From positions 1 to 64,000 of the IMG/VR virus record IMGVR_UViG_3300031994_000051: a stretch of DNA of 64,000 nucleotides; one strand, given 5' to 3'. This document shows, piece by piece, positions 1-64,000 of this stretch. Positions within the stretch are counted from its first letter, which is position 1; each line of letters opens with the position of its first letter. The notes below the pieces were generated by a model, which did not search any database, had not been told where the DNA came from, and saw only the letters and a list, made by a program, of their open reading frames with translations. The position numbers and the translations under genes are program-made. Origin of the DNA: a virus. Taxonomy: Duplodnaviria; Heunggongvirae; Uroviricota; Caudoviricetes.

Positions 1-1540
1 AAAGACCGCTATAGAGATTGTTGATAAGATTTTGAAGATTTTCAAAGGTCTTCCGTTTTGGTTGAAACCTGGCACAAAGTCTTGGGGTAAGACTTCGATC
101 GAACTTGACAACGGGTCGAAAATTTTGTCAACAGCAACAACAAATACGGCATCGATCGGTTTTACGATTCATTGTGTTCTACTTGACGAGTTTGCTCATA
201 TTCCAGCTAACATAGTGAACAATTTCTGGAGATCTGTTTATCCGACTTTGTCTTCGTCTAAGGTTTCTCAGTGTATAATTACATCGACACCCAATGGAAC
301 AACCAATAAGTTCTATGAACTCTGGTCTGGTGCTATGGAAAAGAAGAACACATTTTACCCGATCAGGGTCGATTATTGGGAAGTTCCAGAACATGATGAC
401 GCTTGGGCTGCGAAACAACGTGCTAATTTTGGAGATGAGGAGTTCGCCCAAGAGTTCGAGCTTCAGTTCAACAAGAACTCTAAGATGTTGATGAAGGCTA
501 AGGACATGGACTTCATGGATCGTTTTGTTAAGGATTATGTCCATAAAGAAGTTTATGTAGGGAACCAGTATGCCAACGATGAACATATTACATGGCATCC
601 AGACTTTGATCCTAATAATATAGACGAGAACGATCGGTTCATTTTCCTTGTTGACATATCAGAGGGAAACGGAGATCCAGACGAAATCATGCAGACTAAG
701 GAACGCACGCCAGATTCAAACGCATTTACAATATTCAAGCTTGTTCTTAATTCAAAGGCAAATCTTAGGAGATATTCCCATTTGAGTTGTTCACCGAAGG
801 ATTGTGTAAGATTCGTTCAGGTTGGAAAGTATACATGCAGTTCTGAGGATGAGGTCCATATGGCAAAGGTGTGTTCGGCCCTCGCTTATAATTTGTTCAA
901 GGATCACGAACGCAGCAATGTGAGGGTTATGGTGGAGATGAATTTCAACGGCAAGTCTTTCTTTGAGGAGTTCCGCAGGCACCAGTTCTATACGGATTCT
1001 ACTGTGTTGAAGACGTATCACAAGAAACCCATCCCTGGTGAGCATCAGAAAAAGAAGTCTGGTTTCAAAACGACTTCAAACAAGGAAAGCTATTGTATCA
1101 AGGGCAACAAGCTTATATCTATGCACAGGGTTATTGTAACATGTAAGGACACTTTCAACCAGATGAAGTCGTTTGGTTATGTGAGAGGTAAATTGAAGGG
1201 GATTGCTTGCCACGACGATCTATCGATGCCAGTGTTCAACCATATTCCTAGGATGCTCGACGAGTCCAATTTCGTGAACTGGATAGAGGAGTATCTGTAT
1301 TTCAACGCAAACAGGAGCAAGGTCTATGAATTGAACGAGATTATACAGAAATGGGAGATTGATAACCCAGAGATGAGTGATGGTGATTTTATGGAACTTT
1401 TCGGAATGGATGAAACCGTTAATGAATCTAGTGACTTCGTTGATTTCGAACATGTCACTTATGGAACTGGATTTTCTTATCCTATGCAGCAGAACGCATA
1501 CGGGCAGCAAATATCATATGCTTCTCTTTTGAACAGATAA
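1..1540 (+). CDS. terL: terminase large subunit, C-terminal ~510 codons (frame open to window edge; 5' end upstream)
   Basis: Frame open from nt 2. Walker-B-like VLLDEFAH; terminase motif ITSTPNG; acidic nuclease-domain region FLVDISEGNGDPDE. TAA at 1538-1540. Confidence 0.8.
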   Translation, partial: KTAIEIVDKILKIFKGLPFWLKPGTKSWGKTSIELDNGSKILSTATTNTASIGFTIHCVLLDEFAHIPANIVNNFWRSVYPTLSSSKVSQCIITSTPNGTTNKFYELWSGAMEKKNTFYPIRVDYWEVPEHDDAWAAKQRANFGDEEFAQEFELQFNKNSKMLMKAKDMDFMDRFVKDYVHKEVYVGNQYANDEHITWHPDFDPNNIDENDRFIFLVDISEGNGDPDEIMQTKERTPDSNAFTIFKLVLNSKANLRRYSHLSCSPKDCVRFVQVGKYTCSSEDEVHMAKVCSALAYNLFKDHERSNVRVMVEMNFNGKSFFEEFRRHQFYTDSTVLKTYHKKPIPGEHQKKKSGFKTTSNKESYCIKGNKLISMHRVIVTCKDTFNQMKSFGYVRGKLKGIACHDDLSMPVFNHIPRMLDESNFVNWIEEYLYFNANRSKVYELNEIIQKWEIDNPEMSDGDFMELFGMDETVNESSDFVDFEHVTYGTGFSYPMQQNAYGQQISYASLLNR

Positions 1541-1544
1541 AACG

Positions 1545-1585
1545 CTTTTTTGTTATCTTCTTTTTCCGTATATTTGCATCATAAA
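1545..1585 (+). promoter_or_regulatory. class-I promoter (Bacteroidetes type: -33 TTTG, -7 TATATTTG)
   Basis: ttttttg...ttccgtatatttgca upstream of the ClpX-like gene. Confidence 0.6.
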
Positions 1586-1602
1586 TTCAAATATAGGATA
1601 TT

Positions 1603-2739
1603 TTGAAAGAAGTAGAGTTACCGAATAGTGTCAAGTTCAGATATTATACGCCTAAAGAGCTGAAAGCCCATCTAGACGAGTTTATCATAGGTCAGGACGA
1701 AGCGAAGAAGATCCTGTCTGTTGCTGTCTATAATCATTACAAGCGCATATTGCTTTCTTATGTTAACCCAGATGCCATGGTTGAGAAAAGCAATATCATC
1801 ATGGCTGGTCCAACTGGTTGCGGGAAGTCTGCAATGATCAGGTGCATCGCGGATTATATGGGTGTGCCTTGTTATATCGCAGATGCAACGACATTGACAC
1901 AGGCTGGTTATGTTGGGGATGACGTGGAGTCTATCATAACAGGTCTTCTTAGGAAATGTGGGTGGAGTGTCGCCCAAGCGCAATATGGGATCGTTTCCAT
2001 AGACGAGATTGACAAGTTGGCTAAAAGAGGAAGCAACCAGCATATTTCCCGTGATGTCGTTGGTGAAGGTGTGCAACAGGCTTTGTTGAAAATGGTAGAA
2101 GGTGATTTGGTTGGTGTTCCACCGCAAGAGGGTAGGAAACATCCAGATCAACCTTTGATTTATGTCAACACAAAAAACGTCCTTTTCATAGGTACAGGAG
2201 CTTTTTCTGGTATAGAGGACACTATCAAGTCAAGGATCAACGCAAACAAGATAGGGTATTCTATATCTTCAAATAGCGGAATAGATGTTGGATCGGAAGA
2301 TTTCAATCCGTTTGACTATCTGTCGCAGGATGATTTGAAAAAGTATGGAATGATTCCAGAGTTCATAGGAAGGTTTCCTGTCATATCTACGGTGAATTCC
2401 TTGAAAAAGGAGGATCTTGTCAGGATATTGACTGAACCTAAGAATTCTCTTGTGAACCAGTACAAGCTTATGATGTCGTTGGATGGGATCGATCTTATCG
2501 TGACAAATGATGCTCTTGAACGTGTGGCAGAAATTGCTTTGAAGATTGGAACTGGAGCGCGTGGTTTGAGATCCATGATGGAATCCGTATTGAATGATTT
2601 CGTTTATGAATATTCTGATTCAAACGATTCTTCTTGCTCCGATGAAGATGGAGAAATTAAACTTGCTCCTTTGGAAATTACAAAGGATGATGTAGAGAAA
2701 ACCATATCGAAAAGATACGCAAATTATCTGGAGGATTAA
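1603..2739 (+). CDS. clpX: ClpX-like AAA+ unfoldase lacking the N-terminal zinc-binding domain
   Basis: LDEFIIGQDEAKKILSVAVYNHYKRI; Walker A MAGPTGCGKS; ATTLTQAGYVGDDVESI; sensor/IGF-like region GYSISS. Class-I promoter at 1545-1585. Confidence 0.85.
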   Translation: MKEVELPNSVKFRYYTPKELKAHLDEFIIGQDEAKKILSVAVYNHYKRILLSYVNPDAMVEKSNIIMAGPTGCGKSAMIRCIADYMGVPCYIADATTLTQAGYVGDDVESIITGLLRKCGWSVAQAQYGIVSIDEIDKLAKRGSNQHISRDVVGEGVQQALLKMVEGDLVGVPPQEGRKHPDQPLIYVNTKNVLFIGTGAFSGIEDTIKSRINANKIGYSISSNSGIDVGSEDFNPFDYLSQDDLKKYGMIPEFIGRFPVISTVNSLKKEDLVRILTEPKNSLVNQYKLMMSLDGIDLIVTNDALERVAEIALKIGTGARGLRSMMESVLNDFVYEYSDSNDSSCSDEDGEIKLAPLEITKDDVEKTISKRYANYLED

Positions 2740-2743
2740 AGCA

Positions 2744-3271
2744 ATGAAAAAGAAGACAATAATAGCAATAGTTGGTCCATCTGGATCTGGAAAGACAACT
2801 CTTTCTTTATTTCTGTATGGAAGGTATGGAATACCTTATGTGTGTTCATATACAACAAGACCCATGCGGGATAGAGAGATGAATGGTGTCGAACACATAT
2901 TTGTCACTGAAAACGATGTTCCAGATCAATCGGAAATGATTGCATACACGGTTTTCGGAGGATATCAATATTGGGCAACGAAGTCTCAAGTAAAGGATGT
3001 TACGTCATATGTGATCGACGAGAAGGGGTTGGTTTATCTTATGGAAAAGTTTGGAGATGAGTTCAACATATTTTCTGTGTATGTCACCAGAGAGAACAAT
3101 GATACAGATCAAGAGCGAAGGGACAGGGACAACGATAGGATTTTGTTTGATGAATCAGAATACGATCTAATTCTTCATAACAATTTCCCTACAAAATCTG
3201 AAATGTGCATAACGGATGGTGAGCTTATCGTTAATGCTTTAAAAGATAAAGGGATAGAAATAAATTGTTAA
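2744..3271 (+). CDS. P-loop nucleotide kinase, guanylate-kinase-like
   Basis: Walker A IVGPSGSGKTTL. GMP-kinase-like signature YTTRPMRDREMNGVEHIFV. Confidence 0.6.
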   Translation: MKKKTIIAIVGPSGSGKTTLSLFLYGRYGIPYVCSYTTRPMRDREMNGVEHIFVTENDVPDQSEMIAYTVFGGYQYWATKSQVKDVTSYVIDEKGLVYLMEKFGDEFNIFSVYVTRENNDTDQERRDRDNDRILFDESEYDLILHNNFPTKSEMCITDGELIVNALKDKGIEINC

Positions 3272-3275
3272 TAAA

Positions 3276-4226
3276 ATGCCAGTAACAAACAAATTATTCA
3301 CGGAGCTTTTCAGGGCAAAGTCCATAGACAATATGGTTCTTCCCGACAGGGTAAGGAACGCTGTGAGCAAGGGTCTTGTTCAGAATATGTTCCTTTATGG
3401 ACCTCAAGGCACTGGGAAAAGCACAATTGCCAGAATCCTTGTTGAAGGGTTTGATGTGTTGAAGATTAACGGTTCTTCAGAGAACGGAATCGATGTCATA
3501 CGAAATCAGGTTGTCAGTTTCGCGAGTGCTGTTTCCCTTGAGTTTGGATCGGAGAAGATGAAGGTCATATACATAGACGAGGCAGATGGACTAACAGATA
3601 ATGCTTGGGATGCACTTAGAGAAACTATCGAGCATTATGCTGGTTCCGTTAGGTACATTTGCACATGCAACAAAATCGACAAGATTCCTGGTCCGATCAA
3701 GTCAAGGTTCGAGTGTATCCCTGTGTTTCCAGTGACAAAGGACGAGGAATCCCAGATGATCGCTGGATATTGCGCATGGGTTGGGCAGATTCTTACAGCG
3801 ATCAAGGTTGAGTATGATAATGAGACTCTTGAGACTTTTGTCAGGAACAGTTTCCCAGACATGAGAAGCATCCTGAATTCGATTCAGTCTCTTTATACGC
3901 AGGATATAAAGATTCTGAATAAGGATGCCTTGGTTAAGACGTTCGATTGTTCGGACTTGTTTAATGTGATAATAAACGGATCGGATCCAGTGGAGAACTA
4001 TAAGTTCGTCATGTCCAACTACGCTTCAAGTCCAGACGACGCGATGCTTGAGATAAGTAGATCGATTGTCGATTTCATCCGTGTGAATTATCCTCAATAT
4101 ACTCCTAAGGTTCCTTATCTCATTACAACGATTGCTGAGTACATGTTCCAGCTGACAACTGCTCCAGACAGGGTGTTGGTGTTGCTTGCATGTATGTATA
4201 AACTTCAAATGGTATTGAAATCATGA
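3276..4226 (+). CDS. clamp-loader AAA+ ATPase (RFC small subunit / gp44-like)
   Basis: LYGPQGTGKST Walker A; IYIDEADGL Walker B; SRC-like KSRFECIP; sensor-2 region. Confidence 0.7.
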   Translation: MPVTNKLFTELFRAKSIDNMVLPDRVRNAVSKGLVQNMFLYGPQGTGKSTIARILVEGFDVLKINGSSENGIDVIRNQVVSFASAVSLEFGSEKMKVIYIDEADGLTDNAWDALRETIEHYAGSVRYICTCNKIDKIPGPIKSRFECIPVFPVTKDEESQMIAGYCAWVGQILTAIKVEYDNETLETFVRNSFPDMRSILNSIQSLYTQDIKILNKDALVKTFDCSDLFNVIINGSDPVENYKFVMSNYASSPDDAMLEISRSIVDFIRVNYPQYTPKVPYLITTIAEYMFQLTTAPDRVLVLLACMYKLQMVLKS

Positions 4227-5416
4227 GTGAAGGGAATACAAATAAGATAAACCTTATCCTTGACTTCAACAATTTTGCCATGAGATCCATGTTTACATGT
4301 AATTTCATGGATCCGACGATCAAGATTAACAACTTCGACACGGATGAAGAATGCCGAATGCTTGTTGAGAAGATTCTTCTTGATATGTGCAAGGTTGTAA
4401 GGATGTTCTCGCCGAAAAGGGTGATCGTGTCGTGTGATTCAAAGTTGCCTTGGAGAAACGATCTTTATAAGGATATCGACGGTGAGACGTATAAGGGGAC
4501 CCGTATAAAGGATGAGAAGAAGAACTGGAAGAAAATCTATGCGACATTAGACGAACTCAGGGACATACTGAAGGACAAGGGGTTTATTGTCACCCTTATC
4601 GATAGGACGGAGGCAGATGACATTACAACTATGTGGAAGGAGCATCTTTTCTCTATAGGGGAGGATGTTGTCATAGTGTCTTCCGATATGGACTGGGTCC
4701 AACTTGTTGGCATGAGCCAAAAAGGTAATGTTTGTGTATGTTTCAACCCTATAGCAAATAACAAGGGAAGGAAACATCTTTATATGGATGAATCAATCCA
4801 AGATTGGCTGAACCAAAAGGATACGACGGATATCTTTTTCAGGAACTATAATCTGACGAGGGCTACTATTAACAAACTTCCATCGATCGACGTCAAGGTT
4901 GATTTTGATGTTATCGATCCAAAGAAGGTTCTTTTGAATAAGATCATGGCTGGAGACAGATCCGATAATGTGCCCGCGTTCTGGCACTACTACAGGAACG
5001 GGAAGAAGCAGAACGTGACGGAGCTGAAGGCAAGCCATGTATTTGAGTCCCTTGGTATCAGTACGTTGGATGATCTTATCAAGGCGAATGATGATCGATT
5101 GTTGAAAGACGCACTGGAGAAGGAGATGAAACAGGATATCGATCTTGACTTTAAGGAGAGGATGGATCGCCAGAGAAAACTTGTTGAATTGAACAGTTCT
5201 TTGTTCCCTAAGAAGATTGTAAAGGCTTTCGCTGGGATGGTCGATGATGCGATGAATCAGTGCAGCGTGAATACGGCAAGCGTTCGATCTGACGAAATAT
5301 TGAATGGAACCAAGTATGCAATCAAAAAGGCTCCAGAGGGAAGGTTGAATTCCGTGTTTGATGACATAGATGCGCTTGGGAAGTTCTCTTTCCCGTCAAA
5401 TAAATTATTCGATTGA
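4223..5416 (+). CDS. 5'-3' exonuclease / flap endonuclease (T4 RNase H-like), putative
   Basis: N-terminal LILDFNNFAMRS resembles the T4 RNaseH opening. Acidic clusters VSCDS, VSSDMDW. ATGA overlap with upstream gene. Confidence 0.5.
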   Translation: MSEGNTNKINLILDFNNFAMRSMFTCNFMDPTIKINNFDTDEECRMLVEKILLDMCKVVRMFSPKRVIVSCDSKLPWRNDLYKDIDGETYKGTRIKDEKKNWKKIYATLDELRDILKDKGFIVTLIDRTEADDITTMWKEHLFSIGEDVVIVSSDMDWVQLVGMSQKGNVCVCFNPIANNKGRKHLYMDESIQDWLNQKDTTDIFFRNYNLTRATINKLPSIDVKVDFDVIDPKKVLLNKIMAGDRSDNVPAFWHYYRNGKKQNVTELKASHVFESLGISTLDDLIKANDDRLLKDALEKEMKQDIDLDFKERMDRQRKLVELNSSLFPKKIVKAFAGMVDDAMNQCSVNTASVRSDEILNGTKYAIKKAPEGRLNSVFDDIDALGKFSFPSNKLFD

Positions 5417-5425
5417 TTTAAATTT

Positions 5426-5632
5426 ATGAAGGGAACAGTAAAAATAGTTCGCGATAGTCGAAATGGAGTTTACAATGTTTTTTGTAAAAATTATTTTTGG
5501 CAAAGATGGAAACCGTTGATCGTCAACGGAAAACAATTAAGTTTCAAGTCATTCAAAGATTTTAGCGACATAACAAAGATAGAATCGTTTGGTGAAATTC
5601 GAATAAGGGTCGAAAAATATCAAGGAATGTAG
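5426..5632 (+). CDS. small hypothetical protein
   Basis: 68-codon ORF, no motif. Confidence 0.3.
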   Translation: MKGTVKIVRDSRNGVYNVFCKNYFWQRWKPLIVNGKQLSFKSFKDFSDITKIESFGEIRIRVEKYQGM

Positions 5633-5639
5633 TTTGCCA

Positions 5640-5667
5640 AATAGCGAAATTTCCGTATATTTGCATC
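5640..5667 (+). promoter_or_regulatory. class-I promoter
   Basis: TTGCCA-N16-TATATTTGCA; TTCCGTATATTTGCA at 5651-5665. Confidence 0.55.
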
Positions 5668-6198
5668 ATGAAAGAATTGAATAATACTGGAGAATCATTC
5701 AATATAGTTGACGATGATCAATGTCAGATCGATGTAGAGGTTATTGAGGAAAATCCGAAGGGAAAGAAACAGAGTCCGTTCGTTGCAATAGTTAACGCGC
5801 TGTTCATGGATCCGAACTATATCTATAACCTGACATATGAGACCGCAAGGCAGAACATATTTATGGTGTTGAGAAGGCTTGCGATCAAATATCCGATCGA
5901 AGCGAATGTGTTCAACGACGGTAAGGTGAACGCATTTGATGTGTTGAAGTTCTGGTCTGATTTCCTTTACAACGGTGTCTCGGTTCCGAGATGGACATAC
6001 ACGGCTGGTGCTTCCAAGTCAAAGGCAGTAAAGTCTGATGTCACACAAGATCAGATAAGACTCTATAAGAAACACTACGACATAACGGATAAGGAGTTTA
6101 GTGACGCGATGCGGTTCTTTCCAGAGGAAACAATAAACGAGATAAAGGAGATCGTCGCTTTCTATGATCAGTTAGAAAAATTTAAAAAGGAAAATTAA
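5668..6198 (+). CDS. hypothetical protein
   Basis: ATG 18 nt downstream of class-I promoter element 5651-5665. Confidence 0.5.
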   Translation: MKELNNTGESFNIVDDDQCQIDVEVIEENPKGKKQSPFVAIVNALFMDPNYIYNLTYETARQNIFMVLRRLAIKYPIEANVFNDGKVNAFDVLKFWSDFLYNGVSVPRWTYTAGASKSKAVKSDVTQDQIRLYKKHYDITDKEFSDAMRFFPEETINEIKEIVAFYDQLEKFKKEN

Positions 6199-6199
6199 A

Positions 6200-6730
6200 A
6201 TGCAAAAGTTGAGTTTAATTTCCGATGACTTGAAAAAACTTGTTGATGCAAGTCTGTCAACAGCAAATATAAAGAAATACGAGCTTTGTTGCATGAATAG
6301 GTTCAACATTGGGAGAGTTATCGTGAAGTGTGTTAAGGGAGAAAAACCAGTAATAGAGCTTCCAGAAACTGCGAATAAGGCTTACATGAAACTGTGGAAA
6401 AATGACGTAGGAAGCGTTTTGGTATCCGAGTTGAAGAAAGAGACGCCAGAGTTGTTCGAACTCGTTACGGCGAACTTTAGGGCACTCCTGAAGAAGATTT
6501 CCGACGATGAGTTTGATGCGTTCAAAGAGAAAGGCTTTGTTCATGTAGTTTTGGCTGATTCTAGATATACGATATTGAAGGCTGTTGGCCAGAAAAAATC
6601 ATATAGCGAGTCATCTGATGATTATGATTTTGAAGATGATTTTGACGAAAGTATGAATTCATCACAGATTATAGAGCAGGATGAGATATATAAAGAGCCT
6701 GTTGCAAACGATAGTTATCAACTCTTTTAA
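6200..6730 (+). CDS. hypothetical protein, acidic C-terminus
   Basis: Start 2 nt after upstream stop; ORF length 176 aa. Confidence 0.5.
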   Translation: MQKLSLISDDLKKLVDASLSTANIKKYELCCMNRFNIGRVIVKCVKGEKPVIELPETANKAYMKLWKNDVGSVLVSELKKETPELFELVTANFRALLKKISDDEFDAFKEKGFVHVVLADSRYTILKAVGQKKSYSESSDDYDFEDDFDESMNSSQIIEQDEIYKEPVANDSYQLF

Positions 6731-6742
6731 AAATACAATATA

Positions 6743-7390
6743 ATGCAAAAACTAACCAAAGAATTGATCATTGGTGATAACAGGATCACCCATCAGGAAA
6801 AGATTCAGATCTTCGAGGAACTTCTTAGATCAACTGGAAGGCAAGGGATCGATCAAGTTATAGACTTTGCCAAGAGAACTGATTTTTACACAACACCAGC
6901 TTCTTCTAAGTATCATTCGAATTACGATGGCGGATTGTTAGATCATTCCCTATGCGTTTATGCAATTGCCGAAGAATATTTGACATCGATCAGTTCTTTC
7001 TCCCCAGATGTCGCTGAGAAAATGGATCATAATAGTGTTATCATTTCTTGTCTTTTGCACGATTTTTGTAAGATCTGTTTCTACAAGAAAGGCCAAAAAT
7101 GGAAGAAGGATGAGACGAATTCGTGGGTTCAATATGATTCATATATAATTGAGGATACGTTTCCTATTGGACATGGAGAAAAGTCTGTAATTATGTTGCA
7201 AAGTCTCGGTTTGCAAATGACTGCAGAAGAGATGCTTGCTATCAGGTTCCATATGGCTGGGTGGGGTGATGAATCTAAGGAATATGCGGCTTCGAGGACA
7301 AATGCTTTGAAGATTTCTCCATTGGTTCATCTTGTCCAGATGGCTGATTTTTCTTCGTCAATTCTTTTTGAAAAAACTATCGAAATTTGA
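6743..7390 (+). CDS. HD-domain phosphohydrolase
   Basis: H...HD pattern (KYHSNYDGGLLDHSL ... LLHDFCK). Confidence 0.7.
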   Translation: MQKLTKELIIGDNRITHQEKIQIFEELLRSTGRQGIDQVIDFAKRTDFYTTPASSKYHSNYDGGLLDHSLCVYAIAEEYLTSISSFSPDVAEKMDHNSVIISCLLHDFCKICFYKKGQKWKKDETNSWVQYDSYIIEDTFPIGHGEKSVIMLQSLGLQMTAEEMLAIRFHMAGWGDESKEYAASRTNALKISPLVHLVQMADFSSSILFEKTIEI

Positions 7391-7391
7391 T

Positions 7392-7430
7392 TTTTTGGTT
7401 TAAATATAATTCCGTATATTTGCAGTAAGA
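7392..7430 (+). promoter_or_regulatory. class-I promoter
   Basis: TCCGTATATTTGCA at 7411-7424. Confidence 0.55.
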
Positions 7431-7457
7431 AAAACATAAACGTTAAAATTCAAAAAT

Positions 7458-8336
7458 ATGTTAGATTTAGACAAAATCTTTAAGACTTTCTTGAATATGT
7501 TTGGGGAGTCTAGCTATTCAAAATCGGATTATGATTCCTATCAGGAAAGTGTTGTTGACGGAAAACGTCATGTAACCTATGGGTTTAATGGTGATTACGA
7601 TCACGAAAAGATGAAAGGTGCAATCATCAAGGCAATGGCCCATTGGTGTAATTTCGTAACTGTTTCCGATGACTTCGATTCGTTTGTTATCACATTTGTG
7701 TTTGACGGAAAGGAATGTTTCCATTTCACATGGGATAAGGAGACAAAGAGATTCCTTACGGAGGATCCAGATGGAACCGTGTTCGCGTACAATTTCGCCA
7801 CTGGTACGATTGAACAGTGTAATCCTATCTCAAATACTCAGTGCAATCACGAAGAAGATAACGAAAAAAAGAATAATTCTATTGATTTCTGTGTACCAGA
7901 GAACAAATGTGATGAAGAACTGCCTAAAAACAAAAATCTTGCTAGTGTTATCAAAGAGCGTATAGAATCTTATGATAAAACATATGACATCAATCCTTGT
8001 GATGGATGTGAGTCGTTGTTCTGTCCAGTGAAAGCGATTGATATGTTTATTAATAATATCCAAAATAATACGAATTACGCATCCCTTCGCGACGAAGATG
8101 GTAATGTCACTGGTTTGGTTACCGATGTGATTGAACTTATTTCAGATGACGTTGAATTTCCCCTTGATATGTCGAATATAGACATCTACAACAAATTGTA
8201 CCATGATGAATCAGATCTTCTTGATGCTTTTTGTGAGGATTTCGTTGAGCTGTATGGATTCACAAAGTGTTATTGGGTCGCCAATAAGGATGAAATCGGA
8301 AACGTTGTTCAACTTACAGTGAATTGGGTGTTCTGA
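7458..8336 (+). CDS. hypothetical protein (Cys-containing, acidic)
   Basis: Class-I promoter 7392-7430 upstream; terminator 8370-8406 downstream. Confidence 0.5.
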   Translation: MLDLDKIFKTFLNMFGESSYSKSDYDSYQESVVDGKRHVTYGFNGDYDHEKMKGAIIKAMAHWCNFVTVSDDFDSFVITFVFDGKECFHFTWDKETKRFLTEDPDGTVFAYNFATGTIEQCNPISNTQCNHEEDNEKKNNSIDFCVPENKCDEELPKNKNLASVIKERIESYDKTYDINPCDGCESLFCPVKAIDMFINNIQNNTNYASLRDEDGNVTGLVTDVIELISDDVEFPLDMSNIDIYNKLYHDESDLLDAFCEDFVELYGFTKCYWVANKDEIGNVVQLTVNWVF

Positions 8337-8432
8337 GCATATCAATATTTATAAAATGAATATTTAAATGATCAGGGGAATTGATAAAGTTCTCCTGATC
8401 TTTTCTAAAAACATAAAATCAAATACATAAAT

Positions 8433-10340
8433 ATGTCTAAGATTATCGGTATAGATTTAGGTAGTACCATGAGTGCTGTTGCCGTATGTCAGAACGGCAA
8501 ACCAGAAATTATCGTGAATCAGGACGGCGAAAGAACAACACCGTCCGTTGTCGGATATGGCAAAGATGGTGAAATCAAGGTTGGCTCAGCGGCAAAGAGA
8601 CAAAGTGTTATCAACTCAAAGAGCACGATCGAAGTCATTAAGAGGTTCATTGGAAACTCATGGAAAAAGACAAAGCAATACGCAAAGGACTTTACGTATG
8701 AATTGGTGGAAGGCCCTAATGATTCCGTAAGAGTCAAGATCGGTGAAAAGGAATATACCCCACAGGAAATCAGTGCAGAGGTCTTGAGGAAACTGAAATC
8801 AGCAGCTGAGGATTTCCTCGGCGAGAAAGTGGATGGTGCCGTTATCACGGTTCCAGCTTATTTTGATGATCAACAACGTACAGCAACGATCGAAGCAGCC
8901 AAGATTGCTGGTCTTGACTGCAAGCGTATCATCAACGAGCCAACAGCGGCTTGTCTGGCTTTCGGATATGACAAACCTGATAAGACCAATGTGATCCTTG
9001 TCCTTGACCTTGGCGGGTCAACGGCTGATGTCTCCATCATTGAGATGGGTGACGGCGTGTTCGAGGTCAAGTCTACCCAAGGCGACATGGTTTTGGGAGG
9101 ACGTGACCTTGACAATGAGATTGTGAAGTGGATCGTGGACGAATTCAACAAACAGTTCGGATATGATGTGTCCAAGGATCCTATGGCGTTCCAGAGAGTC
9201 ATCGAGGAAGCTGAAAAGGCAAAGATCAGTCTTTCTTCTTCGGTCTCGACAGAAATAAACATGCCTTACCTTGCTGTTGTCGATGGTCTCCCGAAACATT
9301 TTGTTGCTACACTTACAAGGGCACAATTCGAACGTATGGCAGAAGGGTTCATGGCAAAGGTGGAAAATCTTGTGAAAGGTGCATTGAGTGCAGCCAATAT
9401 GGGAACATCACAAATCAATGAGGTCCTTCTTGTCGGAGGAACGACACGTGTTCCTTTGATTCAGGACTTTGTCCGTAAGTATTTCGGCAAGGAAGGAAAC
9501 AAGTCTGTCAATCCCGATGAAGCAGTAGCTTTGGGCGCAGCAGTACAAGGATCGATCCTCGCTGGTGACATGGGAAGCGATCTTGTGCTGCTTGACGTTA
9601 CTCCGATGAACCTCAATATCACAACACTTGGTGGCGTCGCAACAGTTATGATTCCAGCAAACACTACAATCCCTACCTCTCATGATAACATATTCTCGAC
9701 GGCTGATGATAACCAAACATCGATCACAGTTATCGTTACGCAGGGAAACAGGCCGATCGCATCGCAGAACAAACAACTAGGTTTGTTCAATCTCGATGGG
9801 ATTGCCCCAGCCGAACGTGGTGTCCCTCAATTGAAGGTTACGTTCGATATTGACTCGAATGGTGTTCTGAGTGTCACTGCAAAGGATATGGCGACCAATA
9901 AGGAACAGAGTATTCGCATAGAGGGTTCCTCTAACTTGAGTGATGAGGAGATCGATCGTATGCGTAAGGATGCTGAGGCTCATGAGGCTGATGACAAGGC
10001 TTATACGGAGAAGGTTCAAAAGAACAACATGTATGAGACTCAGATTTTCGCTGCGGAAAAGACATTGAAGAACAACGGGGATGACATTAGCGAGGAACTG
10101 AAGACAGAACTTCAGGAAAAGACTGACGCTATGAAGGCTGTGTTCAATGTCAACGAGTCTGACAGGGACATGTCTGCTGTGGAATCAGCATCGAAGGCTT
10201 TGCAGGAAATCCAGTGGAAGGTTAGCGCGGAGATTTATAAGAAATCCAATCCAGACGCAAGCGTTGGTGCAAACCCGTTTTCTGGACAAGGTAATCCTTT
10301 TTCTGGGTTTGATTTTGCTCAAGCGCAGCCTCAACAGTAA
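8433..10340 (+). CDS. dnaK: Hsp70 chaperone DnaK
   Basis: [39 protein letters not shown], substrate-binding and lid regions. Terminator 10359-10403. Confidence 0.95.
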
Positions 10341-10358
10341 TTTTATTGTTATTTTGGA

Positions 10359-10403
10359 AAAGGATCGATTAAATTTATTTGATCGATCCTTTTTCTTTTT
10401 TTA
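10359..10403 (+). terminator. intrinsic terminator after dnaK
   Basis: aggatcgat-taaatttattt-gatcgatcct + T-run. Confidence 0.65.
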
Positions 10404-10426
10404 TATTTTTTCCGTATATTTGCTGT
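10395..10426 (+). promoter_or_regulatory. class-I promoter
   Basis: TCCGTATATTTGCT at 10411-10424. Confidence 0.5.
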
Positions 10427-10846
10427 ATGAAACGTGAAAGAAAATATTTAACCAAGGACGAGATGAATCTTTTGTACAAATATGGTATCAAAATTACAAG
10501 AGACCGTTATGATGTGCATGATTTATTGTCCATATTGCCATATAAGTGGAAAGAAGGTTCTAAGAAAAATAGAGATGAGCATTGGGAATATATCAACTTT
10601 TATAAGGATGATATTGAATGGACATGTACAACTCCATATTGGCAATATGAGGGTGCTTGTGGATTGGTTGGATGGAACATAGTTCATGGCGAAACGTTGG
10701 TTGAATGTTTGTTTAACGCTGTTATTAGATTGGCTATTAACGACAGGACATCATTACATGTTTCAAAATTGGCAAAGACTGGCTTTTTTGCTGATGATCT
10801 ATATCATGTGACAAAAGAAGCGATGGAAAGATATTATGCAGAGTAG
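10427..10846 (+). CDS. hypothetical protein
   Basis: ATG (MKRERKY) immediately after class-I promoter 10411-10424. The ORF-track start at 10379 lies inside the terminator/promoter. Confidence 0.5.
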   Translation: MKRERKYLTKDEMNLLYKYGIKITRDRYDVHDLLSILPYKWKEGSKKNRDEHWEYINFYKDDIEWTCTTPYWQYEGACGLVGWNIVHGETLVECLFNAVIRLAINDRTSLHVSKLAKTGFFADDLYHVTKEAMERYYAE

Positions 10847-11156
10847 GTTTATTTGGCTCGCGGTTGACTCAAATGGAGATGAACGATTAACTTCAAATCC
10901 ATGTGGGTTTCAGAGATTTTCTCCAAAAGCGTTTAATGAAGGAGATAGATACGAAAATAAGAAGGTTGTTTCATATGATCAAACGATTCTTGACCATGAT
11001 GTTTGGATTGAATATCATGATTCGGATGATATTCCTAAATTTGGCGTAGTTCCACGTTGGAACTATCTTCCAAGGGGGACGATAGAAAAGATAATTGGAA
11101 GAAAACTAACATGGGAAGACGAACCAGTAAAAGTGACAGAAATAGAAAATGATTAG
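10836..11156 (+). CDS. hypothetical protein
   Basis: ORF with overlap to upstream stop. Confidence 0.45.
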   Translation: MQSRFIWLAVDSNGDERLTSNPCGFQRFSPKAFNEGDRYENKKVVSYDQTILDHDVWIEYHDSDDIPKFGVVPRWNYLPRGTIEKIIGRKLTWEDEPVKVTEIEND

Positions 11157-11589
11157 CAGTTATAAGGTTATAGAAGAAAGACTTACACCAAGTGGTCGTA
11201 TAGAATATTTGACTTTGCCACTTTATGTTTGGTTGACTGTTGATGAGGTTGAAGGCCATTCTAAAATGATAGCAAAACCTCAATATTCTTCAAAAATTAT
11301 TCATGGTATTCATTCGTTTGTAAATCTGGAAGATGCAAAAAAATGGATGGTTGAAAATTTTCTTGGTTATTATGCCACAAGACCAGCTATCTATCGATGC
11401 GAGTCCGAAGAATCTAAATGCCATATAGAGGATGGAAAGGTGATTTCTGAAGAGATTCGTTTTTGTGAACCGTTGTTTCATATGGTTAACGGGAAGATTT
11501 CCGATTATGTAAGGATGACAATTCCAGAGAAGAAAAAGTCTTCTTATGGTATCATTTACGAAGAGTCTGAAATCACTGGGGATGTGTAA
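11149..11589 (+). CDS. hypothetical protein
   Basis: ORF, 8-nt overlap with upstream gene. Confidence 0.45.
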   Translation: MISSYKVIEERLTPSGRIEYLTLPLYVWLTVDEVEGHSKMIAKPQYSSKIIHGIHSFVNLEDAKKWMVENFLGYYATRPAIYRCESEESKCHIEDGKVISEEIRFCEPLFHMVNGKISDYVRMTIPEKKKSSYGIIYEESEITGDV

Positions 11590-11609
11590 AAACTAAAGAA
11601 AATAATTAT

Positions 11610-11954
11610 ATGGAATACGAAGATTTTATGAAGAATTATAATAAAATGCACAAATGTTGCCCAGTTTGTGGATCAAAGCATCATTTAACAACACTTGTTG
11701 CATGTTTGTATGATCAAAATCATCCAGAGAAATATGTAGATAGGAATAAAGTAGAGTGTTGCAATTGTGGATGGATAGGGATTAAACACGATATGGTTCC
11801 AGAAATAATAACTGGTGTTGAACTAATCGCTGAAGAGAGAAAACGTCAAATCGAAAAAGAAGGCTGGACCAAAGATCATGATAAAGAACATTATCTAGGA
11901 CAACTTGCTGATGCTGCAGTTTCATATGCGTTGACAGAAACAGAAAGAAAATAA
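11610..11954 (+). CDS. Zn-ribbon protein (CCPVCGS...CCNCGW). An in-frame stop-free extension follows to 12131
   Basis: Two CxxC pairs. TAA at 11952 is followed by 58 sense codons in the same frame, ending at the terminator. Confidence 0.5.
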   Translation: MEYEDFMKNYNKMHKCCPVCGSKHHLTTLVACLYDQNHPEKYVDRNKVECCNCGWIGIKHDMVPEIITGVELIAEERKRQIEKEGWTKDHDKEHYLGQLADAAVSYALTETERK

Positions 11955-12119
11955 ATCTGGAAATTATACACTACAGATGAGAACGTTCCTGATGTGCCAC
12001 CAATTTGGCCATGGGAAAAATCTTGGTGGAAGCCGACACCTAATGATAGAGTAAAGGAACTTGTCAAAGCTGGAGCATTGATCGCTGCAGAAATTGACAG
12101 ATTGCTTGAACAAAATAAA

Positions 12120-12151
12120 GCCGCCAACTGAGTTGACGGCTTTCCTTTTTC
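12120..12151. terminator. bidirectional terminator between convergent genes
   Basis: ccgccaac-tgag-ttgacgg, A-run upstream, T-run downstream. Confidence 0.5.
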
Positions 12152-12163
12152 TGTAACTTCATC

Positions 12164-12979
12164 TTATTTTACATATCGTTCGAAATATTTCAGTATTGCC
12201 CTGACGTATATTTCCACGATCGCATCAAATCCTTCTTTACTCTTTAAGAACAAAACGTTATCGATATTAGTCATGAACAGGGATTCCACAAGTACAGCTG
12301 GTATGTCTGTCTCTTTAAGGACAGTGTAATTTGCCTCCCAATCCTTGTCCCCGTCAGACGTCTGTGTAGATATTTGTATTCCATATCTTGGGAGAATCTC
12401 TTCAGCTGCTTCATAGAAACAATCTGCAAGTTTATCTCCAGCTGTTTGCCCAATAGATGTAAATGCAGACCAGTAAGCAGCATTGTTCCCCGTATCCCAC
12501 TTGTCTCCGTTTCCGTGTGCATTGACATGGCATGATATGAATATGTGTTTCAGTTCTGGATATCTGTTCTTCATTTCGTTAGATCTGTTTGCTCTTACCA
12601 TAACTGGAACGTCATAGTCGAGTTCTGGTGTGACCATGTACGTTTTAAATCCGAGTTTTTTCAATCTTTCGTTTACGGCTTTGGAAACTCTCCTGTTGTA
12701 TTCATACTCGTATAATGTAAGTTCATCTACTGTATGGTTCCCGTAACTGAGTCCTATCAGCGCCGCTGGGCTTCTTTTCCCAGCTGTTGTGCTCGCGTGA
12801 CCGTTATCTATATGTACCATGAGTTTTCCGTGATCTTTCATTTCTTGTTCTGGTTCGTTTTGGTCCACTATTTGGGTTGATGCTGAAGAATCGATCCCAC
12901 TGGGATCTTCTGTATGCTGTGGTTCAGGATCGATATGTTTTTGTTTCCATTTTTCAAACAAGGATCTGAAAATACACAT
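12164..12979 (-). CDS. N-acetylmuramoyl-L-alanine amidase (Amidase_3-type endolysin)
   Basis: HIFISCHVNAHGNGDKWDTGNNAAYWSAF with Zn-ligand pattern. Convergent with the Zn-ribbon gene at a shared terminator (12120-12151). Confidence 0.8.
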   Translation of the reverse strand: MCIFRSLFEKWKQKHIDPEPQHTEDPSGIDSSASTQIVDQNEPEQEMKDHGKLMVHIDNGHASTTAGKRSPAALIGLSYGNHTVDELTLYEYEYNRRVSKAVNERLKKLGFKTYMVTPELDYDVPVMVRANRSNEMKNRYPELKHIFISCHVNAHGNGDKWDTGNNAAYWSAFTSIGQTAGDKLADCFYEAAEEILPRYGIQISTQTSDGDKDWEANYTVLKETDIPAVLVESLFMTNIDNVLFLKSKEGFDAIVEIYVRAILKYFERYVK

Positions 12980-12985
12980 TATTTT

Positions 12986-14056
12986 TTATATTGGATTTAA
13001 TGTTAATCTTATTGCTCTTGAATCACCGTCTTCTTCATAACTTAATTCGAAATATGTATTCCCTATACAATATAATGTACAGTTTCCTATTTTTTTAGGT
13101 TGTTTATCTCCAATTGTGATTGTTACGTCTTGTAATTCAATAGTCTTATCTTTTGTTAATGTACAATTTCTGTTTTGTGTTTTTCCATTTATTGTAACGG
13201 GAGTATATTTCTCACCCCATGCATAAAATGTTCTGTAAAATATTTGTTGACTCTCGTTTTCTTTTAGAATGTTGTTTGTGTATTTTTTGATAAAGGAATC
13301 TGATAATGGTATATATGTTCTTTGTTCGTTTATATTTGTATTAATCCAAGATTTGTTAAAGATGGTATTTTTCATCTTTTCTTCGTCGTTGCAATCATAT
13401 TCGGTTTGCATTAATTTTTTTCCGTTTTTGTTGTTTATTTGAATAAGAACTGAGTTTTTATCGACAACGCCAAGTCCAACAAATATAGTATTTCCGTTCT
13501 TTCCTTTCAGTGAATAAGTTCCAGTGATATTATTCGTCCCATCCCATTTTGTGTAACCGTATGATAACAATTTGTTTTGCAATGAATCTAAACAATTATT
13601 GTAAGATTCGTTACAATTTTCGTTATTTGTAACATAGTCCGATCTTTTGATAATTTGTTCAGATGATGGTGAATATTTTATCCATTCATTGTATATTATT
13701 GATGCGAAACATTCTTTGATGTCATTAACGATTCCTGTGCATCCGATCGCTATTGTGCTCATTTTTGTTCCTTTCGGAAAATCTAGGTTTCTGAATGCCC
13801 AGTCTGTTAGATCCCTGACACCATCAACAATCCCGATATACTCATATTCATCCTCGAATCCTGGGATTTGTGTAAGGATGATGTAATTCTTCAGATCGTC
13901 GATTTCATTCATTTCGTTCTTGAACTCATATATACCAACTTCACTCCAGAGTTTGATGACATATACGCTACCGTTTCTTGATTTGCATTCTCTCCTGACT
14001 TCAACGATTTCATCAACAGTATCAAAAGTTAGGAGTTGTTCTTTTATGTTTGTCAT
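12986..14056 (-). CDS. hypothetical protein (alternative upstream starts up to 14200)
   Basis: Long ORF. Start chosen at MTNIKEQ; the longer N-terminus is hydrophobic/low-complexity and overlaps the plus-strand promoter. Confidence 0.5.
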   Translation of the reverse strand: MTNIKEQLLTFDTVDEIVEVRRECKSRNGSVYVIKLWSEVGIYEFKNEMNEIDDLKNYIILTQIPGFEDEYEYIGIVDGVRDLTDWAFRNLDFPKGTKMSTIAIGCTGIVNDIKECFASIIYNEWIKYSPSSEQIIKRSDYVTNNENCNESYNNCLDSLQNKLLSYGYTKWDGTNNITGTYSLKGKNGNTIFVGLGVVDKNSVLIQINNKNGKKLMQTEYDCNDEEKMKNTIFNKSWINTNINEQRTYIPLSDSFIKKYTNNILKENESQQIFYRTFYAWGEKYTPVTINGKTQNRNCTLTKDKTIELQDVTITIGDKQPKKIGNCTLYCIGNTYFELSYEEDGDSRAIRLTLNPI

Positions 14057-14074
14057 TTGTATAAATTGGCTTTC

Positions 14075-14110
14075 TCTATTTATCGGAATTCCGTATATTT
14101 GCATGAGTAA
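14075..14110 (+). promoter_or_regulatory. class-I promoter (GrpE-DnaJ unit)
   Basis: TTCCGTATATTTGCA at 14089-14103. Confidence 0.55.
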
Positions 14111-14125
14111 AGATAGATATTCGAA

Positions 14126-14599
14126 ATGGAAGAAAAAGATAATTTGAATCAAGAACAAGAAATCGTTCAACAAACTGAAGTACAACAGGTTGATTGGCAT
14201 GAGATGTATCTGAGATCTGTTGCGGATTTCACAAACATGAGAAACCGATACGAGAAGATGTTATCGGATTGCAATAGATCTGGCATAAGAGAAACAATAG
14301 AAAAGGTTGTTTCTCCTTTGTTCAATGATATTGCCCGTGGTATGAAAAACGGTGTAGACGGGTGTGATCTTATGTACAAGAATTTGTATAATAATCTTCG
14401 TTCGATAGGAATTGAACCGATCGGGTGGAATATAAAATATGGAGTGTTTAACGAGGAGACAATGGAAGCGATTGGTATTTATCCTACGGATAAATCTGAA
14501 TATGATAACACCGTAAGCGATGTTTATGAATATGGATTTTTCGATGAAATAAACAAGAAGGTTATTACTCACGCTAAGGTTGTAATTTATAAAAAATAA
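14126..14599 (+). CDS. grpE: GrpE-like nucleotide exchange factor
   Basis: YLRSVADFTNMRNRYEKM (cf. GrpE AEFENxRKR), VSPLFNDIARGM, MYKNLYNNLRSIGIEPIG...FNEETMEAIG, C-terminal KVITHAKVVIYK. Class-I promoter 14089-14103. Confidence 0.7.
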   Translation: MEEKDNLNQEQEIVQQTEVQQVDWHEMYLRSVADFTNMRNRYEKMLSDCNRSGIRETIEKVVSPLFNDIARGMKNGVDGCDLMYKNLYNNLRSIGIEPIGWNIKYGVFNEETMEAIGIYPTDKSEYDNTVSDVYEYGFFDEINKKVITHAKVVIYKK

Positions 14600-14627
14600 T
14601 TGATAAAGATAAACAGGAGAAATAATC

Positions 14628-15668
14628 ATGGAAGGAAAAAGAAATTACTATGATGTTCTCGGTGTTCAGAAGAATGCCAGTGAAAACGAGATAAAGAGTG
14701 CTTTCCGTAAACTGTCCAAGAAATATCATCCAGATGTTTGTAAGGATACTGATGCCGAGGAGAAGTTTAAGGAAGTGAACGAGGCTTATGGTGTATTGTC
14801 GGATCCAGAAAAGAAACAGATGTATGACACATATGGGACTGTGGATCCTAATGATATCAGACAGCAGGATCCTTTTGCAGGTATGGATCCGTTTGGAATG
14901 ATGCGTGGATTCGGAATGCGTCGCGGAGGACAGGTAAAGGAAAGAGGCGGTGACTTGAAGATTCAAATCGAGCTTTCTTTTGATGAAATCTATACTGGAA
15001 TACACAAGAAGATTAAGATGGGTAGGATGTGTACTTGTCATAGATGCAATGGTTCTGGGAGTGAAAGCAATTCCACAGGGACATGTAAGAGATGTGATGG
15101 TCATGGAATGGTTTATGAGGAAATAAGGAAGGGGAATTTTGTCCAGCGAAGTATGCATCCTTGTCCAGATTGCCATGGGACTGGAAGGACAATAACGGAT
15201 CCGTGTCCGAATTGTGGAGGAAGTGGTTTAGAAAAGAAGACTGTTGATATAGAGTTCGATGTTCCTGCTGGCATATATGATAATTCATATTTCGTGATCG
15301 AAGGAAAAGGTAATGCTGGTCCACATCGAGGTGTGCCAGGTGATTTGCTTGTTTTTGTTACTGAGAAGCCTAATCAATATGGATTGAAGAGAGATCAAAA
15401 GAACAACATCCTTTATAAGGTAAAGGTTCCTTATAAGACAATGATTTTCGGAGGAGATGTCAAGTTGCCGTATGTGAATGGAGGAACAAAGAAGATTCAC
15501 ATAGGTGAAGGAACCGAGTCTGGAAAGATTGTCACATTAAGTGGTCAAGGGTTCCCAGATCCTAACAATCCGAGAATTAAGGGAAATTATGTCGTTGATG
15601 TTGAGTGTGATATTCCAAAGCCAAGCGATTTGAGTGAGGACCAGAAATTTAAGATAATGAACATCTAA
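14628..15668 (+). CDS. dnaJ: DnaJ co-chaperone (J domain, 4x CxxCxGxG zinc finger, C-terminal domains)
   Basis: YYDVLGV...YHPD; [32 protein letters not shown]. Confidence 0.9.
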
Positions 15669-15717
15669 AAAAACGATCGATCATATGTCTGTAAGTTGAT
15701 CGATCGTTTTTCTTTTT
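15667..15717. terminator. bidirectional intrinsic terminator (dnaJ / 922-aa gene)
   Basis: aaaaacgatcgatca...tgatcgatcgttttt. Confidence 0.7.
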
Positions 15718-15728
15718 ATGTAAATGCA

Positions 15729-18497
15729 TCACTCGTCTTCTTCACTAAACGCAGAAGATATTGTTCGTTTTTCCCCGTTTAATTCGACATTAAATGTGTA
15801 CTCATCGTTCTCCTCGTCATATATTGCTGGTTCGACCTTGTCGTACCATTGCGGTATAGATCGTTCGGAGAACTCTAGACAGAAGAGGTCTGTGTCAAAA
15901 TAAGTATATTTCCCCTTTGATTCTACGATGGGGTATCTTGAAGATCTATCAGATATTGAATCAAACCTTAAACCTCCAAGATATTTGTCACAAAAACTTT
16001 TTCCACTCGACAAGTTTATGATGTCGAATTTTCCATTTTCGTCTTCAACATAGCATATACTTTCGTCTTCTGAATGTTCTTCTACACCAAAACGACTAAC
16101 AGGAAGAAGTTTGCAATTTTTAAGAAGCAGATAATATTTTCCGTCTTTTTTTATTTCAAGGATCCTTTGTTCCTCTCCTATGATGTATATACTTTGAACA
16201 GGTTCATCAAGAATCTCACGTAAATATGAGTCTTCAGAGTCGTTAAGACCAATGAGATAAATGTTTTTGTTTCTTTTCAAAGCGACAATATATTCCCGAT
16301 CGTATCCTGTTATTTCTTTATCTATATAAACTATATCATCGAACCAATCTTCATCATAAAGTTCAAGAGTGTCGCATAATATAAGATTACATTTTCCATC
16401 CGTTCTTTTAACATAATCAATCATTTCAACGTCTGGAATAAATTCATTGTTTATTTTTTCTGCTGGCTTATCAAAGAACCTGCGGCCTCCTTTACCTACC
16501 ATATTATATCCTTCATCTGTCCTTACATAAATCATCTGGATATAGTCACCTATTCTCTTTGTGTCGTAAGTATAGATATTCTCAAATATCAGTTGCATAT
16601 TATAGTTGTATATGTTTTGGCTTTTGCCATATTTAGATGCAACAGTTATTACAAAAACAGGCTCTTCTATGTTTCCATCTCGATCATATTCGTGTGATTT
16701 GCGATACATAAGGGTAACGTCGTCTTCGTCGATAGATTCGACACTATCAATGATAACATTGTAATTCTTGTCCAGCACTTTATTGCCATCATCCGATTCC
16801 ATATATAGGAAATCTATATTGTTCTCGAACTCTCTTATCTCTATGATGTCTTTCATTTTGTAAGATCCATCCATGTTCCACAAAAACGGGTATTCTTCAT
16901 CCTTTATGTCATATGGTTCTACAATAAAATCACCATTGTATAGATCTCTTATATATGCCCATCCGTCAAAAACCAATCCGTTTTCAGAAAGAAGATTGTC
17001 GTGCTCGCTATCGTATTTTCTGTCAATATGTTTTATTAAAAAGAATTTTTCTTTTGCTGTTGATTTTTTGTTAAGGTAATAAATGTTACTTATAGGTTCT
17101 GGGGTTAAGACCTTTTTGTTGTCGAAACAATACACAACCTTATTGTTTTCATATGATGAATTTGTTTTTTTGACGATAACACATATAGAAAATCCTCCAT
17201 TGTCCATATAATATGTTTTTTCAATATCGTCTGCTAATAATATGCCTTGATCAACAACAGCATTTATAGCCTCTTGTGTGTTATATTCGTTTTCTGACAC
17301 GGACTCTTCGAGTCTGTCTTGAAGAATAGATTTTGCTTTGTTAAGAACCGTTTTGTTCTCAATGTTCTTTCCAACCCTGTTCATGTAGAAAGTAAGTCGT
17401 TTGATGGCTTGTCCAATGTCTTTTGAATGTTTAGATAGATAATCTGCTATGTATTTTGGTGATTTGGATTTGAACAAACCTTCTTTTGGCTCCCATTTCG
17501 TGTCAACGTCGGATAATTGTTCTTCATTTATGACGTTATTCTCAACAGGAACGATCACATCTGGGTCAAAAATACACAAAGATTCCACATCGAATATGGC
17601 TAAACCTTCATAATATTCATCATTGTGTTTTAATCCATCTCTTATACTCCAAATTGCTCTGTCTGTTACGAACAATCCATCATATCCGTTCTTAATTAAT
17701 TCGTCATAGTTAATGTAGTGTATTCCAAATCGATCAACCAAAGTTGATGCGGCAATAAGATCATCTTGGGAGTCGATTACATAGATTCTTGCATTTTCTG
17801 TTAATGTGAACAAGAAATGACTTGATAATCTTTCCACACGAAAATCCTCTTCCCTGCACCATTTTTCCCACCCGTTATTTGTTAATGGACATGCCCATAA
17901 TCCACCAGTGTATTTCTGGAACATAAATCCATGTTTATGGTCTGCCAGATTATTTGGGCGTAAACGTTCGAACCTGTTTCGATCGAATCTGTCGGATCCA
18001 TAAGTGACAAAAATCCAATTGTTGTTGAACACAATATTATCGTTTTCCGTGGATTCATACATCACGTCATCGTCATCAAGGTATTGATCGGAAACATACC
18101 TCATTGATGTCTCTGGCGGATTGTTCTCTATATATTGAATGTAGTCGTTTTCCTGATCATGATCGATTTCGTGCCACATTTTTTCAATCTCTTTAGGTGG
18201 TCTTTTGTATTCCTTTATTGCTTTTTCCTGTCTTTGACGAATTTCTTCACTTGTTAGTTTGTTGTATCTAATGGTCTCGATTATGTCGTTTATTCTTCTT
18301 CTTCCGAATGATGTGTCAAAATAACCCTCGATGATGGATATAGGGTATATGTTTGCTCCATCAGAGTTTTTATATTTTCCGAAAGGGTATTTCAAATAAG
18401 TCAGAATCGCAGTCGTCATGTCTGCGTCTATGCTTTTGTCAATCTTTCTTCTAAAAAAAGAAACGACTTCGTTGAACCACATCCAATTTTTATTCAT
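15729..18497 (-). CDS. large hypothetical protein (922 aa)
   Basis: Uninterrupted 2.8-kb ORF. Convergent bidirectional terminator at 15667-15717. Confidence 0.6.
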   Translation of the reverse strand: MNKNWMWFNEVVSFFRRKIDKSIDADMTTAILTYLKYPFGKYKNSDGANIYPISIIEGYFDTSFGRRRINDIIETIRYNKLTSEEIRQRQEKAIKEYKRPPKEIEKMWHEIDHDQENDYIQYIENNPPETSMRYVSDQYLDDDDVMYESTENDNIVFNNNWIFVTYGSDRFDRNRFERLRPNNLADHKHGFMFQKYTGGLWACPLTNNGWEKWCREEDFRVERLSSHFLFTLTENARIYVIDSQDDLIAASTLVDRFGIHYINYDELIKNGYDGLFVTDRAIWSIRDGLKHNDEYYEGLAIFDVESLCIFDPDVIVPVENNVINEEQLSDVDTKWEPKEGLFKSKSPKYIADYLSKHSKDIGQAIKRLTFYMNRVGKNIENKTVLNKAKSILQDRLEESVSENEYNTQEAINAVVDQGILLADDIEKTYYMDNGGFSICVIVKKTNSSYENNKVVYCFDNKKVLTPEPISNIYYLNKKSTAKEKFFLIKHIDRKYDSEHDNLLSENGLVFDGWAYIRDLYNGDFIVEPYDIKDEEYPFLWNMDGSYKMKDIIEIREFENNIDFLYMESDDGNKVLDKNYNVIIDSVESIDEDDVTLMYRKSHEYDRDGNIEEPVFVITVASKYGKSQNIYNYNMQLIFENIYTYDTKRIGDYIQMIYVRTDEGYNMVGKGGRRFFDKPAEKINNEFIPDVEMIDYVKRTDGKCNLILCDTLELYDEDWFDDIVYIDKEITGYDREYIVALKRNKNIYLIGLNDSEDSYLREILDEPVQSIYIIGEEQRILEIKKDGKYYLLLKNCKLLPVSRFGVEEHSEDESICYVEDENGKFDIINLSSGKSFCDKYLGGLRFDSISDRSSRYPIVESKGKYTYFDTDLFCLEFSERSIPQWYDKVEPAIYDEENDEYTFNVELNGEKRTISSAFSEEDE

Positions 18498-18515
18498 AAA
18501 ATATTGATTATTAGT

Positions 18516-19256
18516 TTATTGGAACATTAGGAACCAGTCTGGATTTTGTTGTTTGTCAATATATTCCTTAACTTCATCCAGATATTGTTTGCCAAGGTCC
18601 ATGAAATATGTTCCTATAGTGACTCCGCCAACGAGTGTAACCTCGAATGTTTTCAGTACCCTGTGGATTTGAATCATGGTTTTCCCTATGCATTGCTTTA
18701 GAAAATAATAGTCGTCATAAAGGGCAGAGTCTTCTATCTGGACATAAACCCTGCACAGGACTGGAGCGATAGGATCGTGGCCTATGACTTTCAGTCTCTT
18801 TGTGTTCAAGTTGAACTGGAAGTTGATGTCGGTAAGGGTGAATGATCTTGCCAAATCGAACCAGCTATAGCTAATTGTACGACCAGTAATGATGTCCGAT
18901 GAGAAGGGGGAAAGCCATAGATCGGATCCCATGACCCTTTCTATGTTAAGGTCTGGATCGTTGATTCCAAATAACCTGCTTCCGTCCTTTATCTCCCTGA
19001 ATTCTTCTATACCCCAGACGCAATCTGGAAATTGAATGGTCCTTGATGCACGGAATTCTGGAGTTCTAAACTGGGTGACTGGAACTATTCCGTATCTTAA
19101 TTCAACGGTGTCCCTCCAGTTTCGGAAAACATTGCGTTTCTCGTTGTCTATGATACGTTCGATCTCATCTTTTTTCACTTCTATCTGAAGTGATCCAGAA
19201 ATAGTTATTTCATCTATTATATTTTGGACAAAATCATCTCTTGTCATTGCTTGCAA
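18516..19256 (-). CDS. hypothetical protein
   Basis: ORF directly upstream (same strand) of the 922-aa gene. Confidence 0.55.
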   Translation of the reverse strand: MQAMTRDDFVQNIIDEITISGSLQIEVKKDEIERIIDNEKRNVFRNWRDTVELRYGIVPVTQFRTPEFRASRTIQFPDCVWGIEEFREIKDGSRLFGINDPDLNIERVMGSDLWLSPFSSDIITGRTISYSWFDLARSFTLTDINFQFNLNTKRLKVIGHDPIAPVLCRVYVQIEDSALYDDYYFLKQCIGKTMIQIHRVLKTFEVTLVGGVTIGTYFMDLGKQYLDEVKEYIDKQQNPDWFLMFQ

Positions 19257-19328
19257 AATGCCTTTGTTTATTTATCTGAACGGATAAATAACGAAAATGA
19301 TTTTGTTTAATATAAAAGTGACATTTGT

Positions 19329-20609
19329 TTGAATATGAGAAGAGTAAACGAAAATTCATCCATTTATGATATAAATTCAGATATGAAAGAGGCTTTCGAG
19401 GCCGTTATTAATTCTAATCCAAATAATTTAACCATAGATAACATAGATATAAAAGGATCCTATAAAGTTAATCTTATAGATTGGACCGCTGGGGTTATTT
19501 ATATAAACGATTATGGCCACGAACGTTGTGCTGTATATTCTTTTAATGATCATAAAATAATAGTATCAGATCTAGAAAATGTTGATATAATGACAGATCC
19601 AATATGTCATAAATTAAAAGGAAATTCTGGTACTATGGTTGCTTTGTTGGCAGAAAAAAACTATAACAGTAATCGTGTATTTTGCCCAGTTAATAGAAAC
19701 GGAATAATGTTTAATGGAAAGAAATGGTTCTGGATGATTGATAGAATATGGTCTAAAAATGTTGTTTTTGTCGGTAGAGATTTTTCTGATGAACATTCTT
19801 GTACAATATTTAATTTATCTGGAGATGTTTTGTTTTATGAAAAACATGTAAATATTCGTTTATTTACGTATGGGTTTATAATTTATCACGGAGTTCACGA
19901 TACATTAAATCCTACGATGGGGAATAAAGAATCTTGGGATAATATTACAATTTATGATAAGAATATTAATATTGTTCAGGATAATGTAGATGATATTATT
20001 TGGGAGAATTATAATATTGAACATAATAGTTATTCTATTATTATTGCGAAATCAAAAGATCTATGTTGTGTTTTTGATCATAAGTTGCGATTACTTTATA
20101 GAAATATAGATAACATAGAAATTGTTGATACAATATTTTATCTTGGTCATATTCAGTTTAAAATTATTATTTTTAAAAATAAAAATAAATTGAATATTTT
20201 AAAAGAAGATTATGAACTTATGGTTGGAGATTTTGATGATATTTCATCTTGGTTTGATTCTATAGATTTTGAAAGTAGTGGAAATTATGGGAAACAAAGT
20301 AAAGACATAATAAGAATTTCAAAAAATGGAAAAGAGAAATTAATAAATGCGTTTGATTTAATACCGTTTGGGGATCGATGGTTTGATGAAATAGTTTTGC
20401 TGGATTCAGATAAAACATCATTTAGACGTGTAGCCGCTGTAGCAAACAAAGATGCATGTAATTTGATAGGTATTGATATAGGGGATCGTAAAACTTTTGG
20501 TAAATATATTCTTGATGAATTTGTTGATGATATTTTTGAATATAGAAATATTATTTTTGTTGAAATAGATGGGGATAGATATGCATTGTGGAGATTATTA
20601 AAACAATAA
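19329..20609 (+). CDS. repeat-containing hypothetical protein, paralog A
   Basis: Shares ordered blocks with the next gene (MKEAFEAVI..., CPVNRNGIMFNGKKWF, ISKNGKEKLIN..WFDEIV, YVEIDGDRYALWRLLK). Confidence 0.6.
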   Translation: MNMRRVNENSSIYDINSDMKEAFEAVINSNPNNLTIDNIDIKGSYKVNLIDWTAGVIYINDYGHERCAVYSFNDHKIIVSDLENVDIMTDPICHKLKGNSGTMVALLAEKNYNSNRVFCPVNRNGIMFNGKKWFWMIDRIWSKNVVFVGRDFSDEHSCTIFNLSGDVLFYEKHVNIRLFTYGFIIYHGVHDTLNPTMGNKESWDNITIYDKNINIVQDNVDDIIWENYNIEHNSYSIIIAKSKDLCCVFDHKLRLLYRNIDNIEIVDTIFYLGHIQFKIIIFKNKNKLNILKEDYELMVGDFDDISSWFDSIDFESSGNYGKQSKDIIRISKNGKEKLINAFDLIPFGDRWFDEIVLLDSDKTSFRRVAAVANKDACNLIGIDIGDRKTFGKYILDEFVDDIFEYRNIIFVEIDGDRYALWRLLKQ

Positions 20610-20623
20610 TTATTTTTTGTATC

Positions 20624-21835
20624 ATGGACAGTAATAGACTAGATGCGAAACCAGAAATGAGAGAGGCTTTTGAAGCTGTTATAGATGCTGGGTTTATAAA
20701 AGAACATATGATCGACATCAAACAATCATATAAAGTTGATCTTATTGGTTGGTCCGTTGGAATCGTTAAGAGACTTGGTGGAGCTTCTCAGGTATTTGTA
20801 TATTCTTTCACAGATCATAAGATATTGATAACAGAAACAGATAATGACGGAGTGTTTTTTGATCAAAAATGCTATAAATCGTATGATGATTCAGAACTTT
20901 GTACATTCTTTGTTCAACAATGGAAAGGAAAAAACCTTTTATACTGTCCTGTAAACAAAGACGGTATTATGTTTGGTGGAAGAAGATGGTTCTTACAGAT
21001 CGATCGAGTTTGGGGTGACAAGGTAATGTTTGTCGGAAAGGATATTTTTCTTTCATGTGTGGTTTTTGATATTGACGGTAACGTTTTGTTTGAAAGTTCC
21101 GTTTCGGATTATATGTCAAACAAAGGTGGTTTATTGATAATGGAGTTAGGGAAAAACTCATCAATAATGTTTGATAACAACATGGAAATTGTTGTAGATA
21201 AAATAAAGAAAACGTATTTTTTAAAATATAATTATTGTGATAAACCAATATCAGCTAAGATTCATGAAAAGACTTTGTTTATTGCGGAAACAAAAAATAA
21301 GAGTTTTATATTTGATGATAACTTTAATATTCTAATTAAAGATGTGTTTATTGTACAGAAAGTGAATACGGTAAAATCTCATGGAAACATAAATCTGAGT
21401 GCAATTTGGGTAAGCAAAGACTCAAAAGAGAATTTGTTTGGGCAAAATTTTCAACTGGTTGATGGTGACTATAACGATACGGCAACATGGTTTGATTCTA
21501 TTAAGTTTGTTGAAAATGGTTCTAATGTGATAAAAATATCCAGAAACGGAAAAGAAAATCTTGTAAATGAGTGGGATTTGACACTTATATTTGATGAATG
21601 GTTCGATGAGATCGTACCGCTCAAATCAAACAAAACGTCGTTTAGATATGTTGCTGCAGTTGAAAATAAAGGTCAAATTAACCTATTAAACATAGATCCT
21701 TTGTTTTTTAATGATTTTAGTAAACCAGTCACCAATATTCGTCTCGATGATATATTTGAGTATAAAGACATCATCTATGTTGAGATAGACGGAGACAAAT
21801 ATGCTCTTTGGCGACTCTTAAAAAATAACCCGTAA
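20624..21835 (+). CDS. repeat-containing hypothetical protein, paralog B
   Basis: Collinear similarity to 19329-20609; C-terminus YVEIDGDKYALWRLLK. Confidence 0.6.
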   Translation: MDSNRLDAKPEMREAFEAVIDAGFIKEHMIDIKQSYKVDLIGWSVGIVKRLGGASQVFVYSFTDHKILITETDNDGVFFDQKCYKSYDDSELCTFFVQQWKGKNLLYCPVNKDGIMFGGRRWFLQIDRVWGDKVMFVGKDIFLSCVVFDIDGNVLFESSVSDYMSNKGGLLIMELGKNSSIMFDNNMEIVVDKIKKTYFLKYNYCDKPISAKIHEKTLFIAETKNKSFIFDDNFNILIKDVFIVQKVNTVKSHGNINLSAIWVSKDSKENLFGQNFQLVDGDYNDTATWFDSIKFVENGSNVIKISRNGKENLVNEWDLTLIFDEWFDEIVPLKSNKTSFRYVAAVENKGQINLLNIDPLFFNDFSKPVTNIRLDDIFEYKDIIYVEIDGDKYALWRLLKNNP

Positions 21836-21837
21836 TT

Positions 21838-23694
21838 TTATTTTTTCTTCGCCAAGTTCATCACTTGATTGAACACTTGGAAACTACCAGTCAGTTTCAT
21901 TATTTTTCCTCTCCACTTAAAAACTATACCTTCGCTCGCATACACACTTGTTGTCTCTCCAAGTCTGAACAGAAGATATTCTAGTTTGTCAAGATCTTTT
22001 TCCGAACCAGTTTCTTCTATAGCGGAAATGGCATCAGTTATGCTCTTTTTTATTTTAGATATTGCTTTGGTTTGGTTTTTGTCGTTTATCGTACCAGAAA
22101 TGTGTTCTATGACGTCGTTCCCTATGTTGATGAACAATGTGTCGATCGGAAGCATTATTCTCTTCTGTAAAGTTTTTAATGATGTCTTTTCATAGCTTCT
22201 AACTTTATCCGTTATATAACAGTCTTTCATAATCTTGTTAATGATCTTCTTGTCTGGCTTGTTCCAACCAGACCACTTTCTTGCAATAACATCAAGACTT
22301 TCTTGAGAATAATCTCCGAATGGTTTGTTGTGTATGATGTATTTTCTTACCGCATTGTATCTATATTTTGCAATCGTATCTTCGTCTGACAGTTCATATT
22401 CATCCATGATATCATGCAGGTCATCCATATATTTTGGGAACAAAGCAGAGAAATCCCTTGATTCATCCATGATGATCCTTGGTGTTACATTTGCCCTGTA
22501 TCCTGAAGCTTCCTTGTTTGCGTCTTCGATAGCCTGTTCTATCGCTATGGAGTCTGGCTCTATGTTTGGATCCTCAAAAATCTCATATTGCGTAGGATCG
22601 CCTTCTTTTCCGTATTTGACACATGTAGTAAGCATTGTTTTCGTATGGAAAGACACAAAGTTCTCTGGGTATGGTATTACATTTATGTTTTCTGAGTTTA
22701 CGATTTCCACACTGATCCATGTCCTGTATTTTAGACTATCGAGTCCGTCGTTGTAGTTGAACAGTTTCTTTGGGTCCTTCAGATTGGAGAAAACTTTCTT
22801 TATCGTGTCTGCCCCTTTGATAAACGATTCTTTCGTGATTTCATTCCATCCGCTATTGTTCTTTATGTCGTCGATCGTCATAGGGTCTGTACACATGTGC
22901 CTTTTGTTCCGTGCGAATATGATTCTTCCTGTGTTGTCAACAGAAGCGAACAGGTTTATTCCGTCGATCTTTTCCGTTACGTCATCCAGTCTGCACCAGA
23001 ATATGTCATGGATGAGATCCTCTATATCCTTGAAAGTCATTTCGTCGTCTTCCCATGCGTGGTTAATATGACCCCCAGCTGCAGTTTCGTTGACTGGTCG
23101 AACGCTACCGTTGGTGCAGTTTTTTAGTGTATTAAAATATTGTTTTAATGCGAAGTCATCTACTATATTTTTATTGTCTATGATGTATGCTGAGCGGAAA
23201 TTGTTGAAATCGTCGTTTCTTACATCCATCCTGACAACTCTGGATGATATCGGTGTGTAGTTATATTCGTCGTCCCTGTTTCTGTATATTTGTTTACGAA
23301 TAGGATCAATGAATATAGCTTTAACCCCTGGCGTGAAATATTTCCCATCGTTTGAGAAGTTGTTTGCATAGTCGATCGATCTCGTTATATCATCATCCTT
23401 ATCTGCTGCGGCCATCGCATATATACCATCACCAAATTCCTTTGTTGCTGTAAGGTTATACGCAAGCTTGACTGGACTCTGGTTATCAGATACAATCTGA
23501 TGAAAGTTTCTGTATTCTCCAAATATGGATTTCAAGAAGTCCATAGTAGGAATAACTGTAAATCCTTCTCTTGGTTTTGATGACAACAGGACATACACAT
23601 CGTTTTCTGGGGTCGACAGGAGTTCGTGTATAGCTTTTATATGTCCACCGTGTACTGGTTTGAACGATCCAGGGACAAGGATGAATTTTCTCAT
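21838..23694 (-). CDS. HxGH-motif nucleotidyltransferase (cytidylyl/adenylyl-transferase-like N-domain) with ~450-aa C-terminal extension
   Basis: ILVPGSFKPVHGGHI matches the GxFxPxHxGH signature (NadD/PPAT-like). ATG overlaps the TGA of the upstream gene (ATGA). Confidence 0.55.
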   Translation of the reverse strand: MRKFILVPGSFKPVHGGHIKAIHELLSTPENDVYVLLSSKPREGFTVIPTMDFLKSIFGEYRNFHQIVSDNQSPVKLAYNLTATKEFGDGIYAMAAADKDDDITRSIDYANNFSNDGKYFTPGVKAIFIDPIRKQIYRNRDDEYNYTPISSRVVRMDVRNDDFNNFRSAYIIDNKNIVDDFALKQYFNTLKNCTNGSVRPVNETAAGGHINHAWEDDEMTFKDIEDLIHDIFWCRLDDVTEKIDGINLFASVDNTGRIIFARNKRHMCTDPMTIDDIKNNSGWNEITKESFIKGADTIKKVFSNLKDPKKLFNYNDGLDSLKYRTWISVEIVNSENINVIPYPENFVSFHTKTMLTTCVKYGKEGDPTQYEIFEDPNIEPDSIAIEQAIEDANKEASGYRANVTPRIIMDESRDFSALFPKYMDDLHDIMDEYELSDEDTIAKYRYNAVRKYIIHNKPFGDYSQESLDVIARKWSGWNKPDKKIINKIMKDCYITDKVRSYEKTSLKTLQKRIMLPIDTLFINIGNDVIEHISGTINDKNQTKAISKIKKSITDAISAIEETGSEKDLDKLEYLLFRLGETTSVYASEGIVFKWRGKIMKLTGSFQVFNQVMNLAKKK

Positions 23695-24077
23695 TTCTTT
23701 GTGGTTTCTTTGATTGTGAGCCACTTTTTCATCGGGCATTCTGAATCCTCCGATTTCGTCTTCGCTTTCAACAGACAACCGCATATGTCACAGAATCCGT
23801 GTGAATTGTGATCGCAGGTTTTGCATATCTCGTATCTTTCATCAAATTCTCTCTTGTATTTGATGTCGGATATGAGATCAAGTAGCATGTTTGTCCAACC
23901 TTGCCATATAAGTCTGATTGTGTTGAAAAAGTTTCTCATTGGATTATTTATCAAAAACGGCCAATATCCTATAAAGGAAATGGCCGTTGATGTAAGGTTG
24001 GAATGGAAGTTCAAATAGCGGATTTCTTGACAGTGAAAATAATGGCACTGTCTTTTGTACCACTGAAATCCTGCCAC
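23691..24077 (-). CDS. Cys-rich Zn-finger protein (true start may be internal Met at 23939)
   Basis: CKTCDHNSHGFCDICGC...C. Confidence 0.4.
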   Translation of the reverse strand: MAGFQWYKRQCHYFHCQEIRYLNFHSNLTSTAISFIGYWPFLINNPMRNFFNTIRLIWQGWTNMLLDLISDIKYKREFDERYEICKTCDHNSHGFCDICGCLLKAKTKSEDSECPMKKWLTIKETTKK

Positions 24078-24880
24078 GATTCGCGTGTGGTTCCATTCCG
24101 CAAGGAGTTTGCGTAATCGTATGCCAAAGTCCTGATGTCGTTCAGTTTTCCGATATATCCGTTCCTCCTAAGGACTTTGAATACTAGATTCCCTGTCGAC
24201 AGTTCGAAGGATTTTGACTTGACTTCTTTTCTCCTTGTACCCTTTATTTCGTCGAATAGATCGTTAGCGTCTTTTAGAACGTTTTCTATCGTTTCGCTGC
24301 TTATCCCATCCGTAATTAGTAAGAATCTTTCCTCTATGAAATCAATTTGTATCATAAATGAATCTGCCATTTCTTTGACCTTTTCGTCGTCTATTTCAAC
24401 AGACATTTTTTCTACAGATGGCTCTATGATCCATTCATCCGTTAATATAGAGTATACTCCACCTGATGAATATTCGTCGTTTTTATCTTGAACATATATT
24501 TCAACTGGATATCCGTATACTTTAAGTCCAGAATGTTTCAGATTCCAGTTTGTTTTAAGTTCATAAAAGAAAGCGTCGACAAGTTCTTTATTATTGTCTA
24601 CATCTTCAAAATCTACTACTATGTGTAAATCTATGTCAGAATTTTCTTCGTCCCAGTTATAATTTGCGATCGATCCAATGATAACTACATCTTCTATGCC
24701 AAAATCAGAAACATCGAAAGAACTGATGAAATCTTTTGCGATTTTAAGAAGTTGTTTTCTGACGAATATGTCGAGCTTATTGTTCTTCCAAATATAGGGG
24801 TTGAGCGATGCTTTTGGATGAAGTGATGATGTGTCTATGTCTTGTCTATTTTTAAGCATTTCTCTATTCAATAGAGGCAT
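24011..24880 (-). CDS. minimal nucleotidyltransferase (Pol-beta superfamily)
   Basis: hG[GS]x9-13DxD pattern: VVIIGSIANYNWDEENSDIDLHIV. Confidence 0.55.
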   Translation of the reverse strand: MPLLNREMLKNRQDIDTSSLHPKASLNPYIWKNNKLDIFVRKQLLKIAKDFISSFDVSDFGIEDVVIIGSIANYNWDEENSDIDLHIVVDFEDVDNNKELVDAFFYELKTNWNLKHSGLKVYGYPVEIYVQDKNDEYSSGGVYSILTDEWIIEPSVEKMSVEIDDEKVKEMADSFMIQIDFIEERFLLITDGISSETIENVLKDANDLFDEIKGTRRKEVKSKSFELSTGNLVFKVLRRNGYIGKLNDIRTLAYDYANSLRNGTTRESWQDFSGTKDSAIIFTVKKSAI

Positions 24881-24888
24881 TTCTCTAT

Positions 24889-25338
24889 TTATTTATATTT
24901 GACATATCCAGTATACACTATTTCTATATCAAATATATTATCAAAAGTTGGAGCGTTGATTAGCAATTTGTTACGTAGACAATGTTTGATCATCTCAAAC
25001 ACGTCTTTCGCGCTTAGTCCGCTTTCAAGGATAGGAATGATGAATGCGAATCTGAATTTTGCAATACAGACATATTCAAAATAACGCAATGCTATGATGA
25101 TAGTGGAGTTCCTGTCTATCTTGGATAAATCGAAATGATCCTTTTCTTTCTTGACATCAAATTGATCGTATTCGTTGAATATCAGAAGTCCAGTGTCTTG
25201 GAGGAGATTTCCAGTTTCTATAGTGAAATCTGGAGTGTTCTCAACATGGAGTAGGGGGTTCTCGTTTGGATCGTCTGTGTCTGGTCTTGTTTTCTTTCTG
25301 CCTTTCTGTGACTTAGGCTTCTTTTTTGTATCATTCAT
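24889..25338 (-). CDS. hypothetical protein
   Basis: Basic N-terminus. First gene of the minus-strand operon, adjacent to the TCTAGA repeat region. Confidence 0.5.
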   Translation of the reverse strand: MNDTKKKPKSQKGRKKTRPDTDDPNENPLLHVENTPDFTIETGNLLQDTGLLIFNEYDQFDVKKEKDHFDLSKIDRNSTIIIALRYFEYVCIAKFRFAFIIPILESGLSAKDVFEMIKHCLRNKLLINAPTFDNIFDIEIVYTGYVKYK

Positions 25339-25340
25339 TT

Positions 25341-25402
25341 TTGTCTAGATTTAATTTTAACTTATAAGAATCTAGACATTTGTCTAGATTCTTGTCTAGA
25401 TT
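25341..25402. promoter_or_regulatory. operator-like cluster: 3x TTGTCTAGATT plus inverted AATCTAGACA in a divergent intergenic region
   Basis: ttgtctagatt (25341), aatctagacatttgtctagattcttgtctagatt (25369-25402). Lies between the minus-strand start at 25338 and the plus promoter at 25438. Confidence 0.5.
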
Positions 25403-25419
25403 TTTTTGTATAGTTATTT

Positions 25420-25455
25420 TTCGATTTTCAAAAAATGTCCGTATATTTGCAATGT
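25420..25455 (+). promoter_or_regulatory. class-I promoter
   Basis: TCCGTATATTTGCA at 25438-25451. Confidence 0.5.
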
Positions 25456-25474
25456 CAAAACAAATCAAAAAATG

Positions 25475-25756
25475 GATAAAAGAATACATTTCCATCACAT
25501 TAAAAAGAACGAAATATCTCTTTTTGTTAGAGCTTTTACGGATCTGGAGAGTGGAAACCATTTGTGTTGTAAGAGAAGCCCTGAACAAATTTCTGCAATA
25601 AATGAGGTGTGCGATGTATTGGAGAAGGATGACTCTAACAGAACAGGAAGAGACGAAGAGATATTGCTTCTTGAAAAATTATGTACAGATTACTATTGGT
25701 GCGTAGCTAATGGATACGAAAGCTTGAATCTTGAAAAAATCAAAACTGATGAATAA
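25475..25756 (+). CDS. hypothetical protein
   Basis: Downstream of class-I promoter 25438-25451. Alternative 50-codon ORF at 25451-25601 in another frame. Confidence 0.4.
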   Translation, partial: DKRIHFHHIKKNEISLFVRAFTDLESGNHLCCKRSPEQISAINEVCDVLEKDDSNRTGRDEEILLLEKLCTDYYWCVANGYESLNLEKIKTDE

Positions 25757-25928
25757 TGATAGAGAAATATGCAAGTGGAATATTGCATCCAAGCGAGGTG
25801 TATGCTCAGTTTAAGAGTCTTGATATATTTGATCAAGAAGTTTTTCTGCAAATGTTACTTGATGATGAGGATGTAATGTCAAGAAATACAGATTTCCGAA
25901 ACGCTATAAATTAAACTAAGATAATTAT

Positions 25929-26138
25929 ATGAATTACTTTTATTTAAGTGACAACAAAGAAGATCTAAAAATTTCACGCGATTTGGCGATCGATCTTCTT
26001 GAAACTGTAACGGACGAGAGGATCCGTGAAAAAATTCAGGAGGATCTTTGGGATCTAAATGACGCTATCAATCGGGATGAGCCTCCTGTCGTACTTGAGG
26101 AAAACATTGAAACTTTATCAGAAAATGAAGAAATTTGA
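25929..26138 (+). CDS. small acidic hypothetical protein
   Basis: 69-codon ORF. Confidence 0.35.
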   Translation: MNYFYLSDNKEDLKISRDLAIDLLETVTDERIREKIQEDLWDLNDAINRDEPPVVLEENIETLSENEEI

Positions 26139-26463
26139 CGCAAAACGTGAGGAGTATCGAGGTGCTATAAAGCAGCTCATGGTGGTACGTAATCTGAGGA
26201 TGATTAATCTTGCTAATTTCAATGTATGGGCTGGCAATAAACCAAGAGGGATCGAGAATGTTCATTCAGTAAAGATCGATCTTCTCACTGGACAAATTAA
26301 TGTATTCGCCAACGGTGCTGGAGCAAAGGCTGGCCCTGTGATTGATGACGTGTCAACAGAAACATATAAGAAGATCTACGATCGTGTCATTGAAGTCTTT
26401 AGGAGTGAAGATTACATCAAAGCTTCCGAAAAAAGGAACATACTCGTAAGAGTTTCTCGTTAA
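26125..26463 (+). CDS. hypothetical protein
   Basis: ORF, 14-nt overlap with upstream gene. Confidence 0.45.
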   Translation: MKKFDAKREEYRGAIKQLMVVRNLRMINLANFNVWAGNKPRGIENVHSVKIDLLTGQINVFANGAGAKAGPVIDDVSTETYKKIYDRVIEVFRSEDYIKASEKRNILVRVSR

Positions 26464-26861
26464 TGACAGATCCTATTGTAAAATTCATTGTTACAAGGAA
26501 CTTTAAAGAAGGTGATGAAAATCTGTTCGAGTTGACAGTTTCTGTTGTTATGTATGATCCTATAATCTTACATTTCAATTTGTTTGCTAACGGAATAGCA
26601 GACGATGTGAAGCGAGTTCAATATGCTTTTACGATAGACTCTATCAGAGATCTCATCCCTACTGTAGGCATCCATTATTATGCTGTTTATTTTGTGGAAC
26701 ATGTCTTTGGAGAGTTGTTCAAGGACACAACAAGATACAACTTCAATGCCCTGAAGAAATATCACGAGGATTTCGGAAAATTCATACAAGAAGTGACACA
26801 GAATCTTGAAAATACGATCGACGAGGTTATCTCACCAATAAACACAACAAATAGACAGTGA
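26463..26861 (+). CDS. hypothetical protein
   Basis: Starts at upstream stop. Confidence 0.45.
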   Translation: MTDPIVKFIVTRNFKEGDENLFELTVSVVMYDPIILHFNLFANGIADDVKRVQYAFTIDSIRDLIPTVGIHYYAVYFVEHVFGELFKDTTRYNFNALKKYHEDFGKFIQEVTQNLENTIDEVISPINTTNRQ

Positions 26862-27090
26862 TAAAGAAAATCATCAAATATATCGCATTTCCATTTGTTT
26901 TTCTTTGGATTTGTATCGCATATGGAATCTATTACTTTGGTAGAGGGTTTTGTTATGTTGGTAATTGGATGACTGGATGGAAACTGGATAAAAGTGTTGG
27001 AACTATAGAAGTAAATTAATCAGAAAAACGATCGACGAGGTTATCTTGTCTTTCAATAAAAAATAAATGTTAAATCTTTAAATCAACAAA

Positions 27091-28149
27091 ATGAAGAAAA
27101 TCTTTTTTATGCTGACCCTGTGCTTGGGTCTTATTTTTGGTGCAACTGCACAGAATGTCGAGAAATCAAAATTATTTGACAATGTTTATGTCGGTGTTGA
27201 TGGTGGAATTGTTTCACGCATCGCTCAACCTGAAGGAAGCACTTTCTTTGGAAGCGCATTACCTACGTTTGGGATCGAATTGGGAAAGAACGTAACTCCA
27301 GTTGTCGGATTCAGCATTGCCGAGCAAGGCCAGTTTAATTTTACAGACAAGAAAGTTGTAAGGTTGAATACGATTTGTAGTGTTAAGATCAATCTCAACA
27401 ATCTGTTCGCTGGATATTCTGGAAGCCCTGATGTCGTAGAGGTTATTCTTGTCCCAGGAATCGGTTGGATGCATGATTACTATAACCATCAAGATCCTAA
27501 TTACATTACTTATAACACTGGATGTGAGGTTAATTTCAATCTCGGATATAAGCAGGCATGGCAGATTGGGCTGCGTCCATCAGTCGTCTGGAATAATCGC
27601 GAAGGTACAGGAATGGGGTTCTATAAGAGTAAGGCTGATCTGAGAATTGTTTGTGGGGTTGTCTATAAGTTCGGATATAAGAACTCTAAAGGAAAGACTG
27701 TTCATAACTTTACTTTGGCAGAAAAAGGGGTATCAAATAGCGAGTATCAACAACTGAAGAAAGATTATAACGATCTTCTGAATAAGACTCCAGATAGTGT
27801 AGTCGTCGAAAAGACTGTTGTTGTCGAGAAAGTTGTTAACGAAGCGGTTCCTATGGATATAGTTGTTTATTTTGACAAGGGAAGTTCTCTTATATCTCAA
27901 TTGAAGGAATCCCAGATCGTGGCTTTTGCAAATGCTGTTAAGGACGGTATGACGGTCAAGGTGATCGGCTCAGCTGATACTGGAACTGGAAATGCTGAAC
28001 AGAACAACACATTAGCTGAACAACGCGCAAACGCTGTTGCGGATATCCTTTCTCGTAACGGTGTGAGTAATATTGAGATCGGCGTGTCGCTTGATGTTGA
28101 CAAAGATCCTTCAACAAGTCGTTGTGCAATCGTTGAGGTTGTTCGATAA
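27091..28149 (+). CDS. OmpA-family outer-membrane protein (signal peptide, N-terminal beta-barrel, C-terminal OmpA peptidoglycan-binding domain)
   Basis: MKKIFFMLTLCLGLIFGATAQ signal peptide. OmpA_C motif NNTLAEQRANAVADILSRNGV. Terminator 28170-28210. Confidence 0.75.
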   Translation: MKKIFFMLTLCLGLIFGATAQNVEKSKLFDNVYVGVDGGIVSRIAQPEGSTFFGSALPTFGIELGKNVTPVVGFSIAEQGQFNFTDKKVVRLNTICSVKINLNNLFAGYSGSPDVVEVILVPGIGWMHDYYNHQDPNYITYNTGCEVNFNLGYKQAWQIGLRPSVVWNNREGTGMGFYKSKADLRIVCGVVYKFGYKNSKGKTVHNFTLAEKGVSNSEYQQLKKDYNDLLNKTPDSVVVEKTVVVEKVVNEAVPMDIVVYFDKGSSLISQLKESQIVAFANAVKDGMTVKVIGSADTGTGNAEQNNTLAEQRANAVADILSRNGVSNIEIGVSLDVDKDPSTSRCAIVEVVR

Positions 28150-28169
28150 TTTTTATTGCGCATTATTTG

Positions 28170-28210
28170 GAACGGCTGGAGTCTTTTTGAAACCAGCCGT
28201 TTCTTTTTTG
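28170..28210 (+). terminator. intrinsic terminator after OmpA-like gene
   Basis: aacggctgg-agtctttttgaaa-ccagccgtt + T-run. Confidence 0.65.
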
Positions 28211-28234
28211 AAAAAAATATTTCCAGAAACTTTT

Positions 28235-28266
28235 TTGCGAAGAAATAATTCCGTATATTTGCTGCG
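28235..28266 (+). promoter_or_regulatory. class-I promoter
   Basis: TTCCGTATATTTGC at 28249-28262. Confidence 0.5.
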
Positions 28267-28277
28267 CAAAACAAACA

Positions 28278-28574
28278 TTGTATATGTTATTTGTAGTATT
28301 CATATTGGTTATTTTTTGTATAATCTGTATAGTCAGAGAGACAAATAGAAAATTACAAGAGAAAAGAGTACAAGTAGGTACTGTAATGAAAAACAGGCAC
28401 AATGGTTTCTATGTTGTAGACATAAAAGGAAGGAAGTTCAATGCGGAGTCTGTTGACTGGGACATTGCCATAGGTTCAAAGGTGACTTTACAAATGTATT
28501 ATGGAATGCTTCATATCACTGGTATGTTCATTAAGGAGATGGAAGATGCTGAAATTGTTTCGGAGATTAACTAA
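28278..28574 (+). CDS. small membrane protein
   Basis: N-terminal TM helix. Class-I promoter 28249-28262. Confidence 0.4.
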   Translation: MYMLFVVFILVIFCIICIVRETNRKLQEKRVQVGTVMKNRHNGFYVVDIKGRKFNAESVDWDIAIGSKVTLQMYYGMLHITGMFIKEMEDAEIVSEIN

Positions 28575-28588
28575 TAAATTATAAATCA

Positions 28589-29128
28589 ATGAGTTGGTAT
28601 ACAATACTTTTTATTGCATGTATCTTGACAATCGTCGTTAAGGCTGTATTGTCTTGGATTGTCGGAGACGTTGATGTTGACGTTGATGTCGATGGTGATG
28701 TCGATACGGATCTCGGAAGTGTCTTTTCTTTTAAGGGGATTCTTCATTTCCTCACAGGATTCTCTACATATTTGACAATGTGTTCACGTTACATCACTCA
28801 TGGCAACATGACTTTTGTTGACTATTCGATTGCTTTTCTTGTTGGTATTGGTCTTATGTTCCTTCTGTACTGGGTCTACAAGCTGATGAAGAAGCTGGAC
28901 AATGTTCCAGATCAGATTGATGATTTCGAGGGACATATTGGAACAATCTATAACAATCTTGGTAACGGATCATATGTCGTGTCAGTGAACACTTTCAACG
29001 GCACACATTTCCCGACAGGTGTTTATAACCCAGAGACTCCAGAGGAAGCTGACAGCCTGATTGAAGGAACCTCTGTCTGCTTAGGTAAGATACGTCAGGA
29101 TGGTTCATATGAAATTATAATTAAATAA
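28589..29128 (+). CDS. NfeD-like membrane protein (partner of SPFH proteins)
   Basis: N-terminal TM helices, (DV)n acidic repeat, C-terminal beta-rich OB-like region. Immediately upstream of the flotillin gene. Confidence 0.5.
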   Translation: MSWYTILFIACILTIVVKAVLSWIVGDVDVDVDVDGDVDTDLGSVFSFKGILHFLTGFSTYLTMCSRYITHGNMTFVDYSIAFLVGIGLMFLLYWVYKLMKKLDNVPDQIDDFEGHIGTIYNNLGNGSYVVSVNTFNGTHFPTGVYNPETPEEADSLIEGTSVCLGKIRQDGSYEIIIK

Positions 29129-29164
29129 TCCACTTATTACAAACCTATTTAAAATTACAAAATT

Positions 29165-31249
29165 ATGTTTACATCAACAAGTGCAGTAATTCTCACAGTT
29201 TTCGGTGTGTGCGCATTCCTTGCGGTCATCACCATCATCACCCTTCTTGCTCGTTACCGTAGAGCGGCACCTGATGAACTCCTTATCGTTTTCGGTAAAT
29301 CTGGAAAACAAAAGGTTAAAGTTAAAGTTAAGGACAAAGTCAAGGCTAAAGACGCTGATGGAAATGATATCGAGAAGGAAATTGAAAAGGAAATTGAAGT
29401 CGTAGCTCCTTCAAAGATCTTGAATGGTGGAGGAACATTTGTGTGGCCCATTATTCAAGATTATAAGAAGATGTCCATGGCACCTCTTCAAATCAAGGTC
29501 ACAGTGGATGGTATTGACTCAAATGCTATCCCGATGCACCTGCCAGTGGTTTTAACAACGGCAATTAGTCGCGACAAAGAGATTCAACAGAATGCTGCTA
29601 TTCGTTTTTTGAGTGCATCTTCGCAAGAGATTCAGAAGCAGATTTCTGAGATTCTTATCGGTGAAACTCGTGCTATTATGGCGACGATGCTTATTGAGGA
29701 AATTAATGCTGAACGTGGAAAGTTCCTCGGTAAGGTTAGAGGCTCGCTTGAACAGGAACTTGCAAAGGTTGGTTATGATGTAACCAATATTAATATCAGC
29801 GAGATTAAGGATGATGTTGATTATATCACGAACCTTGGTAAAAAGGCCGCAACCAAGGCACAGGCTAACGCTGAGGCTGATATCGCTGAACAAAGAAAAC
29901 AAGGTAATGTGAAGATTGCAGAAACCAAGAAGGAAGAGGCAATCGCAGTAGCAGAAGCCCAGTATAAGCAACAGGTAAAGGTAAATGAGACAAAAAAGAT
30001 GCAGGATGTTGAGGTTGCCAACATTAATCGTGAGAAAGAAATTCAACTCGCTGAGGCAGAGAAGGAACAGGAGTCTGGTATTGCCGAACAGAATGCTGAA
30101 AAGGTTGCTAACATTGCTAATGCGAATGCTGAAGCTGAGTCAAAGAAAGCTGAGGCACAAGCCCGTCAGATTGCCGCTGTAGCTGAAGCGGCAGCAGATG
30201 CTGAGACAAAGAAAGCCGAAGCTGAGTCGCGTCAGGTATCTGCAGTAGCAAAGGCTGAATCACAGGCTGAATCAAATAAGGCTGCAGCCGAAGCTGAAAA
30301 GAAAAAAAACGTGGCACAATCTTTGGCTGATGCAGAAGCTGCAGAAAATGAAGCAATTGCGAAGAAACAAATTCGTATTAATATTGCTAAGCAAGAACAG
30401 GAAGCTGAGACAATTAGGGCTACTCAGGAGAAAGAGGCAAAGGCTGCGCAATACGAGTCCGAGAAACGTCAGAAAAAAGCAGAGCAAGACAAACTCGCTG
30501 GCGTTGCAGAACAAGAGGCTAAGATTGATGTTGCAAGTGCAACAGCAAGGGCTGGTAAGGCAGAGGCAGAAGCTGTTAAGGTAACAGAGACAGCTAAAGT
30601 TGAAGCTGAGATGTCAGTTGCAAAGACTCTTCAGGAGAAACAACTTGAGGTTAATAAGGTTAAGGCTGCAGCTGAAGCGGAGATGCTGAACGCTACAGAG
30701 ATTGTGCCAGCACAAAAGGCAAAGGAAAAATTGGTGATAGAGGCTGAAGCTATTAAGGATAAGGCAATCCTTGAAGCAGAAGCTGAAAAACAGAGAATCT
30801 TAAAGCAGGCCGAAGCTGATGCAAAGGCTGTCCAGATGAAATTGGAAGCAGAGGCTGAAGGTACTCGTCAGAAACTTCTTGCCGAGGCTGAAGGTGCGAA
30901 GGCTCTCGCTCTCGCAAAGGCAGAAGGTATCCAACAGGAAGCCCTAGCCCCAGCCATGGCATTCGAGAGAATGATTCAAGCTGCTGGATCACCTGACATG
31001 GCAGTCCAGTGGAAGATGGCAGATAAGTGGGATGCTATTCTCGGTGCTCAGGCCGCTGCTCTTGAGAGAATCCAACTCGGAAACGTTACGGTATATGGAG
31101 ACTCCAACACTGGAGCGGAATTCGCTAAGAGTTTTATCAAGAACTTCGCTCCTGCGATCGACATGGTTAACGGAGGTATCAAGGACAAGATTGCTTCGCT
31201 GTTCGGAAAGAACCAACCTCAGATCGAGCAAACCAAACCTGAGGAATGA
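29165..31249 (+). CDS. SPFH/band-7 flotillin-like protein (YqiK/FloT-type)
   Basis: N-terminal TM segment, SPFH core, ~350-aa Ala/Glu/Lys coiled-coil repeats, conserved C-terminus. Terminator 31271-31308. Confidence 0.8.
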   Translation: MFTSTSAVILTVFGVCAFLAVITIITLLARYRRAAPDELLIVFGKSGKQKVKVKVKDKVKAKDADGNDIEKEIEKEIEVVAPSKILNGGGTFVWPIIQDYKKMSMAPLQIKVTVDGIDSNAIPMHLPVVLTTAISRDKEIQQNAAIRFLSASSQEIQKQISEILIGETRAIMATMLIEEINAERGKFLGKVRGSLEQELAKVGYDVTNINISEIKDDVDYITNLGKKAATKAQANAEADIAEQRKQGNVKIAETKKEEAIAVAEAQYKQQVKVNETKKMQDVEVANINREKEIQLAEAEKEQESGIAEQNAEKVANIANANAEAESKKAEAQARQIAAVAEAAADAETKKAEAESRQVSAVAKAESQAESNKAAAEAEKKKNVAQSLADAEAAENEAIAKKQIRINIAKQEQEAETIRATQEKEAKAAQYESEKRQKKAEQDKLAGVAEQEAKIDVASATARAGKAEAEAVKVTETAKVEAEMSVAKTLQEKQLEVNKVKAAAEAEMLNATEIVPAQKAKEKLVIEAEAIKDKAILEAEAEKQRILKQAEADAKAVQMKLEAEAEGTRQKLLAEAEGAKALALAKAEGIQQEALAPAMAFERMIQAAGSPDMAVQWKMADKWDAILGAQAAALERIQLGNVTVYGDSNTGAEFAKSFIKNFAPAIDMVNGGIKDKIASLFGKNQPQIEQTKPEE

Positions 31250-31270
31250 TTATCGTCCCATAATCGAGAT

Positions 31271-31308
31271 GAGGGTGTTTCTAGAGAAACACCCTCTTTT
31301 CTTTTTTG
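31271..31308 (+). terminator. intrinsic terminator after flotillin gene
   Basis: gagggtgtttc-tagagaaacaccctc + T-run. Confidence 0.7.
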
Positions 31309-31338
31309 TGTAAACTAAAATCCGTATATTTGCATCAG
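31305..31338 (+). promoter_or_regulatory. class-I promoter
   Basis: TCCGTATATTTGCA at 31321-31334. Confidence 0.5.
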
Positions 31339-31372
31339 GTTTCAACCAAATAACTAAACTAATGTCAAATAA

Positions 31373-32077
31373 ATGAAAACAGGGATGATAGTATACGATA
31401 AAATTGCAAGACACAATTTCCTTTGCGAGGAGTTGTGCAAAAAGCTTGTCGATGCTGGAATCGACATGTCTGACGCTTCATATTACTTGATTAAAGTGGA
31501 TGGTGTTACATATGTTTCACCAATGCCTAATATAGAAATAACAAACAACACGATTGATGGGGATCCTATTCCTACATACACCTTAGCTGACATGATCTAC
31601 AAGATGAATGAATATCCATTTAAAAATGGAAAATCATTCGGACCATTGGGTTTTATGAAAGATGCACCGTTTTATAGTTTTCACTATCACACGTCTAACG
31701 AAATTGACGCGAATGTTGAAGGAGTGTCGAGGACACCGATCGAAGCCGCAGCATATTTGTTGATACAATCCATGAAAAACGGGATAAATGTTAACTTTGA
31801 TATTAGGGGAAATACGATGAATAGTAGTGAAATAGTAAGTTTTGAACAAGCAAAATCTCTTACTTATATTCGTGAGTTTGATACAGTAAGATGCAATGCA
31901 CGATATAATTCGAAGACGAAAGATCTTCATATTCTCCCAGAAGAAGTTAATTGCAGCAATTCGATGACTAAACAATGGAGGGGAGATCATTGGGAATTCG
32001 ATTATTACACCGCTCCAACAAAAGATCAGGCTATTAATTTTCTTATGAGTCTTTTTATGCGTTCTCAAAAATTTTAA
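31373..32077 (+). CDS. hypothetical protein
   Basis: Class-I promoter 31321-31334. Confidence 0.5.
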   Translation: MKTGMIVYDKIARHNFLCEELCKKLVDAGIDMSDASYYLIKVDGVTYVSPMPNIEITNNTIDGDPIPTYTLADMIYKMNEYPFKNGKSFGPLGFMKDAPFYSFHYHTSNEIDANVEGVSRTPIEAAAYLLIQSMKNGINVNFDIRGNTMNSSEIVSFEQAKSLTYIREFDTVRCNARYNSKTKDLHILPEEVNCSNSMTKQWRGDHWEFDYYTAPTKDQAINFLMSLFMRSQKF

Positions 32078-32087
32078 AAATAACAGT

Positions 32088-32636
32088 ATGGATAAAAATA
32101 TAGTTTATGTATCTCCAACAAAAGAATGTTATTCGATCGATGACATCTATGTTACACAATTCAAACCAGTGTTCACTGTTCAGGATGAACGCGGTGAAAG
32201 TATAAGCACGACGCATGACGCTTTTGCTGTTTATCAGAAATCAACAAACAGACCGTTGGACACTTTTAACGGATTCGGTTATGGAACAAAGGAAGAGGCT
32301 GAGAAATCGATCGAAGGAAGGATGGTGGCCATTCTTTCGACAGATGAACCTATTGTAACAGATCATTTCAATTATCAGTCTGTAGAGGAAGTCCCGACTA
32401 TCCTTGAGGAAGACATGGATGCCATGAATAGGAACCTTATCCTGATGAAGCTTGAATACTACAGGTTGTGCCTGTTCAAGGAGAATCATGCCGATTGCGG
32501 AAAAGGCAGGAACCACGGGACGATTGGTGCAGGGTACAGGATTGTTTTCACCTACAATGCCATTGGTAGATCTGTTACAGTTGAATGTCCGTTTTGTGGG
32601 CATAGTGCTGACATTACGGATTATTCCGCTTGGTAG
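32088..32636 (+). CDS. hypothetical protein with C-terminal CPFCGH Zn-ribbon-like motif
   Basis: ORF. Confidence 0.5.
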   Translation: MDKNIVYVSPTKECYSIDDIYVTQFKPVFTVQDERGESISTTHDAFAVYQKSTNRPLDTFNGFGYGTKEEAEKSIEGRMVAILSTDEPIVTDHFNYQSVEEVPTILEEDMDAMNRNLILMKLEYYRLCLFKENHADCGKGRNHGTIGAGYRIVFTYNAIGRSVTVECPFCGHSADITDYSAW

Positions 32637-32639
32637 TAG

Positions 32640-32676
32640 TTTCTTTATAAAGGTATAATCCGTATATTTGCACACA
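32640..32676 (+). promoter_or_regulatory. class-I promoter
   Basis: TCCGTATATTTGCA at 32659-32672. Confidence 0.5.
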
Positions 32677-32695
32677 CAATAAAAAAGATAAATCT

Positions 32696-33088
32696 ATGTC
32701 AAAGTCACAAATTCTAACAGATGATGGGAAGCATGTCAGAATCTTGACAAATGTCCAGATTGACAAGAATCTTCCGAAATACAAGAAAGCCGAGGAAAGG
32801 AATGCATCAGACGAACGTTATCAGATGAGCTACGCAAACATGAACAATCCTTATCTAATCAAAGAGATGAGGGATACAATGACTTATGCTAACCTGAAGA
32901 GGATTGTTAACGAGAAAAATTCGGATATAGAAGATTTTAATCTTACCGTAACAGATAGTGTAAACGAAATTATCAAACAGACTTCTATGAATGGATTCAC
33001 GTTTGCACAATCAGAAAACTCTGTGATTAGTATACCTGTATACAGAAATGGTTCAAAAAGTTTTAAATTGTTATCTGCAATAAGGTAG
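32696..33088 (+). CDS. hypothetical protein
   Basis: Class-I promoter 32659-32672. Confidence 0.45.
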   Translation: MSKSQILTDDGKHVRILTNVQIDKNLPKYKKAEERNASDERYQMSYANMNNPYLIKEMRDTMTYANLKRIVNEKNSDIEDFNLTVTDSVNEIIKQTSMNGFTFAQSENSVISIPVYRNGSKSFKLLSAIR

Positions 33089-33127
33089 TGGATTGCTGAC
33101 AAATTTGGAAAAAAACATCAAAAAGAA

Positions 33128-33763
33128 TTGAACAATGAACAAAAAGATAACGAAAAAAAGTTCGATGTTCTTGCGTTTTTTTCAGATATTCACGATCTAC
33201 TTGATGACGAACAATCTAAGGTTTATATCAACAGGGTCTCAGACATCATCGAATGTATCGGTCTTGCAGAGATTTCGGGACAGATTGCATATAAGGAGAA
33301 ACTCATGCGTATGCTAGTAATCAACAAACTTGAGTCAATCTTATATGCAAAGGGCATGTACAAGGTCCTGAACGAGAAAGCTATCATCAAACTGTGCAAA
33401 AATAGTCCAAGGGCCTTACGTTTAGACTATATATCCAATTTCACAAGGACAATCCCTATCGATGTCATTCGCAAGAAGGTTTCCGTCGACAAGATGCAGA
33501 TTTTTGATAACTATGCAATCCTCCATTTCGATCCAGATGGAACTGGAATCGAAAAAACAGATAAAGAAAAGAAAAAAGAGATTGACGCGAAGCGTGATCC
33601 AATTATGTTCGGTTTGATAGCTGGTTCCAACAAGTTGTACTTCATTTCTGACTGGATTGACGATAAGTGCGATCTCACTCTGGATAAGGTGATAGAATTG
33701 ACAAGCAAGGAGATTGTTGAATCTGGTTTCTTAAAGGAAGATGCTGAAATCGAGCAATCATAG
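33128..33763 (+). CDS. hypothetical protein
   Basis: ORF. Confidence 0.5.
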   Translation: MNNEQKDNEKKFDVLAFFSDIHDLLDDEQSKVYINRVSDIIECIGLAEISGQIAYKEKLMRMLVINKLESILYAKGMYKVLNEKAIIKLCKNSPRALRLDYISNFTRTIPIDVIRKKVSVDKMQIFDNYAILHFDPDGTGIEKTDKEKKKEIDAKRDPIMFGLIAGSNKLYFISDWIDDKCDLTLDKVIELTSKEIVESGFLKEDAEIEQS

Positions 33764-33994
33764 TGAACTGTGCAAACTGTCAATCTCAGGTGATGGATAC
33801 TGTTGCTGTAATTGCAGATATAGGGCCGTGCTTGAGGTTGACAGTTTTCCTATGGGATATTATTGTACATGTCCAGAGTTTACACATACTGTGCAGTTTA
33901 TAGGATTCACTGGACATTCAATGTGTGAATGCCATCAACATGTTGATGATTTAGAAATAAGAATAACTAATTGAAAAAGAAATAACTTATTATC

Positions 33995-34492
33995 ATGGAA
34001 GATAACAATATGTCATTAAAGGAAAGATTCCTTGAACTTGTTGAAGATTATGTCGATGGGACAAAGTCTGTAAAGAAAATGGTGGAAAAAGAACTCATCA
34101 AGATATGCGAACCGATCATCAGACTAAGGTATGGGATAGCGAAAAAATACAATCAGGAACTTGTGGAGATCGGACACGACTACGATCCATCATCTGGACA
34201 GATCGAACGTGTCTATGAAATAAAGGAGCCTACATCAACCAACCCGAAGATCGTGTTCAAGTACAGGGATCTCTACGAAGATGAGCATAGTAATGTCACG
34301 GAATATAAGGCTTATATAGAATTTCCATCATCTTGGTTGGAATCAGATGATGCATTAAATTTTGAGAAATTTTGCAGGCAAAAGAAAATCGACTATTTAA
34401 AAATAGCTATTTCTTACCAGAGACATCAAGTCGAAGATATGGAAAAGGAACTGGCTGAACTTCTCGTAGAAGGTAATGAAGACATTAATTGA
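33995..34492 (+). CDS. hypothetical protein
   Basis: ORF. Confidence 0.45.
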   Translation: MEDNNMSLKERFLELVEDYVDGTKSVKKMVEKELIKICEPIIRLRYGIAKKYNQELVEIGHDYDPSSGQIERVYEIKEPTSTNPKIVFKYRDLYEDEHSNVTEYKAYIEFPSSWLESDDALNFEKFCRQKKIDYLKIAISYQRHQVEDMEKELAELLVEGNEDIN

Positions 34493-34688
34493 AATCGTTT
34501 TTGCTATTATCTTAATCGTTGTTTTCTTCGTATATAAAGATCGAATTTTTAAAAGGCTCCATATATGTCCACATAAGGCCGTAAACATAATTTATGAAGA
34601 GGCGATAATAGATGGAGAACATCATACGTTTAGGCACTATGTGTGCTTTGATTGCAACAAGACTATCAAGATAGAAAAATTACAATAA
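34476..34688 (+). CDS. small membrane protein
   Basis: TM helix plus CxxC. Confidence 0.3.
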   Translation: MKTLIEIVFAIILIVVFFVYKDRIFKRLHICPHKAVNIIYEEAIIDGEHHTFRHYVCFDCNKTIKIEKLQ

Positions 34689-34706
34689 TTCTGAAAAATC
34701 AACATC

Positions 34707-35204
34707 ATGGCAACAATTCCTAGAAGATTTTACCAGCATATCGATCCACGTTGGAAACTTTTGACAGAGATAAAGTTTATCGATTCTATAGATAAGTATA
34801 CGGATGGAATTGTTCCAGCGATCGTTCCTGTCCAGTTTTGTAAAGGAATTGGATATCCAATCGAAACCCTTGCTGTATTGTGTGATGTTGCAATGAACAG
34901 CGATGGATCGTTCGCCGTCCGAATGAACAGGAATTTCTGCTGGACAAAGGAGATGGGTCGATATGGAGAACATGATTGGCGTGTTTATCCGTCTGATAAT
35001 TTTCCAGAACTATATGACATTGACTGCATATCACTTGAAAGTAGATTAGTTATGGCTTTGGGTGTATCGTGGAATATGGAAACTATGGAGATGCGAGACA
35101 TGGACTATTCACTTACAACATATGATCTTTATGAAAGGAACAGACTGAGGGAAAGTTTCTCTATGGATCCATTTGTCGAAAACAAAGAAGCGAAGGATTT
35201 TTAA
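34707..35204 (+). CDS. hypothetical protein
   Basis: Terminator 35187-35220. Confidence 0.45.
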   Translation: MATIPRRFYQHIDPRWKLLTEIKFIDSIDKYTDGIVPAIVPVQFCKGIGYPIETLAVLCDVAMNSDGSFAVRMNRNFCWTKEMGRYGEHDWRVYPSDNFPELYDIDCISLESRLVMALGVSWNMETMEMRDMDYSLTTYDLYERNRLRESFSMDPFVENKEAKDF

Positions 35205-35214
35205 GTCCTTCGCT

Positions 35215-35250
35215 TTTTTGTGTCTTTTTTATTCCGTATATTTGCATAGT
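35215..35250 (+). promoter_or_regulatory. class-I promoter
   Basis: TTCCGTATATTTGCA at 35232-35246. Confidence 0.5.
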
Positions 35251-35265
35251 AAAAAGATTGTTCAT

Positions 35266-35559
35266 ATGAATAATAAGACAGAAGAACTTTTAGAAGTCGC
35301 TGACGTGTATGCTGCTAGGCATAATCCATCTGATATGTATTACACAAAAGATGGAGTTCCTACAGGTATTGGAGTAGAATTGTCAGATGCTGTGGTCTTT
35401 GGTGCGAGATGGATGGAGAAGAAGATCCTCGATAGATCCATGGACGAAGGGACTCTGGTTGATTGGTATATAAGTTCGATCGACGAAACTATTCCTCCGA
35501 TATGGACGCCAGAACATATTTCAGAACTTTTGAAAGATTTCTATGTTATACCAAAATAA
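35266..35559 (+). CDS. hypothetical protein
   Basis: First ATG after class-I promoter 35232-35246. Confidence 0.45.
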   Translation: MNNKTEELLEVADVYAARHNPSDMYYTKDGVPTGIGVELSDAVVFGARWMEKKILDRSMDEGTLVDWYISSIDETIPPIWTPEHISELLKDFYVIPK

Positions 35560-35567
35560 TAACGACA

Positions 35568-36293
35568 ATGACTGATTCAGAGAAAAATTTATATGTCAGC
35601 AACAAGTTTCTGACTTGCATGGTTGATTTCGGAGACTTCAAGAAGGGAGAGAACTATTGGCTCGAATATGTCGGAGACGACACTTATGTCGTCAGAAGCG
35701 AAGATCTCCTTATTAACATGAAAACCGTGATTAAACCATATCAGCTTTTATATTTCATTTATATCCCGTATGGAGACAAGGGGTATACGAAAAGATTGGT
35801 AGAATGGCTTTCGCGTTGCTTTTATAGTGTAAGGACGTGGGGTCTCCTTGGCAACGAATCTAATGAACAATTTTGCACAAGAGAGGCTATATTGGCTTTT
35901 AATGAACTAAATGGACTATTATGTTCTGGCAAGAATATGATCGACATGTCGAGATGCCCTAAAGAAGATACTATTCCTTGGGAATGGCATTCTCCAGACG
36001 GAAAGGTTTTCGCAACAACATCAGGTTTCCATAATCCAAAAGGATTATACATACTCGCGGAGATTGCAGAAAACGAATATGAAGGATATTATGTCACACA
36101 TGGTGATAATAAAATCCTGATCAATAAAGATGGGTCTACCGATCCATGGGAATCTGAGAAGATCGGAGACACAAATTGTGATAACATAATGGAACAAATA
36201 TTAAGAATCAATGAAATTAGAAATAGAAAATCTAACGAACAATATGCAAATGTGATGGGACAAATTGTAAAAATTCAGAAACATGAAAACTAA
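35568..36293 (+). CDS. hypothetical protein
   Basis: Start chosen after upstream stop (MTDSEKN). Confidence 0.5.
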   Translation: MTDSEKNLYVSNKFLTCMVDFGDFKKGENYWLEYVGDDTYVVRSEDLLINMKTVIKPYQLLYFIYIPYGDKGYTKRLVEWLSRCFYSVRTWGLLGNESNEQFCTREAILAFNELNGLLCSGKNMIDMSRCPKEDTIPWEWHSPDGKVFATTSGFHNPKGLYILAEIAENEYEGYYVTHGDNKILINKDGSTDPWESEKIGDTNCDNIMEQILRINEIRNRKSNEQYANVMGQIVKIQKHEN

Positions 36294-36513
36294 GTTTATA
36301 TTAATCATTATTTTATTGTTGGTGGTTCTGTCGTCATGCCAAGTTCCTATCGAAAATTACAAGGGATCGATCGTCATTGATAAAGAAGGGAAAACGCCTT
36401 CTGGATATAAAATTGTAATACAAATAAACAAAAAGTATGGAGCTATTGATAGAACCATATATGTTTACAAATATGATTATGAACGATTCAAGGTAGGAGA
36501 TACAATAAAATGA
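36283..36513 (+). CDS. small lipoprotein (lipobox LSSC)
   Basis: MKTKFILIIILLLVVLSSCQ. A further 51-codon ORF follows with ATGA overlap (36510-36665). Confidence 0.45.
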   Translation: MKTKFILIIILLLVVLSSCQVPIENYKGSIVIDKEGKTPSGYKIVIQINKKYGAIDRTIYVYKYDYERFKVGDTIK

Positions 36514-36678
36514 GAGTGGAAGATTTATCTGACGTTAAAGATAAGTTCAACGAGGATTACGATGCAGAGATCATATCTTGTTCTGTTGTAGTCAAAACGA
36601 AATCTGGTGATATACATTCGTATTCCCTCGATCAATATGGTGGTTTTAACCAAGTTTATCCATAAAATTGATTTTTTT

Positions 36679-36712
36679 CTTGCGTCGTATCGATCTTTTT
36701 CGTATCTTTGCC
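36679..36712 (+). promoter_or_regulatory. class-II-like promoter inside region 2
   Basis: cttgcgtcgtatcgatctttttcgtatctttgcc. Confidence 0.5.
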
Positions 36713-36731
36713 GCGTAAAAAATAAAATGAA

Positions 36732-37181
36732 ATGAAAGCTAAAGTTATCGAAACTGGAGAAATCGTAGATGTTTTCGCGTATCCTACGATATATCAAGAA
36801 GATGGTCAAGGCCCTGATAGAAGGGAATGGTATGATGACGAATTGGAAATCATACGTCCGTCTATTAAGGATTCCAAAAATAATATCGCAAAAGAATTGG
36901 TTAGGTATCTTCCATATTGCGATGACATATCAAAAGATACTAAAGAAAGATGGATTTCTTGGCTCAAAACCCAAGACGATCAAAATCCTGCAGACATTAA
37001 GCCACATTGTCCGAACGGGAGTATTCCTTACGACAGAGGGTTTGAAGAAGCTCAGGAATATCTAAGCGAAAGGGGTTTTGACATTCCTTGGAACGATTGT
37101 GATGTTTTCGTTGATACGAGGTACGTCACACAAACTATCGCTAATGTGCTAACATGGGCGGACGAACATCCAAAAATATAA
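36732..37181 (+). CDS. hypothetical protein
   Basis: Class-II-like promoter 36679-36712. Confidence 0.5.
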   Translation: MKAKVIETGEIVDVFAYPTIYQEDGQGPDRREWYDDELEIIRPSIKDSKNNIAKELVRYLPYCDDISKDTKERWISWLKTQDDQNPADIKPHCPNGSIPYDRGFEEAQEYLSERGFDIPWNDCDVFVDTRYVTQTIANVLTWADEHPKI

Positions 37182-37182
37182 T

Positions 37183-37440
37183 ATGAATAAGGAAGATATA
37201 CACGATCTGAACGGTAAGACACCATCGATCGGGGACATGATAGCTGTTTCCGTAGGATGGATGACCAACGATTCTTATATAGCAATAGCCACTGTGGATT
37301 CTTTCACAGAAACACCAAAGACAGTGACAATGAATTTCTCCATATCAAAGTCTGGACTTGGAGGATATGGGGATTATGGAACAATTCGTAAGTCTTCTTT
37401 AAGGTTCCCATCAAAGCACACAAAATTTATAATCTTATAG
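37183..37440 (+). CDS. hypothetical protein
   Basis: Tightly packed ORF. Confidence 0.4.
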   Translation: MNKEDIHDLNGKTPSIGDMIAVSVGWMTNDSYIAIATVDSFTETPKTVTMNFSISKSGLGGYGDYGTIRKSSLRFPSKHTKFIIL

Positions 37441-37442
37441 AA

Positions 37443-37907
37443 ATGGAATCAAAAGAACAAATTCAGTCATGTGAAGAGTATAAGATCTACAAAAAAAGGA
37501 TCGAAGATGCGGCCAAGAGGTATTCGTGGTCACACGACACGATCGGTGTGGACAAGGAAACTTTCGAAACAGAATCATTCAAGGGTAGACATATAAATGT
37601 AAAAAATGAAGTTAGGATTCCAGTTTTCCATGAGATGGAAGTTGCAGTCAAGTTCGGTGCAAACTTTATCATCAGGAATATGTGGATTTCCGTTGATGAA
37701 GATCTTCCTCCATATGATAAATCTGTTATAGCTATTGAATATGATTCAGATCTTCCATGGGAAGAACAACGAATATTGTTCGCTCACAGGAGCGAAAATC
37801 CAGATGTCGTCACAGACAATAATAAGTTCTGTGTCTATCCTCCAGCGATCATGAAAATAACACATTGGATTCCAGTTCCTTATCTGGAAAAGAATCAGAA
37901 CAACTAA
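37443..37907 (+). CDS. hypothetical protein
   Basis: Tightly packed ORF. Confidence 0.5.
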   Translation: MESKEQIQSCEEYKIYKKRIEDAAKRYSWSHDTIGVDKETFETESFKGRHINVKNEVRIPVFHEMEVAVKFGANFIIRNMWISVDEDLPPYDKSVIAIEYDSDLPWEEQRILFAHRSENPDVVTDNNKFCVYPPAIMKITHWIPVPYLEKNQNN

Positions 37908-37917
37908 ACGTCACAAA

Positions 37918-38307
37918 ATGTCAGTACAATATTTAGGTTGGACAACAATTAAGCAGACGGAGAGTCTCTTGAACGCTGGACTCGATCCAGATACAGCTGA
38001 TATGTATATACCGCAAGATGACAGCACTCCTGTAGTAATCGATTTTTCTCTTAAAGAACACCATGCATATTATCCATGCTGGTCCTTGGGAAAGCTTATT
38101 AGTTTGATTCCAGACTATATTTGGAACGAGAATGGATATGATATGTTCTTCCATTTGCAGAACAACTATATCAATTACGAACATTTTGTAAAGGAAAAGG
38201 ATTTTTATGTCAACGACTTCATTTCTGCTGGTAAAGGGATTGTCCAGAATGTTATAGATACTATAATTTGGTTATTAAAGGAAGGCTATATTAAGAAAGG
38301 ACATTAA
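37918..38307 (+). CDS. hypothetical protein
   Basis: Tightly packed ORF. Confidence 0.45.
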   Translation: MSVQYLGWTTIKQTESLLNAGLDPDTADMYIPQDDSTPVVIDFSLKEHHAYYPCWSLGKLISLIPDYIWNENGYDMFFHLQNNYINYEHFVKEKDFYVNDFISAGKGIVQNVIDTIIWLLKEGYIKKGH

Positions 38308-38308
38308 C

Positions 38309-38560
38309 ATGAGAAGATATATAGACGAATATTATGAGTTGCCAATATATCAAAGATATTCAGTAACACCAGAAAAAATAAAGGAGATTGTCGTTAAGAT
38401 GCATGACGAAGGATCTTCAACAGAAGCAATAGTTGAGCATCTACAAGAAGAACTATATCTTTTCTTGGACGATGAAGAAACTTCTTGGGAAGCAACCGTT
38501 GTGAACAATATAATAGAAAATAAGCCCGTATTGAACAGATTCACAAACATAGAATTTTGA
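38309..38560 (+). CDS. hypothetical protein
   Basis: Tightly packed ORF. Confidence 0.4.
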   Translation: MRRYIDEYYELPIYQRYSVTPEKIKEIVVKMHDEGSSTEAIVEHLQEELYLFLDDEETSWEATVVNNIIENKPVLNRFTNIEF

Positions 38561-38877
38561 AAATGACAACACAGAAAAAGAAAGAGATCGAGCTTGAAAC
38601 CGCCAGCTGGTTCGTGAACCTCTCTGGCATATTCGGCCACCATTACTTCTTCCTGTATGACGAGTGGAAGAAGGTCCCAGGGTTCCACGAGACCGACGCT
38701 GCACAAATTATTGCAGCTTTCCTGCATTACTGGTTCCATAACAAAACTGGATACTTCACTTGTCCGATCGGTGCTTCGTGGTTCCACGAGTGTGACGAGG
38801 AGTCATACAATGCATATATCTCTCAGTATATGCCAGTTATCAGTGCATACGAGGATTGGAGCGAGAGACAGAGGTAA
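38557..38877 (+). CDS. hypothetical protein
   Basis: ATGA overlap with upstream. Confidence 0.45.
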   Translation: MKMTTQKKKEIELETASWFVNLSGIFGHHYFFLYDEWKKVPGFHETDAAQIIAAFLHYWFHNKTGYFTCPIGASWFHECDEESYNAYISQYMPVISAYEDWSERQR

Positions 38878-38898
38878 CAAACATCAACAACAAAGGAA

Positions 38899-39252
38899 AT
38901 GACACAGGAGCAAATCACACAGAAGGCTTTAGAAGTCTATCCTATTAGCAATGTCCGTAACACACTTGGGTACATATACGACGAAAACCGTGACAAAAGG
39001 GAAGGATATATCCAAGCATTAACCGAGATCGAGTCGATGCCGAGTGTCAAAGGATGGCTGGTGAGGGATTGGATTGGAAATTTTCTATGTTTTTTCAGAA
39101 AAGGAAAGCCAATCACCAAGAGAGAAGGAAGATGGGAAGATAATGATGGACAAACTGGGGAGATATTGGGTGCCTATTATTCTGACAAAATAGATGACTT
39201 GACATGGAATTCAGAACCAGTCGATGCAGAAATCATAATTCGTACAATATAA
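38899..39252 (+). CDS. hypothetical protein
   Basis: ORF. Confidence 0.45.
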   Translation: MTQEQITQKALEVYPISNVRNTLGYIYDENRDKREGYIQALTEIESMPSVKGWLVRDWIGNFLCFFRKGKPITKREGRWEDNDGQTGEILGAYYSDKIDDLTWNSEPVDAEIIIRTI

Positions 39253-39348
39253 TGCCGATAGACTATAAATCATATTTCCAGTCAAAAGAAACAGAAAGGT
39301 GGTTGATCGCAGTTCTGAACGATCCATATGATAACAGCTATATAAAAA

Positions 39349-39717
39349 ATGACACAACAAGAAAAGAAACAGTTTAAGGAAGGTTTATTCGGATATCTTC
39401 CGTTTGGATTAAAATGTGTCGCAACAGCAACCACTGTTGATCCACACCATGTCGATATGGATGGATTCTATAAAGAAGTCGACTTTGATGCTGATGTTGA
39501 ACTCTTGTCGATCGATATCATAGTTGATCCTCTAAATGATGATCAAGGATTGTATGATTTCGTTTTCGAGGAACCTTTTACTCTAAATGAGTTTATTCCA
39601 TATCTTCGTGGCTTATTCAGCATAACAAACGAAGAGAAAATATTGGTGTTCGGATCTGAAGAATGTGATGGAAGATATTGCTATAAGGATTATCTTTATG
39701 TCGGTGACGGAATGTAA
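39349..39717 (+). CDS. hypothetical protein
   Basis: ORF. Confidence 0.45.
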   Translation: MTQQEKKQFKEGLFGYLPFGLKCVATATTVDPHHVDMDGFYKEVDFDADVELLSIDIIVDPLNDDQGLYDFVFEEPFTLNEFIPYLRGLFSITNEEKILVFGSEECDGRYCYKDYLYVGDGM

Positions 39718-39740
39718 TTTTATAAAAAATCAAATAAAAC

Positions 39741-40352
39741 ATGGCAGACAAAGAACTTATCAAGAAAGAAATTGAAAGACGGATTGAAAAATATGGGCCT
39801 GACTTTAAGACGCCATACGATGCGATGTATCAACTGTTGACTTTACTTGACTTAATCAACTCCCTTCCAGAAGAACCTGAAAGCGAGGATTTGGAAGAAG
39901 AAATTGAAAACTATATCAAGGATAGTCTTGCTATTAAGTTCCCAACAACAGACAAGGATCAAATAAAGGCTGACATCAGATATATCGCCCGTCACTTCGC
40001 TGAATGGCAGAAAGAAAAAGATTATAAAATGTATGCTCATATGTCTTTAAAAGATATACATGATGCTTGGCAAGAATTAAAAAAGAATAAGCCAGACATT
40101 GAAAAATATCCTGCTATTTGTTTTCAAAAAGGTGCAGACTGGAGAGAAAATCAGATGAAAGAAGCTCTCCAAACTGAGTATGAAAAAGGTAGGTTTGATG
40201 TGAGAGAGGAAATGATGAAAGATACTATAAATGGAATAATGGACTGTGATGATGATAATGAGTGGATTGAAATTACAGATAAACTAATTGTAACACCATC
40301 GATAGCAGGAAACAAAGTAAAAATAATCATCGTTAAAACTGAACAACAATGA
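39741..40352 (+). CDS. hypothetical protein
   Basis: ORF. Confidence 0.5.
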   Translation: MADKELIKKEIERRIEKYGPDFKTPYDAMYQLLTLLDLINSLPEEPESEDLEEEIENYIKDSLAIKFPTTDKDQIKADIRYIARHFAEWQKEKDYKMYAHMSLKDIHDAWQELKKNKPDIEKYPAICFQKGADWRENQMKEALQTEYEKGRFDVREEMMKDTINGIMDCDDDNEWIEITDKLIVTPSIAGNKVKIIIVKTEQQ

Positions 40353-40579
40353 GCAAGATTGCAGAACAAAAAGCATTGAAAATTGTAAAGCAATATGATT
40401 ATCCTTGGGATACAGGTTCTATATTTAAAGGTTATGTCCAAGGTTACGACCAAGCCATGCAAGACTTATTGGAGAAGGCTTGTGAATGGCTAATGCACAA
40501 TAATGACTGGCATGATGGTGAAGTAGACTTTTACGTCAAGAATTTCAAAAACTACATGCAAAATGAAAGCGAGAATTAA
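40349..40579 (+). CDS. hypothetical protein
   Basis: ATGA overlap. Confidence 0.4.
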   Translation: MSKIAEQKALKIVKQYDYPWDTGSIFKGYVQGYDQAMQDLLEKACEWLMHNNDWHDGEVDFYVKNFKNYMQNESEN

Positions 40580-40946
40580 ACACTCAGATAAAATCATTGA
40601 TGTTGAGTATAATATTTTCGGATGGCTTTTTGATAGTCCAGAATGCAAAAGAATTTTTAATACAGAAGAACTTGATTTTTTTGATAGTGACAATATAGAT
40701 TGGCAATCCTTCCGCAATCAAGTGGCGAAGGATATTTTGTGCGTTGTGTTTGAGAAGGCAATAAGCAGCGGAGATTTATTGTCGATTGGCTCAATACTAA
40801 ACACCTCGACTACAGAGGATCGATCGGCAAAGGTATCGCACTTGACGCTAAAGACATGTATAACAATAAAACAGAATAATAATCATGGATTACGAAAGAA
40901 AATACAAAGAACTCGTCGACAACTTCAAGTCCGTGCTGAATCTTAG
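40563..40946 (+). CDS. hypothetical protein (3' end overlaps next gene by 62 nt in another frame)
   Basis: ORF; the overlap is unusual. Confidence 0.35.
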   Translation: MKARIKHSDKIIDVEYNIFGWLFDSPECKRIFNTEELDFFDSDNIDWQSFRNQVAKDILCVVFEKAISSGDLLSIGSILNTSTTEDRSAKVSHLTLKTCITIKQNNNHGLRKKIQRTRRQLQVRAES

Positions 40947-41976
40947 GGCAGTGAAAGAAAACGGAACAATCCCAACAGAAGACGTGAGAAAACTGATTCC
41001 AGAATTGCAAACCCCAAATGACGGGGAAATAATAAAAGAACTTATCGACTATCTTGACGTCCAAGACGCTATCGCAAAAGGAAAAGATTCCGACTTCAAA
41101 AACTGGATCGCATGGCTGAAAAAACAAAACGAAAAAGAACTAGACACAAGATATAACTATCTCGAAGAATTGATCGCAGCCGACGACATCTATCAAATGG
41201 CCATGAATGACGCAATGCTAGAAGAAGCAAAAACAAAGGCCATGCAAGCACTATCGAAACTAGAAATATCAAAACTATTATTCCAAGAACGAGAGGGAAA
41301 AGGGTGTACTGATTTGATAAAAGAATTAAATAATTATATTGAAAATACACCAGAAAAACAACGCGAAAACGATTGGAATGAACTTAAACCATATAGTAAT
41401 CCAGACTCTAATAAATTTAAAGTTGAAGGCTATCAAAGTGATGATGGAAAGATGGAACATCAAATTGCAATAGAAACAGTTAATGCATTGTATCATAAAA
41501 AGCCTGCTGAGTGGAGTGAAGAGGATGAAGAAATGTTTGACGCTGTTATTGCTGATATACAATTTACGCAGAAAGCTCATAATCACGAAGTCAACCAAGT
41601 TGTTTATGAAAGAGAAATTGATTGGCTTAAATCCATCAAAGACAGAATACAACATCAATCAAAACAAGAATGGAGTGAGTATGACAAAATCCAACTTAGC
41701 GAAGCAATACAAATGATTGAAGCAAATGGTACTTGGATTAGAAGTAAAGATGCTGTTAAGAAAGTATCAAATTGGCTTAAATCCCTCAAGCCACAATCAA
41801 GTCTATATGATAAAGGTTATAACGATGGTTATTCTGCTGCAAAGTATAACAGTTGGAAGCCGAGCGAGGAACAGATGAAATGGTTAAAAGATGTCATTGA
41901 AACCGTCCCTATGACTTGTAGGCAGCAAATTTCATTAGAATCACTTTACAACGACCTTAAAAACTTTAAATCATGA
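40885..41976 (+). CDS. hypothetical protein (363 aa)
   Basis: ORF. Confidence 0.55.
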   Translation: MDYERKYKELVDNFKSVLNLRAVKENGTIPTEDVRKLIPELQTPNDGEIIKELIDYLDVQDAIAKGKDSDFKNWIAWLKKQNEKELDTRYNYLEELIAADDIYQMAMNDAMLEEAKTKAMQALSKLEISKLLFQEREGKGCTDLIKELNNYIENTPEKQRENDWNELKPYSNPDSNKFKVEGYQSDDGKMEHQIAIETVNALYHKKPAEWSEEDEEMFDAVIADIQFTQKAHNHEVNQVVYEREIDWLKSIKDRIQHQSKQEWSEYDKIQLSEAIQMIEANGTWIRSKDAVKKVSNWLKSLKPQSSLYDKGYNDGYSAAKYNSWKPSEEQMKWLKDVIETVPMTCRQQISLESLYNDLKNFKS

Positions 41977-42398
41977 CAAAAGAAGAAAAAGAATTACTCC
42001 TTAAAGATATTTGTTCAAGATTACCGCATAGAGTAAAAGTGAACATTTCGGCATCAATCAAATATGATAACTACATTCCATCCATAAATGATGCCACTAT
42101 TATAGCATTAGACCTTCGTAACGAAAGATGTAACTTTAATGAGTTTTATTGGGATAAAGAAATTGTAAATGTTCGTCCATATCTCCGTCCAATGTCAAGT
42201 ATGACTGAGGAGGAAAAATCTACTTATCTTTCGTATTGTGAATGTGATGATGGTGATTATACAGGTGAAACTATATATTTTGATACTATAGAGTCTTTTG
42301 ACTATCTTAATCAAATTCATGTAGATTATAGAAACTTGATTCCTAAAGGTCTTGCATTAGAAGCACCAAAAGGGATGTATAATATTAAAACTGAATAA
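41973..42398 (+). CDS. hypothetical protein
   Basis: ATGA overlap. Confidence 0.5.
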   Translation: MTKEEKELLLKDICSRLPHRVKVNISASIKYDNYIPSINDATIIALDLRNERCNFNEFYWDKEIVNVRPYLRPMSSMTEEEKSTYLSYCECDDGDYTGETIYFDTIESFDYLNQIHVDYRNLIPKGLALEAPKGMYNIKTE

Positions 42399-42400
42399 TT

Positions 42401-42970
42401 ATGGAACAATTTTCATTAGAAAAATGGCTCCAAGACAAGAGTCGTAAAATCCGTACAAGAGACGGTAGAGCAGTAAGAATACTTTGTACTGACGCAAAGG
42501 CAAAAGATGGTTGTTGCATAATTGCAGCAATAGAAACAGATGGTGAAGAAGAAGGCTACCAATTTTTTAAGGATGGTACAGCTTATTCAAGTAAATCTTC
42601 AATAGAAGATTGTGCTGACCTTTTCTTTGCAGACGAGAAAAATGAATTAACGGAGTTTGACTATGCAGTTTTATCAATAATTTCAGACCACAATAGTCAT
42701 ACTGATTCAATTGAAGCGTTTGCAAAAAGAAGCTCAAAGAAACTTCTCGACTTGGCAAGAAAGCAACTTGAATCGAACTATTATGACATGGGTAAACAAG
42801 ATGCCTTGAAAGACTTGCCGAAGTTAGAAAAGACTAAAGATGTGATTGACCCAACAATACCAGTGATGTACACTAATTCTGCATCAATGAAAAGCTATGT
42901 GGAATATAATGGATATAAATTATGCATCAACGATGTGTTTGAGAAACTATCAAAAGAAGAACAACAATGA
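42401..42970 (+). CDS. hypothetical protein
   Basis: Last gene before the non-coding block. Confidence 0.5.
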   Translation: MEQFSLEKWLQDKSRKIRTRDGRAVRILCTDAKAKDGCCIIAAIETDGEEEGYQFFKDGTAYSSKSSIEDCADLFFADEKNELTEFDYAVLSIISDHNSHTDSIEAFAKRSSKKLLDLARKQLESNYYDMGKQDALKDLPKLEKTKDVIDPTIPVMYTNSASMKSYVEYNGYKLCINDVFEKLSKEEQQ

Positions 42971-43129
42971 TACGAGAAGAGACAAGAACACAATGATCTC
43001 ACTCCTGCAAAAGGAAACAGGAATGGGCTGCATGGATCTAAGCAAAAAATCGGCACTTTCCTCGAAGCACTAAAAAGAATATCACACCAACCCTGCGATG
43101 TAGGACTAAGAATGAAAATAGAGTGAGAG

Positions 43130-43995
43130 ATGTATCCACTAAGATAGTCTATAAAAAACAAACCACCATCCCTCCCATAACATGAACATCATAGACCATA
43201 TACTCCAAAACACTAACCTCACCCCATACAAAATATGCGCCAGATACAACATCATCAACGAACCAACAATAGCCATCCCACTGCTATCAGACCTCACACC
43301 CCAAGAAATCTCCAAACTATCCCCCTCACTAACACACCACCACGACAACACCATCTCACAAATCACCACCCAAGAACTCGACAACCTACTACACATCATA
43401 AACATCCCACTGGAATTCCACCCCGTCACCCTGCCACTCACAATCATATCCTCCAAACCACTACCCCTCACCGCCAAACCATCACACGAAGAACCGTTCA
43501 TATACATAATATCCCCATAAACCCACAAAAACACACCGTACAGACACTTTACAACAAAAAACACCCACCAACCCCACCAACCAACCAAAAACCCCTCCAC
43601 AACCACAAAAACGACCTCCATACCAAATAAGATCGATCACCCACTCACAAAAATACATCAAAAAACCAATTTTTCAATAAAAACAAAAACAAAAACCAAA
43701 TTTTTCCAGAATTTTCCAGAATTTTCAAAAAACAATACAGAACAATTAAAACAACCAAAACAAACAGGATCGATCCAAACCATAAAACCCCAACCATTCT
43801 AAAACAAACAAAAACACAACCAACAATAACCACACAAACAACCAACAATATAACAACACCCATATACGAAGTATATGGAATACACAAAATATACACCAAC
43901 CATAACATATCCCAATATACCAATAACAATAATACTATACACATCACCCTATACCCCCATATATATACCCATAACAATATAACCAAACCCAATCA
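43130..43995 (+). other. ~870-nt G-depleted A+C-rich non-coding tract (plus strand almost only A and C, few T)
   Basis: Direct reading. ORF-track products here (His/Pro/Thr-rich on plus, Trp/Gly/Val-rich on minus) are compositional artefacts. Confidence 0.8.
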
Positions 43996-44345
43996 ATCCA
44001 GATAAAACTATTATGGAAATGATATGTACATTGTAAATCAATGACTTAATTTGTTTTCCCACCACATTTCCATACAAAAACACCCCCGTCAGCGCCACAT
44101 CTGGATCGATCCACTATCAACAACACACAAACACCTGTAAAACAATATTATAACCGACATCAAACAAAGGGAAATCAAACACCTGAAAATGGAGCGATCG
44201 ATCGCCCTGAAAATCAACTGGTTATCAATATCCTTGAAAGAAAGTGTTTGACATACAACAAGTTATACAAATGAGGGGGATCGATCTTAAAAACGAAAAT
44301 TTAGCACTTTTTTCTTGGTTAAATACCTGTGTATCAGGATGTTAG

Positions 44346-44430
44346 ATGGCACTTCCGAATACCCTTTTTTAGGGCACTTCCGAATACCCTTTTTTAGGGC
44401 ACTTCCGAATACTACTTCCGAATATTAGTT
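44346..44430. repeat. iteron set A: 2 full + 2 partial copies of GGGCACTTCCGAATACCCTTTTTTA (core ACTTCCGAAT x4)
   Basis: Tandem direct repeats read at 44346-44430. Confidence 0.8.
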
Positions 44431-44473
44431 TTAGATCCCATTGGGATCTCTAATCTGGACGAAGTTATTGATT

Positions 44474-44582
44474 GCACTTCCGTTTACAATTCCGTTTACA
44501 CTTCCGTTTACACTTCCGTTTACAATTCCGTTTACAATTCCGTTTACAATTCCGTTTACAATTCCGTTTACTAATTCAAAGT
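44474..44582. repeat. iteron set B: 9 tandem 12-bp units (A/C)TTCCGTTTACA
   Basis: cacttccgtttaca attccgtttaca cttccgtttaca ... attccgtttac. Followed by the perfect 14-bp palindrome GTTTCATGTGAAAC (44585-44598) and an AT-rich stretch to ~44700. Confidence 0.85.
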
Positions 44583-45013
44583 GTTTCATGTGAAACGTTT
44601 AATATAAAACGTTTATTATCAATGAGTTAGAAAACTTATATGAAAATATAGCATATATTGGTATAATGAATCATATAACATGGCATTACGATCGATCACA
44701 TTATAGGTTCCCAATGGGATCGTAACTGGTGATTTTGGCGTTTTGATCGTTGTCATATATGTCTTTTGGAACTAATATGTTGGTGAATCCCTTTGATGTT
44801 CAGTGTTTTATGATCCAAATGGGATCGATCTTTCGTGTTTTTCTGTTTCTTCACATATCGTTTAGCCGTCAGAATCGTGTGCGGGCAAGGTTCCATGCAT
44901 GGTTGTTCAGGGCGAGGATCCAGTTGGGATCTTTCCATCCACGGTAAGGATATGTTCCATGATGCCAAACATCAATCATGTGAAGGGAAAGATATAAAAA
45001 TTTCTGAAAAATC

Positions 45014-45050
45014 TTTGCACGTATTGGTATTTTCCGTATCTTTGCATCGT
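45014..45050 (+). promoter_or_regulatory. class-II promoter (array)
   Basis: ...tattttccgTATCTTTGCAtcgt. Confidence 0.5.
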
Positions 45051-45061
45051 AATTAAAATCT

Positions 45062-45208
45062 ATGGTTATGAATAAGAACGTATGTTTGTCAAAGGGTTGC
45101 CCTTATTTGGTAAAGAAGACAATTTATTTTCCGTGGTATGAGAAGATGTACATGTGTGCGAAGCGTTTCATGGTTGACGTGAGCAAGGTTGTTGGATGTG
45201 AAAAGTGA
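45062..45208 (+). CDS. array cassette 1: 48-aa Cys-containing peptide
   Basis: First ATG after class-II promoter 45014-45050. Hairpin+T-run 45243-45271. Confidence 0.3.
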   Translation: MVMNKNVCLSKGCPYLVKKTIYFPWYEKMYMCAKRFMVDVSKVVGCEK

Positions 45209-46116
45209 ATGATTATCAATTGTTTATTTTCGATTGCTTATAGTCGTCCTCTGTCGGGGGCGACTTTTTTGCTGATTACCCTCAATGGATGGTGAACTCA
45301 TGGGATGATCGATCGGTTAGATGGATCCCAATGGGATCGTAACCTGTTGACATCGAGGTTGTTGACGAAGAAGTCCTATGACTCTTCTTGTTTTTCTATA
45401 GTGCTGGTTGCGAAATGTTAAAATCATGATTGAAAAATGGCGATAAACCCAATAAAAAGTTTGTCGTTTTCGAGGTGTTTTCTGCATTTATTAATTTTTA
45501 TTAAGATTTATGTAAATGATTGATGTTTAATGATTTACGATGATGCGAGTTCAAAAAGTCCCCTATAGGGGAAAATTGGTTTTTTGGGTGTGGTTTATGG
45601 TTGTTTTTTGAAATGTTAAAAATGGTGTCCGAAACTGTTGATGGAACGAGTGTTCATGTCGGCGTGTTATCGATCCCATTCGGATCCGTGTCTGGGTTGG
45701 ACATCCGACGGGGGTCGGTTTGGTGACGGACGACTACTACTTCGTCCGTCGTGATCTGGTTATGGATCCCGATGGGATCTGTACTGGATCTTCCCAGCAT
45801 CGTTGTCTAGAGAGTGTCTGCATGGGATGCGCAGAGAAATGGCCTGCCTTCTGGGGAAGGATCCGAGTTGGATCCAATACTGTTGTGGATGCATGGGCCT
45901 TCATGTGAGTTTCCTGCTCATGCATGGAATTTCCTGGGTGTCGGATCCGAGTGGGATCGATCCCGTCGAGTCCAGAAAACCTGCGTAATTTTTGGTGGAT
46001 TCTCTTGACCCGTCCAAAAAATTTTCGTGACGCTGTATAGCTGGGTGTCGGATCCGAGTGGGATCAGTATCCTGTGGGACCTTCTTTCTCCCTGTATGAA
46101 AATTTTTCAGATTTTC

Positions 46117-46150
46117 CTTGACACGTGTCATATTTTTCCGTATCTTTGCC
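46117..46150 (+). promoter_or_regulatory. class-II promoter
   Basis: CTTGACAcgtgtcatatttttccgTATCTTTGCc. Confidence 0.6.
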
Positions 46151-46173
46151 GAGTAATTCAAAAACATAGAGTC

Positions 46174-46365
46174 ATGAAGGAAATATTGAAAGTGTTCTTT
46201 ATATTGCTTGTTGCTGTGTTCGTTGTTCCGCTGCTTTGGTTGTTAATCAAAGAGATATGGTGGCTTATAGTCCCGTTGTTCGCTGGGATTGTGATCGGTG
46301 ACATATTTTGGGTTGCCGTGCTCGTCATATCAATAGTTGTGATTATATGGGCTTTGGCGAGCTGA
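46174..46365 (+). CDS. array cassette 2: 63-aa two-TM membrane peptide
   Basis: Promoter 46117-46150. Hydrophobic MKEILKVFFILLVAVFVVPLLWLL... Confidence 0.5.
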   Translation: MKEILKVFFILLVAVFVVPLLWLLIKEIWWLIVPLFAGIVIGDIFWVAVLVISIVVIIWALAS

Positions 46366-46985
46366 AATTTGGTTTCGCTTGTTTCATAATCGTTTAATTG
46401 TTGGCGGTGGCCGATTCCGAGTATCGGGGTCGGCCATTCGTTTTTTGAAGGGCAATCCGACACTCATTCGGGGCAGGCACTGTGGGAGGATCCCAACGGG
46501 ATCGATCCACGCCGTGGACAGACAAAGTCGCGGGTATCACCGATATGCCTCTGATGGCCATCCAGCTGGAATTCGGATGAGGATCCCAACGGGATCGATC
46601 GGGACGTGCCAGCATATTCTACGTGTTCTTGGCAGTGGATGGGTATGCAAGAAATAGGCTTCACTCTTGACTGGAACGATCCGATTCGGATCCTTACTGG
46701 GAAAATCCAGACTCTTGTTCGGGAAGGCGGCTCTGAGGAAGGTGTCCCGTGATCGAATATCGGATCCGATTCGGATCCTTCTCTGTCAAGAAAAAGTGGA
46801 ATCTCCGTACATGGTAGGATTCCAACGTCTGGTTGTTCAGGATGCAGATCCTAACGGGATCGATCGGCTGGGAAACCATTGTTTTGATCGATCCAGATTT
46901 TTTCTGTTGATTGTTTTTGTAAATTATTGTAAAATAATTAGTTACAAAGATTAGAAAAAATAATTGAAACTTTTTTGAAAAAATG

Positions 46986-47020
46986 CTTGCCAATTCGGGA
47001 AAAAGTTGTACCTTTGTAGC
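46986..47020 (+). promoter_or_regulatory. class-II promoter variant (TACCTTTG), embedded in the ~115-bp conserved upstream module 46910-47022
   Basis: cttgccaattcgggaaaaagttgtacctttgtagc. Confidence 0.5.
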
Positions 47021-47084
47021 ACAAACAAAGGGGGAAACCCCGAAGGACAGACAACACAATTATCAACAATCTAAATTCAAAGTT

Positions 47085-47411
47085 ATGGAAAACAATATCG
47101 AAACCATCACAATCGCAATCAACGGAAAGAGTTACAGACTTGTAGAGGTCAGCGCGGAGCAGGCAAATGGTGAGAAAACCATGTGTCTTGTCACGTTGGT
47201 GACACCTGTCGGTGGAATCACCAAAGCATATCCATTGAAGGATATTTGCGTCCCCGAGGGGACATACGACAACGAGGGCGACCGCTTCATCGTGCGCCAC
47301 TGCACGGACGCGGAGTTCGAGGAGTACAAGAAGCACGCAAAGGAAATAGAGGAGCCAGCCATGCTGCTGCAAGTCCTGCTTGACGTTGCATTGTCGGAAA
47401 TCGACTGCTAA
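47085..47411 (+). CDS. array cassette 3: hypothetical protein
   Basis: Promoter 46986-47020; terminator 47437-47478. Confidence 0.55.
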   Translation: MENNIETITIAINGKSYRLVEVSAEQANGEKTMCLVTLVTPVGGITKAYPLKDICVPEGTYDNEGDRFIVRHCTDAEFEEYKKHAKEIEEPAMLLQVLLDVALSEIDC

Positions 47412-47436
47412 ACTGATTTTTGCCATAATTTTTTAG

Positions 47437-47478
47437 GTCGGGGTTGTCCCTTTCGGGGGCGACCCCTTCCTTTTTTTG
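47437..47478 (+). terminator. intrinsic terminator (cassette 3)
   Basis: GC-rich hairpin gtcgggg...cgacccc + T7. Confidence 0.6.
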
Positions 47479-47877
47479 TGTGTGTCGGCAAGCAACTTCC
47501 GTCGGCAGGAATAAAGGCGGATGCTGGGCAGGATCGATCCCGTTGGGATCCCGTCCAGCCGACGAAGACTTCCATGAGGCGGGAGGTTACTTCGGTGAAG
47601 ACACATCGATGGACATCGATGGGACGATCCAACTGGGATCCGTCACGGCGGAGGGTACCACTCTCTATGTATGTCTTCTTTTCTTCGGCATTTCTTCGGC
47701 ATTTGGTGGCGGATGCGGATTGGCCCCAGTAAGGATCCCAATGGGATCTGTGTCGATCGAGAACCATGACTGCATCCTTTCTTAGAATTTTTCTTGGTTT
47801 TTGTTTTTGTAAATTATTGTAAATTAATTAGTTACAAAAATTAGAAAAAATAATTGGAAAATTTCTCGATTTTTTAT

Positions 47878-47911
47878 CCGTTGTATTGATATTTTTCCTA
47901 TCTTTGCAAAG
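47878..47911 (+). promoter_or_regulatory. class-II promoter, within conserved module 47800-47912
   Basis: ccgttgtattgatatttttccTATCTTTGCAaag. Confidence 0.55.
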
Positions 47912-48008
47912 TAATAAAATATTGTTGTAAGATTATCTATAAGAATCTAAACAACTTGTGTTAAAAACAACAAAGACATAGTTATAAACCATCAAAAATT
48001 AAAGAGTT

Positions 48009-48575
48009 ATGGCAAAACAAATTACAAAGTCACAACTTCAAGCAATGCTTGAAAACATTCAAGGCGAAACCGAAATCACAGTCACAGTCAAGGGCGAGGT
48101 CAAGATGAACAAGACAAACAACCCTTTTTACGAGAAGCAGGGTCGCGCTTGGGTAGCGAAGGATAATGTTGAGAAAATACAAACGAGCGTGTACGCTTTC
48201 GGCGGATCGTATGAGGAAAGGGTCAACGAGGCTCTCGTTGCAGACGGAAGCGCAGGCGACTTCAAGGCCGCTTCGTTGCCGTGGGGCGAGTGGATTGTGG
48301 AGGGCAAGACCATTTCCCACAACGGCAAGGTGTACGCCCGTTGCTACATCGTGGAGGGAAAATCGTCTGTTGTTTCAGTGTCGTACTTGGTCAACGGCAA
48401 GGAAGCCACATCGGAGCAGGAGCAGAGCATCAAGGACTTCACCCCAGAGAAGAAGCCGAGCGCGAAGCAGGAGGCCGCAGGGCTTGAAAGTGGAAAGCAG
48501 GTAATCCCCAATAACATCGACTTGGACAAGGTTGTCCGCGTTGAGGTTGACGGGGCGGAGTACGAAATCGCATGA
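48009..48575 (+). CDS. array cassette 4: hypothetical protein
   Basis: Promoter 47878-47911; terminator 48599-48636. Confidence 0.6.
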   Translation: MAKQITKSQLQAMLENIQGETEITVTVKGEVKMNKTNNPFYEKQGRAWVAKDNVEKIQTSVYAFGGSYEERVNEALVADGSAGDFKAASLPWGEWIVEGKTISHNGKVYARCYIVEGKSSVVSVSYLVNGKEATSEQEQSIKDFTPEKKPSAKQEAAGLESGKQVIPNNIDLDKVVRVEVDGAEYEIA

Positions 48576-48598
48576 CGGAATGTCAGTGACAAAATGTC

Positions 48599-48636
48599 AG
48601 GGGCGGCTCACTTGGTGGGTCGCCCTTTCCTTTTCC
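48599..48636 (+). terminator. intrinsic terminator (cassette 4)
   Basis: gggcgg...tcgccc + T-run. Confidence 0.6.
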
Positions 48637-49213
48637 ATTCCAGACAAGACCGACAGAGTTGGTGGAGGATCGCTGAATCGGATCCCATCGGGATCGATCG
48701 CCCTGGTGAATCCAGGGATGTCTGGACATCCCCTGGTATCCCGTCCAGTTCGGATCCCATCGGGATCGATCACTGTCCAGCATTCACCTCTTCCTCCTGC
48801 CGAAAAATTCAGCAAGGTTTTTTTGAAAAGTTTTCCAGATAAATATCCTGATTTCTTCTATGATTTTCCCACGGAAAATCCCATCGGGTTTTTCTTCATT
48901 TTCCCCGTGGGTTTTTTCCGTGGTTTTGGGCGGGGATTCCAGAGACTGGCCTCCCCGCCTTCTTTGTCTGGCAAACCCCCCCAAGAGATGTGATCCGTGA
49001 AGGAAGTCATTGGATCCCAATGGGATCGATCCTGTGGCCATCTCGTGTTCCATCTCGAACACGGCGTATTATGGATCCCGATGGGATCGATTCAGAACAG
49101 GTCCCCTTTCTTATTCCTTTTTCTGTAAGTTTTTGGTAATGTTTTTGTAAATTATTGTGAATCAAATTGTTACAAAGATTATCAAAAATAATTGAAAAAA
49201 ATCTCTCAAAATA

Positions 49214-49250
49214 CTTGACATATTGATTTTTTTCGTATCTTTGCTTCGTC
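49214..49250 (+). promoter_or_regulatory. class-II promoter, within conserved module 49130-49250
   Basis: CTTGACAtattgatttttttcgTATCTTTGCttcgtc. Confidence 0.6.
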
Positions 49251-49300
49251 AAACGACAAAGGGAAACAAACAATTTACAAACAATCTAAAACACAAGACT

Positions 49301-49597
49301 ATGGCAAAGCAACACAAAATTTACTGCGAAGGCTGCTATTGCAGGCCAATGCAGGTAATCGACAAGAACGGCAACACGGAATGGCGTTGGGTGGTGGTCA
49401 CATTTTCTGACGACTGCACCGAGAACGGCGAGGAAGTGGACATCAATGTCAAAGCGAAAACCGAGGAAGGGCTGGTCAATTCATCCGAGAGCGAGGACAA
49501 TGGCGAAACCGAGAAAATCGTCAAGAACTCAATGACGATGAAAGACCTCTACAAGGGAATCCCTGGCCTCGACCCAGACATGGACGAAGACATCTGA
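49301..49597 (+). CDS. array cassette 5: hypothetical protein (N-terminal CxxC, acidic C-terminus)
   Basis: Promoter 49214-49250; terminator 49627-49664. Confidence 0.55.
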   Translation: MAKQHKIYCEGCYCRPMQVIDKNGNTEWRWVVVTFSDDCTENGEEVDINVKAKTEEGLVNSSESEDNGETEKIVKNSMTMKDLYKGIPGLDPDMDEDI

Positions 49598-49626
49598 CGA
49601 CTTGTCTGTCCAGCATGACAAGATGG

Positions 49627-49664
49627 CCGACATCACTTTGGTGGTGTCGGCTTTCCTTTTTCGT
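49627..49664 (+). terminator. intrinsic terminator (cassette 5)
   Basis: gccgacatcac-tttggtg-gtgtcggc + T-run. Confidence 0.65.
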
Positions 49665-50122
49665 CAAGCTGCTCAGGAAAATCGTGATCCTTCGGTCCAG
49701 ATTCTGATCCCATTGGGATCCAAGACGCTGGATACCAGACTCTTGGATGTATGAACTCGGGTGGTCAGGACGACCTTGAGTCTGGAAAGGTTCCCGTGAT
49801 CTGGTATGGATCCGAGTGGGATCGATCGACAGGTCCCGTCGAGACTCTCTTCTTTGACGACAGGGTGGTATTGAGTACATGACGACATTGATCCTGAAGA
49901 TGTACTTTTGATCTGGTATGGATCCAAATGGGATCGATCCTGTCAGAATCTTGTTCTCTCGATGTCGTGCCTGTTAACTATTCGGTTCATTGTGCAAGAT
50001 TACTCTCACGAGATACTCAACCGTCGGTTAATCCGTTGGATCCCAATGGGATCCGTGATGACCGACGAAGTTTTCTTCGTTTTTTATTCCATAATTTTCC
50101 AGAAAAATTTTTTCCGTTTTTT

Positions 50123-50160
50123 CTTGCGTGGTATTCGGAAAATACTTATCTTTGCATCGT
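50123..50160 (+). promoter_or_regulatory. class-II promoter
   Basis: CTTGCGTggtattcggaaaatactTATCTTTGCAtcgt. Confidence 0.6.
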
Positions 50161-50182
50161 CAAACTTAAAATAAGAAAAACT

Positions 50183-50722
50183 ATGGAAAAAAGAAACGGA
50201 AAATTCGTGGGGAAAAAGGACATTCCCTTCGACAACGACAAAATCGCGGACATTCTTCAACTTAAATGCCGCATACTTGAAATGTTCAGGTCGCGCAATG
50301 TTACCGTAAGTTTCGCCCAGAACATTCCGAACGAGAACTACTATACAGCCGCAAGCGACTTCTCTAAGCTGATGAGTACGGAGCTTACAGTCAGGTTCAA
50401 GCCAGTTACGTCAAAGCGTGGGCTTGTTCAGAGGGGGGCTGGTTTGTGCAAGCGCAAGGTGTCGGCGATCGATCCTTGCGTGCATATCATGTTCTACAAC
50501 CAGCAGGGAATCGACGAGGTGACTGGTGATAGCGAGATACAGCCTTGTGTTTTCATAGGGGTTCATGGGTTTCAGGAAAGGGGATACAGGAAACATCATT
50601 GGGCAGACTATTCTCCGAAGCCTTCCTTCGGCTATGGATATGAAATAGAAACTTTGTGGCAAGATGCGGTCAAACCAGCTATGAATCAAATTTGGAACGA
50701 CATCAACTTGCTGATAGAGTGA
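50183..50722 (+). CDS. array cassette 6: hypothetical protein
   Basis: Promoter 50123-50160; terminator 50744-50780. Confidence 0.6.
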   Translation: MEKRNGKFVGKKDIPFDNDKIADILQLKCRILEMFRSRNVTVSFAQNIPNENYYTAASDFSKLMSTELTVRFKPVTSKRGLVQRGAGLCKRKVSAIDPCVHIMFYNQQGIDEVTGDSEIQPCVFIGVHGFQERGYRKHHWADYSPKPSFGYGYEIETLWQDAVKPAMNQIWNDINLLIE

Positions 50723-50743
50723 TTGTTATAGAAGCAATAAGGT

Positions 50744-50780
50744 AACGGCTTGGGCTTGTGTCCGAGCCGTTTCTTTTTTG
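50744..50780 (+). terminator. intrinsic terminator (cassette 6)
   Basis: acggcttgggc...gagccgt + T-run. Confidence 0.6.
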
Positions 50781-51020
50781 TGTGATAGTACGTCTTGACA
50801 CAGATGAGTCAGTGGATGCCCGTCGATCAGATCCCGATGGGATCCGTTACAGTGGGTTCAGGATCACCATGAGTCCGAGGTTGCGATTGACTTGCTTGAT
50901 GGACTTGGACGTCAATCATCTCGATGCCAGCTGGTTAGGATCCCATTGGGATCGTAACTGGGCATTCGCTGCCGATTCGATCGTCGAATTTTTGTCGAAT
51001 TTTTTCTGAAAACAAAAACA

Positions 51021-51056
51021 AAAAAATCCGCACAATTTTTGTACGGATTTTCTTTG
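51021..51056. terminator. bidirectional terminator (cassette 7 end)
   Basis: atccgcacaa-ttttt-gtacggat flanked by A-run and T-run. Confidence 0.5.
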
Positions 51057-51071
51057 GGGTTTTTCTGGAAT

Positions 51072-51257
51072 TTATTTCGGGAAAACCTCGTCAGCGTATG
51101 CTGTGAAAGTGTTGCCGCTTTCTCCTTGCAGGGTGTATTCCGTGCAGAACGCACCATCCTTGATGTCGGTTATCGTGAAAACCTTGTTTGCATCTGGTGT
51201 TTCCCCGTATGCACCGAACCTGACTTGTTTGCCGATTGTGAATTTTTTAATATCCAT
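51072..51257 (-). CDS. array cassette 7b: hypothetical protein (co-transcribed with 7a)
   Basis: 7 nt after 7a. Bidirectional terminator 51021-51056. Confidence 0.45.
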   Translation of the reverse strand: MDIKKFTIGKQVRFGAYGETPDANKVFTITDIKDGAFCTEYTLQGESGNTFTAYADEVFPK

Positions 51258-51263
51258 TGATTT

Positions 51264-51506
51264 TCATATTTTTGTCTTGTCAACCGAATAATATTGTTTC
51301 CCGTCTATATATTCAAGCTCACACACGAACTTGAATTTTCCCCTTCTGTAAAGGTGTGCAGTGAAAGAACCGACGAATACGCTGCGTCCAGCAACATCAT
51401 CAATGTTCCTTCCGCTTTCGCATATTATGGAACTCCGTTCTTTGTTGTAGCAGAATGTCCCCAAGGAAAGGGCGATTGCGTAATCATGTGTGTTTGTTAT
51501 TTCCAT
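51264..51506 (-). CDS. array cassette 7a: hypothetical protein
   Basis: Minus-strand class-II promoter 51521-51560. Start MEITNTHDY. Confidence 0.5.
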   Translation of the reverse strand: MEITNTHDYAIALSLGTFCYNKERSSIICESGRNIDDVAGRSVFVGSFTAHLYRRGKFKFVCELEYIDGKQYYSVDKTKI

Positions 51507-51520
51507 TATTCCGTTTGTTT

Positions 51521-51560
51521 GATGATGCAAAGATAAGCATTTTTCCTATACCACGCAAGG
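51521..51560 (-). promoter_or_regulatory. class-II promoter (minus strand)
   Basis: rc: ccttgcgtggtataggaaaaatgcTTATCTTTGCAtcatc. Confidence 0.6.
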
Positions 51561-51905
51561 AAAATCGTAAATTTTTTCATGGAGGTCCAACACCCGTCGA
51601 TCGTTTCGGCCTCAGTATGGATCCCATTTGGATCCTATACGATCCAGAGCATCTCCTCTCATATCCTCGTTGATCGATCAACTGTGATGAACTCGAAGAA
51701 ATGATCCTTCCGTGATCGATCAGATCCCATTGGGATCATATCATATCACGGCGTCTTCTTCAGACTCAAGGTCATCATCATACCAAGTGATGTCCACATC
51801 CAAGAGTCTGGTATCCAGGCATTTGGATCCCATTGGGATCGTATCGGGGCCTTCACGAGTTCACTGCTGTCGTTGTATGCGTTGTCATCTGGTTAATGTA
51901 AAAAG

Positions 51906-51940
51906 AAAAGCCGATCCAAAATTGGATCGGCTTTCATTTC
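51906..51940. terminator. bidirectional terminator (cassette 8 end)
   Basis: aaaagccgatccaaaattggatcggctttc. Confidence 0.65.
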
Positions 51941-51958
51941 GTGTGGGAATGATTGGGT

Positions 51959-52192
51959 TTAGTCCACTTTCTTGAATATAACTGACTTGCCGTCGGTTCT
52001 TGATGTTTTAGAGCAAAGCCCCACGACCTGCTTGATGTCTGGCCTGTTCATGCATTGGTGTCTGCACCAGCATTCCCTGCAAGTTCCAGTTAGGTCTTCT
52101 ACGACTTCAAGCGTGACAATCGTATCTGGCATATAGGGGTTATGTACGGTTTTCCTGAATCTCTCCCCTATCGGTCTTGTCATGTTGTCCAT
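51959..52192 (-). CDS. array cassette 8b: Cys-rich hypothetical protein
   Basis: 4 nt after 8a. CxxCxCxxxC. Terminator 51906-51940. Confidence 0.45.
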   Translation of the reverse strand: MDNMTRPIGERFRKTVHNPYMPDTIVTLEVVEDLTGTCRECWCRHQCMNRPDIKQVVGLCSKTSRTDGKSVIFKKVD

Positions 52193-52195
52193 TAT

Positions 52196-52519
52196 CTATT
52201 CCTCCTTGATTTTCACATTAAGAATTGTATTCCTGTGTTGCTCCTTTATTCTTGGCCTTGATTCCCAGTCAAGAATCTGGTACAACAATACGAATGTGCT
52301 TATTGATAGGCAGTTTTCTCCTTCATGGATTGGTTCAACGCGGTTCCAGCTCATGCAGTGCCATTTCATCTGCCTTGCCTTTTCAACATTTGCTTTTTCG
52401 ATCGATTGGTTTATGTCGTCAAGATGTTGTCTTGTCATGTTGACGGTAATTGTTTGCCTATATACGGTTCCGTCTTCACCGTATTTTGTCATGTAGTTTA
52501 CAGTTGTTTTCATTTTCAT
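52196..52519 (-). CDS. array cassette 8a: hypothetical protein
   Basis: Minus-strand promoter 52528-52566. Start MKMKTTVNY. Confidence 0.5.
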   Translation of the reverse strand: MKMKTTVNYMTKYGEDGTVYRQTITVNMTRQHLDDINQSIEKANVEKARQMKWHCMSWNRVEPIHEGENCLSISTFVLLYQILDWESRPRIKEQHRNTILNVKIKEE

Positions 52520-52527
52520 ATCGTTTT

Positions 52528-52566
52528 GATGATGCAAAGATAAGTAAAATACCAATACGTGTCAAG
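52528..52566 (-). promoter_or_regulatory. class-II promoter (minus strand)
   Basis: rc: CTTGACAcgtattggtattttacTTATCTTTGCAtcatc. Confidence 0.6.
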
Positions 52567-53110
52567 CTTTTTCCCCAATTTTTTCAGAAAATTTTTTTCG
52601 GAAATTATCTGGAAACTTTCCAGAGATTCTGGTCGGGATCTTGCGGCGGGATCGATCCCAATCGGATCCTTTACAGTTAATCTCGATGTTGATGAGGATT
52701 ATGTCTGAAGTTCGTCGGGGTGCCCTTGGCTGGATCGATCCAGTTGGGATCCAAGCACGCCGAACGATCTGTCCTGTCGATGCCCTTCACCGATCGATCA
52801 ACCCTGATCCGAACAGAGAGGATCCTGACTCAGGTCATCACGGATCCGATCCCATTGGGATCCAATGGATTACATGACGGCTGAGCATCTCGTGTGAGTA
52901 TCATGGCAAGAAGTCGTCTGGAAGTTTTCCGTGGCCTGATCGATCCCGTTGGGATCAATACTGGACGAAGTAGGATCTTTGCTCATCGATGTAATGGTTG
53001 TCCAACAGACTCTGAAGTCTCCTCATCTGTATGGGATCCTATTGGGATCCATACTGGCCATTCTGCGCGGATGTCTTGTACGCAATACTGGATGCGGCGG
53101 CAAAAAAACG

Positions 53111-53149
53111 AAAAGCCGATCGACCATTGTATTGATCGATCGGCTTCCC
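53111..53149. terminator. bidirectional terminator (cassette 9 end)
   Basis: aaaagccgatcgaccattgtattgatcgatcggcttcc. Confidence 0.65.
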
Positions 53150-53170
53150 TTATGATTGGAGCTTGAACAC

Positions 53171-53713
53171 TCACCAAAGGTCTTCAAGTTTCAGTCGCTT
53201 GAAGTTCCTTTCGTTCTCGATTGCCGTTTCCCAGTCTGGTTCCGATTTGCGGTAGACCAACGCGCTTTCGCCTTTCTTTGAAAGAAGCCGTATCTCCATG
53301 ATGTTTGTCCCGTCGTGGTGAAGCCCGTGTACATAGACGCGGCCATTGTCATAGACCACTTTGTAGTCTTGATAGTCGCTCGAAGAATTGAGGGCTTCCT
53401 TGATTGCTTCCGAGAGGGTCTCAAATGTTTTCTCGACATATCCTTTGTGGTGTCCGTCCCAAAGTCCCAAGTCGAAGGTGATTACATAGTGGCGGATTCC
53501 TTTGTCGGCAGTGGAATAAGAAAGGTTTGTGAAGAAGTCCTCATAGTCGATATATTCCTCGTCGCTTACCCAATCATAGTATTCTTGCGAGTCTTCCTTC
53601 GCTGGTTCGATTTCGTTTGCTTTGCACCATTCTACATACATTGCATAGTTGTAGAATTCCGTGCAATAGTTTGTTCCGATAAGGGTTCTTTCCTTTTTGT
53701 CTTGTTTGCTCAT
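53171..53713 (-). CDS. array cassette 9: hypothetical protein
   Basis: Promoter 53742-53778 (minus); terminator 53111-53149. Confidence 0.6.
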   Translation of the reverse strand: MSKQDKKERTLIGTNYCTEFYNYAMYVEWCKANEIEPAKEDSQEYYDWVSDEEYIDYEDFFTNLSYSTADKGIRHYVITFDLGLWDGHHKGYVEKTFETLSEAIKEALNSSSDYQDYKVVYDNGRVYVHGLHHDGTNIMEIRLLSKKGESALVYRKSEPDWETAIENERNFKRLKLEDLW

Positions 53714-53741
53714 GATTCAGATGTTTTTTATTGTTTGAATT

Positions 53742-53778
53742 ATGATGCAAAGATACGACTTTTTTCTTAATTGTCAAG
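53742..53778 (-). promoter_or_regulatory. class-II promoter (minus strand)
   Basis: rc: CTTGACAattaagaaaaaagtcgTATCTTTGCAtcat. Confidence 0.6.
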
Positions 53779-54130
53779 CGAAAAACGAAAAAATTTATCT
53801 TTATTCTTTATTTTTTTCTGGAACGATCGATCCTGTTGTCCGAGATGGCGATCTGTCTTGGATCCCAATGGGATCCGTTACTGTGGAAGTTGTATTCTTG
53901 GGGGCCTTTCTTCAGGATGTCCTGATAAGCGGGGACTAACTCATATCTGGAAATTACCTGGCGAGAGATCCCAGTGGGATCTATCGGATGGGAGATTCGG
54001 CTGTTGGCCTTGCCGACTGCTGTTGATCATCCTGATGTTCTGGATGGTGATCCTGAACGGATCCAAATGGGATCGATCAGCGGGCCGAAGGTTCCTTTTA
54101 CTTCAGGTTTGTGTCGGGACGAAAAAAGAC

Positions 54131-54164
54131 AAAGCCCGCTGGTATTGTCTCCAACGGGCTTTCC
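54131..54164 (-). terminator. terminator (cassette 10 end)
   Basis: aaagcccgctgg...ccaacgggcttt. Confidence 0.55.
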
Positions 54165-54189
54165 ACGAATATGAATAATGAAACAAGAG

Positions 54190-54708
54190 TTATGGCTTGA
54201 TGTCTTTCAGTATGATTGATGCTTTTATCCAATATACGGCTGGTTCCGTCTTGACGGAGATTTCCAACCCGTTGTCGTTCTTTTTGTAAGGGAACTTAGA
54301 CTTCGACATGATCGTTCCGATGAATTTGTCAGCTTTTTCGTTGGCATAGGACTTTGCTCCTTCCTTGCTCGCGAAGATGTCACTGGACACCGTATCACCG
54401 AATGGGGTGTGTTCGATTACTGTAGCCATGTATATGGGTTGAGGGTACTGTTCGCTTTCCGACAAATGTTCATACAGTTTGTTTTGTTCGATCGCATTCT
54501 CTATCATGGACTTGATTTCCTCTATGACGGAATCGCTGTCCTCGTCGTCTGGATCGTATGAAGGTGCTCCATGTAGCTCACCCCAATATCTTCCGTCCTC
54601 TCCATGGACGTCATAGAACGATTGATCCGTGTTGCAGTCATAGCATTGGGTCAGTAATAAGCTTTCCCCGTTTTCCGTGATGATTCTGATTCTGATTCTG
54701 TTTTCCAT
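54190..54708 (-). CDS. array cassette 10: hypothetical protein
   Basis: Promoter 54734-54771 (minus); terminator 54131-54164. Confidence 0.6.
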   Translation of the reverse strand: MENRIRIRIITENGESLLLTQCYDCNTDQSFYDVHGEDGRYWGELHGAPSYDPDDEDSDSVIEEIKSMIENAIEQNKLYEHLSESEQYPQPIYMATVIEHTPFGDTVSSDIFASKEGAKSYANEKADKFIGTIMSKSKFPYKKNDNGLEISVKTEPAVYWIKASIILKDIKP

Positions 54709-54733
54709 AGTATGTTTGTTTTTGAATTTGTTT

Positions 54734-54771
54734 GACGCTGCAAATATACGACTTTTTCCCGAATTGTCAAG
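54734..54771 (-). promoter_or_regulatory. class-II promoter (minus strand)
   Basis: rc: CTTGACAattcgggaaaaagtcgTATATTTGCAgcgtc. Confidence 0.6.
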
Positions 54772-55065
54772 TATTTTCCTTGAAATTTTTCCGAAAAATT
54801 TTTCTCAGGATTTTACCCGTATTCTTTCTAGGATTCCGATCAGAAAAAATCCAGATGGGATTCGACAGGTTGCCCACGGGTTTTGGGCAGGGAAAGATCC
54901 CGTTGGGATCTATCTGGGTGTGGACGTCGTGGGATGTCTTTTGTAAATTGCGTCCGACTCAGAATCATCACATCGTTTCTGTGGAATTGATCCTAATAGG
55001 ATCTGGAAAGGGGACGACGATCTGTGTTCCTCTGTTTCTTCTGGATCCAGCTTTTTTGCGGACAA

Positions 55066-55103
55066 CAAAAAAGGGGTTGCCATGTTATCGGCAACCCCTT
55101 CTC
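55066..55103 (-). terminator. terminator (cassette 11 end)
   Basis: rc: gaaggggttgccgataacatggcaacccc + T-run. Confidence 0.6.
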
Positions 55104-55129
55104 GTGATTAGGGCACGGCACGGGATTTC

Positions 55130-55678
55130 TTATTTGTTTTTCTTGTAGTATTTCGTTTCCACTACTTTGATAAGGACATGATCGGTGGAATAGCATCCGT
55201 CCATCCAGATATTGTAGCAGTCTGGTGTGTCGGTGAAGTCGTCCTTGCATGACTGGTTGTTTGGATCGATCCAAAGGTTTCCAGCTTCCGATAATTCAAT
55301 ATATTCGTCGCGTTTCAGTTTGAGTGCGGCGCGGGCGTGTTCCCTGTCAGAGAAAACACCAAGCGTTTCCACGGTGTCTTCGTCACCGTTGCAGCATACC
55401 GAGTGAAGCACCGCATAGCATGGTGTCCCCTTGCCGATGACGTTCTGTTTTTGGGCATTTGCTATCTGATCGCTTATTTCAAGGATTTTATCGATTGAAA
55501 GATCGTCGAAGTCGATCGGTTTCCCGTTGTATTCATATACTGGTGTAAGCCAGTCAGGTCTGAGGTAAACATATTCCCTTCTTCCTATTTTCAGTTTGCC
55601 TGTGATTTGTTTAGCCACATTGTCGATGGCGACGGCTTTGAGCTGTTGTGCCTGTGTCTTGATTTCGTAGTTCTTCAT
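55130..55678 (-). CDS. array cassette 11: hypothetical protein
   Basis: Promoter 55701-55736 (minus); terminator 55066-55103. Confidence 0.6.
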   Translation of the reverse strand: MKNYEIKTQAQQLKAVAIDNVAKQITGKLKIGRREYVYLRPDWLTPVYEYNGKPIDFDDLSIDKILEISDQIANAQKQNVIGKGTPCYAVLHSVCCNGDEDTVETLGVFSDREHARAALKLKRDEYIELSEAGNLWIDPNNQSCKDDFTDTPDCYNIWMDGCYSTDHVLIKVVETKYYKKNK

Positions 55679-55700
55679 TGTAGTCTTGTTTTTGAATTAT

Positions 55701-55736
55701 GGTGCAAAAATACGAAAAATATCGATACGTGTCAAG
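55701..55736 (-). promoter_or_regulatory. class-II promoter (minus strand)
   Basis: rc: CTTGACAcgtatcgatatttttcgTATTTTTGCAcc. Confidence 0.55.
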
Positions 55737-55925
55737 TAAAATCGAAATTATTTTTTCTCGATCGATCGCTGTCCACGGCAGTGGAGCCAGCTGTAATCCT
55801 GATTTGGATCCCACTGGGATCGAAACTGGGCCGAGTGGGTCGACGCGGGCGCGTGCGCGAGTGCGCGTGCGTTTCTTTTACTATTATAATGGGATAAAAA
55901 ATAAAATAGAATTTTTCGTTTTTTA

Positions 55926-55962
55926 CTTGACAATTCAGATTTTTTTCGTATCTTTGCGGCGT
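55926..55962 (+). promoter_or_regulatory. class-II promoter
   Basis: CTTGACAattcagatttttttcgTATCTTTGCggcgt. Confidence 0.6.
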
Positions 55963-56001
55963 GAATCAAACAGAAGTATAACCTATCAAAAACTTACAAC
56001 T

Positions 56002-56466
56002 ATGGGAAGAAGAAAATACAACGAGATTGAGAAGGCGCAGTCCAAGATCAACAAAGGGATCGACGATCTCTATGCAGCTGTATGCGATCGTGTCAAGGAT
56101 ATGCAGGAAGCTAATGGAAAAGGTTATGTCGACACGCAGGACAAAACCAAGGACACAATCTATTTCCTTGCATACGACAGCGAGGCTGTAAACGATATGC
56201 ACGAAGGCACTGTGTGCGGTGTCCGTGCGGTGCGTAACGGAAGCGGTCTTGATCTTCAATTTGTGGGATCGATCGTCAATGTGTATTTTGATCAAGAAAG
56301 CTTCGACGACTGTAACCGCAACTATGGAGATAGCAACGATATTGTAGACTACAACGGGTTTGACGGTGAATGGGAAGAGTCTTGGCAATATGTCAAGAAC
56401 CACGATCTCATCCTCTATGTGCCTACATTGCTCTCCATCGCGGAGTCGATAGACCAGTACATCTGA
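56002..56466 (+). CDS. array cassette 12: hypothetical protein
   Basis: Promoter 55926-55962. Confidence 0.55.
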   Translation: MGRRKYNEIEKAQSKINKGIDDLYAAVCDRVKDMQEANGKGYVDTQDKTKDTIYFLAYDSEAVNDMHEGTVCGVRAVRNGSGLDLQFVGSIVNVYFDQESFDDCNRNYGDSNDIVDYNGFDGEWEESWQYVKNHDLILYVPTLLSIAESIDQYI

Positions 56467-56669
56467 CAAACATTCATTTTTTCATAACTGCTTTTTCATG
56501 TGCGGCGATCGATCATCTTCGGTCTCCGCACTGTTTTATGCCAAGAACCAGAACAAGGAGTTCATCCTGTTGGTGACCCAGTATGGATCCCAATGGGATC
56601 CTATTTAGAGCCGCCAGATCCCGTCGGGTTTTATTCAAATAAAAAATAGAAATAAAAAATTGATTTTTT

Positions 56670-56707
56670 CTTGGATCGTATCGATATTTTCCGTATCTTT
56701 GCAGCGT
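56670..56707 (+). promoter_or_regulatory. class-II promoter
   Basis: cttggatcgtatcgatattttccgTATCTTTGCAgcgt. Confidence 0.6.
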
Positions 56708-56751
56708 AAAATAAAACGGAAAAATAAACCAAAAAAGAAAGGAAAAAAACA

Positions 56752-57168
56752 ATGAGCAGCGGACATGAATTGCCTTACAGAGGCGAGAGCTTCAAGATAG
56801 TTGGTTGCAAGAATGCAATGGAGAAAAACACACGATCGATGTTTCCAGATCCTAAAGACAATATCGGTATATGGGTCGATTATTTCAGGATCGTCTATGA
56901 CAGGGGTGAACGGATTGAACAAGGATTCGGTTCGGATTCGTTTGTCAGTTACGACAACGGGTATATCGGTATAGAGTGTGCCGATCGTTTCCAGACAGTG
57001 AAGGAAGCGGAGGACTTTATCAAGGTAAAGAAAAGTGTGGTAAACAACTGGTATCGTGGATTCGGCATCAGGAAGACCGAGTACGATAAATCAACGGGAA
57101 CTTACACGCATGAGATTATCAGGCCATGTGAGGCAACCAATAGCGTCACGGTCGATCACCTTAATTGA
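56752..57168 (+). CDS. array cassette 13: hypothetical protein
   Basis: Promoter 56670-56707. Confidence 0.55.
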   Translation: MSSGHELPYRGESFKIVGCKNAMEKNTRSMFPDPKDNIGIWVDYFRIVYDRGERIEQGFGSDSFVSYDNGYIGIECADRFQTVKEAEDFIKVKKSVVNNWYRGFGIRKTEYDKSTGTYTHEIIRPCEATNSVTVDHLN

Positions 57169-57178
57169 AAAAAAAAGA

Positions 57179-57212
57179 CTTGACATTGATATTTTGCTTA
57201 TCTTTGCATCGT
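57179..57212 (+). promoter_or_regulatory. class-II promoter
   Basis: CTTGACAttgatattttgctTATCTTTGCAtcgt. Confidence 0.6.
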
Positions 57213-57232
57213 AATTCAAAAACAACAGAGCT

Positions 57233-57481
57233 ATGGAAACTACAAACAGAAAATGGTATCGCTCCGACTTCACGGCAAAGGGGTTGTTTGACAACACGGA
57301 TATTGATTCGGAATACTACACGGCAGAGAGTGACGCGGAGGCGATCGATCACGGTAAGGAACTCGCGGCAAACGGGGTTGACTTCGCCGACATCGGTCAC
57401 ATCGACATCAAGCTGACCTATATCGCGGAGGTTGACGACACGCAGGAAACTTGGCCAGAGAAAAGAACTGTTTATTATTGA
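57233..57481 (+). CDS. array cassette 14: hypothetical protein
   Basis: Promoter 57179-57212. Confidence 0.5.
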   Translation: METTNRKWYRSDFTAKGLFDNTDIDSEYYTAESDAEAIDHGKELAANGVDFADIGHIDIKLTYIAEVDDTQETWPEKRTVYY

Positions 57482-57693
57482 AAAACAAAACCAGAATTTT
57501 TCAGAGAAAAAAGATCGGGGGAACATCCAAAAGTTCTCCCGATTTTTTTATTTGGGAAAATCCAGAGAAATTCCCACAGGGAATACATGGCGATCGATCC
57601 TGAACTGGATCCCACTGGGATCTATCCAACTTTCTCATCTTCAGAGTCTTGGATGCCATGTTTCATGTGGAACAAAAATTTTACAGAAAAAGC

Positions 57694-57730
57694 TTGACAC
57701 GTATCGATATTTTTCTTATCTTTGCACCGT
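57694..57730 (+). promoter_or_regulatory. class-II promoter
   Basis: CTTGACAcgtatcgatatttttctTATCTTTGCAccgt. Confidence 0.6.
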
Positions 57731-57771
57731 CAATTCAAAAACAGAGTATTAACCTATAAAAGAAAAGACCT

Positions 57772-58305
57772 ATGAAGTACACAAAAATTTTAAGGACTGT
57801 AGCCGATCGTTTAGACACTCAATACGGAGTGTTGTTAACCGACGGAAGAATCATTTCCCTTTACAACGAGGATAACCAGTTTTACCTGAGATGGGACTTC
57901 CCGATCGATCTGGAAACGATGACATACGAACCCCGTTTGGCTGACGAAAACAATGGGGAGATTTCCCTCAACTCACTTGACAGAATTGTTATCGCAGGCG
58001 TGGTCAAGTGCTATGACGAATGCAACTATTATCATGGCACATATCCAGAGGATTTCACCTGCCCAGAGCAGGAACGCTTGGAGATCAATCGTATCGAAGC
58101 CTTCTTCAAGGATAACGGTTATAATGTGTCAAGAGAAGCGATCGAACACAATTTCAACGCTTGGCTCGGTGACATGAAGTCAGGCTACCGTGACGACATC
58201 AACGGATACCACCTGTTCAGCCCGTGCGGTTGCAACCCGTTGTCAATGTGTCTGTCAACGCTCAACACACTGTGTGACGACTGGCAACAGACATACACCT
58301 GCTGA
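57772..58305 (+). CDS. array cassette 15: hypothetical protein
   Basis: Promoter 57694-57730; terminator 58339-58374. Confidence 0.55.
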   Translation: MKYTKILRTVADRLDTQYGVLLTDGRIISLYNEDNQFYLRWDFPIDLETMTYEPRLADENNGEISLNSLDRIVIAGVVKCYDECNYYHGTYPEDFTCPEQERLEINRIEAFFKDNGYNVSREAIEHNFNAWLGDMKSGYRDDINGYHLFSPCGCNPLSMCLSTLNTLCDDWQQTYTC

Positions 58306-58338
58306 GTTTTGCTCATACTCATATCATATTGTTTTTTT

Positions 58339-58374
58339 CCGATCGATCACACCCAGTGGTCGATCGGTTTTTTT
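58339..58374 (+). terminator. intrinsic terminator (cassette 15)
   Basis: ccgatcgatcacacccagtggtcgatcgg + T7. Confidence 0.6.
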
Positions 58375-58664
58375 ATTATCCTTTATTCATCTTTATTCTT
58401 TGATGGAGCATCTCCTCGTCAGGCTGGCGCCAGTCAGATCGATCCCACTTGGATCCATATCGACACGGATACATCCTCCTCATCCCAAGAGTCTGAAGAC
58501 GAACCAGTTAGGATCCCACTGGGATCGATCCTGTGCAGCTGTGCAGGATGTCTGCACACTTGGATCTTTTTCCCAGAAAATTTCCAGAATAATTTTGTAA
58601 ATTATTGACAGATAATAAGTTGGAATATATTTTGAAAAATAGTTGAAAATTTTCTTGGAAAAAG

Positions 58665-58701
58665 CTTGCCAATTCAGATAATTTTCGTATATTTGCATCG
58701 T
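58665..58701 (+). promoter_or_regulatory. class-II promoter (TATATTTG variant), within conserved module 58594-58701
   Basis: cttgccaattcagataattttcgTATATTTGCAtcgt. Confidence 0.6.
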
Positions 58702-58752
58702 CAAACGACAAAGGAACAAACATTATCATTAACATCTAAAAAACAATCAACT

Positions 58753-59391
58753 ATGGGACAGTATTATAAGCCAATCGTCCTGAAGAAGGACTGGAAAAAC
58801 GAGGAACAACCGATCGCTGGTACGCTTTCGCCTTATGACTATGACAACGGCGCGAAGCTCATGGAACATTCCTATGTAGGAAACAGTTTCGTCAAGGCCG
58901 CTATGAAGATGATCGATCTTATCGGTCAGGGAAATGCCGTGCCTTTCGTCTGGTGCGGTGACTATGCCGATCCAGTCGATACATCAAACCATCCCGTCAC
59001 GAAAGATAAAGACGGAAATCTCGTTGGTGGAATCGATTTGTATTCGTGTGCTTGCGCATGGCTTGGCGAGGACAAAAACAGCAAAGAGTACGAAGATCTG
59101 AAAAATACTCTGCAAAATGTAAGCACAGATGAAAAGTGTTACATCATCAACGAGACGAAGAAGCAGTTCGTGCGCATCCCCGATTATGATAAGGACAAGT
59201 GGTTTATCCATCCCCTTCCGATCCTGTGTGCCGACGGCAACGGTCGGGGCGGCGGAGACTACGGCTACTATGCGTCAAAGAACATGAAGCTTGTCGGAAC
59301 ATGGGCACATGACGAGATTCGTCTTGCCGAAAAGAAATCCGACACGGAGGGCTACGAGGATTGCGGCTGGATTCCAGAGTGCGAGGAATAA
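58753..59391 (+). CDS. array cassette 16: hypothetical protein
   Basis: Promoter 58665-58701; terminator 59422-59462. Confidence 0.6.
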   Translation: MGQYYKPIVLKKDWKNEEQPIAGTLSPYDYDNGAKLMEHSYVGNSFVKAAMKMIDLIGQGNAVPFVWCGDYADPVDTSNHPVTKDKDGNLVGGIDLYSCACAWLGEDKNSKEYEDLKNTLQNVSTDEKCYIINETKKQFVRIPDYDKDKWFIHPLPILCADGNGRGGGDYGYYASKNMKLVGTWAHDEIRLAEKKSDTEGYEDCGWIPECEE

Positions 59392-59421
59392 GGGTTCAAC
59401 CGACTTTCATAACTGACTTTG

Positions 59422-59462
59422 GGCGATCGATCCGATTAAGGATCGATCGCCTTTTCTTTTTC
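59422..59462 (+). terminator. intrinsic terminator (cassette 16)
   Basis: ggcgatcgatccgattaaggatcgatcgcc + T-run. Confidence 0.7.
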
Positions 59463-59617
59463 AGAGTGTCAACCCAGACGCAGTATCCCGTCGGTGAATA
59501 TGGCCCCAGTATGGATCCCACTTGGATCGATCGATACGGATTCGTCTTCAAAAGTATCCTCCTGATTTTCAGCAAATTAATTTCCAGAAAAATTCAAGAA
59601 AAATTTCCAAGAAATTT

Positions 59618-59655
59618 CTTGGATTGTATTGGAATTTTTCTTATCTTTGCATCGT
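59618..59655 (+). promoter_or_regulatory. class-II promoter
   Basis: cttggattgtattggaatttttctTATCTTTGCAtcgt. Confidence 0.6.
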
Positions 59656-59689
59656 AAAATAAAACAGGAAAACTAACCTATAAAATAAT

Positions 59690-60313
59690 ATGAATATGAA
59701 GGACAAACTTTTATCTCATGAATCGAAGCTGCAATCCGAACTTGCAGCAATCATGGAAAAACGGTGTGCGGTCAGGAAGGAACTGGAATCCTTGACATCA
59801 TCAATGCTTTTCAGAATGGGCGGATCGATCGACATTGACAACATTGATTCTCCATTATGCGTGTCGTATGACGGAGGCAACCATCCAGAGTACGCATCCG
59901 ATCTTTATGCCTCAGTGGAGACTGTCCGTGCTGTAGGCGGATCATTCGAGGTTGACCTGAACGACTGTGAGCCTAACGTGTATGCGGATCGTCTGTCTTT
60001 CGATGATGTGTGTGCCGTACACGACGCTATCGCTGGATTGTACAGAAGCTGCAACGCTGTTATTTTCGACGCAATCTTAGATGTATTCGGACCTTATATC
60101 GAAAAGATCTTTACCAGCAACGGCACGAGTCCTTATAATATAGAAGTGTCTGGCGGAGCTATCAAAGTTTTATTAAACACAACAGATCGCAGACATTTTC
60201 AGCAAACAAAGATCGATAGTATTGTCTGCAAGTTCCCAGACAGGATCGATAGCGGAGAGTTCCAATATGATCCGAGAAAAAAACCTATGCTTGTGTTCAA
60301 GTTGACGGAATAA
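59690..60313 (+). CDS. array cassette 17: hypothetical protein
   Basis: Promoter 59618-59655; terminator 60358-60398. Confidence 0.55.
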   Translation: MNMKDKLLSHESKLQSELAAIMEKRCAVRKELESLTSSMLFRMGGSIDIDNIDSPLCVSYDGGNHPEYASDLYASVETVRAVGGSFEVDLNDCEPNVYADRLSFDDVCAVHDAIAGLYRSCNAVIFDAILDVFGPYIEKIFTSNGTSPYNIEVSGGAIKVLLNTTDRRHFQQTKIDSIVCKFPDRIDSGEFQYDPRKKPMLVFKLTE

Positions 60314-60740
60314 ACATAAGACTGAACCATAATTCTCGACACATACTTGCTTTTATGGAAAAGTCCCGATCCAATTCGATCAGGGCTTTTCTTTTTTATG
60401 CAAAGACGAAACCACGACTCATCGTTCATTCTTTACCGAAACTTCAGGATCCGACTGGGATCCTTGAATTCCGATCCAGATCATTTAAGCTGCGATCTCA
60501 CGCGATCGATACAATGTTAGCCGATCGATCGAATAATCATACATCATAAGTTAAGTATGTTATATACATGATAAACAATATGTTATGAATATAATCGGAC
60601 AAAATCGGACAAAATTCGATCGTGAACCAGAGCATTTGATCGCAACTTAAAAGGATCTGGATCGGTTTTATGATCCCAGAGGGATCCATGACCTGTGCAG
60701 GAGTATTCTTTATACTTCTTGTCAAAATAAATATAGAAAC

Positions 60741-60777
60741 TTTCCTATATAAAATAACAGGAATTTTATATAGGAAA
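60741..60777. repeat. 37-bp palindrome (15-bp arms) tttcctatataaaat-aacagga-attttatataggaaa upstream of cassette 18
   Basis: Arms are exact reverse complements. Direct repeat aatcggacaaaatcggacaaaattcgatcg at 60593-60622 upstream. Confidence 0.7.
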
Positions 60778-60793
60778 ACTTCAAGAAATTTCT

Positions 60794-61066
60794 ATGGAAA
60801 AATTTTATACTTTTGATGGAGAGAATATTTCCGAAGACGACATAAGGGGAGTGTTCTCGGAAAACCCAGATTGCGGCATGGCTGTCGTATATACAGAGCG
60901 TACTGGTGGAAGGGAACTGGTTAACGGAAGGATGACATGGATCGATCGCGTCCAGACAAAGGTTATTCCGTTCGCTAAGAGGAAACCAGCTTTGGACTAC
61001 ATTGGGTTCCTGAGATCCCAGACGAACCGATCGATCTCGGACATGCACATAGAGGTTGCTGACTGA
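60794..61066 (+). CDS. array cassette 18: hypothetical protein (atypical upstream region)
   Basis: No class-II promoter. Preceded by a 37-bp palindrome 60741-60777. Confidence 0.4.
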   Translation: MEKFYTFDGENISEDDIRGVFSENPDCGMAVVYTERTGGRELVNGRMTWIDRVQTKVIPFAKRKPALDYIGFLRSQTNRSISDMHIEVAD

Positions 61067-61177
61067 AGTGAAGAGAGCTGCTGGCGCTGGTTAGGATCCC
61101 AGTGGGATCCTTTCTTGGACCGAGGAGATGGTCGTTACGGGCGATGATCGATCGTTGTCGAAAAATATCAGAAAAAG

Positions 61178-61215
61178 CTTGACACGTATTGATATTTTTC
61201 GTATCTTTGCACCGT
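61178..61215 (+). promoter_or_regulatory. class-II promoter
   Basis: CTTGACAcgtattgatatttttcgTATCTTTGCAccgt. Confidence 0.6.
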
Positions 61216-61253
61216 CAAACAAAGTAAGACTAACCGATCAAAATCACAACATT

Positions 61254-61841
61254 ATGGCAAACTGGGCATTAGTAACTTATAAATGCGAGTGCAGGGACAA
61301 CCAGCAGGCTGAGGCTTTCACCAAGCTTCTGGACAAACTGAAATCTTTGCCGAAACCATACGCCGAATCAGACTTCGGAAACCTTTGGATGGGATGTGTG
61401 GTGAAGGCACTGGGTGGAGACCCCGACGAAATCAAATGCAGGGGTAAGATATTTGATGACTACGATATTGACGGAAATGTGGTCACTCTCGTCACAGAAC
61501 AGGCTTGGAGTGAGCAGGAGGAGTTCCGCCACCTTGTTGAGGAGACGTATCCTGGCATGAAAATCTGGTATTGCTGCGAAGAGTCCAACGAAGGCATTTA
61601 TTGCACAAACGACACGGAAAGAAAGTTCTTCAAGAGCTGGTACTACCTTGACTACGAAGACGGAGGTGAGTATTTCGACACAATAGAACAGGCTGCGGAG
61701 TTCGTCAGCGACAAGATTGGTATACCAGTCGAGCCTACGATCGAATCGATCGAGGAAGAGATTGAGAAATACCAAGAGGATAACGACTGGTCTGACGAAA
61801 GCTGGATGAATTTTTACGTATTCGATATAATCGACGACTGA
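61254..61841 (+). CDS. array cassette 19: hypothetical protein
   Basis: Promoter 61178-61215; terminator 61877-61915. Confidence 0.55.
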   Translation: MANWALVTYKCECRDNQQAEAFTKLLDKLKSLPKPYAESDFGNLWMGCVVKALGGDPDEIKCRGKIFDDYDIDGNVVTLVTEQAWSEQEEFRHLVEETYPGMKIWYCCEESNEGIYCTNDTERKFFKSWYYLDYEDGGEYFDTIEQAAEFVSDKIGIPVEPTIESIEEEIEKYQEDNDWSDESWMNFYVFDIIDD

Positions 61842-61876
61842 CAAAGGTTGTTTTCATAGGTTCAAATATTGTTTTT

Positions 61877-61915
61877 CCGCTGGGTTTGGTTTTCATTCCC
61901 AGCGGTTTTTCTTTG
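61877..61915 (+). terminator. intrinsic terminator (cassette 19)
   Basis: ccgctggg...cccagcgg + T-run. Confidence 0.65.
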
Positions 61916-62084
61916 TTGCCGACACAAAAAACTCTGAAGTGGCAGGAGATGAGCTGATCTGGATCGATCCCATTGGGATCCGTTTCTGGGCCACGGGTGC
62001 CTTCGGCGTTCTCGGATCCAGATGGGATCGTTGGATTCCAGAATTTTTCTTGGAATTTTTCTGGAAAATTTTTTCGAGATTTTT

Positions 62085-62122
62085 CTTGGATCGTATTGAT
62101 ATTTTTCGTATCTTTGCATCGT
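62085..62122 (+). promoter_or_regulatory. class-II promoter
   Basis: cttggatcgtattgatatttttcgTATCTTTGCAtcgt. Confidence 0.6.
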
Positions 62123-62145
62123 CAAACAATAAAACAGAAAACACT

Positions 62146-62934
62146 ATGAAAAACATTGAAAAGTATTGTCCTGTATGTGGACACAAGTTCGTTCAAGGAG
62201 AAAGCGAATACAACAACGAAACGGCTAACACTGACTATGTTTGCACAGAATGTGGTTGGGAAGGAACTCACGATCAAGTTCTCGATACTGACAAAATCAT
62301 CGAGGATCTTGTTGATGAAATCGACAATGAAGGCATTGAAATCACAACAGAGGATGCAACCAACGTAATTAAGGAGATCCGTTGTGGAGAAAGTTACGAA
62401 AACGCGATCAAGTCGATCGTCAACGGAATACTGGATTGTCTCGGCAATGAAGATGACATCGATCTTTCCGACAAGCTCCAGACCTACAATGGAAGCTACA
62501 ACAAGCGCACCCTCAAAAAAGATGGTCTTTGTATCGTCACTTGGCCAGATTCCCAATCGCTTTGCGAGATGGAAAATTTCTGGGAACACGCTTGGCTTAT
62601 AAATGACGACTACGGCCTTAGAAGGTTCGGATCCTGCGCCTATGTCGTTGAGGAGGACTGGTACACGGAAAATGACATTATTCCAAACGATCTGGTTGAT
62701 ACGATTAGGAGAGCCATTGATCGAATTGGATGCAACGGATTAATCAATGTTGAAAACGACGGGATCGAATTATGTGATGGTGAGGATCCAGAAGGAAACC
62801 CAGAAGGGGAATGGCACTATGTCACCGAGATATTGCCTTGTGGGTTGAAGATGGACAACGGGGATTTCTATGAATACTCGGATCTGTCTGAAAGTGAACT
62901 TGAAAAGGTGCTGGACTATGTAAACGGTATCTGA
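62146..62934 (+). CDS. array cassette 20: hypothetical protein with N-terminal Zn-ribbon (CPVCGH...CTECGW)
   Basis: Promoter 62085-62122; terminator 62956-62998. Confidence 0.6.
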   Translation: MKNIEKYCPVCGHKFVQGESEYNNETANTDYVCTECGWEGTHDQVLDTDKIIEDLVDEIDNEGIEITTEDATNVIKEIRCGESYENAIKSIVNGILDCLGNEDDIDLSDKLQTYNGSYNKRTLKKDGLCIVTWPDSQSLCEMENFWEHAWLINDDYGLRRFGSCAYVVEEDWYTENDIIPNDLVDTIRRAIDRIGCNGLINVENDGIELCDGEDPEGNPEGEWHYVTEILPCGLKMDNGDFYEYSDLSESELEKVLDYVNGI

Positions 62935-62955
62935 TATAAAAAAATAAAAACAGAT

Positions 62956-62998
62956 AAAACCGATCGATCACAATTGGGTGATCGATCGGTTTTCTTTT
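62956..62998 (+). terminator. intrinsic terminator (cassette 20)
   Basis: aaaaccgatcgatcacaattgggtgatcgatcggtttt. Confidence 0.75.
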
Positions 62999-63124
62999 TA
63001 TAAACTATTCGGACGACAGATATGAGCAGATCGCATGGAACATGAGATCCCAGTGGGATCAGACTTCCAGTGAAGAAGACTCGTCGAATTCAGAAAAAAT
63101 AATATAGATTTTCCTTGCGTGGTA

Positions 63125-63162
63125 TCATATTTTTTCGTATCTTTGCACCGTAATTCAAAAAC
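63125..63162 (+). promoter_or_regulatory. class-II promoter
   Basis: CTTGCGTggtatcatattttttcgTATCTTTGCAccgt. Confidence 0.6.
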
Positions 63163-63171
63163 AGGAACAAT

Positions 63172-63864
63172 ATGAAAACAGAACAGCCAAGATGGGAAAA
63201 CGATTCCCCAATTCAAATCAACATCAGTATCAATGTGGAGAACGGAAAGATCAACGGAGCGAGGGAGTTCGCCGATCTCCTTTGCTCGAAACATCTTCAC
63301 GTCAAGGGCTATAGGATCCGCTTCACACAGAAACGCAACAACAAGAAGATCGTTGTCGTAGAGGCCAACTATCATATAATCGGAACTATTGACATACGCA
63401 AAGGCTATGTTTTCGGGAGCAATTGCATCATGTATGGTTCACCAGACAGGGAGAACGAAGGCAGCAAACAGGTAATCTCAGTACTTTTCCACGACGTATG
63501 CGGAATGAGAAACGAAATCGCCAGAGTGGAGAACGGTATGCTCAACACGTCCGACATCGAGCTTGCCCAGAGGATAGTCAACATCTACTCGGATTTCGTC
63601 GAGAGGATGATCGTACCAGTTACAAGTGAAAACTCCAAGTTCGACAAGATCTGCGACATAGTGTTGTCACTCAAAAAGTTTAACGGAAGGATTGTCGTCG
63701 ACGACAACACAAGACTGGATGCCAACGCCAATGGGAAACCAATTATCGTGAAGATAATCAAATACGGTGGAGTGTGTGACAACTATGGGGAAGATCACTT
63801 CTTTTATGAACTGGACGACAGATCCCTTGAATTAATAAAGGAATACATCGAAAGACAAAGATAA
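63172..63864 (+). CDS. array cassette 21: hypothetical protein
   Basis: Promoter 63125-63162; terminator 63884-63927. Confidence 0.6.
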   Translation: MKTEQPRWENDSPIQINISINVENGKINGAREFADLLCSKHLHVKGYRIRFTQKRNNKKIVVVEANYHIIGTIDIRKGYVFGSNCIMYGSPDRENEGSKQVISVLFHDVCGMRNEIARVENGMLNTSDIELAQRIVNIYSDFVERMIVPVTSENSKFDKICDIVLSLKKFNGRIVVDDNTRLDANANGKPIIVKIIKYGGVCDNYGEDHFFYELDDRSLELIKEYIERQR

Positions 63865-63883
63865 ACGGCATTGCATATTCTGT

Positions 63884-63927
63884 CGCCGATCGATCGCAAT
63901 TGGGTGATCGATCGGCTTTCTTTTTTG
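63884..63927 (+). terminator. intrinsic terminator (cassette 21)
   Basis: cgccgatcgatcgcaattgggtgatcgatcggc + T-run; near-duplicate of the cassette-20 terminator. Confidence 0.75.
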
Positions 63928-64000
63928 TGCCACCCAGAAATATCCCAAGAGGAAAGGATGATGCTGAGCTGGACGGGATCCCACTGGGATCGATCTTGGC

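Follow-up and report, generated by a model that had tools for sequence, protein, structure and literature searches.

The analysed window, a 64,000-nt stretch of phage DNA, carries genes for a ClpX, a DnaK, a GrpE and a DnaJ, interspersed with genes for terminase, a clamp loader, a 5'-3' exonuclease, an amidase and a T4 gp13-like protein. A reading made from the letters of the DNA alone (the sequence-only reading) had already placed the four genes where we find them, and Pfam and NCBIfam profiles upheld every one of its domain calls. On the left, the phage anchor is the 3' part of the terminase large subunit gene (32..1540, plus strand; Pfam Terminase_6N and phrog_2), which is cut by the window start; the whole gene, found in an identical contig (L001/L105), encodes 670 aa, and its nearest relatives in a search of a phage collection are those of the Lak megaphages (33% identity, E 1e-97). 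A few kb upstream of the terminase gene there is a Tad3-like anti-defence gene. The clpX gene (1603..2739, plus strand) is followed by guanylate-kinase-like, RFC-type clamp loader and 5'-3' exonuclease genes (2744..5416, plus strand; Pfam and NCBIfam matches), which keep their order in relatives and are probably co-transcribed with clpX. Then come dnaK (8433..10340), grpE (14126..14599) and, 28 nt downstream of it, dnaJ (14628..15668), all on the plus strand. The right-hand anchor is the gene of a T4 gp13-like neck protein (18516..19256, minus strand; Pfam Phage_T4_gp13 on the identical gene of L001), which adjoins dnaJ in every relative compared and is 61-97% identical in them.

The sequence-only reading spoke of identical promoter motifs, and these are real. 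The class A box, CCGTATATTTGCA, contains TAnnTTTG with TTTG or TTGACA upstream, and matches the window 24 times at up to two mismatches, against 1.4 expected; a scan for the sigma-70 consensus gave no enrichment. One exact box stands about 25 nt upstream of clpX (1566..1578, plus strand), with a TTTG about 20 nt ahead of it, and another precedes grpE and dnaJ (14091..14103, plus strand), which form a two-gene unit behind a box of the same class as that of clpX. We take TAnnTTTG to be the -7 box of Bacteroidota, as in Bacteroides promoters. Its occurrence in the common promoters, together with a terminase nearest to that of the Prevotella Lak phages, points to a probable Bacteroidota host. For dnaK no class A or B promoter was recognisable, and the gene is flanked by two terminator-like hairpins, each followed by a T run: one just upstream (8370..8400, plus strand, 13-pair stem), where relatives carry hairpins of differing sequence at the same spot, and one just downstream (10356..10395, plus strand, 18-pair stem), after which a further class A motif match is found (10412-10424, plus strand). 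Between the convergent dnaJ and a minus-strand gene for 922 aa, direct reading of the sequence revealed an inverted repeat, AAAAACGATCGATCA / TGATCGATCGTTTTT (15669..15711), which is likely a bidirectional terminator; its 13-nt loop is beyond the limit of our hairpin scan, and it thus falls outside the list of that scan.

The DnaK is full length (635 aa; Pfam HSP70 704 bits; NF001413 801 bits, cut-off 648). Its alignment to DnaKs of solved structure runs from end to end, over residues 1-608, and by comparison with these its catalytic motifs and LVLLDVTP linker are intact. Among 5.8 billion proteins searched, the best 120 matches are all at least 59% identical, and every one whose contig was examined sits in the synteny of this phage. 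Family DnaKs are 58-86% identical to one another, while the bacterial DnaKs found, in a sample biased by the 8-mer patterns of the scan, reach about 56% at most. A neighbour-joining tree, built without support values, places them in a single clade apart from bacteria (Bacteroidota included), from Lak and from LR756502. Because of this separate clade and these identities, the family DnaK reads, on its sequence, as an old phage lineage. The DnaJ (346 aa) is of class A (type I), with HPD at residues 34-36, a short G/F stretch and four CXXCXGXG motifs. Its Pfam matches are all above their cut-offs (DnaJ 96.6, DnaJ_CXXCXGXG 51.6, DnaJ_C 106.4 bits), and it falls below the TIGR02349 equivalog cut-off (312 vs 377 bits).

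These gene calls are conserved across the whole phage family. The identical chaperone block is present in ENA, Logan and JGI assemblies. Where DnaK is 81-86% identical, on contigs that reach 310 kb, synteny is full, and at 59-61% the order DnaK-GrpE-DnaJ-gp13 is found without the genes between, on 364-kb IMG/VR contigs. The block recurs at DnaK identities of 86, 83, 78, 72 and 61%, always between terminase/clamp loader and gp13. In one subclade (L007, L089, L091 and L092) ClpX and DnaK are present but GrpE and DnaJ were not found within 10 kb, and the triad may therefore not be universal. The family inherited the chaperone set from its ancestor and did not capture it recently from a host. As the best explanation we propose, with reasonable confidence, that the locus is a set of proteostasis genes conserved in a hitherto undescribed family of T4-like jumbo phages of about 310-364 kb, distant kin of Lak with a probable Bacteroidota host; the genome of the present phage is roughly 310 kb.

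The ClpX (378 aa, TTG start) was said in the sequence-only reading to be without a zinc-binding domain (ZBD) at its N-terminus, and this is borne out. Its match to the NCBIfam equivalog NF003745 (448 bits, cut-off 359) spans profile positions 57-388 of 418, so that the first 56 or so positions, which are the ZBD, are absent; its alignment covers residues 57-392 of E. coli ClpX. A longer reading frame with a ZBD is excluded by two stop codons immediately 5' of the gene. The AAA+ motifs are in place (Walker A GPTGCGKS, pore-1 GYVG, Walker B IDEIDK, the RKH loop and sensor-II GARGLR), and IGY stands at the position of the IGF docking tripeptide. The best 120 matches (51-100% identity, mostly 360-397 aa) all lack the zf-C4_ClpX domain, and all of these closest homologues retain the pore loops, the RKH loop and the ClpP-docking [I/L/M/V]-G-[F/Y] loop. 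In the docking loop, 20 diverse ZBD-less members all have G218, preceded by I, M, V or L and followed by F or Y; conservation extends to R178, K179 and the pore-1 loop. The clade comprises more than 100 clusters at 90% identity, with a conserved short N-terminal peptide and a docking loop that alternates between F and Y; in trees that are neighbour-joining, without support values and with bacterial sampling biased by the 8-mer patterns of the scan, its members form a cluster that excludes the ClpX of E. coli, phage G and Lak-B2, which bear a ZBD.

Loss of the ZBD would leave the enzyme without its binding region for adaptors and for some substrates. ClpX deprived of this domain (ΔN) can still form hexamers, bind ClpP and degrade substrates with an ssrA tag, while it loses the use of the SspB adaptor and handles lambda O and MuA poorly. 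The phage protein resembles the E. coli ΔN laboratory constructs (e.g. PDB 3HWS, 6PO1), to which it aligns over residues 16-342, and ClpX3 of Myxococcus xanthus, a natural ZBD-less paralogue (PMC11423568), in consisting of the AAA+ module only; unlike them, it belongs to a natural, phage-borne and widely diversified clade. Bacillus phage G (gp257/gp258, ClpP-ClpX) and other jumbo phages also encode a ClpX-family AAA+ unfoldase (PMC7824862; PMC12484599). The ClpX of phage G is 46% identical over the AAA+ module, but it is a ZBD-bearing protein of 436 aa whose gene directly follows that of ClpP, whereas here there is neither ZBD nor adjacent ClpP.

Since the enzyme retains its docking loop, its RKH loop and the pore loops that grip substrates, we propose that hexamers of the phage ClpX most likely dock on a ClpP, which either the host or another part of the phage genome would encode. 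The complex would degrade proteins recognised directly via terminal degrons, would be blind to host adaptors, and would draw ClpP away from the host's own ClpX. A search for a phage clpP, which the sequence-only reading had called for, covered about 30% of the phage genome and found none in the window of 64 kb, in the flanking sequence of about 18 kb added to it or in the locus of about 20 kb of each relative, and the partner could therefore be the host's. ClpX remodels MuA without ClpP, and it is conceivable, if unlikely, that the phage enzyme works alone, as a dedicated ClpP-independent unfoldase or remodeller in the disassembly of replication or packaging complexes or in virion assembly, much as Iyer et al. 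proposed for the ClpX/ClpA of jumbo phages (PMC7824862). The position of the gene between terminase and replication genes would suit such a role, as would the missing clpP and the contrast with the adjacent pair of phage G. Against it stands the docking tripeptide, kept as aliphatic-invariant Gly-aromatic in the 20 diverse ZBD-less members: it would be unexpected in a protein that never meets ClpP, which the host presumably supplies. Of the two options in the sequence-only reading, pairing with ClpP is thus favoured over a free-standing unfoldase, since the docking loop is conserved family-wide.

For the other three proteins, profile matches and the GrpE model show that the phage encodes a predicted version of every part required for an Hsp70 cycle. 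We infer all functional steps of the chaperone set and of ClpX from sequence and fold: DnaJ would bring unfolded phage proteins and trigger ATP hydrolysis by DnaK, and GrpE would reset DnaK, the three co-evolving as a largely self-contained system. When host chaperones run short or are shut off, the triad may give a very large phage proteome extra capacity for folding and assembly. Autonomy from host proteostasis, or host chaperones that do not suit the phage, both put forward in the sequence-only reading, are hypotheses. It is distinctly unlikely, in our judgement, that the set serves host takeover or counter-defence and not folding, with DnaJ and DnaK titrating or mimicking host chaperones needed by defence sensors or stress regulators, and the ZBD-less ClpX competing for host ClpP and so stopping adaptor-directed degradation of phage proteins. 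Precedents come from Rki of the T4-related phage RB43, the first characterised phage J-domain protein, which is reported to act on host DnaK (PMC3486835; PMC12619734) and to stabilise sigma-32 (PMC3486835), and from bNACHT25, whose phage sensing requires host DnaJ, as cited in PMC12619734; the authors of that paper further suggest that phage heat-shock proteins may have a part in counter-defence. The promoters, which look host-sigma-type and not T4-late-type, would fit early or middle expression, and the Tad3-like gene lies nearby. A decoy, however, needs no intact cycle, yet the DnaK motifs, the class A DnaJ and GrpE are kept over deep divergence. Unlike Rki, the present DnaJ is of class A and comes with its own DnaK and GrpE; Iyer et al. 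(2021) found only J-domain proteins, predicted to recruit host Hsp70 (PMC7824862). A takeover role is compatible with, and not exclusive of, the proteostasis explanation.

The GrpE (157 aa), the nucleotide exchange factor, was the doubtful call. It scores 57.1 bits against Pfam GrpE (cut-off 25.8) over profile positions 8-164 of 165, and GrpE structures are the only ones matched by its AlphaFold (AF2) model (pLDDT 88): each of the top 11 Foldseek matches in the PDB is a GrpE or GrpEL1, the E values going down to 2e-7 and the TM scores up to 0.72. Its shortness is due solely to a missing disordered N-terminal extension, the conserved core being full. The profile and the predicted fold thus point to a genuine GrpE, the weakest of the four calls. 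That it has decayed or been repurposed, leaving the phage system reliant on host GrpE, appears very unlikely. Sequence matches are weak (best PDB E 7e-4; 36 bits in NCBIfam, where every GrpE equivalog cut-off is at least 150), and the protein evolves fast, with 26-29% identity between subfamilies vs 59-61% for DnaK; but the Pfam cut-off is passed over the whole profile, the fold is predicted confidently, the gene is kept directly upstream of dnaJ family-wide as its positional partner, short GrpEs form a family of about 39 cluster representatives, and F108, M113 and A115 are invariant among close homologues. These residues lie in the GrpE signature region, and the position of Arg183 of E. coli GrpE appears not to hold Arg. 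A mechanically called minus-strand ORF (12986-14200) overlaps the start of grpE; gene calls in the identical contig correct it, starting this gene at the equivalent of 14056, and the overlap is gone.

That the chaperones come from a host fragment, through mis-assembly, contamination or very recent capture without a phage-specific role, has a negligible probability and is rejected for practical purposes: dnaK is locally GC-richer (0.44 vs 0.36-0.40 around it) and many "phage" records matching DnaK or ClpX resemble bacterial fragments, but independent assemblies of several sources share the gene order with relatives that diverge by degrees, clpX and grpE-dnaJ each stand behind a phage promoter box, and no bacterial DnaK above 56% identity was found among the proteins searched.

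The sequence-only reading called the triad uncommon. Rare it is, with GrpE-like matches in 8 of 50,697 phage records (a lower bound, the query being divergent), but it is not unique: LR756504 carries DnaK, DnaJ and GrpE, and published genomes of megaphages already contain similar sets that went without remark. The Lak megaphages of Prevotella (MK250015-MK250029; Devoto et al. 2019, PMC6784885), gut or rumen phages with a Bacteroidota host, encode DnaK with DnaJ next to it, a clear GrpE (Pfam 140 bits) and ClpX, none of which is mentioned in the main text of that paper. They differ in that their ClpX retains the C4 zinc-binding domain, their GrpE lies about 130 kb away from DnaK/DnaJ, their DnaK is only 45% identical and outside the clade of this family, and their genomes measure about 540-550 kb. 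The moraphages, large aquatic phages, most of them with predicted Bacteroidota hosts, are alike in size class and in that some encode DnaK and DnaJ, homologues that their authors call unusual for jumbo phages (PMC12619734, 2025). GrpE and ClpX, which that paper does not mention, are present here, and the moraphage DnaK nests in Flavobacteriaceae, a sign of recent capture from the host (PMC12619734), whereas the DnaK of the present family forms a clade apart from the sampled bacteria.

The annotation of the four genes is correct, and they are robustly phage-borne. The first 20 kb of the window hold mainly plus-strand genes with a few minus-strand ones between them. HMM scans placed there a terminase large subunit cut by the window start (32-1540), a ClpX-type AAA+ protein (1603-2739), DnaK (8433-10340), GrpE (14126-14599) and a class A DnaJ, or type I Hsp40 (14628-15668), the last four all on the plus strand and all where the sequence-only reading had located them, in a phage context. 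The same scans found a guanylate-kinase-like protein, an RFC-type clamp loader, a 5'-3' exonuclease, an HD-domain protein and, on the minus strand, an amidase, while a T4 gp13-like neck gene, recognised by HMM match, lies on the minus strand 3' of DnaJ. Identical DnaK and ClpX occur with unchanged neighbours on contigs from ENA, Logan and JGI. Relatives whose DnaK is 81-86% identical retain, in this order, the terminase, ClpX, guanylate kinase, clamp loader, exonuclease, DnaK, amidase, GrpE-DnaJ and gp13 on contigs of up to 310 kb, and in those at 59-61% DnaK identity, which include 364-kb IMG/VR contigs, DnaK, GrpE, DnaJ and gp13 are directly adjacent. A third subclade (DnaK 69-73%) keeps ClpX and DnaK, with no GrpE or DnaJ within 10 kb. 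The recurrence of the block in independent assemblies and in diverged relatives refutes the proposal that the chaperone genes lie on a contaminating host fragment, and the synteny likewise excludes a chimera. From the contigs and synteny of the relatives we infer that the window is part of a jumbo-phage genome of about 310 kb and that this phage is a member of a diverse family; in one sample its genome is split over contigs of 90 and 173 kb. A megablast search with 20 kb of the window gave no near-identical phage among 50,697 phage records.

Some further genes were seen in and around the block. In one relative of about 310 kb (contig L101), an IS605 OrfB/TnpB (Cas12f-like) gene at 6183-7427 lies between DnaK and the amidase, an insertion that indicates mobile-element traffic within the block. 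Four small genes with no assigned function follow directly after DnaK (10379-11954); the first is 84% identical in the relative L005, compared with 81% for DnaK, and none of the four was detected in more distant relatives. Just 5' of the terminase, a contig identical to the window (L105, positions 186-6296) encodes a GH16 glycoside hydrolase, a family B DNA polymerase of 502 aa and a Tad3-like protein, Tad3 being a Pfam family of anti-Thoeris counter-defence proteins.

DnaK matches the Pfam HSP70 profile with 704 bits (cut-off 20.6) over positions 1-598 of 599, exceeds the cut-off of NF001413 (801 bits against 648) and falls slightly under that of TIGR02350 (786 against 823). Its alignment to solved DnaKs runs end to end (residues 1-608), residues 1-526 aligning to Geobacillus 1-500 with a segment of about 25 residues that is absent from the Geobacillus protein. 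The ATPase motifs, which correspond to the E. coli catalytic residues, are kept, as are the hydrophobic interdomain linker LVLLDVTP and the beta-sandwich and lid regions. Among 5.8 billion proteins, none of the best 120 matches is less than 59% identical, and all examined contigs carrying them show the same phage synteny. Bacterial DnaKs, from many phyla, reached at most 56% identity in a scan of bacterial genomes that is biased by the 8-mer patterns used and serves solely as an upper bound. In a neighbour-joining tree, drawn without support values or dense sampling, the family DnaKs are monophyletic and stand apart from the sampled bacteria (including two Bacteroidota), from Lak-A1 and from LR756502. 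Such a tree is not proof, yet on the question of a host-derived or ancient phage DnaK, raised by the sequence-only reading, it suggests an old phage lineage.

DnaJ scored above the cut-offs of the Pfam families DnaJ (96.6 bits), DnaJ_CXXCXGXG (51.6) and DnaJ_C (106.4), and carries the HPD motif, a short G/F stretch, four CXXCXGXG motifs (one read as CPNCGGSG) and the C-terminal client-binding domains. It remains under the equivalog cut-offs of TIGR02349 (312 against 377 bits) and NF008035 (272 against 338), so that it has the architecture of DnaJ but is too divergent to be named by an equivalog. The GrpE assignment was the doubtful one beforehand. This protein passes the cut-off of Pfam PF01025 (57.1 bits against 25.8, over profile positions 8-164 of 165); it is far under all NCBIfam GrpE equivalog cut-offs, with a best score of 36 bits, and solved GrpEs are matched weakly by sequence. 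A profile search of 1.84 billion cluster representatives gave about 39 at E values up to 1e-10, mostly of 133-176 aa. An AF2 model built on 50 sequences from this search (pLDDT 88, pTM 0.68) has helices at 24-74 and 80-93 followed by beta strands, and the predicted fold is that of GrpE, with its long N-terminal helix, helical-bundle segment and C-terminal beta domain. GrpE or GrpEL1 structures take all of the first 11 places among the Foldseek matches of this model in the PDB (E 1.9e-7 to 3e-3, TM 0.50-0.72), the next match having an E value of 0.29; a shallower, low-confidence model on 5 sequences (pLDDT 61) likewise had GrpE as its top matches. The GrpE call therefore holds both by HMM and by predicted fold, and the protein is short because the disordered N-terminal extension is missing, not the conserved core.

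The ClpX-type protein exceeds the cut-offs of two NCBI ClpX equivalogs, NF003745 (448 bits against 359) and TIGR00382 (422 against 371). The profile alignment begins at position 57 of 418, the span aligned in E. coli ClpX being residues 57-392; the start codon is TTG, with two stop codons just 5' of it, and the zf-C4_ClpX family, the Pfam model of the N-terminal C4 zinc-binding domain (ZBD), is absent from all of the best 120 ClpX homologues. These observations bear out the earlier recognition of a ClpX lacking this domain, and indicate that the phage protein is an AAA+ module rather than the canonical full architecture. The ZBD does not appear to have been split into its own gene, since two candidate small ORFs beside ClpX in relatives have neither CxxC pairs nor zinc-ribbon cysteines. 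In a tree with neither support values nor dense sampling, 20 diverse ZBD-less ClpX proteins group separately from the ZBD-bearing ones of E. coli, phage G and Lak-B2. Lak is their sister, and the tree suggests, short of proof, a single loss of the ZBD.

Within the aligned module, Walker A, the pore-1 loop GYVG, Walker B, the RKH loop (GRKHP) and the sensor-II motif GARGLR are all kept relative to E. coli ClpX, and the sequence IGY stands at the position of the ClpP-docking IGF. Across 20 diverse members of the group the Gly of the docking loop is invariant, with I, M, V or L before it and F or Y after it, and the Arg and Lys of the RKH loop and the pore-1 loop are conserved as well. Docking to ClpP is the only known role of this loop, and its conservation argues that the ZBD-less proteins still work on a ClpP. 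The sequence-only reading had offered pairing with a ClpP encoded elsewhere in the genome: the pairing can be argued in this way, but no such gene was found in the parts searched. A tblastn search of the window and of 16 related loci with E. coli ClpP and gp257 of phage G gave no match, and no Clp protease Pfam family was present among the gene calls of the added flanks, the searches for clpP covering about 30% of the genome. The partner may be the ClpP of the host. E. coli ClpX without its N domain hexamerises, docks on ClpP and degrades substrates recognised by the pore, such as ssrA-tagged proteins, and is blind to adaptors such as SspB and to ZBD-dependent substrates; by analogy, the phage protein should behave in the same way.

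Carriage of the full triad of DnaK, DnaJ and GrpE, which had been called uncommon, is indeed rare in phage collections, but it is not unique. The record LR756504 carries the triad, and in the genomes of the Lak megaphages of Prevotella DnaK lies next to DnaJ, and a clear GrpE is present together with a ClpX that, unlike that of the window, bears the ZBD. The window phage is a distant relative of Lak and not a member of the Lak-like lineage: the terminases are only 33% identical, and the contigs of its relatives measure 310-364 kb, whereas Lak genomes exceed 500 kb. The main text of the Lak paper (PMC6784885) and that of the 'huge phages' paper make no mention of chaperone or ClpX genes. In the moraphages, reported in 2025, DnaK and DnaJ are described as recent captures from Flavobacteriales, in a paper (PMC12619734) with no mention of GrpE or ClpX. 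A survey of 224 jumbo phages listed ClpX, ClpA, ClpP and sporadic J-domain proteins, the latter predicted to recruit the Hsp70 of the host (PMC7824862), and Rki of phage RB43 is a J-domain protein that works on the DnaK of the host (PMC3486835). Myxococcus xanthus has a ClpX paralogue that naturally lacks the ZBD (PMC11423568). In phage G, clpP adjoins a clpX that bears the ZBD, in contrast to the ClpX of the window. PHROGs families match all four proteins and are labelled 'unknown function', and the literature searched contained no description of a phage GrpE or of a ZBD-less phage ClpX. The deep, family-wide retention of a private Hsp70 set and the clade of ZBD-less, putatively docking-competent ClpX appear to be undescribed, as is this jumbo-phage family, apparently of Bacteroidota, with its two clear promoter classes. 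Each component is canonical, with a function predicted from its sequence, and similar sets are present in Lak genomes. Several 'phage' records matching DnaK, DnaJ or ClpX at about 48-50% identity look like fragments of bacterial chromosomes (among them short 'Listeria phage LM 4-11-1' contigs, 'Acinetobacter phage MD-2021a' and a 290-kb Salmonella Infantis record), and raw counts of phages with DnaK are inflated by such deposits.

Judged by sequence, fold and conservation, the phage Hsp70 set would provide added, possibly orthogonal, folding capacity, and the ClpX would be an adaptor-blind unfoldase operating on a ClpP. A bolder version, which we regard as improbable, is a phage-private orthogonal network in which DnaK works only with its own fast-evolving GrpE and DnaJ while the ZBD-less ClpX captures host ClpP. 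If true, the private DnaK would escape host regulation, and capture of ClpP would switch the main regulated protease of the cell from host substrates directed by adaptors or the ZBD to a set chosen by the phage, protecting phage proteins otherwise recognised by host ClpX; a domain-deleted unfoldase would thereby hijack the protease core, a new form of host takeover. That phages use host DnaK, DnaJ and GrpE is textbook knowledge, and the retention by this family of its own complete Hsp70 cycle through deep divergence points to chaperone capacity or compatibility as a limit on how very large phages replicate. For the study of partner specificity, the family provides chaperone/co-chaperone triples that have diverged in nature. 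In the ZBD-less ClpX clade nature has in effect run an experiment on the purpose of the ZBD, and this clade yields a directly testable hypothesis on the way in which a phage might redirect host ClpP.

The motif CCGTATATTTGCA has 24 matches at up to 2 mismatches, against 1.4 expected, which fall into two promoter-like classes of near-identical boxes. Class A (TTTG-N~20-CCGTATATTTGCA) lies in the 1-36 kb region, with boxes at 1566, 5653, 7412, 10412, 14091, 25439, 28251, 31322, 32660 and 35234, the first preceding ClpX and that at 14091 preceding GrpE-DnaJ. Class B (cTTGaCA-N~17-YCGTATCTTTGCA, with core TATCTTTGCA) is limited to the more GC-rich 45-64 kb region, where boxes on the plus strand (45034, 46138, 56691, 58685, 61199, 62106 and 63135) and on the minus strand (53758, 54751 and 55715) stand ahead of its many small genes; this part of the window resembles an early-gene region. 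TAnnTTTG, the -7 box of Bacteroidota promoters, is present in both classes, and a scan for the sigma-70 consensus showed no enrichment. The nearest terminases are those of the Prevotella Lak megaphages, followed by those of phage PAU and of Tenacibaculum phages. Together, the boxes, the lack of sigma-70 enrichment and the terminases make a Bacteroidota host likely. Similarity of DnaK did not serve to assign a host, as bacteria of many phyla match at 47-56% with no preference for Bacteroidota. No T4-type late promoter box was found upstream of the chaperone and ClpX genes on their strand, which hints at early or middle expression.

No class A or class B box is recognisable within 100 nt of DnaK, which is bracketed by strong hairpins followed by T runs (8370-8400 and 10356-10395). 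Three relatives (L005, L089 and L101) have a hairpin of unrelated sequence at the same place 5' of DnaK. A CIRCE-like operator would account for the arm-N9-arm geometry of this hairpin, but its arms differ wholly among the relatives and in most are followed by T runs, which favours a terminator or an RNA structure. A TAacTTTGCA box stands immediately 5' of the hairpin in L089, so that the hairpin may belong to the 5' UTR of DnaK instead of being a terminator. GATCGATC underlies many of the hairpins in the window.

In the rest of the window, tblastn with E. coli GroEL and GroES gave no match, and no tRNAs or Rfam families were found. A Pfam search of 48 window ORFs added only SPFH, OmpA and a few weak domains, with no match to any Clp protease family or to another family of chaperones. 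The SPFH/Band_7 (flotillin-like) protein has 694 aa (29165-31249) and the OmpA-domain protein 352 aa (27091-28149), and both are membrane-associated functions. An alternative genetic code was considered as the cause of the short ORFs at 44-64 kb, but no clear signal emerged when each stop codon was re-read; small genes, each behind a class B promoter of its own, are simply abundant there. A stretch of about 1 kb (43992-45030), with no ORF of at least 70 aa between 43992 and 44753, contains tandem iterons: a 25-bp unit, GGCACTTCCGAATACCCTTTTTTAG, repeated 2.6 times (44348-44412), and a 12-bp unit, TTCCGTTTACAA, repeated 8.2 times (44478-44577). It lies just 3' of the 42-44 kb bin in which the GC skew dips to -0.30, at a point where the GC content starts rising, and could serve as an origin of replication or as a regulatory array.

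What the first reader, a model, noticed from the sequence alone, without database searches (positions are those of the whole stretch)
43130..43995. ~870-nt strand-asymmetric, G-depleted A+C tract at the boundary between the conventional genome and the cassette array
The plus strand is almost entirely A and C for ~870 nt, containing short motifs such as ccaaccaaaaacccc, ccagaattttccagaatttt and caaacaaaaaca. This is not coding (compositional ORFs only) and not a simple tandem repeat. Extreme keto/amino skew over this length is rare. It could be a G-less transcribed RNA, a ssDNA-binding or packaging region, a DNA end (terminal repeat or telomere-like) if the virion DNA is linear, or a replication or transcription barrier separating the two genome domains.
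Basis: seen in the sequence. Interest (0 to 1): 0.6.

Follow-up and report, generated by a model that had tools for sequence, protein, structure and literature searches.

The report
Gene and RNA written almost only in A and C
A roughly 1-kb stretch of a very large rumen phage genome is kept almost free of G and T on one strand by natural selection; it holds a real small gene plus a conserved untranslated tail, so its RNA cannot fold, and it most likely stops transcription before a replication/partition-like region.

Summary
Window 43130-43995 is A 45%, C 34%, G 4.5%, T 16% on the + strand. It is the only such stretch in the 64 kb. It recurs identically in three other assemblies and at 83-98% identity in four diverged relatives, so it is not an artefact.

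ORF 43182-43520 (112 aa) has dN/dS of 0.16-0.27. Changes by codon position are 17/7/39 (p = 3e-6), and there are no indels. Its third codon positions are 94% A or C, against 44% in normal genes of this phage.

The remaining 475 nt are non-coding. One block, 43766-43995, is the most conserved part of the region. The few G and T sit in conserved palindromes: GATCGATC twice and one hairpin.

Half of all substitutions between relatives are A<->C, and transitions are depleted. This points to selection against G and T rather than deamination bias.

The + RNA is essentially structure-free, C-rich and G-poor. It ends a ~7-kb operon that has no intrinsic terminator, and it lies just upstream of iterons and a parS-like site.

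Best reading (about 0.35): an oversized Rho-loading terminator/insulator. Rivals are a DNA-level element tied to an origin, another role for an unstructured RNA, and a mutational footprint. No homologue or described family was found.

The parts
42967..43126 (+). orfA-homologous segment. It is an intact 52-59-aa ORF in L007, L020, L022 and L023, but frameshifted in the window lineage. T depletion at synonymous sites already starts here.
   Evidence: Alignment and translations. Third-position T is 4% in L007. Changes by codon position are 5/6/8, so coding is unproven.
43150..43181 (+). Conserved A/C-rich leader (..AACCACCATCCCTCCCATAAC-ATG) in front of ORF112. It is duplicated in front of an extra small ORF in L020, L022 and L023.
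   Evidence: It occurs once in the window; chance expectation is 0.
43182..43520 (+). ORF112, a real 112-codon gene of unknown function written in A/C-rich codons (no Gly, no Trp).
   Evidence: dN/dS is 0.21, 0.27 and 0.16 in this frame, against 0.56 or more in the other five frames. Changes by codon position are 17/7/39, chi-square p = 3e-6, with 0 gap columns. Third positions are A 41, C 53, G 4, T 2%. It is an orphan: one 89% relative among 5.8e9 and 1.84e9 proteins.
43521..43646 (+). nc1, the most C-rich and G-poor untranslated stretch (C 40-43%, G 2-3%). It includes a 45-nt run of A and C only. It is the best candidate Rho-loading core.
   Evidence: No coding periodicity. 14% divergence from L020 with no indels.
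43631..43638 (.). Invariant GATCGATC palindrome inside the tract.
43647..43765 (+). nc2, an A-tract/T-tract segment with TTTTCCAGAA x2.5. It is the indel-prone part of the tract.
   Evidence: 20 gap columns against L020.
43766..43995 (+). nc3, the most conserved block of the region. It is non-coding and starts with GGATCGATCC (43767-43776).
   Evidence: 6.6% divergence from L020, against 13.6% for ORF112 (dS 0.40) and 27-33% for the iterons. Two 1-nt indels, and a 35-codon ORF with 4 non-synonymous to 1 synonymous changes (read from the alignment).
43859..43879 (.). Conserved hairpin CCATATAC-GAA-GTATATGG. It is one of the few places in the tract where G and T are kept.
   Evidence: Identical in the window, L007 and L020.
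43996..44170 (+). G-poor shoulder of the tract (G 8-13%) with a third GGATCGATCC at 44103-44112.
   Evidence: the C>G bubble extends to 44167.
44348..44597 (.). Context, not part of the tract. Direct repeats of 25 nt x2.6 and 12 nt x8.2, a GATCCC-N3-GGGATC hairpin and a parS-like 16-mer, followed by AT-rich DNA. This is an origin- or partition-like region that the tract would shield.

Best explanation
The tract is a conserved, functional unit transcribed on the + strand. It consists of a small gene (ORF112) and about 475 nt of untranslated sequence. Both are held by purifying selection in an alphabet of A and C, whose members cannot pair with each other, so the RNA is essentially structure-free, C-rich and G-poor.

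That is the signature of a Rho-utilisation (rut) region. The tract sits at the 3' end of a roughly 7-kb rightward operon that has no intrinsic terminator. It lies immediately upstream of an iteron/parS-like region and the cassette array.

The proposed mechanism is as follows. Once ribosomes leave at the ORF112 stop codon (43518-43520), host Rho loads on nc1 and the sequence after it. Rho then releases RNA polymerase before it can run into the origin/partition-like region. This insulates the two genome domains from each other.

Shown: the composition, the coding status of ORF112, selection against G and T, the lack of RNA structure, the absence of an intrinsic terminator, and the position.

Inferred: transcription through the whole tract, Rho loading, and termination.
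For: Rut-like properties on the + strand:
- %C-%G in 70-nt windows exceeds 0.2 almost continuously from 43130 to 44167, with two short breaks (43710-43725, 44020-44027), and reaches 0.49. No other sense-strand region of the window exceeds 0.26.
- YC dinucleotide density is 0.18 against 0.10 for the window.
- MFE per nt is -0.02 to -0.05 against -0.24 for the background. Mean probability of being unpaired is 0.83 against 0.48.
- Rut sites are defined as C-rich, G-poor, unstructured C>G bubbles with YC repeats, with an optimal length of 60-90 nt (PMC9160355; PMC12360218).

Position:
- The + strand genes are packed from 36732 to 42970.
- The last Bacteroidetes-type + promoter before the tract is at 36680 and the next is at 45015.
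- There is no + strand intrinsic-terminator-like site between 36000 and 45242, whereas cassettes of the array do have hairpin-plus-T-run terminators.
- Upstream genes read into the tract in the relatives too, although they are different genes.

Selection rather than drift:
- A<->C makes up 51 of 102 substitutions against L020, and transitions 38 of 102. In 7.3 kb of flanking homologous DNA the A<->C plus G<->T class is 29% and transitions are 53%.
- Third positions of ORF112 are 94% A or C. The lowest T3 among 68 other genes is 0.13, against 0.02 here.
- Non-coding block nc3 diverges by 6.6%, far below the synonymous divergence of the adjacent gene, dS 0.40.
Against: - The tract is about ten times longer than a rut site needs to be.
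- Rho does not require U depletion, yet U is avoided as strongly as G.
- A translated ORF is normally shielded from Rho, so the composition of ORF112 itself is not explained by this model.
- Strong conservation of nc3, with its hairpin and GATCGATC palindromes, suggests sequence-specific recognition beyond a generic rut.
- No expression or 3'-end data were available.
- The RNA preferences of Bacteroidetes Rho were not checked here.
- The host is only inferred, from promoter motifs and the rumen origin of the samples.
Confidence: 0.35

Rival explanations
1. A DNA-level element of the adjacent origin- or partition-like region. In this reading the strand that cannot self-pair (the + strand), or its G+T-rich complement, serves as a single-strand loading or priming zone. 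Alternatively it is a persistent D-loop or R-loop next to the iterons, for helicase, primase, SSB or recombinase.
For: - The tract ends about 350 nt from two sets of direct repeats, a parS-like 16-mer and AT-rich DNA.
- Conserved DNA palindromes punctuate the tract and continue into the iteron region: GATCGATC at 43631, 43768, 44104, 44196, 44279 and 44690.
- A leftward transcript would be G 34%, C 4.5%, which is highly R-loop prone (composition).
- One Bacteroidetes-type leftward promoter match lies in the tract at 43677-43648.
Against: - The promoter match is what chance gives in this composition (about 0.75 expected by my own calculation from the base frequencies), and its -33 part is not conserved.
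- Stable R-loops favour purine-rich RNA, whereas the leftward RNA would be G/U-rich.
- There is no canonical G-quadruplex or i-motif pattern.
- A + strand gene under protein-level selection shows that the + strand is expressed.
- Cumulative GC skew shows no polarity switch here.
- The identity of the iteron region as an origin is itself unproven.
Confidence: 0.2
2. A structure-free RNA selected for a purpose other than termination. One option is an mRNA and tail that escape endoribonucleases needing G or U, or that are translated very efficiently in a host that does not use Shine-Dalgarno pairing. Another is a decoy or sponge that titrates a host factor binding single-stranded C/A-rich RNA, Rho included.
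For: - This reading uses the same evidence for selection on the + strand RNA.
- It explains why coding and non-coding parts share the composition, and why U is avoided as well as G. A/C is one of only three two-letter alphabets that cannot pair.
- The residual G and U are concentrated in a few conserved structured islands: fold z-score -5.4 although MFE is only -19 kcal/mol for 475 nt.
- The conserved leader is duplicated before each small ORF in relatives.
Against: - No repeated short motif stands out that would mark a binding array.
- There is no Rfam family.
- No partner factor is known.
- Unstructured 3' tails are normally degraded quickly by 3' exonucleases.
- Nothing here shows abundance of the RNA.
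Confidence: 0.2
3. A mutational footprint without function. The minus strand would spend long periods single-stranded, and C->T and A->G deamination there would drive the + strand towards A and C, as on the vertebrate mitochondrial L strand.
For: - Against the genome average, G loses 17 points and A gains 14. T loses 14 and C gains 16. Purine content is almost unchanged, 0.52 to 0.50. This is exactly the pattern two transitions would give.
- The tract is close to an origin-like region.
- The T-poor domain (42967-43950) and the G-poor domain (43150-44170) are offset, like two gradients.
Against: - At equilibrium such a bias predicts at least as many transitions as the background. The observed transition to A<->C ratio is 0.73, against 1.8 in the flanks, and transition divergence is 4.5% against 6.8%.
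- The residual G and T sit at first and second codon positions and in conserved palindromes.
- nc3 is under strong constraint.
- The edges are sharp, within about 100 nt.
- A purine/pyrimidine-coded search found no unmutated paralogue in the window.
Confidence: 0.08
4. A physical genome end, pac site or telomere-like terminal sequence of a linear virion DNA.
For: - The G+T-rich complement is loosely reminiscent of telomeric strands.
- Three short contigs end inside the tract: L004 at 43397, L022 at 43782 and L023 just before ~43710.
Against: - There is no repeat unit.
- The window and several long contigs read through: the ENA 173-kb contig, L007 at 32.6 kb and L020 at 44.8 kb.
- The three contig ends share no common position; two fall in the strain-variable indel zone nc2 and one inside ORF112.
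- The break in the ENA assembly is at 41454-41594, a mosaic junction, not in the tract.
- The tract contains a gene under selection.
Confidence: 0.04

Closest known systems
Rho-utilisation (rut) sites of Rho-dependent terminators (for example lambda tR1; C>G bubbles)
   Same: It is C-rich, G-poor and unstructured, with a high YC density. It lies in untranslated RNA after a stop codon, at an operon end that lacks an intrinsic terminator (definitions in PMC9160355 and PMC12360218).
   Different: It is about 1 kb long instead of 60-90 nt. U is also depleted. The composition is imposed on an upstream translated gene. It contains strongly conserved sequence blocks and palindromes. Dependence on Rho is untested.
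Strand compositional asymmetry of vertebrate mitochondrial DNA (A+C-rich L strand; D-loop region)
   Same: The sense strand is rich in A and C, and third codon positions are almost devoid of G. The tract lies next to a putative origin. The direction of change equals G->A plus T->C (mtDNA facts are from my own knowledge).
   Different: It is confined to about 1 kb with sharp edges. Transitions are depleted rather than abundant among relatives. Non-coding parts are under strong constraint.
G-less or CA-rich unstructured translational leaders (TMV Omega; CA-multimer enhancers in E. coli)
   Same: These are G-depleted, A/C-rich and structure-free sequences next to start codons. Here a conserved A/C leader precedes each small ORF. 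The comparison rests on my own knowledge.
   Different: Those elements are tens of nucleotides long and lie 5' of the gene. Here the property covers the gene itself and 475 nt downstream of it.
Poly(C) tracts of cardioviruses and aphthoviruses
   Same: Both are long, compositionally extreme, strand-specific tracts in a viral genome whose function has been hard to pin down (own knowledge).
   Different: Those are near-homopolymeric, in RNA virus 5' UTRs, and variable in length. This one is a complex, conserved two-letter sequence in a dsDNA phage, and it includes a gene.
R-loop-primed origins (ColE1 RNA II, T4 oriF/oriG, mitochondrial CSB II)
   Same: There is strong G/C strand skew next to an origin-like region. 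A transcript of the G-rich strand would hybridise stably to the C-rich template (composition; comparison from own knowledge).
   Different: The required promoter is not convincingly present or conserved. The RNA would be G/U-rich rather than purine-rich. The opposite strand carries a gene under selection.

Membership tests
Rho-dependent terminator (rut region) | C>G compositional bubble over at least 60-90 nt of the transcript | tested here: met
   %C-%G exceeds 0.2 almost continuously from 43130 to 44167 (two short breaks) and peaks at 0.49 in 70-nt windows.
Rho-dependent terminator (rut region) | Little RNA secondary structure | tested here: met
   MFE per nt is -0.02 to -0.05 against -0.24. 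P(unpaired) is 0.83 against 0.48.
Rho-dependent terminator (rut region) | The site lies in RNA not covered by ribosomes | tested here: inconclusive
   43521-43995 shows no coding signal, but 43182-43520 is translated.
Rho-dependent terminator (rut region) | Transcript 3' ends downstream that depend on Rho | not testable with these tools
   No transcriptome, Term-seq or biochemical data were available. The only indirect support is the absence of an intrinsic terminator between 36000 and 45242 on the + strand.
Deamination-driven strand asymmetry (mitochondrial type) | Substitutions dominated by transitions, with flux equal to or above the background | tested here: not met
   Transitions are 37% of changes in the tract against 53% in the flanks, while A<->C is 50% (the A<->C plus G<->T class is 29% in the flanks).
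Deamination-driven strand asymmetry (mitochondrial type) | Skew strongest at unconstrained sites, with no sequence-level constraint | tested here: inconclusive
   The skew is strongest at third codon positions, as predicted. However, non-coding nc3 is more conserved than synonymous sites.
Terminal repeat or telomere-like end | A short unit repeated in tandem, at a physical end of the DNA | tested here: not met
   TRF finds no array spanning the tract. Long contigs read through it. Read-end data were not available.
Known RNA families (Rfam 15) | Match to a covariance model | tested here: not met
   Only a chance-level hit outside the tract (E = 0.2) in 42000-46000.
Known protein families (for ORF112) | Match to Pfam or PHROGs, or homologues outside the lineage | tested here: not met
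   No family matched. Only one 89% relative was found in two very large protein searches. No loci turned up in genome or IMG/VR scans. The AF2 model has low confidence, pLDDT 43.
R-loop-primed replication origin | A promoter directing a G-rich transcript across the C-rich template towards the start site | tested here: inconclusive
   One leftward TTG-N-TAnnTTTG match at 43677-43648. That is the number expected by chance in this composition, and it is only partly conserved.

The most novel reading that the evidence does not exclude
A phage has placed about 1 kb of sequence, a working protein-coding gene together with a conserved non-coding RNA segment, into a two-letter A/C alphabet whose members cannot base-pair, and selection holds it there. 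This would be a natural 'structure-free' nucleic acid with only a few deliberately retained palindromic islands. Its role would go beyond an ordinary terminator. It could be a trap or decoy for the host Rho or another factor that binds single-stranded RNA, or a single-strand landing zone for the adjacent origin/partition machinery.
Probability: 0.3. Interest if true: 0.8.

Novelty: new variant of a known kind. Interest (0 to 1): 0.6.

Why it matters
Selection on nucleotide composition strong enough to recode a gene is unusual: third positions are 94% A or C, and the protein has no Gly and no Trp. Holding an adjacent non-coding block more constant than synonymous sites is unusual too. Together they give a clean natural test case of what a completely unstructured RNA, or a single DNA strand that cannot self-pair, is good for.

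If the tract is a Rho-dependent insulator, it would show three things:
- how a very large Bacteroidetes phage separates a long operon from an origin/partition-like region and from a huge array of independently promoted cassettes;
- that rut-type signals can be scaled up tenfold;
- that such signals can overlap coding sequence.

There is also a practical lesson. Standard gene callers annotate the wrong strand here, so such genes are invisible in protein databases.

Tried and rejected
- Homology of the tract DNA to deposited phages, in near and distant modes: no match.
- Rfam: nothing. tRNA/tmRNA: none.
- Hypermutated copy of another sequence. A purine/pyrimidine-recoded BLAST of the tract against the rest of the window, both strands, scored no better than shuffles: best 60 bits, against 54-66 for the shuffles.
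- Minus-strand ORFs, which are the ones gene callers pick. They have no family and dN/dS of 0.56 or more, or stop codons in relatives. They were useful only as handles to find relatives.
- Remote homologues of ORF112 and orfA: none.
- Structure prediction of ORF112 gave pLDDT 43, so it was not used.
- Repeated binding motif or periodicity in the non-coding part: only T-tract words and a weak period of about 10 nt.
- G-quadruplex or i-motif: no four-run C3 pattern.
- Long-range complementarity of the tract to G/T-rich patches: only 13-17-nt matches, E of 0.006 or higher.
A conserved 19-mer gave only chance hits, and the hairpin motif gave none.
- More distant relatives of the neighbouring 189-aa gene (28-55% identity) carry neither the tract nor the array within reach.
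- Literature searches found only the general definition of rut sites and nothing describing such a tract.

Full report
WHAT IS THERE. On the + strand, window 43130-43995 is A 45.3%, C 34.1%, G 4.5%, T 16.2%. The window as a whole is 30.8/17.8/21.6/29.7. In 150-nt windows A+C averages 0.487 (sd 0.069). All windows at or above 0.70 form a single run, 43101-43876, reaching 0.88. GC skew for 43001-44000 is -0.65. Tandem Repeats Finder sees only three arrays of 25-39 nt inside the tract. The limits are slightly wider than stated: T depletion starts at about 42967, and G stays at 8-13% until about 44170.

NOT AN ARTEFACT; THE GENOME. The window belongs to a tailed phage. It carries a large terminase, Hsp70/DnaK, an SPFH-domain protein, and further left DNA polymerase B, a clamp-loader-like AAA protein and a 5'-3' exonuclease. 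Promoters are of the Bacteroidetes type, TTG-N17-23-TAnnTTTG. All samples that hold the phage are rumen or related metagenomes.

The same tract is 100% identical in a Logan assembly (SRR9006654), 99.95% identical in a JGI contig and present in an ENA contig of 173 kb. In that ENA sample the left part of the window lies on a separate 90-kb contig, which overlaps the 173-kb contig by about 141 nt at 41454-41594. The genome is therefore at least about 263 kb. Diverged copies of the tract exist in L007 (98%), L022 (87%), L023 (88% over the shared 508 nt) and L020/L021 (83%). No deposited phage, IMG/VR contig or bacterial genome holds it.

PART OF IT IS A GENE. Five frames are, but one is not. ORF 43182-43520 (112 aa) keeps its start, stop and length in all lineages, with no gap column.
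- Its dN/dS is 0.21, 0.27 and 0.16 in three comparisons.
- The antisense frame whose wobble positions coincide gives 0.56-0.58, and the other frames 0.8-4.7.
- The minimum number of changes by codon position is 17/7/39 (chi-square p = 3e-6). The next 270 nt, counted in the same phase, give 13/14/16 (p = 0.85).

The gene is written in A/C-rich codons. Third positions are A 41, C 53, G 4, T 2%, against 26/18/23/33 in ordinary + strand genes. Among 68 other likely genes the lowest third-position T is 13%. T survives mainly at second positions (34%, hydrophobic residues) and G at first positions (12%, Asp/Glu/Ala/Val).

The protein has no Gly and no Trp. It has no family, one 89% relative in two very large protein searches and no confident fold. 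Automatic gene callers mostly chose the G+T-rich minus-strand ORFs instead.

A conserved leader..ACCATCCCTCCC..ATG, precedes the gene. In L020, L022 and L023 the leader is duplicated around an additional 34-48-codon ORF.

A further small ORF, orfA, lies upstream. It is 52-59 aa in the relatives, and its third-position T is already only 4%. It is frameshifted in the window lineage, and its coding status is unproven.

THE REST IS CONSERVED NON-CODING SEQUENCE. From 43521 to 43995 no frame shows coding behaviour. Indels of 1, 9 and 11 nt occur, and the only long open frame lacks a start codon and is not conserved. Divergence from L020 by block is as follows:

| Block | Divergence from L020 |
|---|---|
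| ORF112 | 13.6% (dS 0.40) |
| nc1 (43521-43646) | 14.3% |
| nc2 (43647-43765) | 12.7%, plus 20 gap columns |
| nc3 (43766-43995) | 6.6% |
| Iterons further right | 27-33% |

So nc3 is more constrained than synonymous sites of the neighbouring gene. Between the window and L007 there is not one difference in 43165-43646, although the backbone differs by 2-3.4%.

The few G and T in this half sit in conserved palindromes: GATCGATC at 43631 and 43768, and the hairpin CCATATAC-GAA-GTATATGG at 43859-43879. Accordingly the RNA folds far better than its shuffles (z = -5.4), although the total is only -19 kcal/mol for 475 nt.

SELECTION OR MUTATION BIAS? The net change from the genome average looks like G->A plus T->C with purine content unchanged. 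That is what deamination of a single-stranded minus strand would give, as in vertebrate mitochondria. The substitutions among relatives argue otherwise.
- In the tract A<->C accounts for 51 of 102 differences from L020, and transitions for 38.
- In 7.3 kb of flanking homologous DNA the A<->C plus G<->T class is 29% and transitions are 53%.
- A chi-square I computed from these counts gives about 24 on 3 degrees of freedom.

A deamination bias at equilibrium should keep transition flux at or above the background level. Here transition divergence is lower (4.5% against 6.8%) while A<->C divergence is higher (6.0% against 3.8%). Changes that create G or T are being removed, and changes within the A/C alphabet pass. 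Singleton changes show the same pattern: 37 A<->C against 14 A>G or C>T. A purine/pyrimidine-coded search found no unmutated paralogue in the window. I conclude, with moderate confidence, that the composition is held by selection acting on one strand.

WHAT PROPERTY IS SELECTED? A and C cannot pair with each other. The + strand RNA is nearly structure-free: MFE per nt is -0.02 to -0.05 against -0.24, and P(unpaired) is 0.83 against 0.48. The complementary RNA folds normally. Because the + strand carries an expressed gene, an RNA-level property is the simplest reading.

The RNA is also C-rich and G-poor, with twice the background density of YC dinucleotides. It forms a near-continuous C>G bubble from 43130 to 44167 that peaks at 0.49. 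That is the accepted description of Rho-utilisation sites (PMC9160355; PMC12360218).

CONTEXT. To the left, + strand genes are tightly packed from 36732 to 42970. They lie behind the last host-type + promoter at 36680. No + strand intrinsic terminator-like site occurs until 45242, after the first cassette.

To the right lie the following elements:
- 25-nt x2.6 direct repeats;
- a GATCCC-N3-GGGATC hairpin;
- 12-nt x8.2 direct repeats, whose copy number differs between relatives;
- a parS-like 16-mer, with 2 mismatches to TGTTTCACGTGAAACA here and 1 mismatch in L007 and L020;
- AT-rich DNA.

Then the cassette array begins, with its own promoters and hairpins and a higher GC content. It runs beyond the window to at least 73.8 kb.

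The conserved module starts exactly at orfA. Upstream of that point the relatives carry different genes, always reading into the tract.

BEST EXPLANATION AND RIVALS. I favour an extended Rho-dependent terminator/insulator (about 0.35). After the ORF112 stop codon, Rho would load on nc1 and the sequence beyond it, and stop the 7-kb operon before it invades the origin/partition-like region and the array.

The weaknesses of this reading are:
- the tenfold excess length;
- the equally strong avoidance of U, which Rho does not require;
- the recoding of a translated gene, which Rho would not see;
- the sequence-specific conservation of nc3.

The rivals are:
- A DNA-level single-strand or R-loop zone serving the adjacent iterons (0.2). 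It is weakened by the lack of a convincing leftward promoter, by a G/U-rich rather than purine-rich leftward RNA, and by the absence of G4 motifs.
- A structure-free RNA with another purpose, such as RNase evasion, translation, or a decoy for an RNA-binding factor (0.2). No motif array or partner is known.
- A pure mutational footprint (0.08).
- A physical terminus or pac site (0.04).

An artefact is excluded.

COMPARISON AND NOVELTY. The nearest described things are rut sites, mitochondrial strand asymmetry, G-less CA-rich translational leaders and viral poly(C) tracts. The tract meets the sequence criteria of a rut region, but its defining functional criterion could not be tested. It fails the transition-flux expectation of deamination-driven asymmetry, it has no repeat unit as a telomere would, and it matches no RNA or protein family.

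I found no description of a kilobase-scale, selection-maintained A/C-only segment that spans a gene and a conserved non-coding block. I therefore rate it a new variant of a known kind (a rut-like terminator region). There is a substantial chance that it is something not yet described.

Noticed in passing
window 44582-44597; L007 about 8985-9000; L020 (reverse strand): A parS-like palindrome, TGTTTCATGTGAAACG, with 2 mismatches to the canonical TGTTTCACGTGAAACA. The relatives carry TGTTTCACATGAAACA, with 1 mismatch. It is conserved in position right after the 12-nt repeats. A second 2-mismatch copy lies at 57659-57674. Chance expectation for 3 or fewer mismatches is 0.57 per window. This hints at ParB loading or partition, and so at a plasmid-like lifestyle.
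   Followed up: partly
window 44348-44412 and 44478-44577: Two iteron-like sets sharing the core CTTCCG(A/T)(A/T)TAC: a 25-nt unit x2.6 (100% matches) and a 12-nt unit, TTCCGTTTACAA, x8.2. AT-rich DNA follows. Copy number and sequence differ between the window, L007 and L020.
   Followed up: partly
window 44434-64000 and on to at least 73.8 kb (L032): An array of roughly 1-kb cassettes. Each has a Bacteroidetes-type promoter, one or a few small ORFs of unknown function and GATCC-N5-GGATC hairpins. 54 of the 55 hairpin copies lie right of 44434. GC is 0.44, against 0.37 to the left. Some cassettes have classical hairpin-plus-T terminators.
   Followed up: partly
whole window: GATC occurs 592 times, against about 225 expected from base frequencies. 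GATCGATC occurs 68 times, 52 of them right of 44000. This suggests GATC methylation or a protein that reads these palindromes (the expectation is my own arithmetic).
   Followed up: no
window 42967-43126: The small ORF orfA is intact in four related lineages (52-59 aa). In the window lineage it is broken by a 2-nt insertion near the start and an A7-to-A6 change. The same broken version is present in the independent assemblies L003 and L004.
   Followed up: partly
L020, L022 and L023, between orfA and ORF112 (corresponds to window about 43150): An extra 34-48-codon ORF is inserted between two copies of the ..ACCATCCCTC.. leader. This points to gain or loss of small genes by recombination between repeated leaders.
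   Followed up: partly
window 41454-41594; L007 against window 39787-40308 and 41289-42791: The ENA assembly breaks the genome into a 90-kb and a 173-kb contig that overlap by about 141 nt here, so the genome is at least about 263 kb. L007 has two replaced segments just upstream of the tract, and L020 and L023 have a different upstream gene (342 aa). The tract module therefore starts at a mosaic junction.
   Followed up: partly
window 8433-10340, 2744-3271, 29165-31249, 33128-33763: The phage encodes a full-length Hsp70/DnaK (E = 1.7e-211), a guanylate kinase, a 694-aa protein with an SPFH/Band 7 domain whose gene includes a purine-rich stretch (AT skew 0.33 at 30-31 kb), and a transposase-like protein.
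   Followed up: no
window 45572-45613 and 47794-47810: Short G/T-rich patches in array spacers are complementary to pieces of the A/C tract (perfect matches of 15 and 17 nt, E 0.085 and 0.006). This is probably low-complexity coincidence.
   Followed up: partly

What the first reader, a model, noticed from the sequence alone, without database searches (positions are those of the whole stretch)
44340..44700. Origin-like architecture: two iteron families with a shared TTCCG core, a 14-bp palindrome and an AT-rich segment
Set A has two full and two partial copies of a 25-bp unit. Set B has nine copies of a 12-bp unit. They are followed by GTTTCATGTGAAAC and then ~100 bp of AT-rich DNA (aatataaaacgtttattatcaatgag...tatattggtataatgaatcatataacatgg). 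This is the classic iteron plus DNA-unwinding-element layout of plasmid and phage origins. It sits in the only large non-coding block, next to the A+C tract. It could alternatively be a packaging (pac/cos) recognition site, given that terL is nearby on a circular map.
Basis: partly seen in the sequence, partly recalled or inferred. Interest (0 to 1): 0.6.

Follow-up and report, generated by a model that had tools for sequence, protein, structure and literature searches.

The report
Conserved iteron block in jumbo phage
A 350-bp non-coding block of short direct repeats, a palindrome and an AT-rich stretch is real and is kept in precise register across a family of uncultivated ~170-220-kb gut/rumen phages; it is a protein-assembly site that most likely acts as a replication origin, though its function is still unproven.

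Summary
Set A (25-bp unit, 44348-44425) and Set B (12-bp unit, 44475-44577) are the two best tandem repeats in the window. Both share a CTTCCG core on one strand only. An inverted repeat and the least stable DNA of the 43-46 kb region follow them.

The window is part of a ~173-kb phage with a T4-like terminase; its nearest cultured or named relatives by TerL are the Prevotella Lak megaphages.

All eight related phages whose contigs cover the region carry the same block. In six loci, including the window, left cores start 88/63/38 bp from the centre of a central palindrome. In all nine loci the right cores lie within about 2 bp of a +36+12n lattice. The palindrome sequence itself differs between lineages, and always matches that lineage's own intergenic palindrome family.

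The block marks the head of a >=30-kb arm of small genes with consensus host-type promoters. It is also a mosaic boundary between near-identical and diverged DNA.

Best reading: a two-factor nucleoprotein site, most likely a replication origin (about 0.4). An organiser of the early arm is the main rival. A pac/cos site is unlikely, because terL lies 43 kb away and is of the T4 headful type. I found no initiator and no DnaA boxes, and I have no replication data.

The parts
42971..44150 (+). A+C-rich, G-poor tract to the left of the block (context, not a constant part of the module)
   Evidence: Over 42971-44340 the composition is A 43%, C 29%, G 9%; GC skew is -0.65. From 43100 to about 43600 the tract is 98-100% identical to relative L177, then 88-100% on to ~44050. 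Distant relatives have an A/T-rich tract instead, and L170 has only a short spacer there.
43861..43877 (.). Palindrome CATATACGAAGTATATG inside the tract
   Evidence: Read. ATATACGnAGTATAT also occurs in the tracts of L027, L021 and L029.
44348..44425 (+). Set A: four CTTCCGAATA cores starting at 44352, 44377, 44402 and 44415 (25, 25 and 13 bp apart)
   Evidence: Homologous cores lie at the same distances (-88/-63/-38 from the palindrome centre) in L177, L174, L029, L021 and L025.
44434..44448 (.). Central palindrome GATCCCATTGGGATC, the first member of the right-arm palindrome family
   Evidence: 55 exact GATCCN5GGATC against 0.08 expected, and 54 of them lie at or beyond 44434. In each relative this slot holds that lineage's own palindrome.
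44475..44577 (+). Set B: eight (C/A)TTCCGTTTAC cores at exact 12-bp steps (44477-44561)
   Evidence: The lag-12 autocorrelation z-score is 12.7 here and 4.1-6.3 in five relatives. Right cores lie on the +36+12n lattice in all nine loci.
44583..44596 (.). Inverted repeat GTTTCA-tg-TGAAAC
   Evidence: L177 has GTTTCAcaTGAAAC and L027 has GTTTCACGTGGAAC at the same position.
44578..44677 (.). AT-rich, low-stability segment (candidate DNA-unwinding element)
   Evidence: 79% A+T and the local stability minimum of 43-46 kb. It is 86% identical to L177 at 44600-44650, compared with 30-66% in the intergenic DNA from 44650 to 45000.
44617..44629 (+). Match to the E. coli IHF consensus WATCAANNNNTTR (TATCAATGAGTTA)
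   Evidence: 4 of the window's 12 matches lie in 44036-45226. The match is kept in L177 and L170. This is a consensus match only; the host factor is unknown.
44640..44667 (+). Sigma-70-like extended -10 promoter match (ATGAAA-16-TGgTATAAT)
   Evidence: It is a consensus match only; the phage's other promoters are of the Bacteroidota TAnnTTTG type.
44706..44931 (.). Three further family palindromes at 105-bp steps (starting 44707 with one mismatch, 44812 and 44917)
45013..45044 (+). First consensus promoter of the right arm (TATCTTTG -7 box at 45037)
   Evidence: roughly 25 near-identical promoters of the form cTTGACAcGTATtGATATTTTTCG-TATCTTTGCA between 45 and 64 kb.
45068..45208 (+). First gene of the arm: a 46-aa Cys-rich protein (MNKNVCLSKGCPY...), followed by a terminator-like hairpin at 45242-45265
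   Evidence: Homologues occur in eight loci, including the window.

Best explanation
The block is a cis-acting nucleoprotein assembly site of a ~173-kb virulent-looking phage. The host is probably Prevotella or another Bacteroidota (inferred from promoter type and TerL matches). The block most likely serves as a replication origin or as its organising centre.

Shown by the sequence comparisons:
- One CTTCC(G/A) core, always in the same orientation, occupies a fixed lattice on both sides of a palindrome.
- There are three or four sites on a 25/12.5-bp lattice on the left and 8-11 positions on a 12-bp lattice on the right.
- The core and the geometry are conserved across lineages. The central palindrome changes in step with the ~55 palindromes of that lineage's early-gene arm.

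Inferred mechanism:
- Two factors bind. One has stable specificity (a conserved phage protein or a host protein) and polymerises head-to-tail at one protomer per ~12 bp.
- The other is a fast-evolving dimeric protein that binds the palindrome.
- A 12-bp step is longer than the 10.5-bp helical repeat. Such a filament would therefore wrap the DNA in a right-handed path, as phage phi29 p6 does.
- That wrapping would destabilise the adjacent, unusually well conserved inverted repeat and AT-rich segment (44578-44677), where unwinding and priming would start.
For: The repeats are real and exceptional within the window.

All eight related loci that cover the region carry the block, with the neighbouring protein at 45-95% identity. 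The Set A plus palindrome region aligns at 65% mean identity. The 12-bp periodicity over 100-130 bp is significant in every locus tested. Core positions relative to the palindrome centre are conserved.

The central palindrome co-varies with each lineage's arm palindromes. No other palindrome in the window has a flanking core lattice.

The AT-rich segment is the local stability minimum. It is more conserved than the surrounding intergenic DNA.

Four matches to the IHF consensus cluster in 1.2 kb around the block.

The block is a sharp mosaic boundary between 98-100% and 30-88% identity.

Against: - No initiator, helicase loader or Rep-like protein was found next to the block or among the window ORFs scanned.
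- There are no DnaA boxes within about 2.4 kb of the block.
- Cumulative GC skew keeps rising on both sides; only the A+C tract dents it.
- About 43 kb of + strand genes lie to the left, and a leftward fork would meet them head-on.
- Spacings of 25 and 12 bp are not the ~22 bp of classical iteron origins.
- The AT-rich segment is only about the 11th least stable in the window.
- The T4 oriE repeats have never been tied to origin activity, and in T4 they lie inside the gene 5 coding repeats.
- No coverage or nascent-strand data were available.
Confidence: 0.4

Rival explanations
1. The block is an organiser or control region for the early-gene arm. It would be a nucleation site from which a regulator controls or insulates the ~25+ consensus early promoters, for example by shutting off early transcription or by blocking read-through from the left arm. 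In that case it has no role in replication. The regulator would act together with the protein that binds the palindromes.
For: The block always sits at the head of the arm and holds the first family palindrome. Its orientation follows the right arm even where the left-flank genes are inverted, as in L012. Palindromes lie between gene ends and promoters throughout the arm. phi29 p6 complexes also drive the early-to-late switch.
Against: About 12-13 unidirectional sites plus a conserved AT-rich segment is more elaborate than known promoter control regions. The first promoter is ~450 bp away, beyond three more palindromes. None of the other 54 palindromes needs a core lattice.
Confidence: 0.25
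2. The block is a DNA packaging or genome-end signal: a pac/cos site, the boundary of a terminal repeat, or a T5-like injection-stop region next to pre-early genes.
For: It is a repeat-rich untranslated region beside an early 'host-takeover-like' arm, which resembles the T5 iss region (bioRxiv 10.1101/866236). Three independent contigs end in or beside Set A (L016, L025, L172).
Against: TerL is 43 kb away. Its best matches are Lak megaphages, PTm1, PAU and T4-type gp17 terminases, a type that packages by the headful without a fixed site (that link is inference from established knowledge). Two assemblies of the same genome are linearised at different places. The contig breaks are explained by the sharp divergence boundary. 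There are no DnaA boxes of the kind found in T5 iss.
Confidence: 0.08
3. The block is a centromere-like partition site. It would be a split array of direct repeats bound by a centromere-binding protein, as in tubC/TubR or parC/ParR.
For: There are two blocks of short direct repeats with related cores. tubC of prophage c-st is a split centromere with two iteron types (PMC6009700). A 12-bp repeat unit is reported for pBtoxis tubC (my recollection, not checked here).
Against: tubC and parC lie directly upstream of their own operon. No TubZ, TubR, ParM, ParA or ParB hit appears among the window ORFs scanned. No relative of the neighbouring marker protein was found in 185,579 species-representative genomes, so a prophage or plasmid state is not in evidence.
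Confidence: 0.07
4. The block is a recombination or module-exchange hotspot with no other role, or simply slippage-prone non-functional repeats.
For: Identity to L177 drops from ~100% to 72-80% across the block and is lower beyond it. Copy number differs by 49 bp between two assemblies. The window's Set B looks recently homogenised compared with L177.
Against: Neutral repeats would not keep their core, orientation, lattice phase and array length across lineages whose neighbouring proteins are only 45-58% identical.
Confidence: 0.1

Closest known systems
Iteron-type origins (phage lambda ori; plasmids R6K gamma, pSC101, RK2 oriV)
   Same: Unidirectional direct repeats presumed to bind a protein, an adjacent AT-rich low-stability segment, an IHF-consensus match, and a position in non-coding DNA.
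   Different: Spacings are 25 and 12 bp rather than ~22 bp. There are two arrays with one core flanking a palindrome. No initiator gene is adjacent or overlapping, and there are no DnaA boxes. Origin activity is untested.
[quoted passage not shown]
   Same: A 12-nt period, conservation in syntenic regions of relatives, a large phage with a T4-type terminase, and proximity to host-type (early) promoters.
   Different: The T4 repeats lie inside gene 5 coding repeats (period 24/48). Here the arrays are non-coding. There is no sequence similarity. The role of the T4 repeats is itself unproven.
phi29 p6 nucleoprotein complex at the replication origins (PMC10899789)
   Same: A 12-bp monomer and 24-bp dimer register, a multimeric array of about 100+ bp, and a proposed link between replication activation and early-gene control.
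   Different: p6 reads bendability rather than a specific core, and it acts at the ends of a linear, protein-primed genome. No p6 homologue was identified here.
tubC/TubR split centromere of prophage c-st (PMC6009700) and parC/ParR
   Same: Split arrays of short direct repeats with two iteron flavours that form a wrapped segrosome.
   Different: Those sites lie directly upstream of their own operon. No partition genes were found here, and no plasmid or prophage state was seen.
T5 injection-stop (iss) region (bioRxiv 10.1101/866236)
   Same: A large untranslated region with repeats, inverted repeats and palindromes, conserved among relatives and located next to early genes.
   Different: T5 iss lies in a fixed terminal repeat and carries eight DnaA boxes. 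Here there are no DnaA boxes, and the terminase is of the T4 headful type.

Membership tests
Iteron-type theta origin | Three or more direct repeats of one orientation that bind an initiator | tested here: inconclusive
   12 cores in one orientation. Binding was not testable.
Iteron-type theta origin | Iterons of ~17-22 bp spaced about two helical turns (~22 bp) apart | tested here: not met
   Spacings are 25 bp (Set A) and 12 bp (Set B) in the window and in relatives.
Iteron-type theta origin | Adjacent AT-rich DNA-unwinding element | tested here: met
   44578-44677 is 79% A+T and is the local stability minimum. It is conserved against L177.
Iteron-type theta origin | Initiator (Rep/O-type) gene adjacent to or overlapping the iterons | tested here: not met
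   There were no Pfam or PHROG hits of that kind for the flanking genes or for 50 window ORFs. About 100 kb of the genome was not seen.
Iteron-type theta origin | DnaA boxes | tested here: not met
   TTATCCACA (<=1 mismatch): 16 hits against 22 expected, and none between 39446 and 47060.
Iteron-type theta origin | Replication initiates here | not testable with these tools
   No read-level data were available. Cumulative GC skew shows no reversal.
T4 oriE-type repeat cluster | [quoted passage not shown] | tested here: met
   The feature is as defined in PMC3016281.
T4 oriE-type repeat cluster | Homology to the T4 oriE region, its gene 5 context, and repEA/repEB | tested here: not met
   The T4 repeats lie in the gene 5 coding sequence with a different unit. 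Here the arrays are non-coding. The repE homologues are too small to search for.
pac/cos packaging site | Location in or next to the terminase genes | tested here: not met
   TerL is at window 32-1540, 43 kb away.
pac/cos packaging site | Terminase of a site-specific (cos/pac/DTR) clade | tested here: not met
   The best TerL matches are Lak megaphages, PTm1, PAU and T4-like gp17. The headful assignment is an inference.
pac/cos packaging site | Defined DNA ends or read-start pile-up at the site | not testable with these tools
   Only assembled contigs were available. Contig breaks at Set A are explained by the divergence boundary.
Type II/III partition centromere (parC, tubC) | Arrays of short direct repeats, often split into blocks | tested here: met
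   Sets A and B.
Type II/III partition centromere (parC, tubC) | Site lies immediately upstream of the centromere-binding protein and motor operon | tested here: not met
   The flanking genes have no such domains. There were no Par or Tub hits in the window.
T5-like injection-stop region | Ordered set of DnaA boxes within a terminal repeat | tested here: not met
   No DnaA boxes. There is no evidence of fixed ends.

The most novel reading that the evidence does not exclude
The block may be a new kind of two-factor 'master site'. A factor of stable specificity would polymerise on a 12-bp CTTCCG lattice that is built around one copy of a lineage-specific palindrome. The fast-evolving binder of that palindrome also marks every intergenic region of a >=30-kb early-gene arm. 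One site would then couple replication initiation to arm-wide control of early genes (and perhaps to exchange of the arm). This would be a phi29 p6-like logic, but sequence-specific and in a T4-like jumbo phage.
Probability: 0.15. Interest if true: 0.7.

Novelty: new variant of a known kind. Interest (0 to 1): 0.45.

Why it matters
Replication origins and cis-control sites of uncultivated gut and rumen jumbo phages are essentially unknown. This block gives a precisely defined, conserved and testable candidate, with exact core positions, lattice and AT-rich target. Natural variants are already available: five palindrome specificities, and arrays that range from degenerate to homogenised.

The co-variation of the palindrome across lineages offers a direct computational route to its binding protein. 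If the origin reading holds, it would supply a marker for coverage-based growth estimates of these phages in metagenomes. It would also be an example of iteron arrays working on a 12-bp lattice without an adjacent initiator gene.

Tried and rejected
- blastn of 43.0-46.5 kb against 50,697 phage records found no match.
- Exact iteron patterns in IMG/VR gave nothing for Set B and three single hits for Set A that I took to be chance and did not inspect further.
- A looser three-core pattern returned 120 unrelated loci. None encodes a relative of the phage's own genes (one locus matched only the DnaJ ORF), and none has Set A nearby. That scan was wasted.
- A CGGAA cluster in L007 lies inside an ORF on the opposite strand and shows none of the block's architecture; I judged it chance.
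- G-rich 26-bp repeats in L032 are unrelated.
- Structured RNA is not supported. There is no Rfam family (the only hit has E=0.2, below threshold), and the RNA folding z-scores are -1.3 and -0.5.
- DnaA boxes are absent.
- A coding explanation is rejected. The 25-bp period is not a multiple of 3, only 50-52-aa ORFs cross Set B, and the relatives carry degenerate units.
- It has no relative in the cultured-phage collection or in species-representative genomes.
- T4 oriE was examined as a model. Its '12-nt iterons' sit in gene 5 coding repeats, so it is only a loose analogue.
- Walking the rest of the 173-kb genome for a full skew analysis would have needed more look-ups than were allowed.

Full report
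**Context.** The window is part of a large phage genome. It encodes a terminase large subunit that is truncated at the window start (32-1540). It also encodes a ClpX-like AAA protein, a clamp-loader-like AAA protein, a 5'-3' exonuclease, Hsp70, DnaJ, an SPFH protein and an amidase. There are no tRNAs and no nucleotide match to any deposited phage. The same genome exists as a 173,474-bp ENA contig. That contig is linearised at window position 41454 and has 0 mismatches over 17 kb. By TerL, the nearest named relatives are the Prevotella Lak megaphages (31% identity), then Tenacibaculum PTm1, Sphingomonas PAU and T4-type gp17 terminases. Promoters are of the Bacteroidota TAnnTTTG type.

**The observation.** Tandem Repeats Finder gives its two best scores in the window to a 25-bp unit x2.6 (44348-44412, 100% match) and a 12-bp unit x8.2 (44478-44577, 96% match). 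Each unit carries CTTCCG, always on the + strand. There are four cores in Set A (44352, 44377, 44402, 44415) and eight in Set B (44477 to 44561 in steps of 12). CTTCCGNNTAC with up to one mismatch occurs 22 times against 7.4 expected, and 12 of those hits are in the block. Next come the inverted repeat GTTTCA-tg-TGAAAC (44583-44596) and a 79% A+T segment (44578-44677). That segment is the least stable 100 bp between 43 and 46 kb and ranks in the top ~1% of the window.

Set B has eight cores, not nine. The 14-mer is a 6+2+6 inverted repeat. terL is 43 kb away, not nearby. An otherwise identical assembly lacks one 25-mer and two 12-mers.

**Surroundings.** The central palindrome is the first of a family. 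There are 55 exact GATCCN5GGATC in the window against 0.08 expected, and 54 of them lie at or beyond 44434. From 45 kb to at least 10 kb beyond the window end, the genome is an 'arm' of small genes with no Pfam matches. Most of these genes have a near-identical promoter, cTTGACAcGTATtGATATTTTTCG-TATCTTTGCA. Each gene is separated from the next by one to six palindromes at steps of about 70-110 bp. To the left of the block lies a ~1.2-kb A+C-rich, G-poor tract.

**Relatives.** I used the 188-aa protein at 48009-48575 as a marker. With it I recovered related loci from IMG/VR, JGI and ENA metagenomes and from the protein collection. Every locus that reaches far enough upstream carries the block:
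- L177/L178: 95% identity of the marker protein
- L170-L172: 85%
- L174: 74%
- L029, L021, L025, L012: 53-57%
- L027: 45%

The sequences are shown. Set A plus the palindrome aligns at 65% mean identity across five lineages. In the Set B region, autocorrelation peaks only at lags 12 and 24, with z = 4.1-6.3 in relatives and 12.7 in the window. The periodic stretch spans 100-130 bp, or 8-11 units, everywhere. The window's array is therefore a homogenised version of an array that is degenerate but equally long in the relatives. In the 95% relative, strong and weak units alternate, giving a 24-bp super-period.

**Geometry.** I measured positions from the centre of the central palindrome.
- Left cores start at -88/89, -63/64 and -38/39 (plus -26) in the window, L177, L174, L029, L021 and L025. 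L027 is shifted by one 13-bp step.
- Right cores fall on +36+12n, within 2 bp, in all nine loci.
- The palindrome itself differs between lineages: GATCCCAnTGGGATC, GATCCGAnTCGGATC, TAACCCCAnnGGGGTTA, TAATCTCAnTGAGATTA and TAATGTCAnTGACATTA.
- In each case it matches the palindromes scattered through that lineage's own arm.
- None of the other 54 palindromes in the window has flanking conserved sequence or a core lattice.

This pattern points to two binding activities. One has conserved specificity for CTTCCG. The other changes specificity between lineages and binds the palindrome.

**Boundary behaviour.** Against the 95% relative, identity is 98-100% through most of the A+C tract up to ~44050. 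It is 72-80% in the block, 86% over the inverted repeat and AT-rich segment, and 30-66% in the intergenic DNA beyond. Coding DNA is 97-98% identical on the left and 80-88% on the right. The block therefore sits at a mosaic junction. This also explains why three independent contigs end in or beside Set A. The A+C tract is not a constant part of the module. It is A/T-rich in distant relatives and nearly absent in L170.

**Interpretation.** Conservation of the core, orientation, lattice and array length rules out neutral slippage repeats. Structured RNA is not supported. An origin is the best single reading, for several reasons.
- Unidirectional repeat arrays abut an inverted repeat and a conserved, low-stability AT-rich segment.
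- Four matches to the IHF consensus cluster within 1.2 kb, where 0.15 would be expected from the window-wide rate.
- phi29 p6 shows how a filament with a 12-bp step wraps DNA right-handedly and activates initiation (PMC10899789).

The weaknesses are real. I found no initiator gene and no DnaA boxes. The skew does not reverse. The spacings are not classical. The role of the T4 repeats is unproven, and in T4 they lie in coding repeats. There is no replication data. I put the origin reading at about 0.4.

**Rivals.**
- An organiser or control site for the early arm is the main rival (0.25).
- A bare recombination hotspot comes next (0.1).
- A packaging or terminus signal (0.08) is disfavoured by the terminase type and its distance.
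- A partition centromere (0.07) is disfavoured by the absence of partition genes and of any prophage or plasmid relatives.

**Novelty and verdict.** Iteron-plus-AT-rich layouts are a known kind. This one differs in having a single core on two lattices (25 and 12 bp) locked in register around a lineage-specific palindrome, with no adjacent initiator, at the head of a promoter- and palindrome-studded early arm. It occurs in an uncultivated phage family with no cultured relatives of these genes. I rate it a new variant of a known kind, with moderate interest.

Noticed in passing
window 44434-64000 (and L166 to +10 kb): A family of 55 exact GATCCN5GGATC palindromes (0.08 expected) is confined to the right arm, with one to six per intergenic region at steps of ~70-110 bp. 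Related phages carry different palindromes in the same positions (TAATCTCAnTGAGATTA, TAATGTCAnTGACATTA, GATTTCAnTGAAATC, TAACCCCAnnGGGGTTA). All keep a CAnTG-like centre.
   Followed up: partly
window 45013-63150, both strands: Roughly 25 near-identical Bacteroidota-type promoters (cTTGACAcGTATtGATATTTTTCG-TATCTTTGCAtCGT) each drive one small gene with no Pfam match. The layout looks like an early 'host-takeover' module.
   Followed up: partly
whole window, densest beyond 44 kb: GATC occurs 592 times (about 250 expected from length) and GATCGATC 68 times. GATCGATC also punctuates the A-rich tracts of relatives L027, L029 and L021. Some distant relatives (L005-L007) have no GATC at all.
   Followed up: no
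window 42971-44150: A 1.2-kb A+C-rich tract has G at 0-8% per 100 bp. It is 98-100% identical over most of its length in a relative whose flanking coding DNA is 97-98% identical. It is A/T-rich in distant relatives and nearly absent in L170. It would give a C-rich, G-poor transcript (rut-like) if read through from the left arm.
   Followed up: partly
window 43861-43877; L027 ~598; L021 ~3711; L029 ~4398: The palindrome ATATACGnAGTATAT is conserved inside the A-rich tract of four lineages.
   Followed up: no
window 44348-44577 vs L015 2894-3075: Two assemblies of the same genome (0 mismatches over 17 kb) differ by 49 bp: one 25-mer and two 12-mers. This is either real copy-number polymorphism or assembly collapse.
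   Followed up: yes
window ~44050-44300 vs L177: There is a sharp mosaic boundary. DNA to the left is 97-100% identical to L177 and DNA to the right only 30-88%. This suggests that whole arms are exchanged at or near the block.
   Followed up: partly
L174 3433-5097: A relative carries a 492-aa TnpB/Cas12f-like ORF (OrfB_IS605 and Cas12f1-like_TNB domains). Overlapping its 3' end and running on downstream are four ~36-nt repeats at 60-66-bp steps. This is a CRISPR-like array about 1.3 kb to the left of that phage's block.
   Followed up: partly
[not shown]
   Followed up: yes
window 45068-45208 and seven related loci: A 46-52-aa Cys-rich protein, M(N/D)KNVC(I/L/R)(S/A)KGCP(Y/F)...YMC...C, is conserved in the arm. 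It is the first gene after the block in the window, L177 and L174. It may bind zinc.
   Followed up: partly
window 1603-2739, 8433-10340, 14628-15668: The phage encodes its own chaperone set: a ClpX/ClpB-like AAA protein, a full-length Hsp70 (704 bits to Pfam HSP70) and a three-domain DnaJ.
   Followed up: no
L169 6427-6558 (T4 79426-79557): The '12-nt iterons' of T4 oriE show up as a 24/48-bp periodic repeat inside the gene 5 coding sequence. They may partly reflect a protein repeat.
   Followed up: partly
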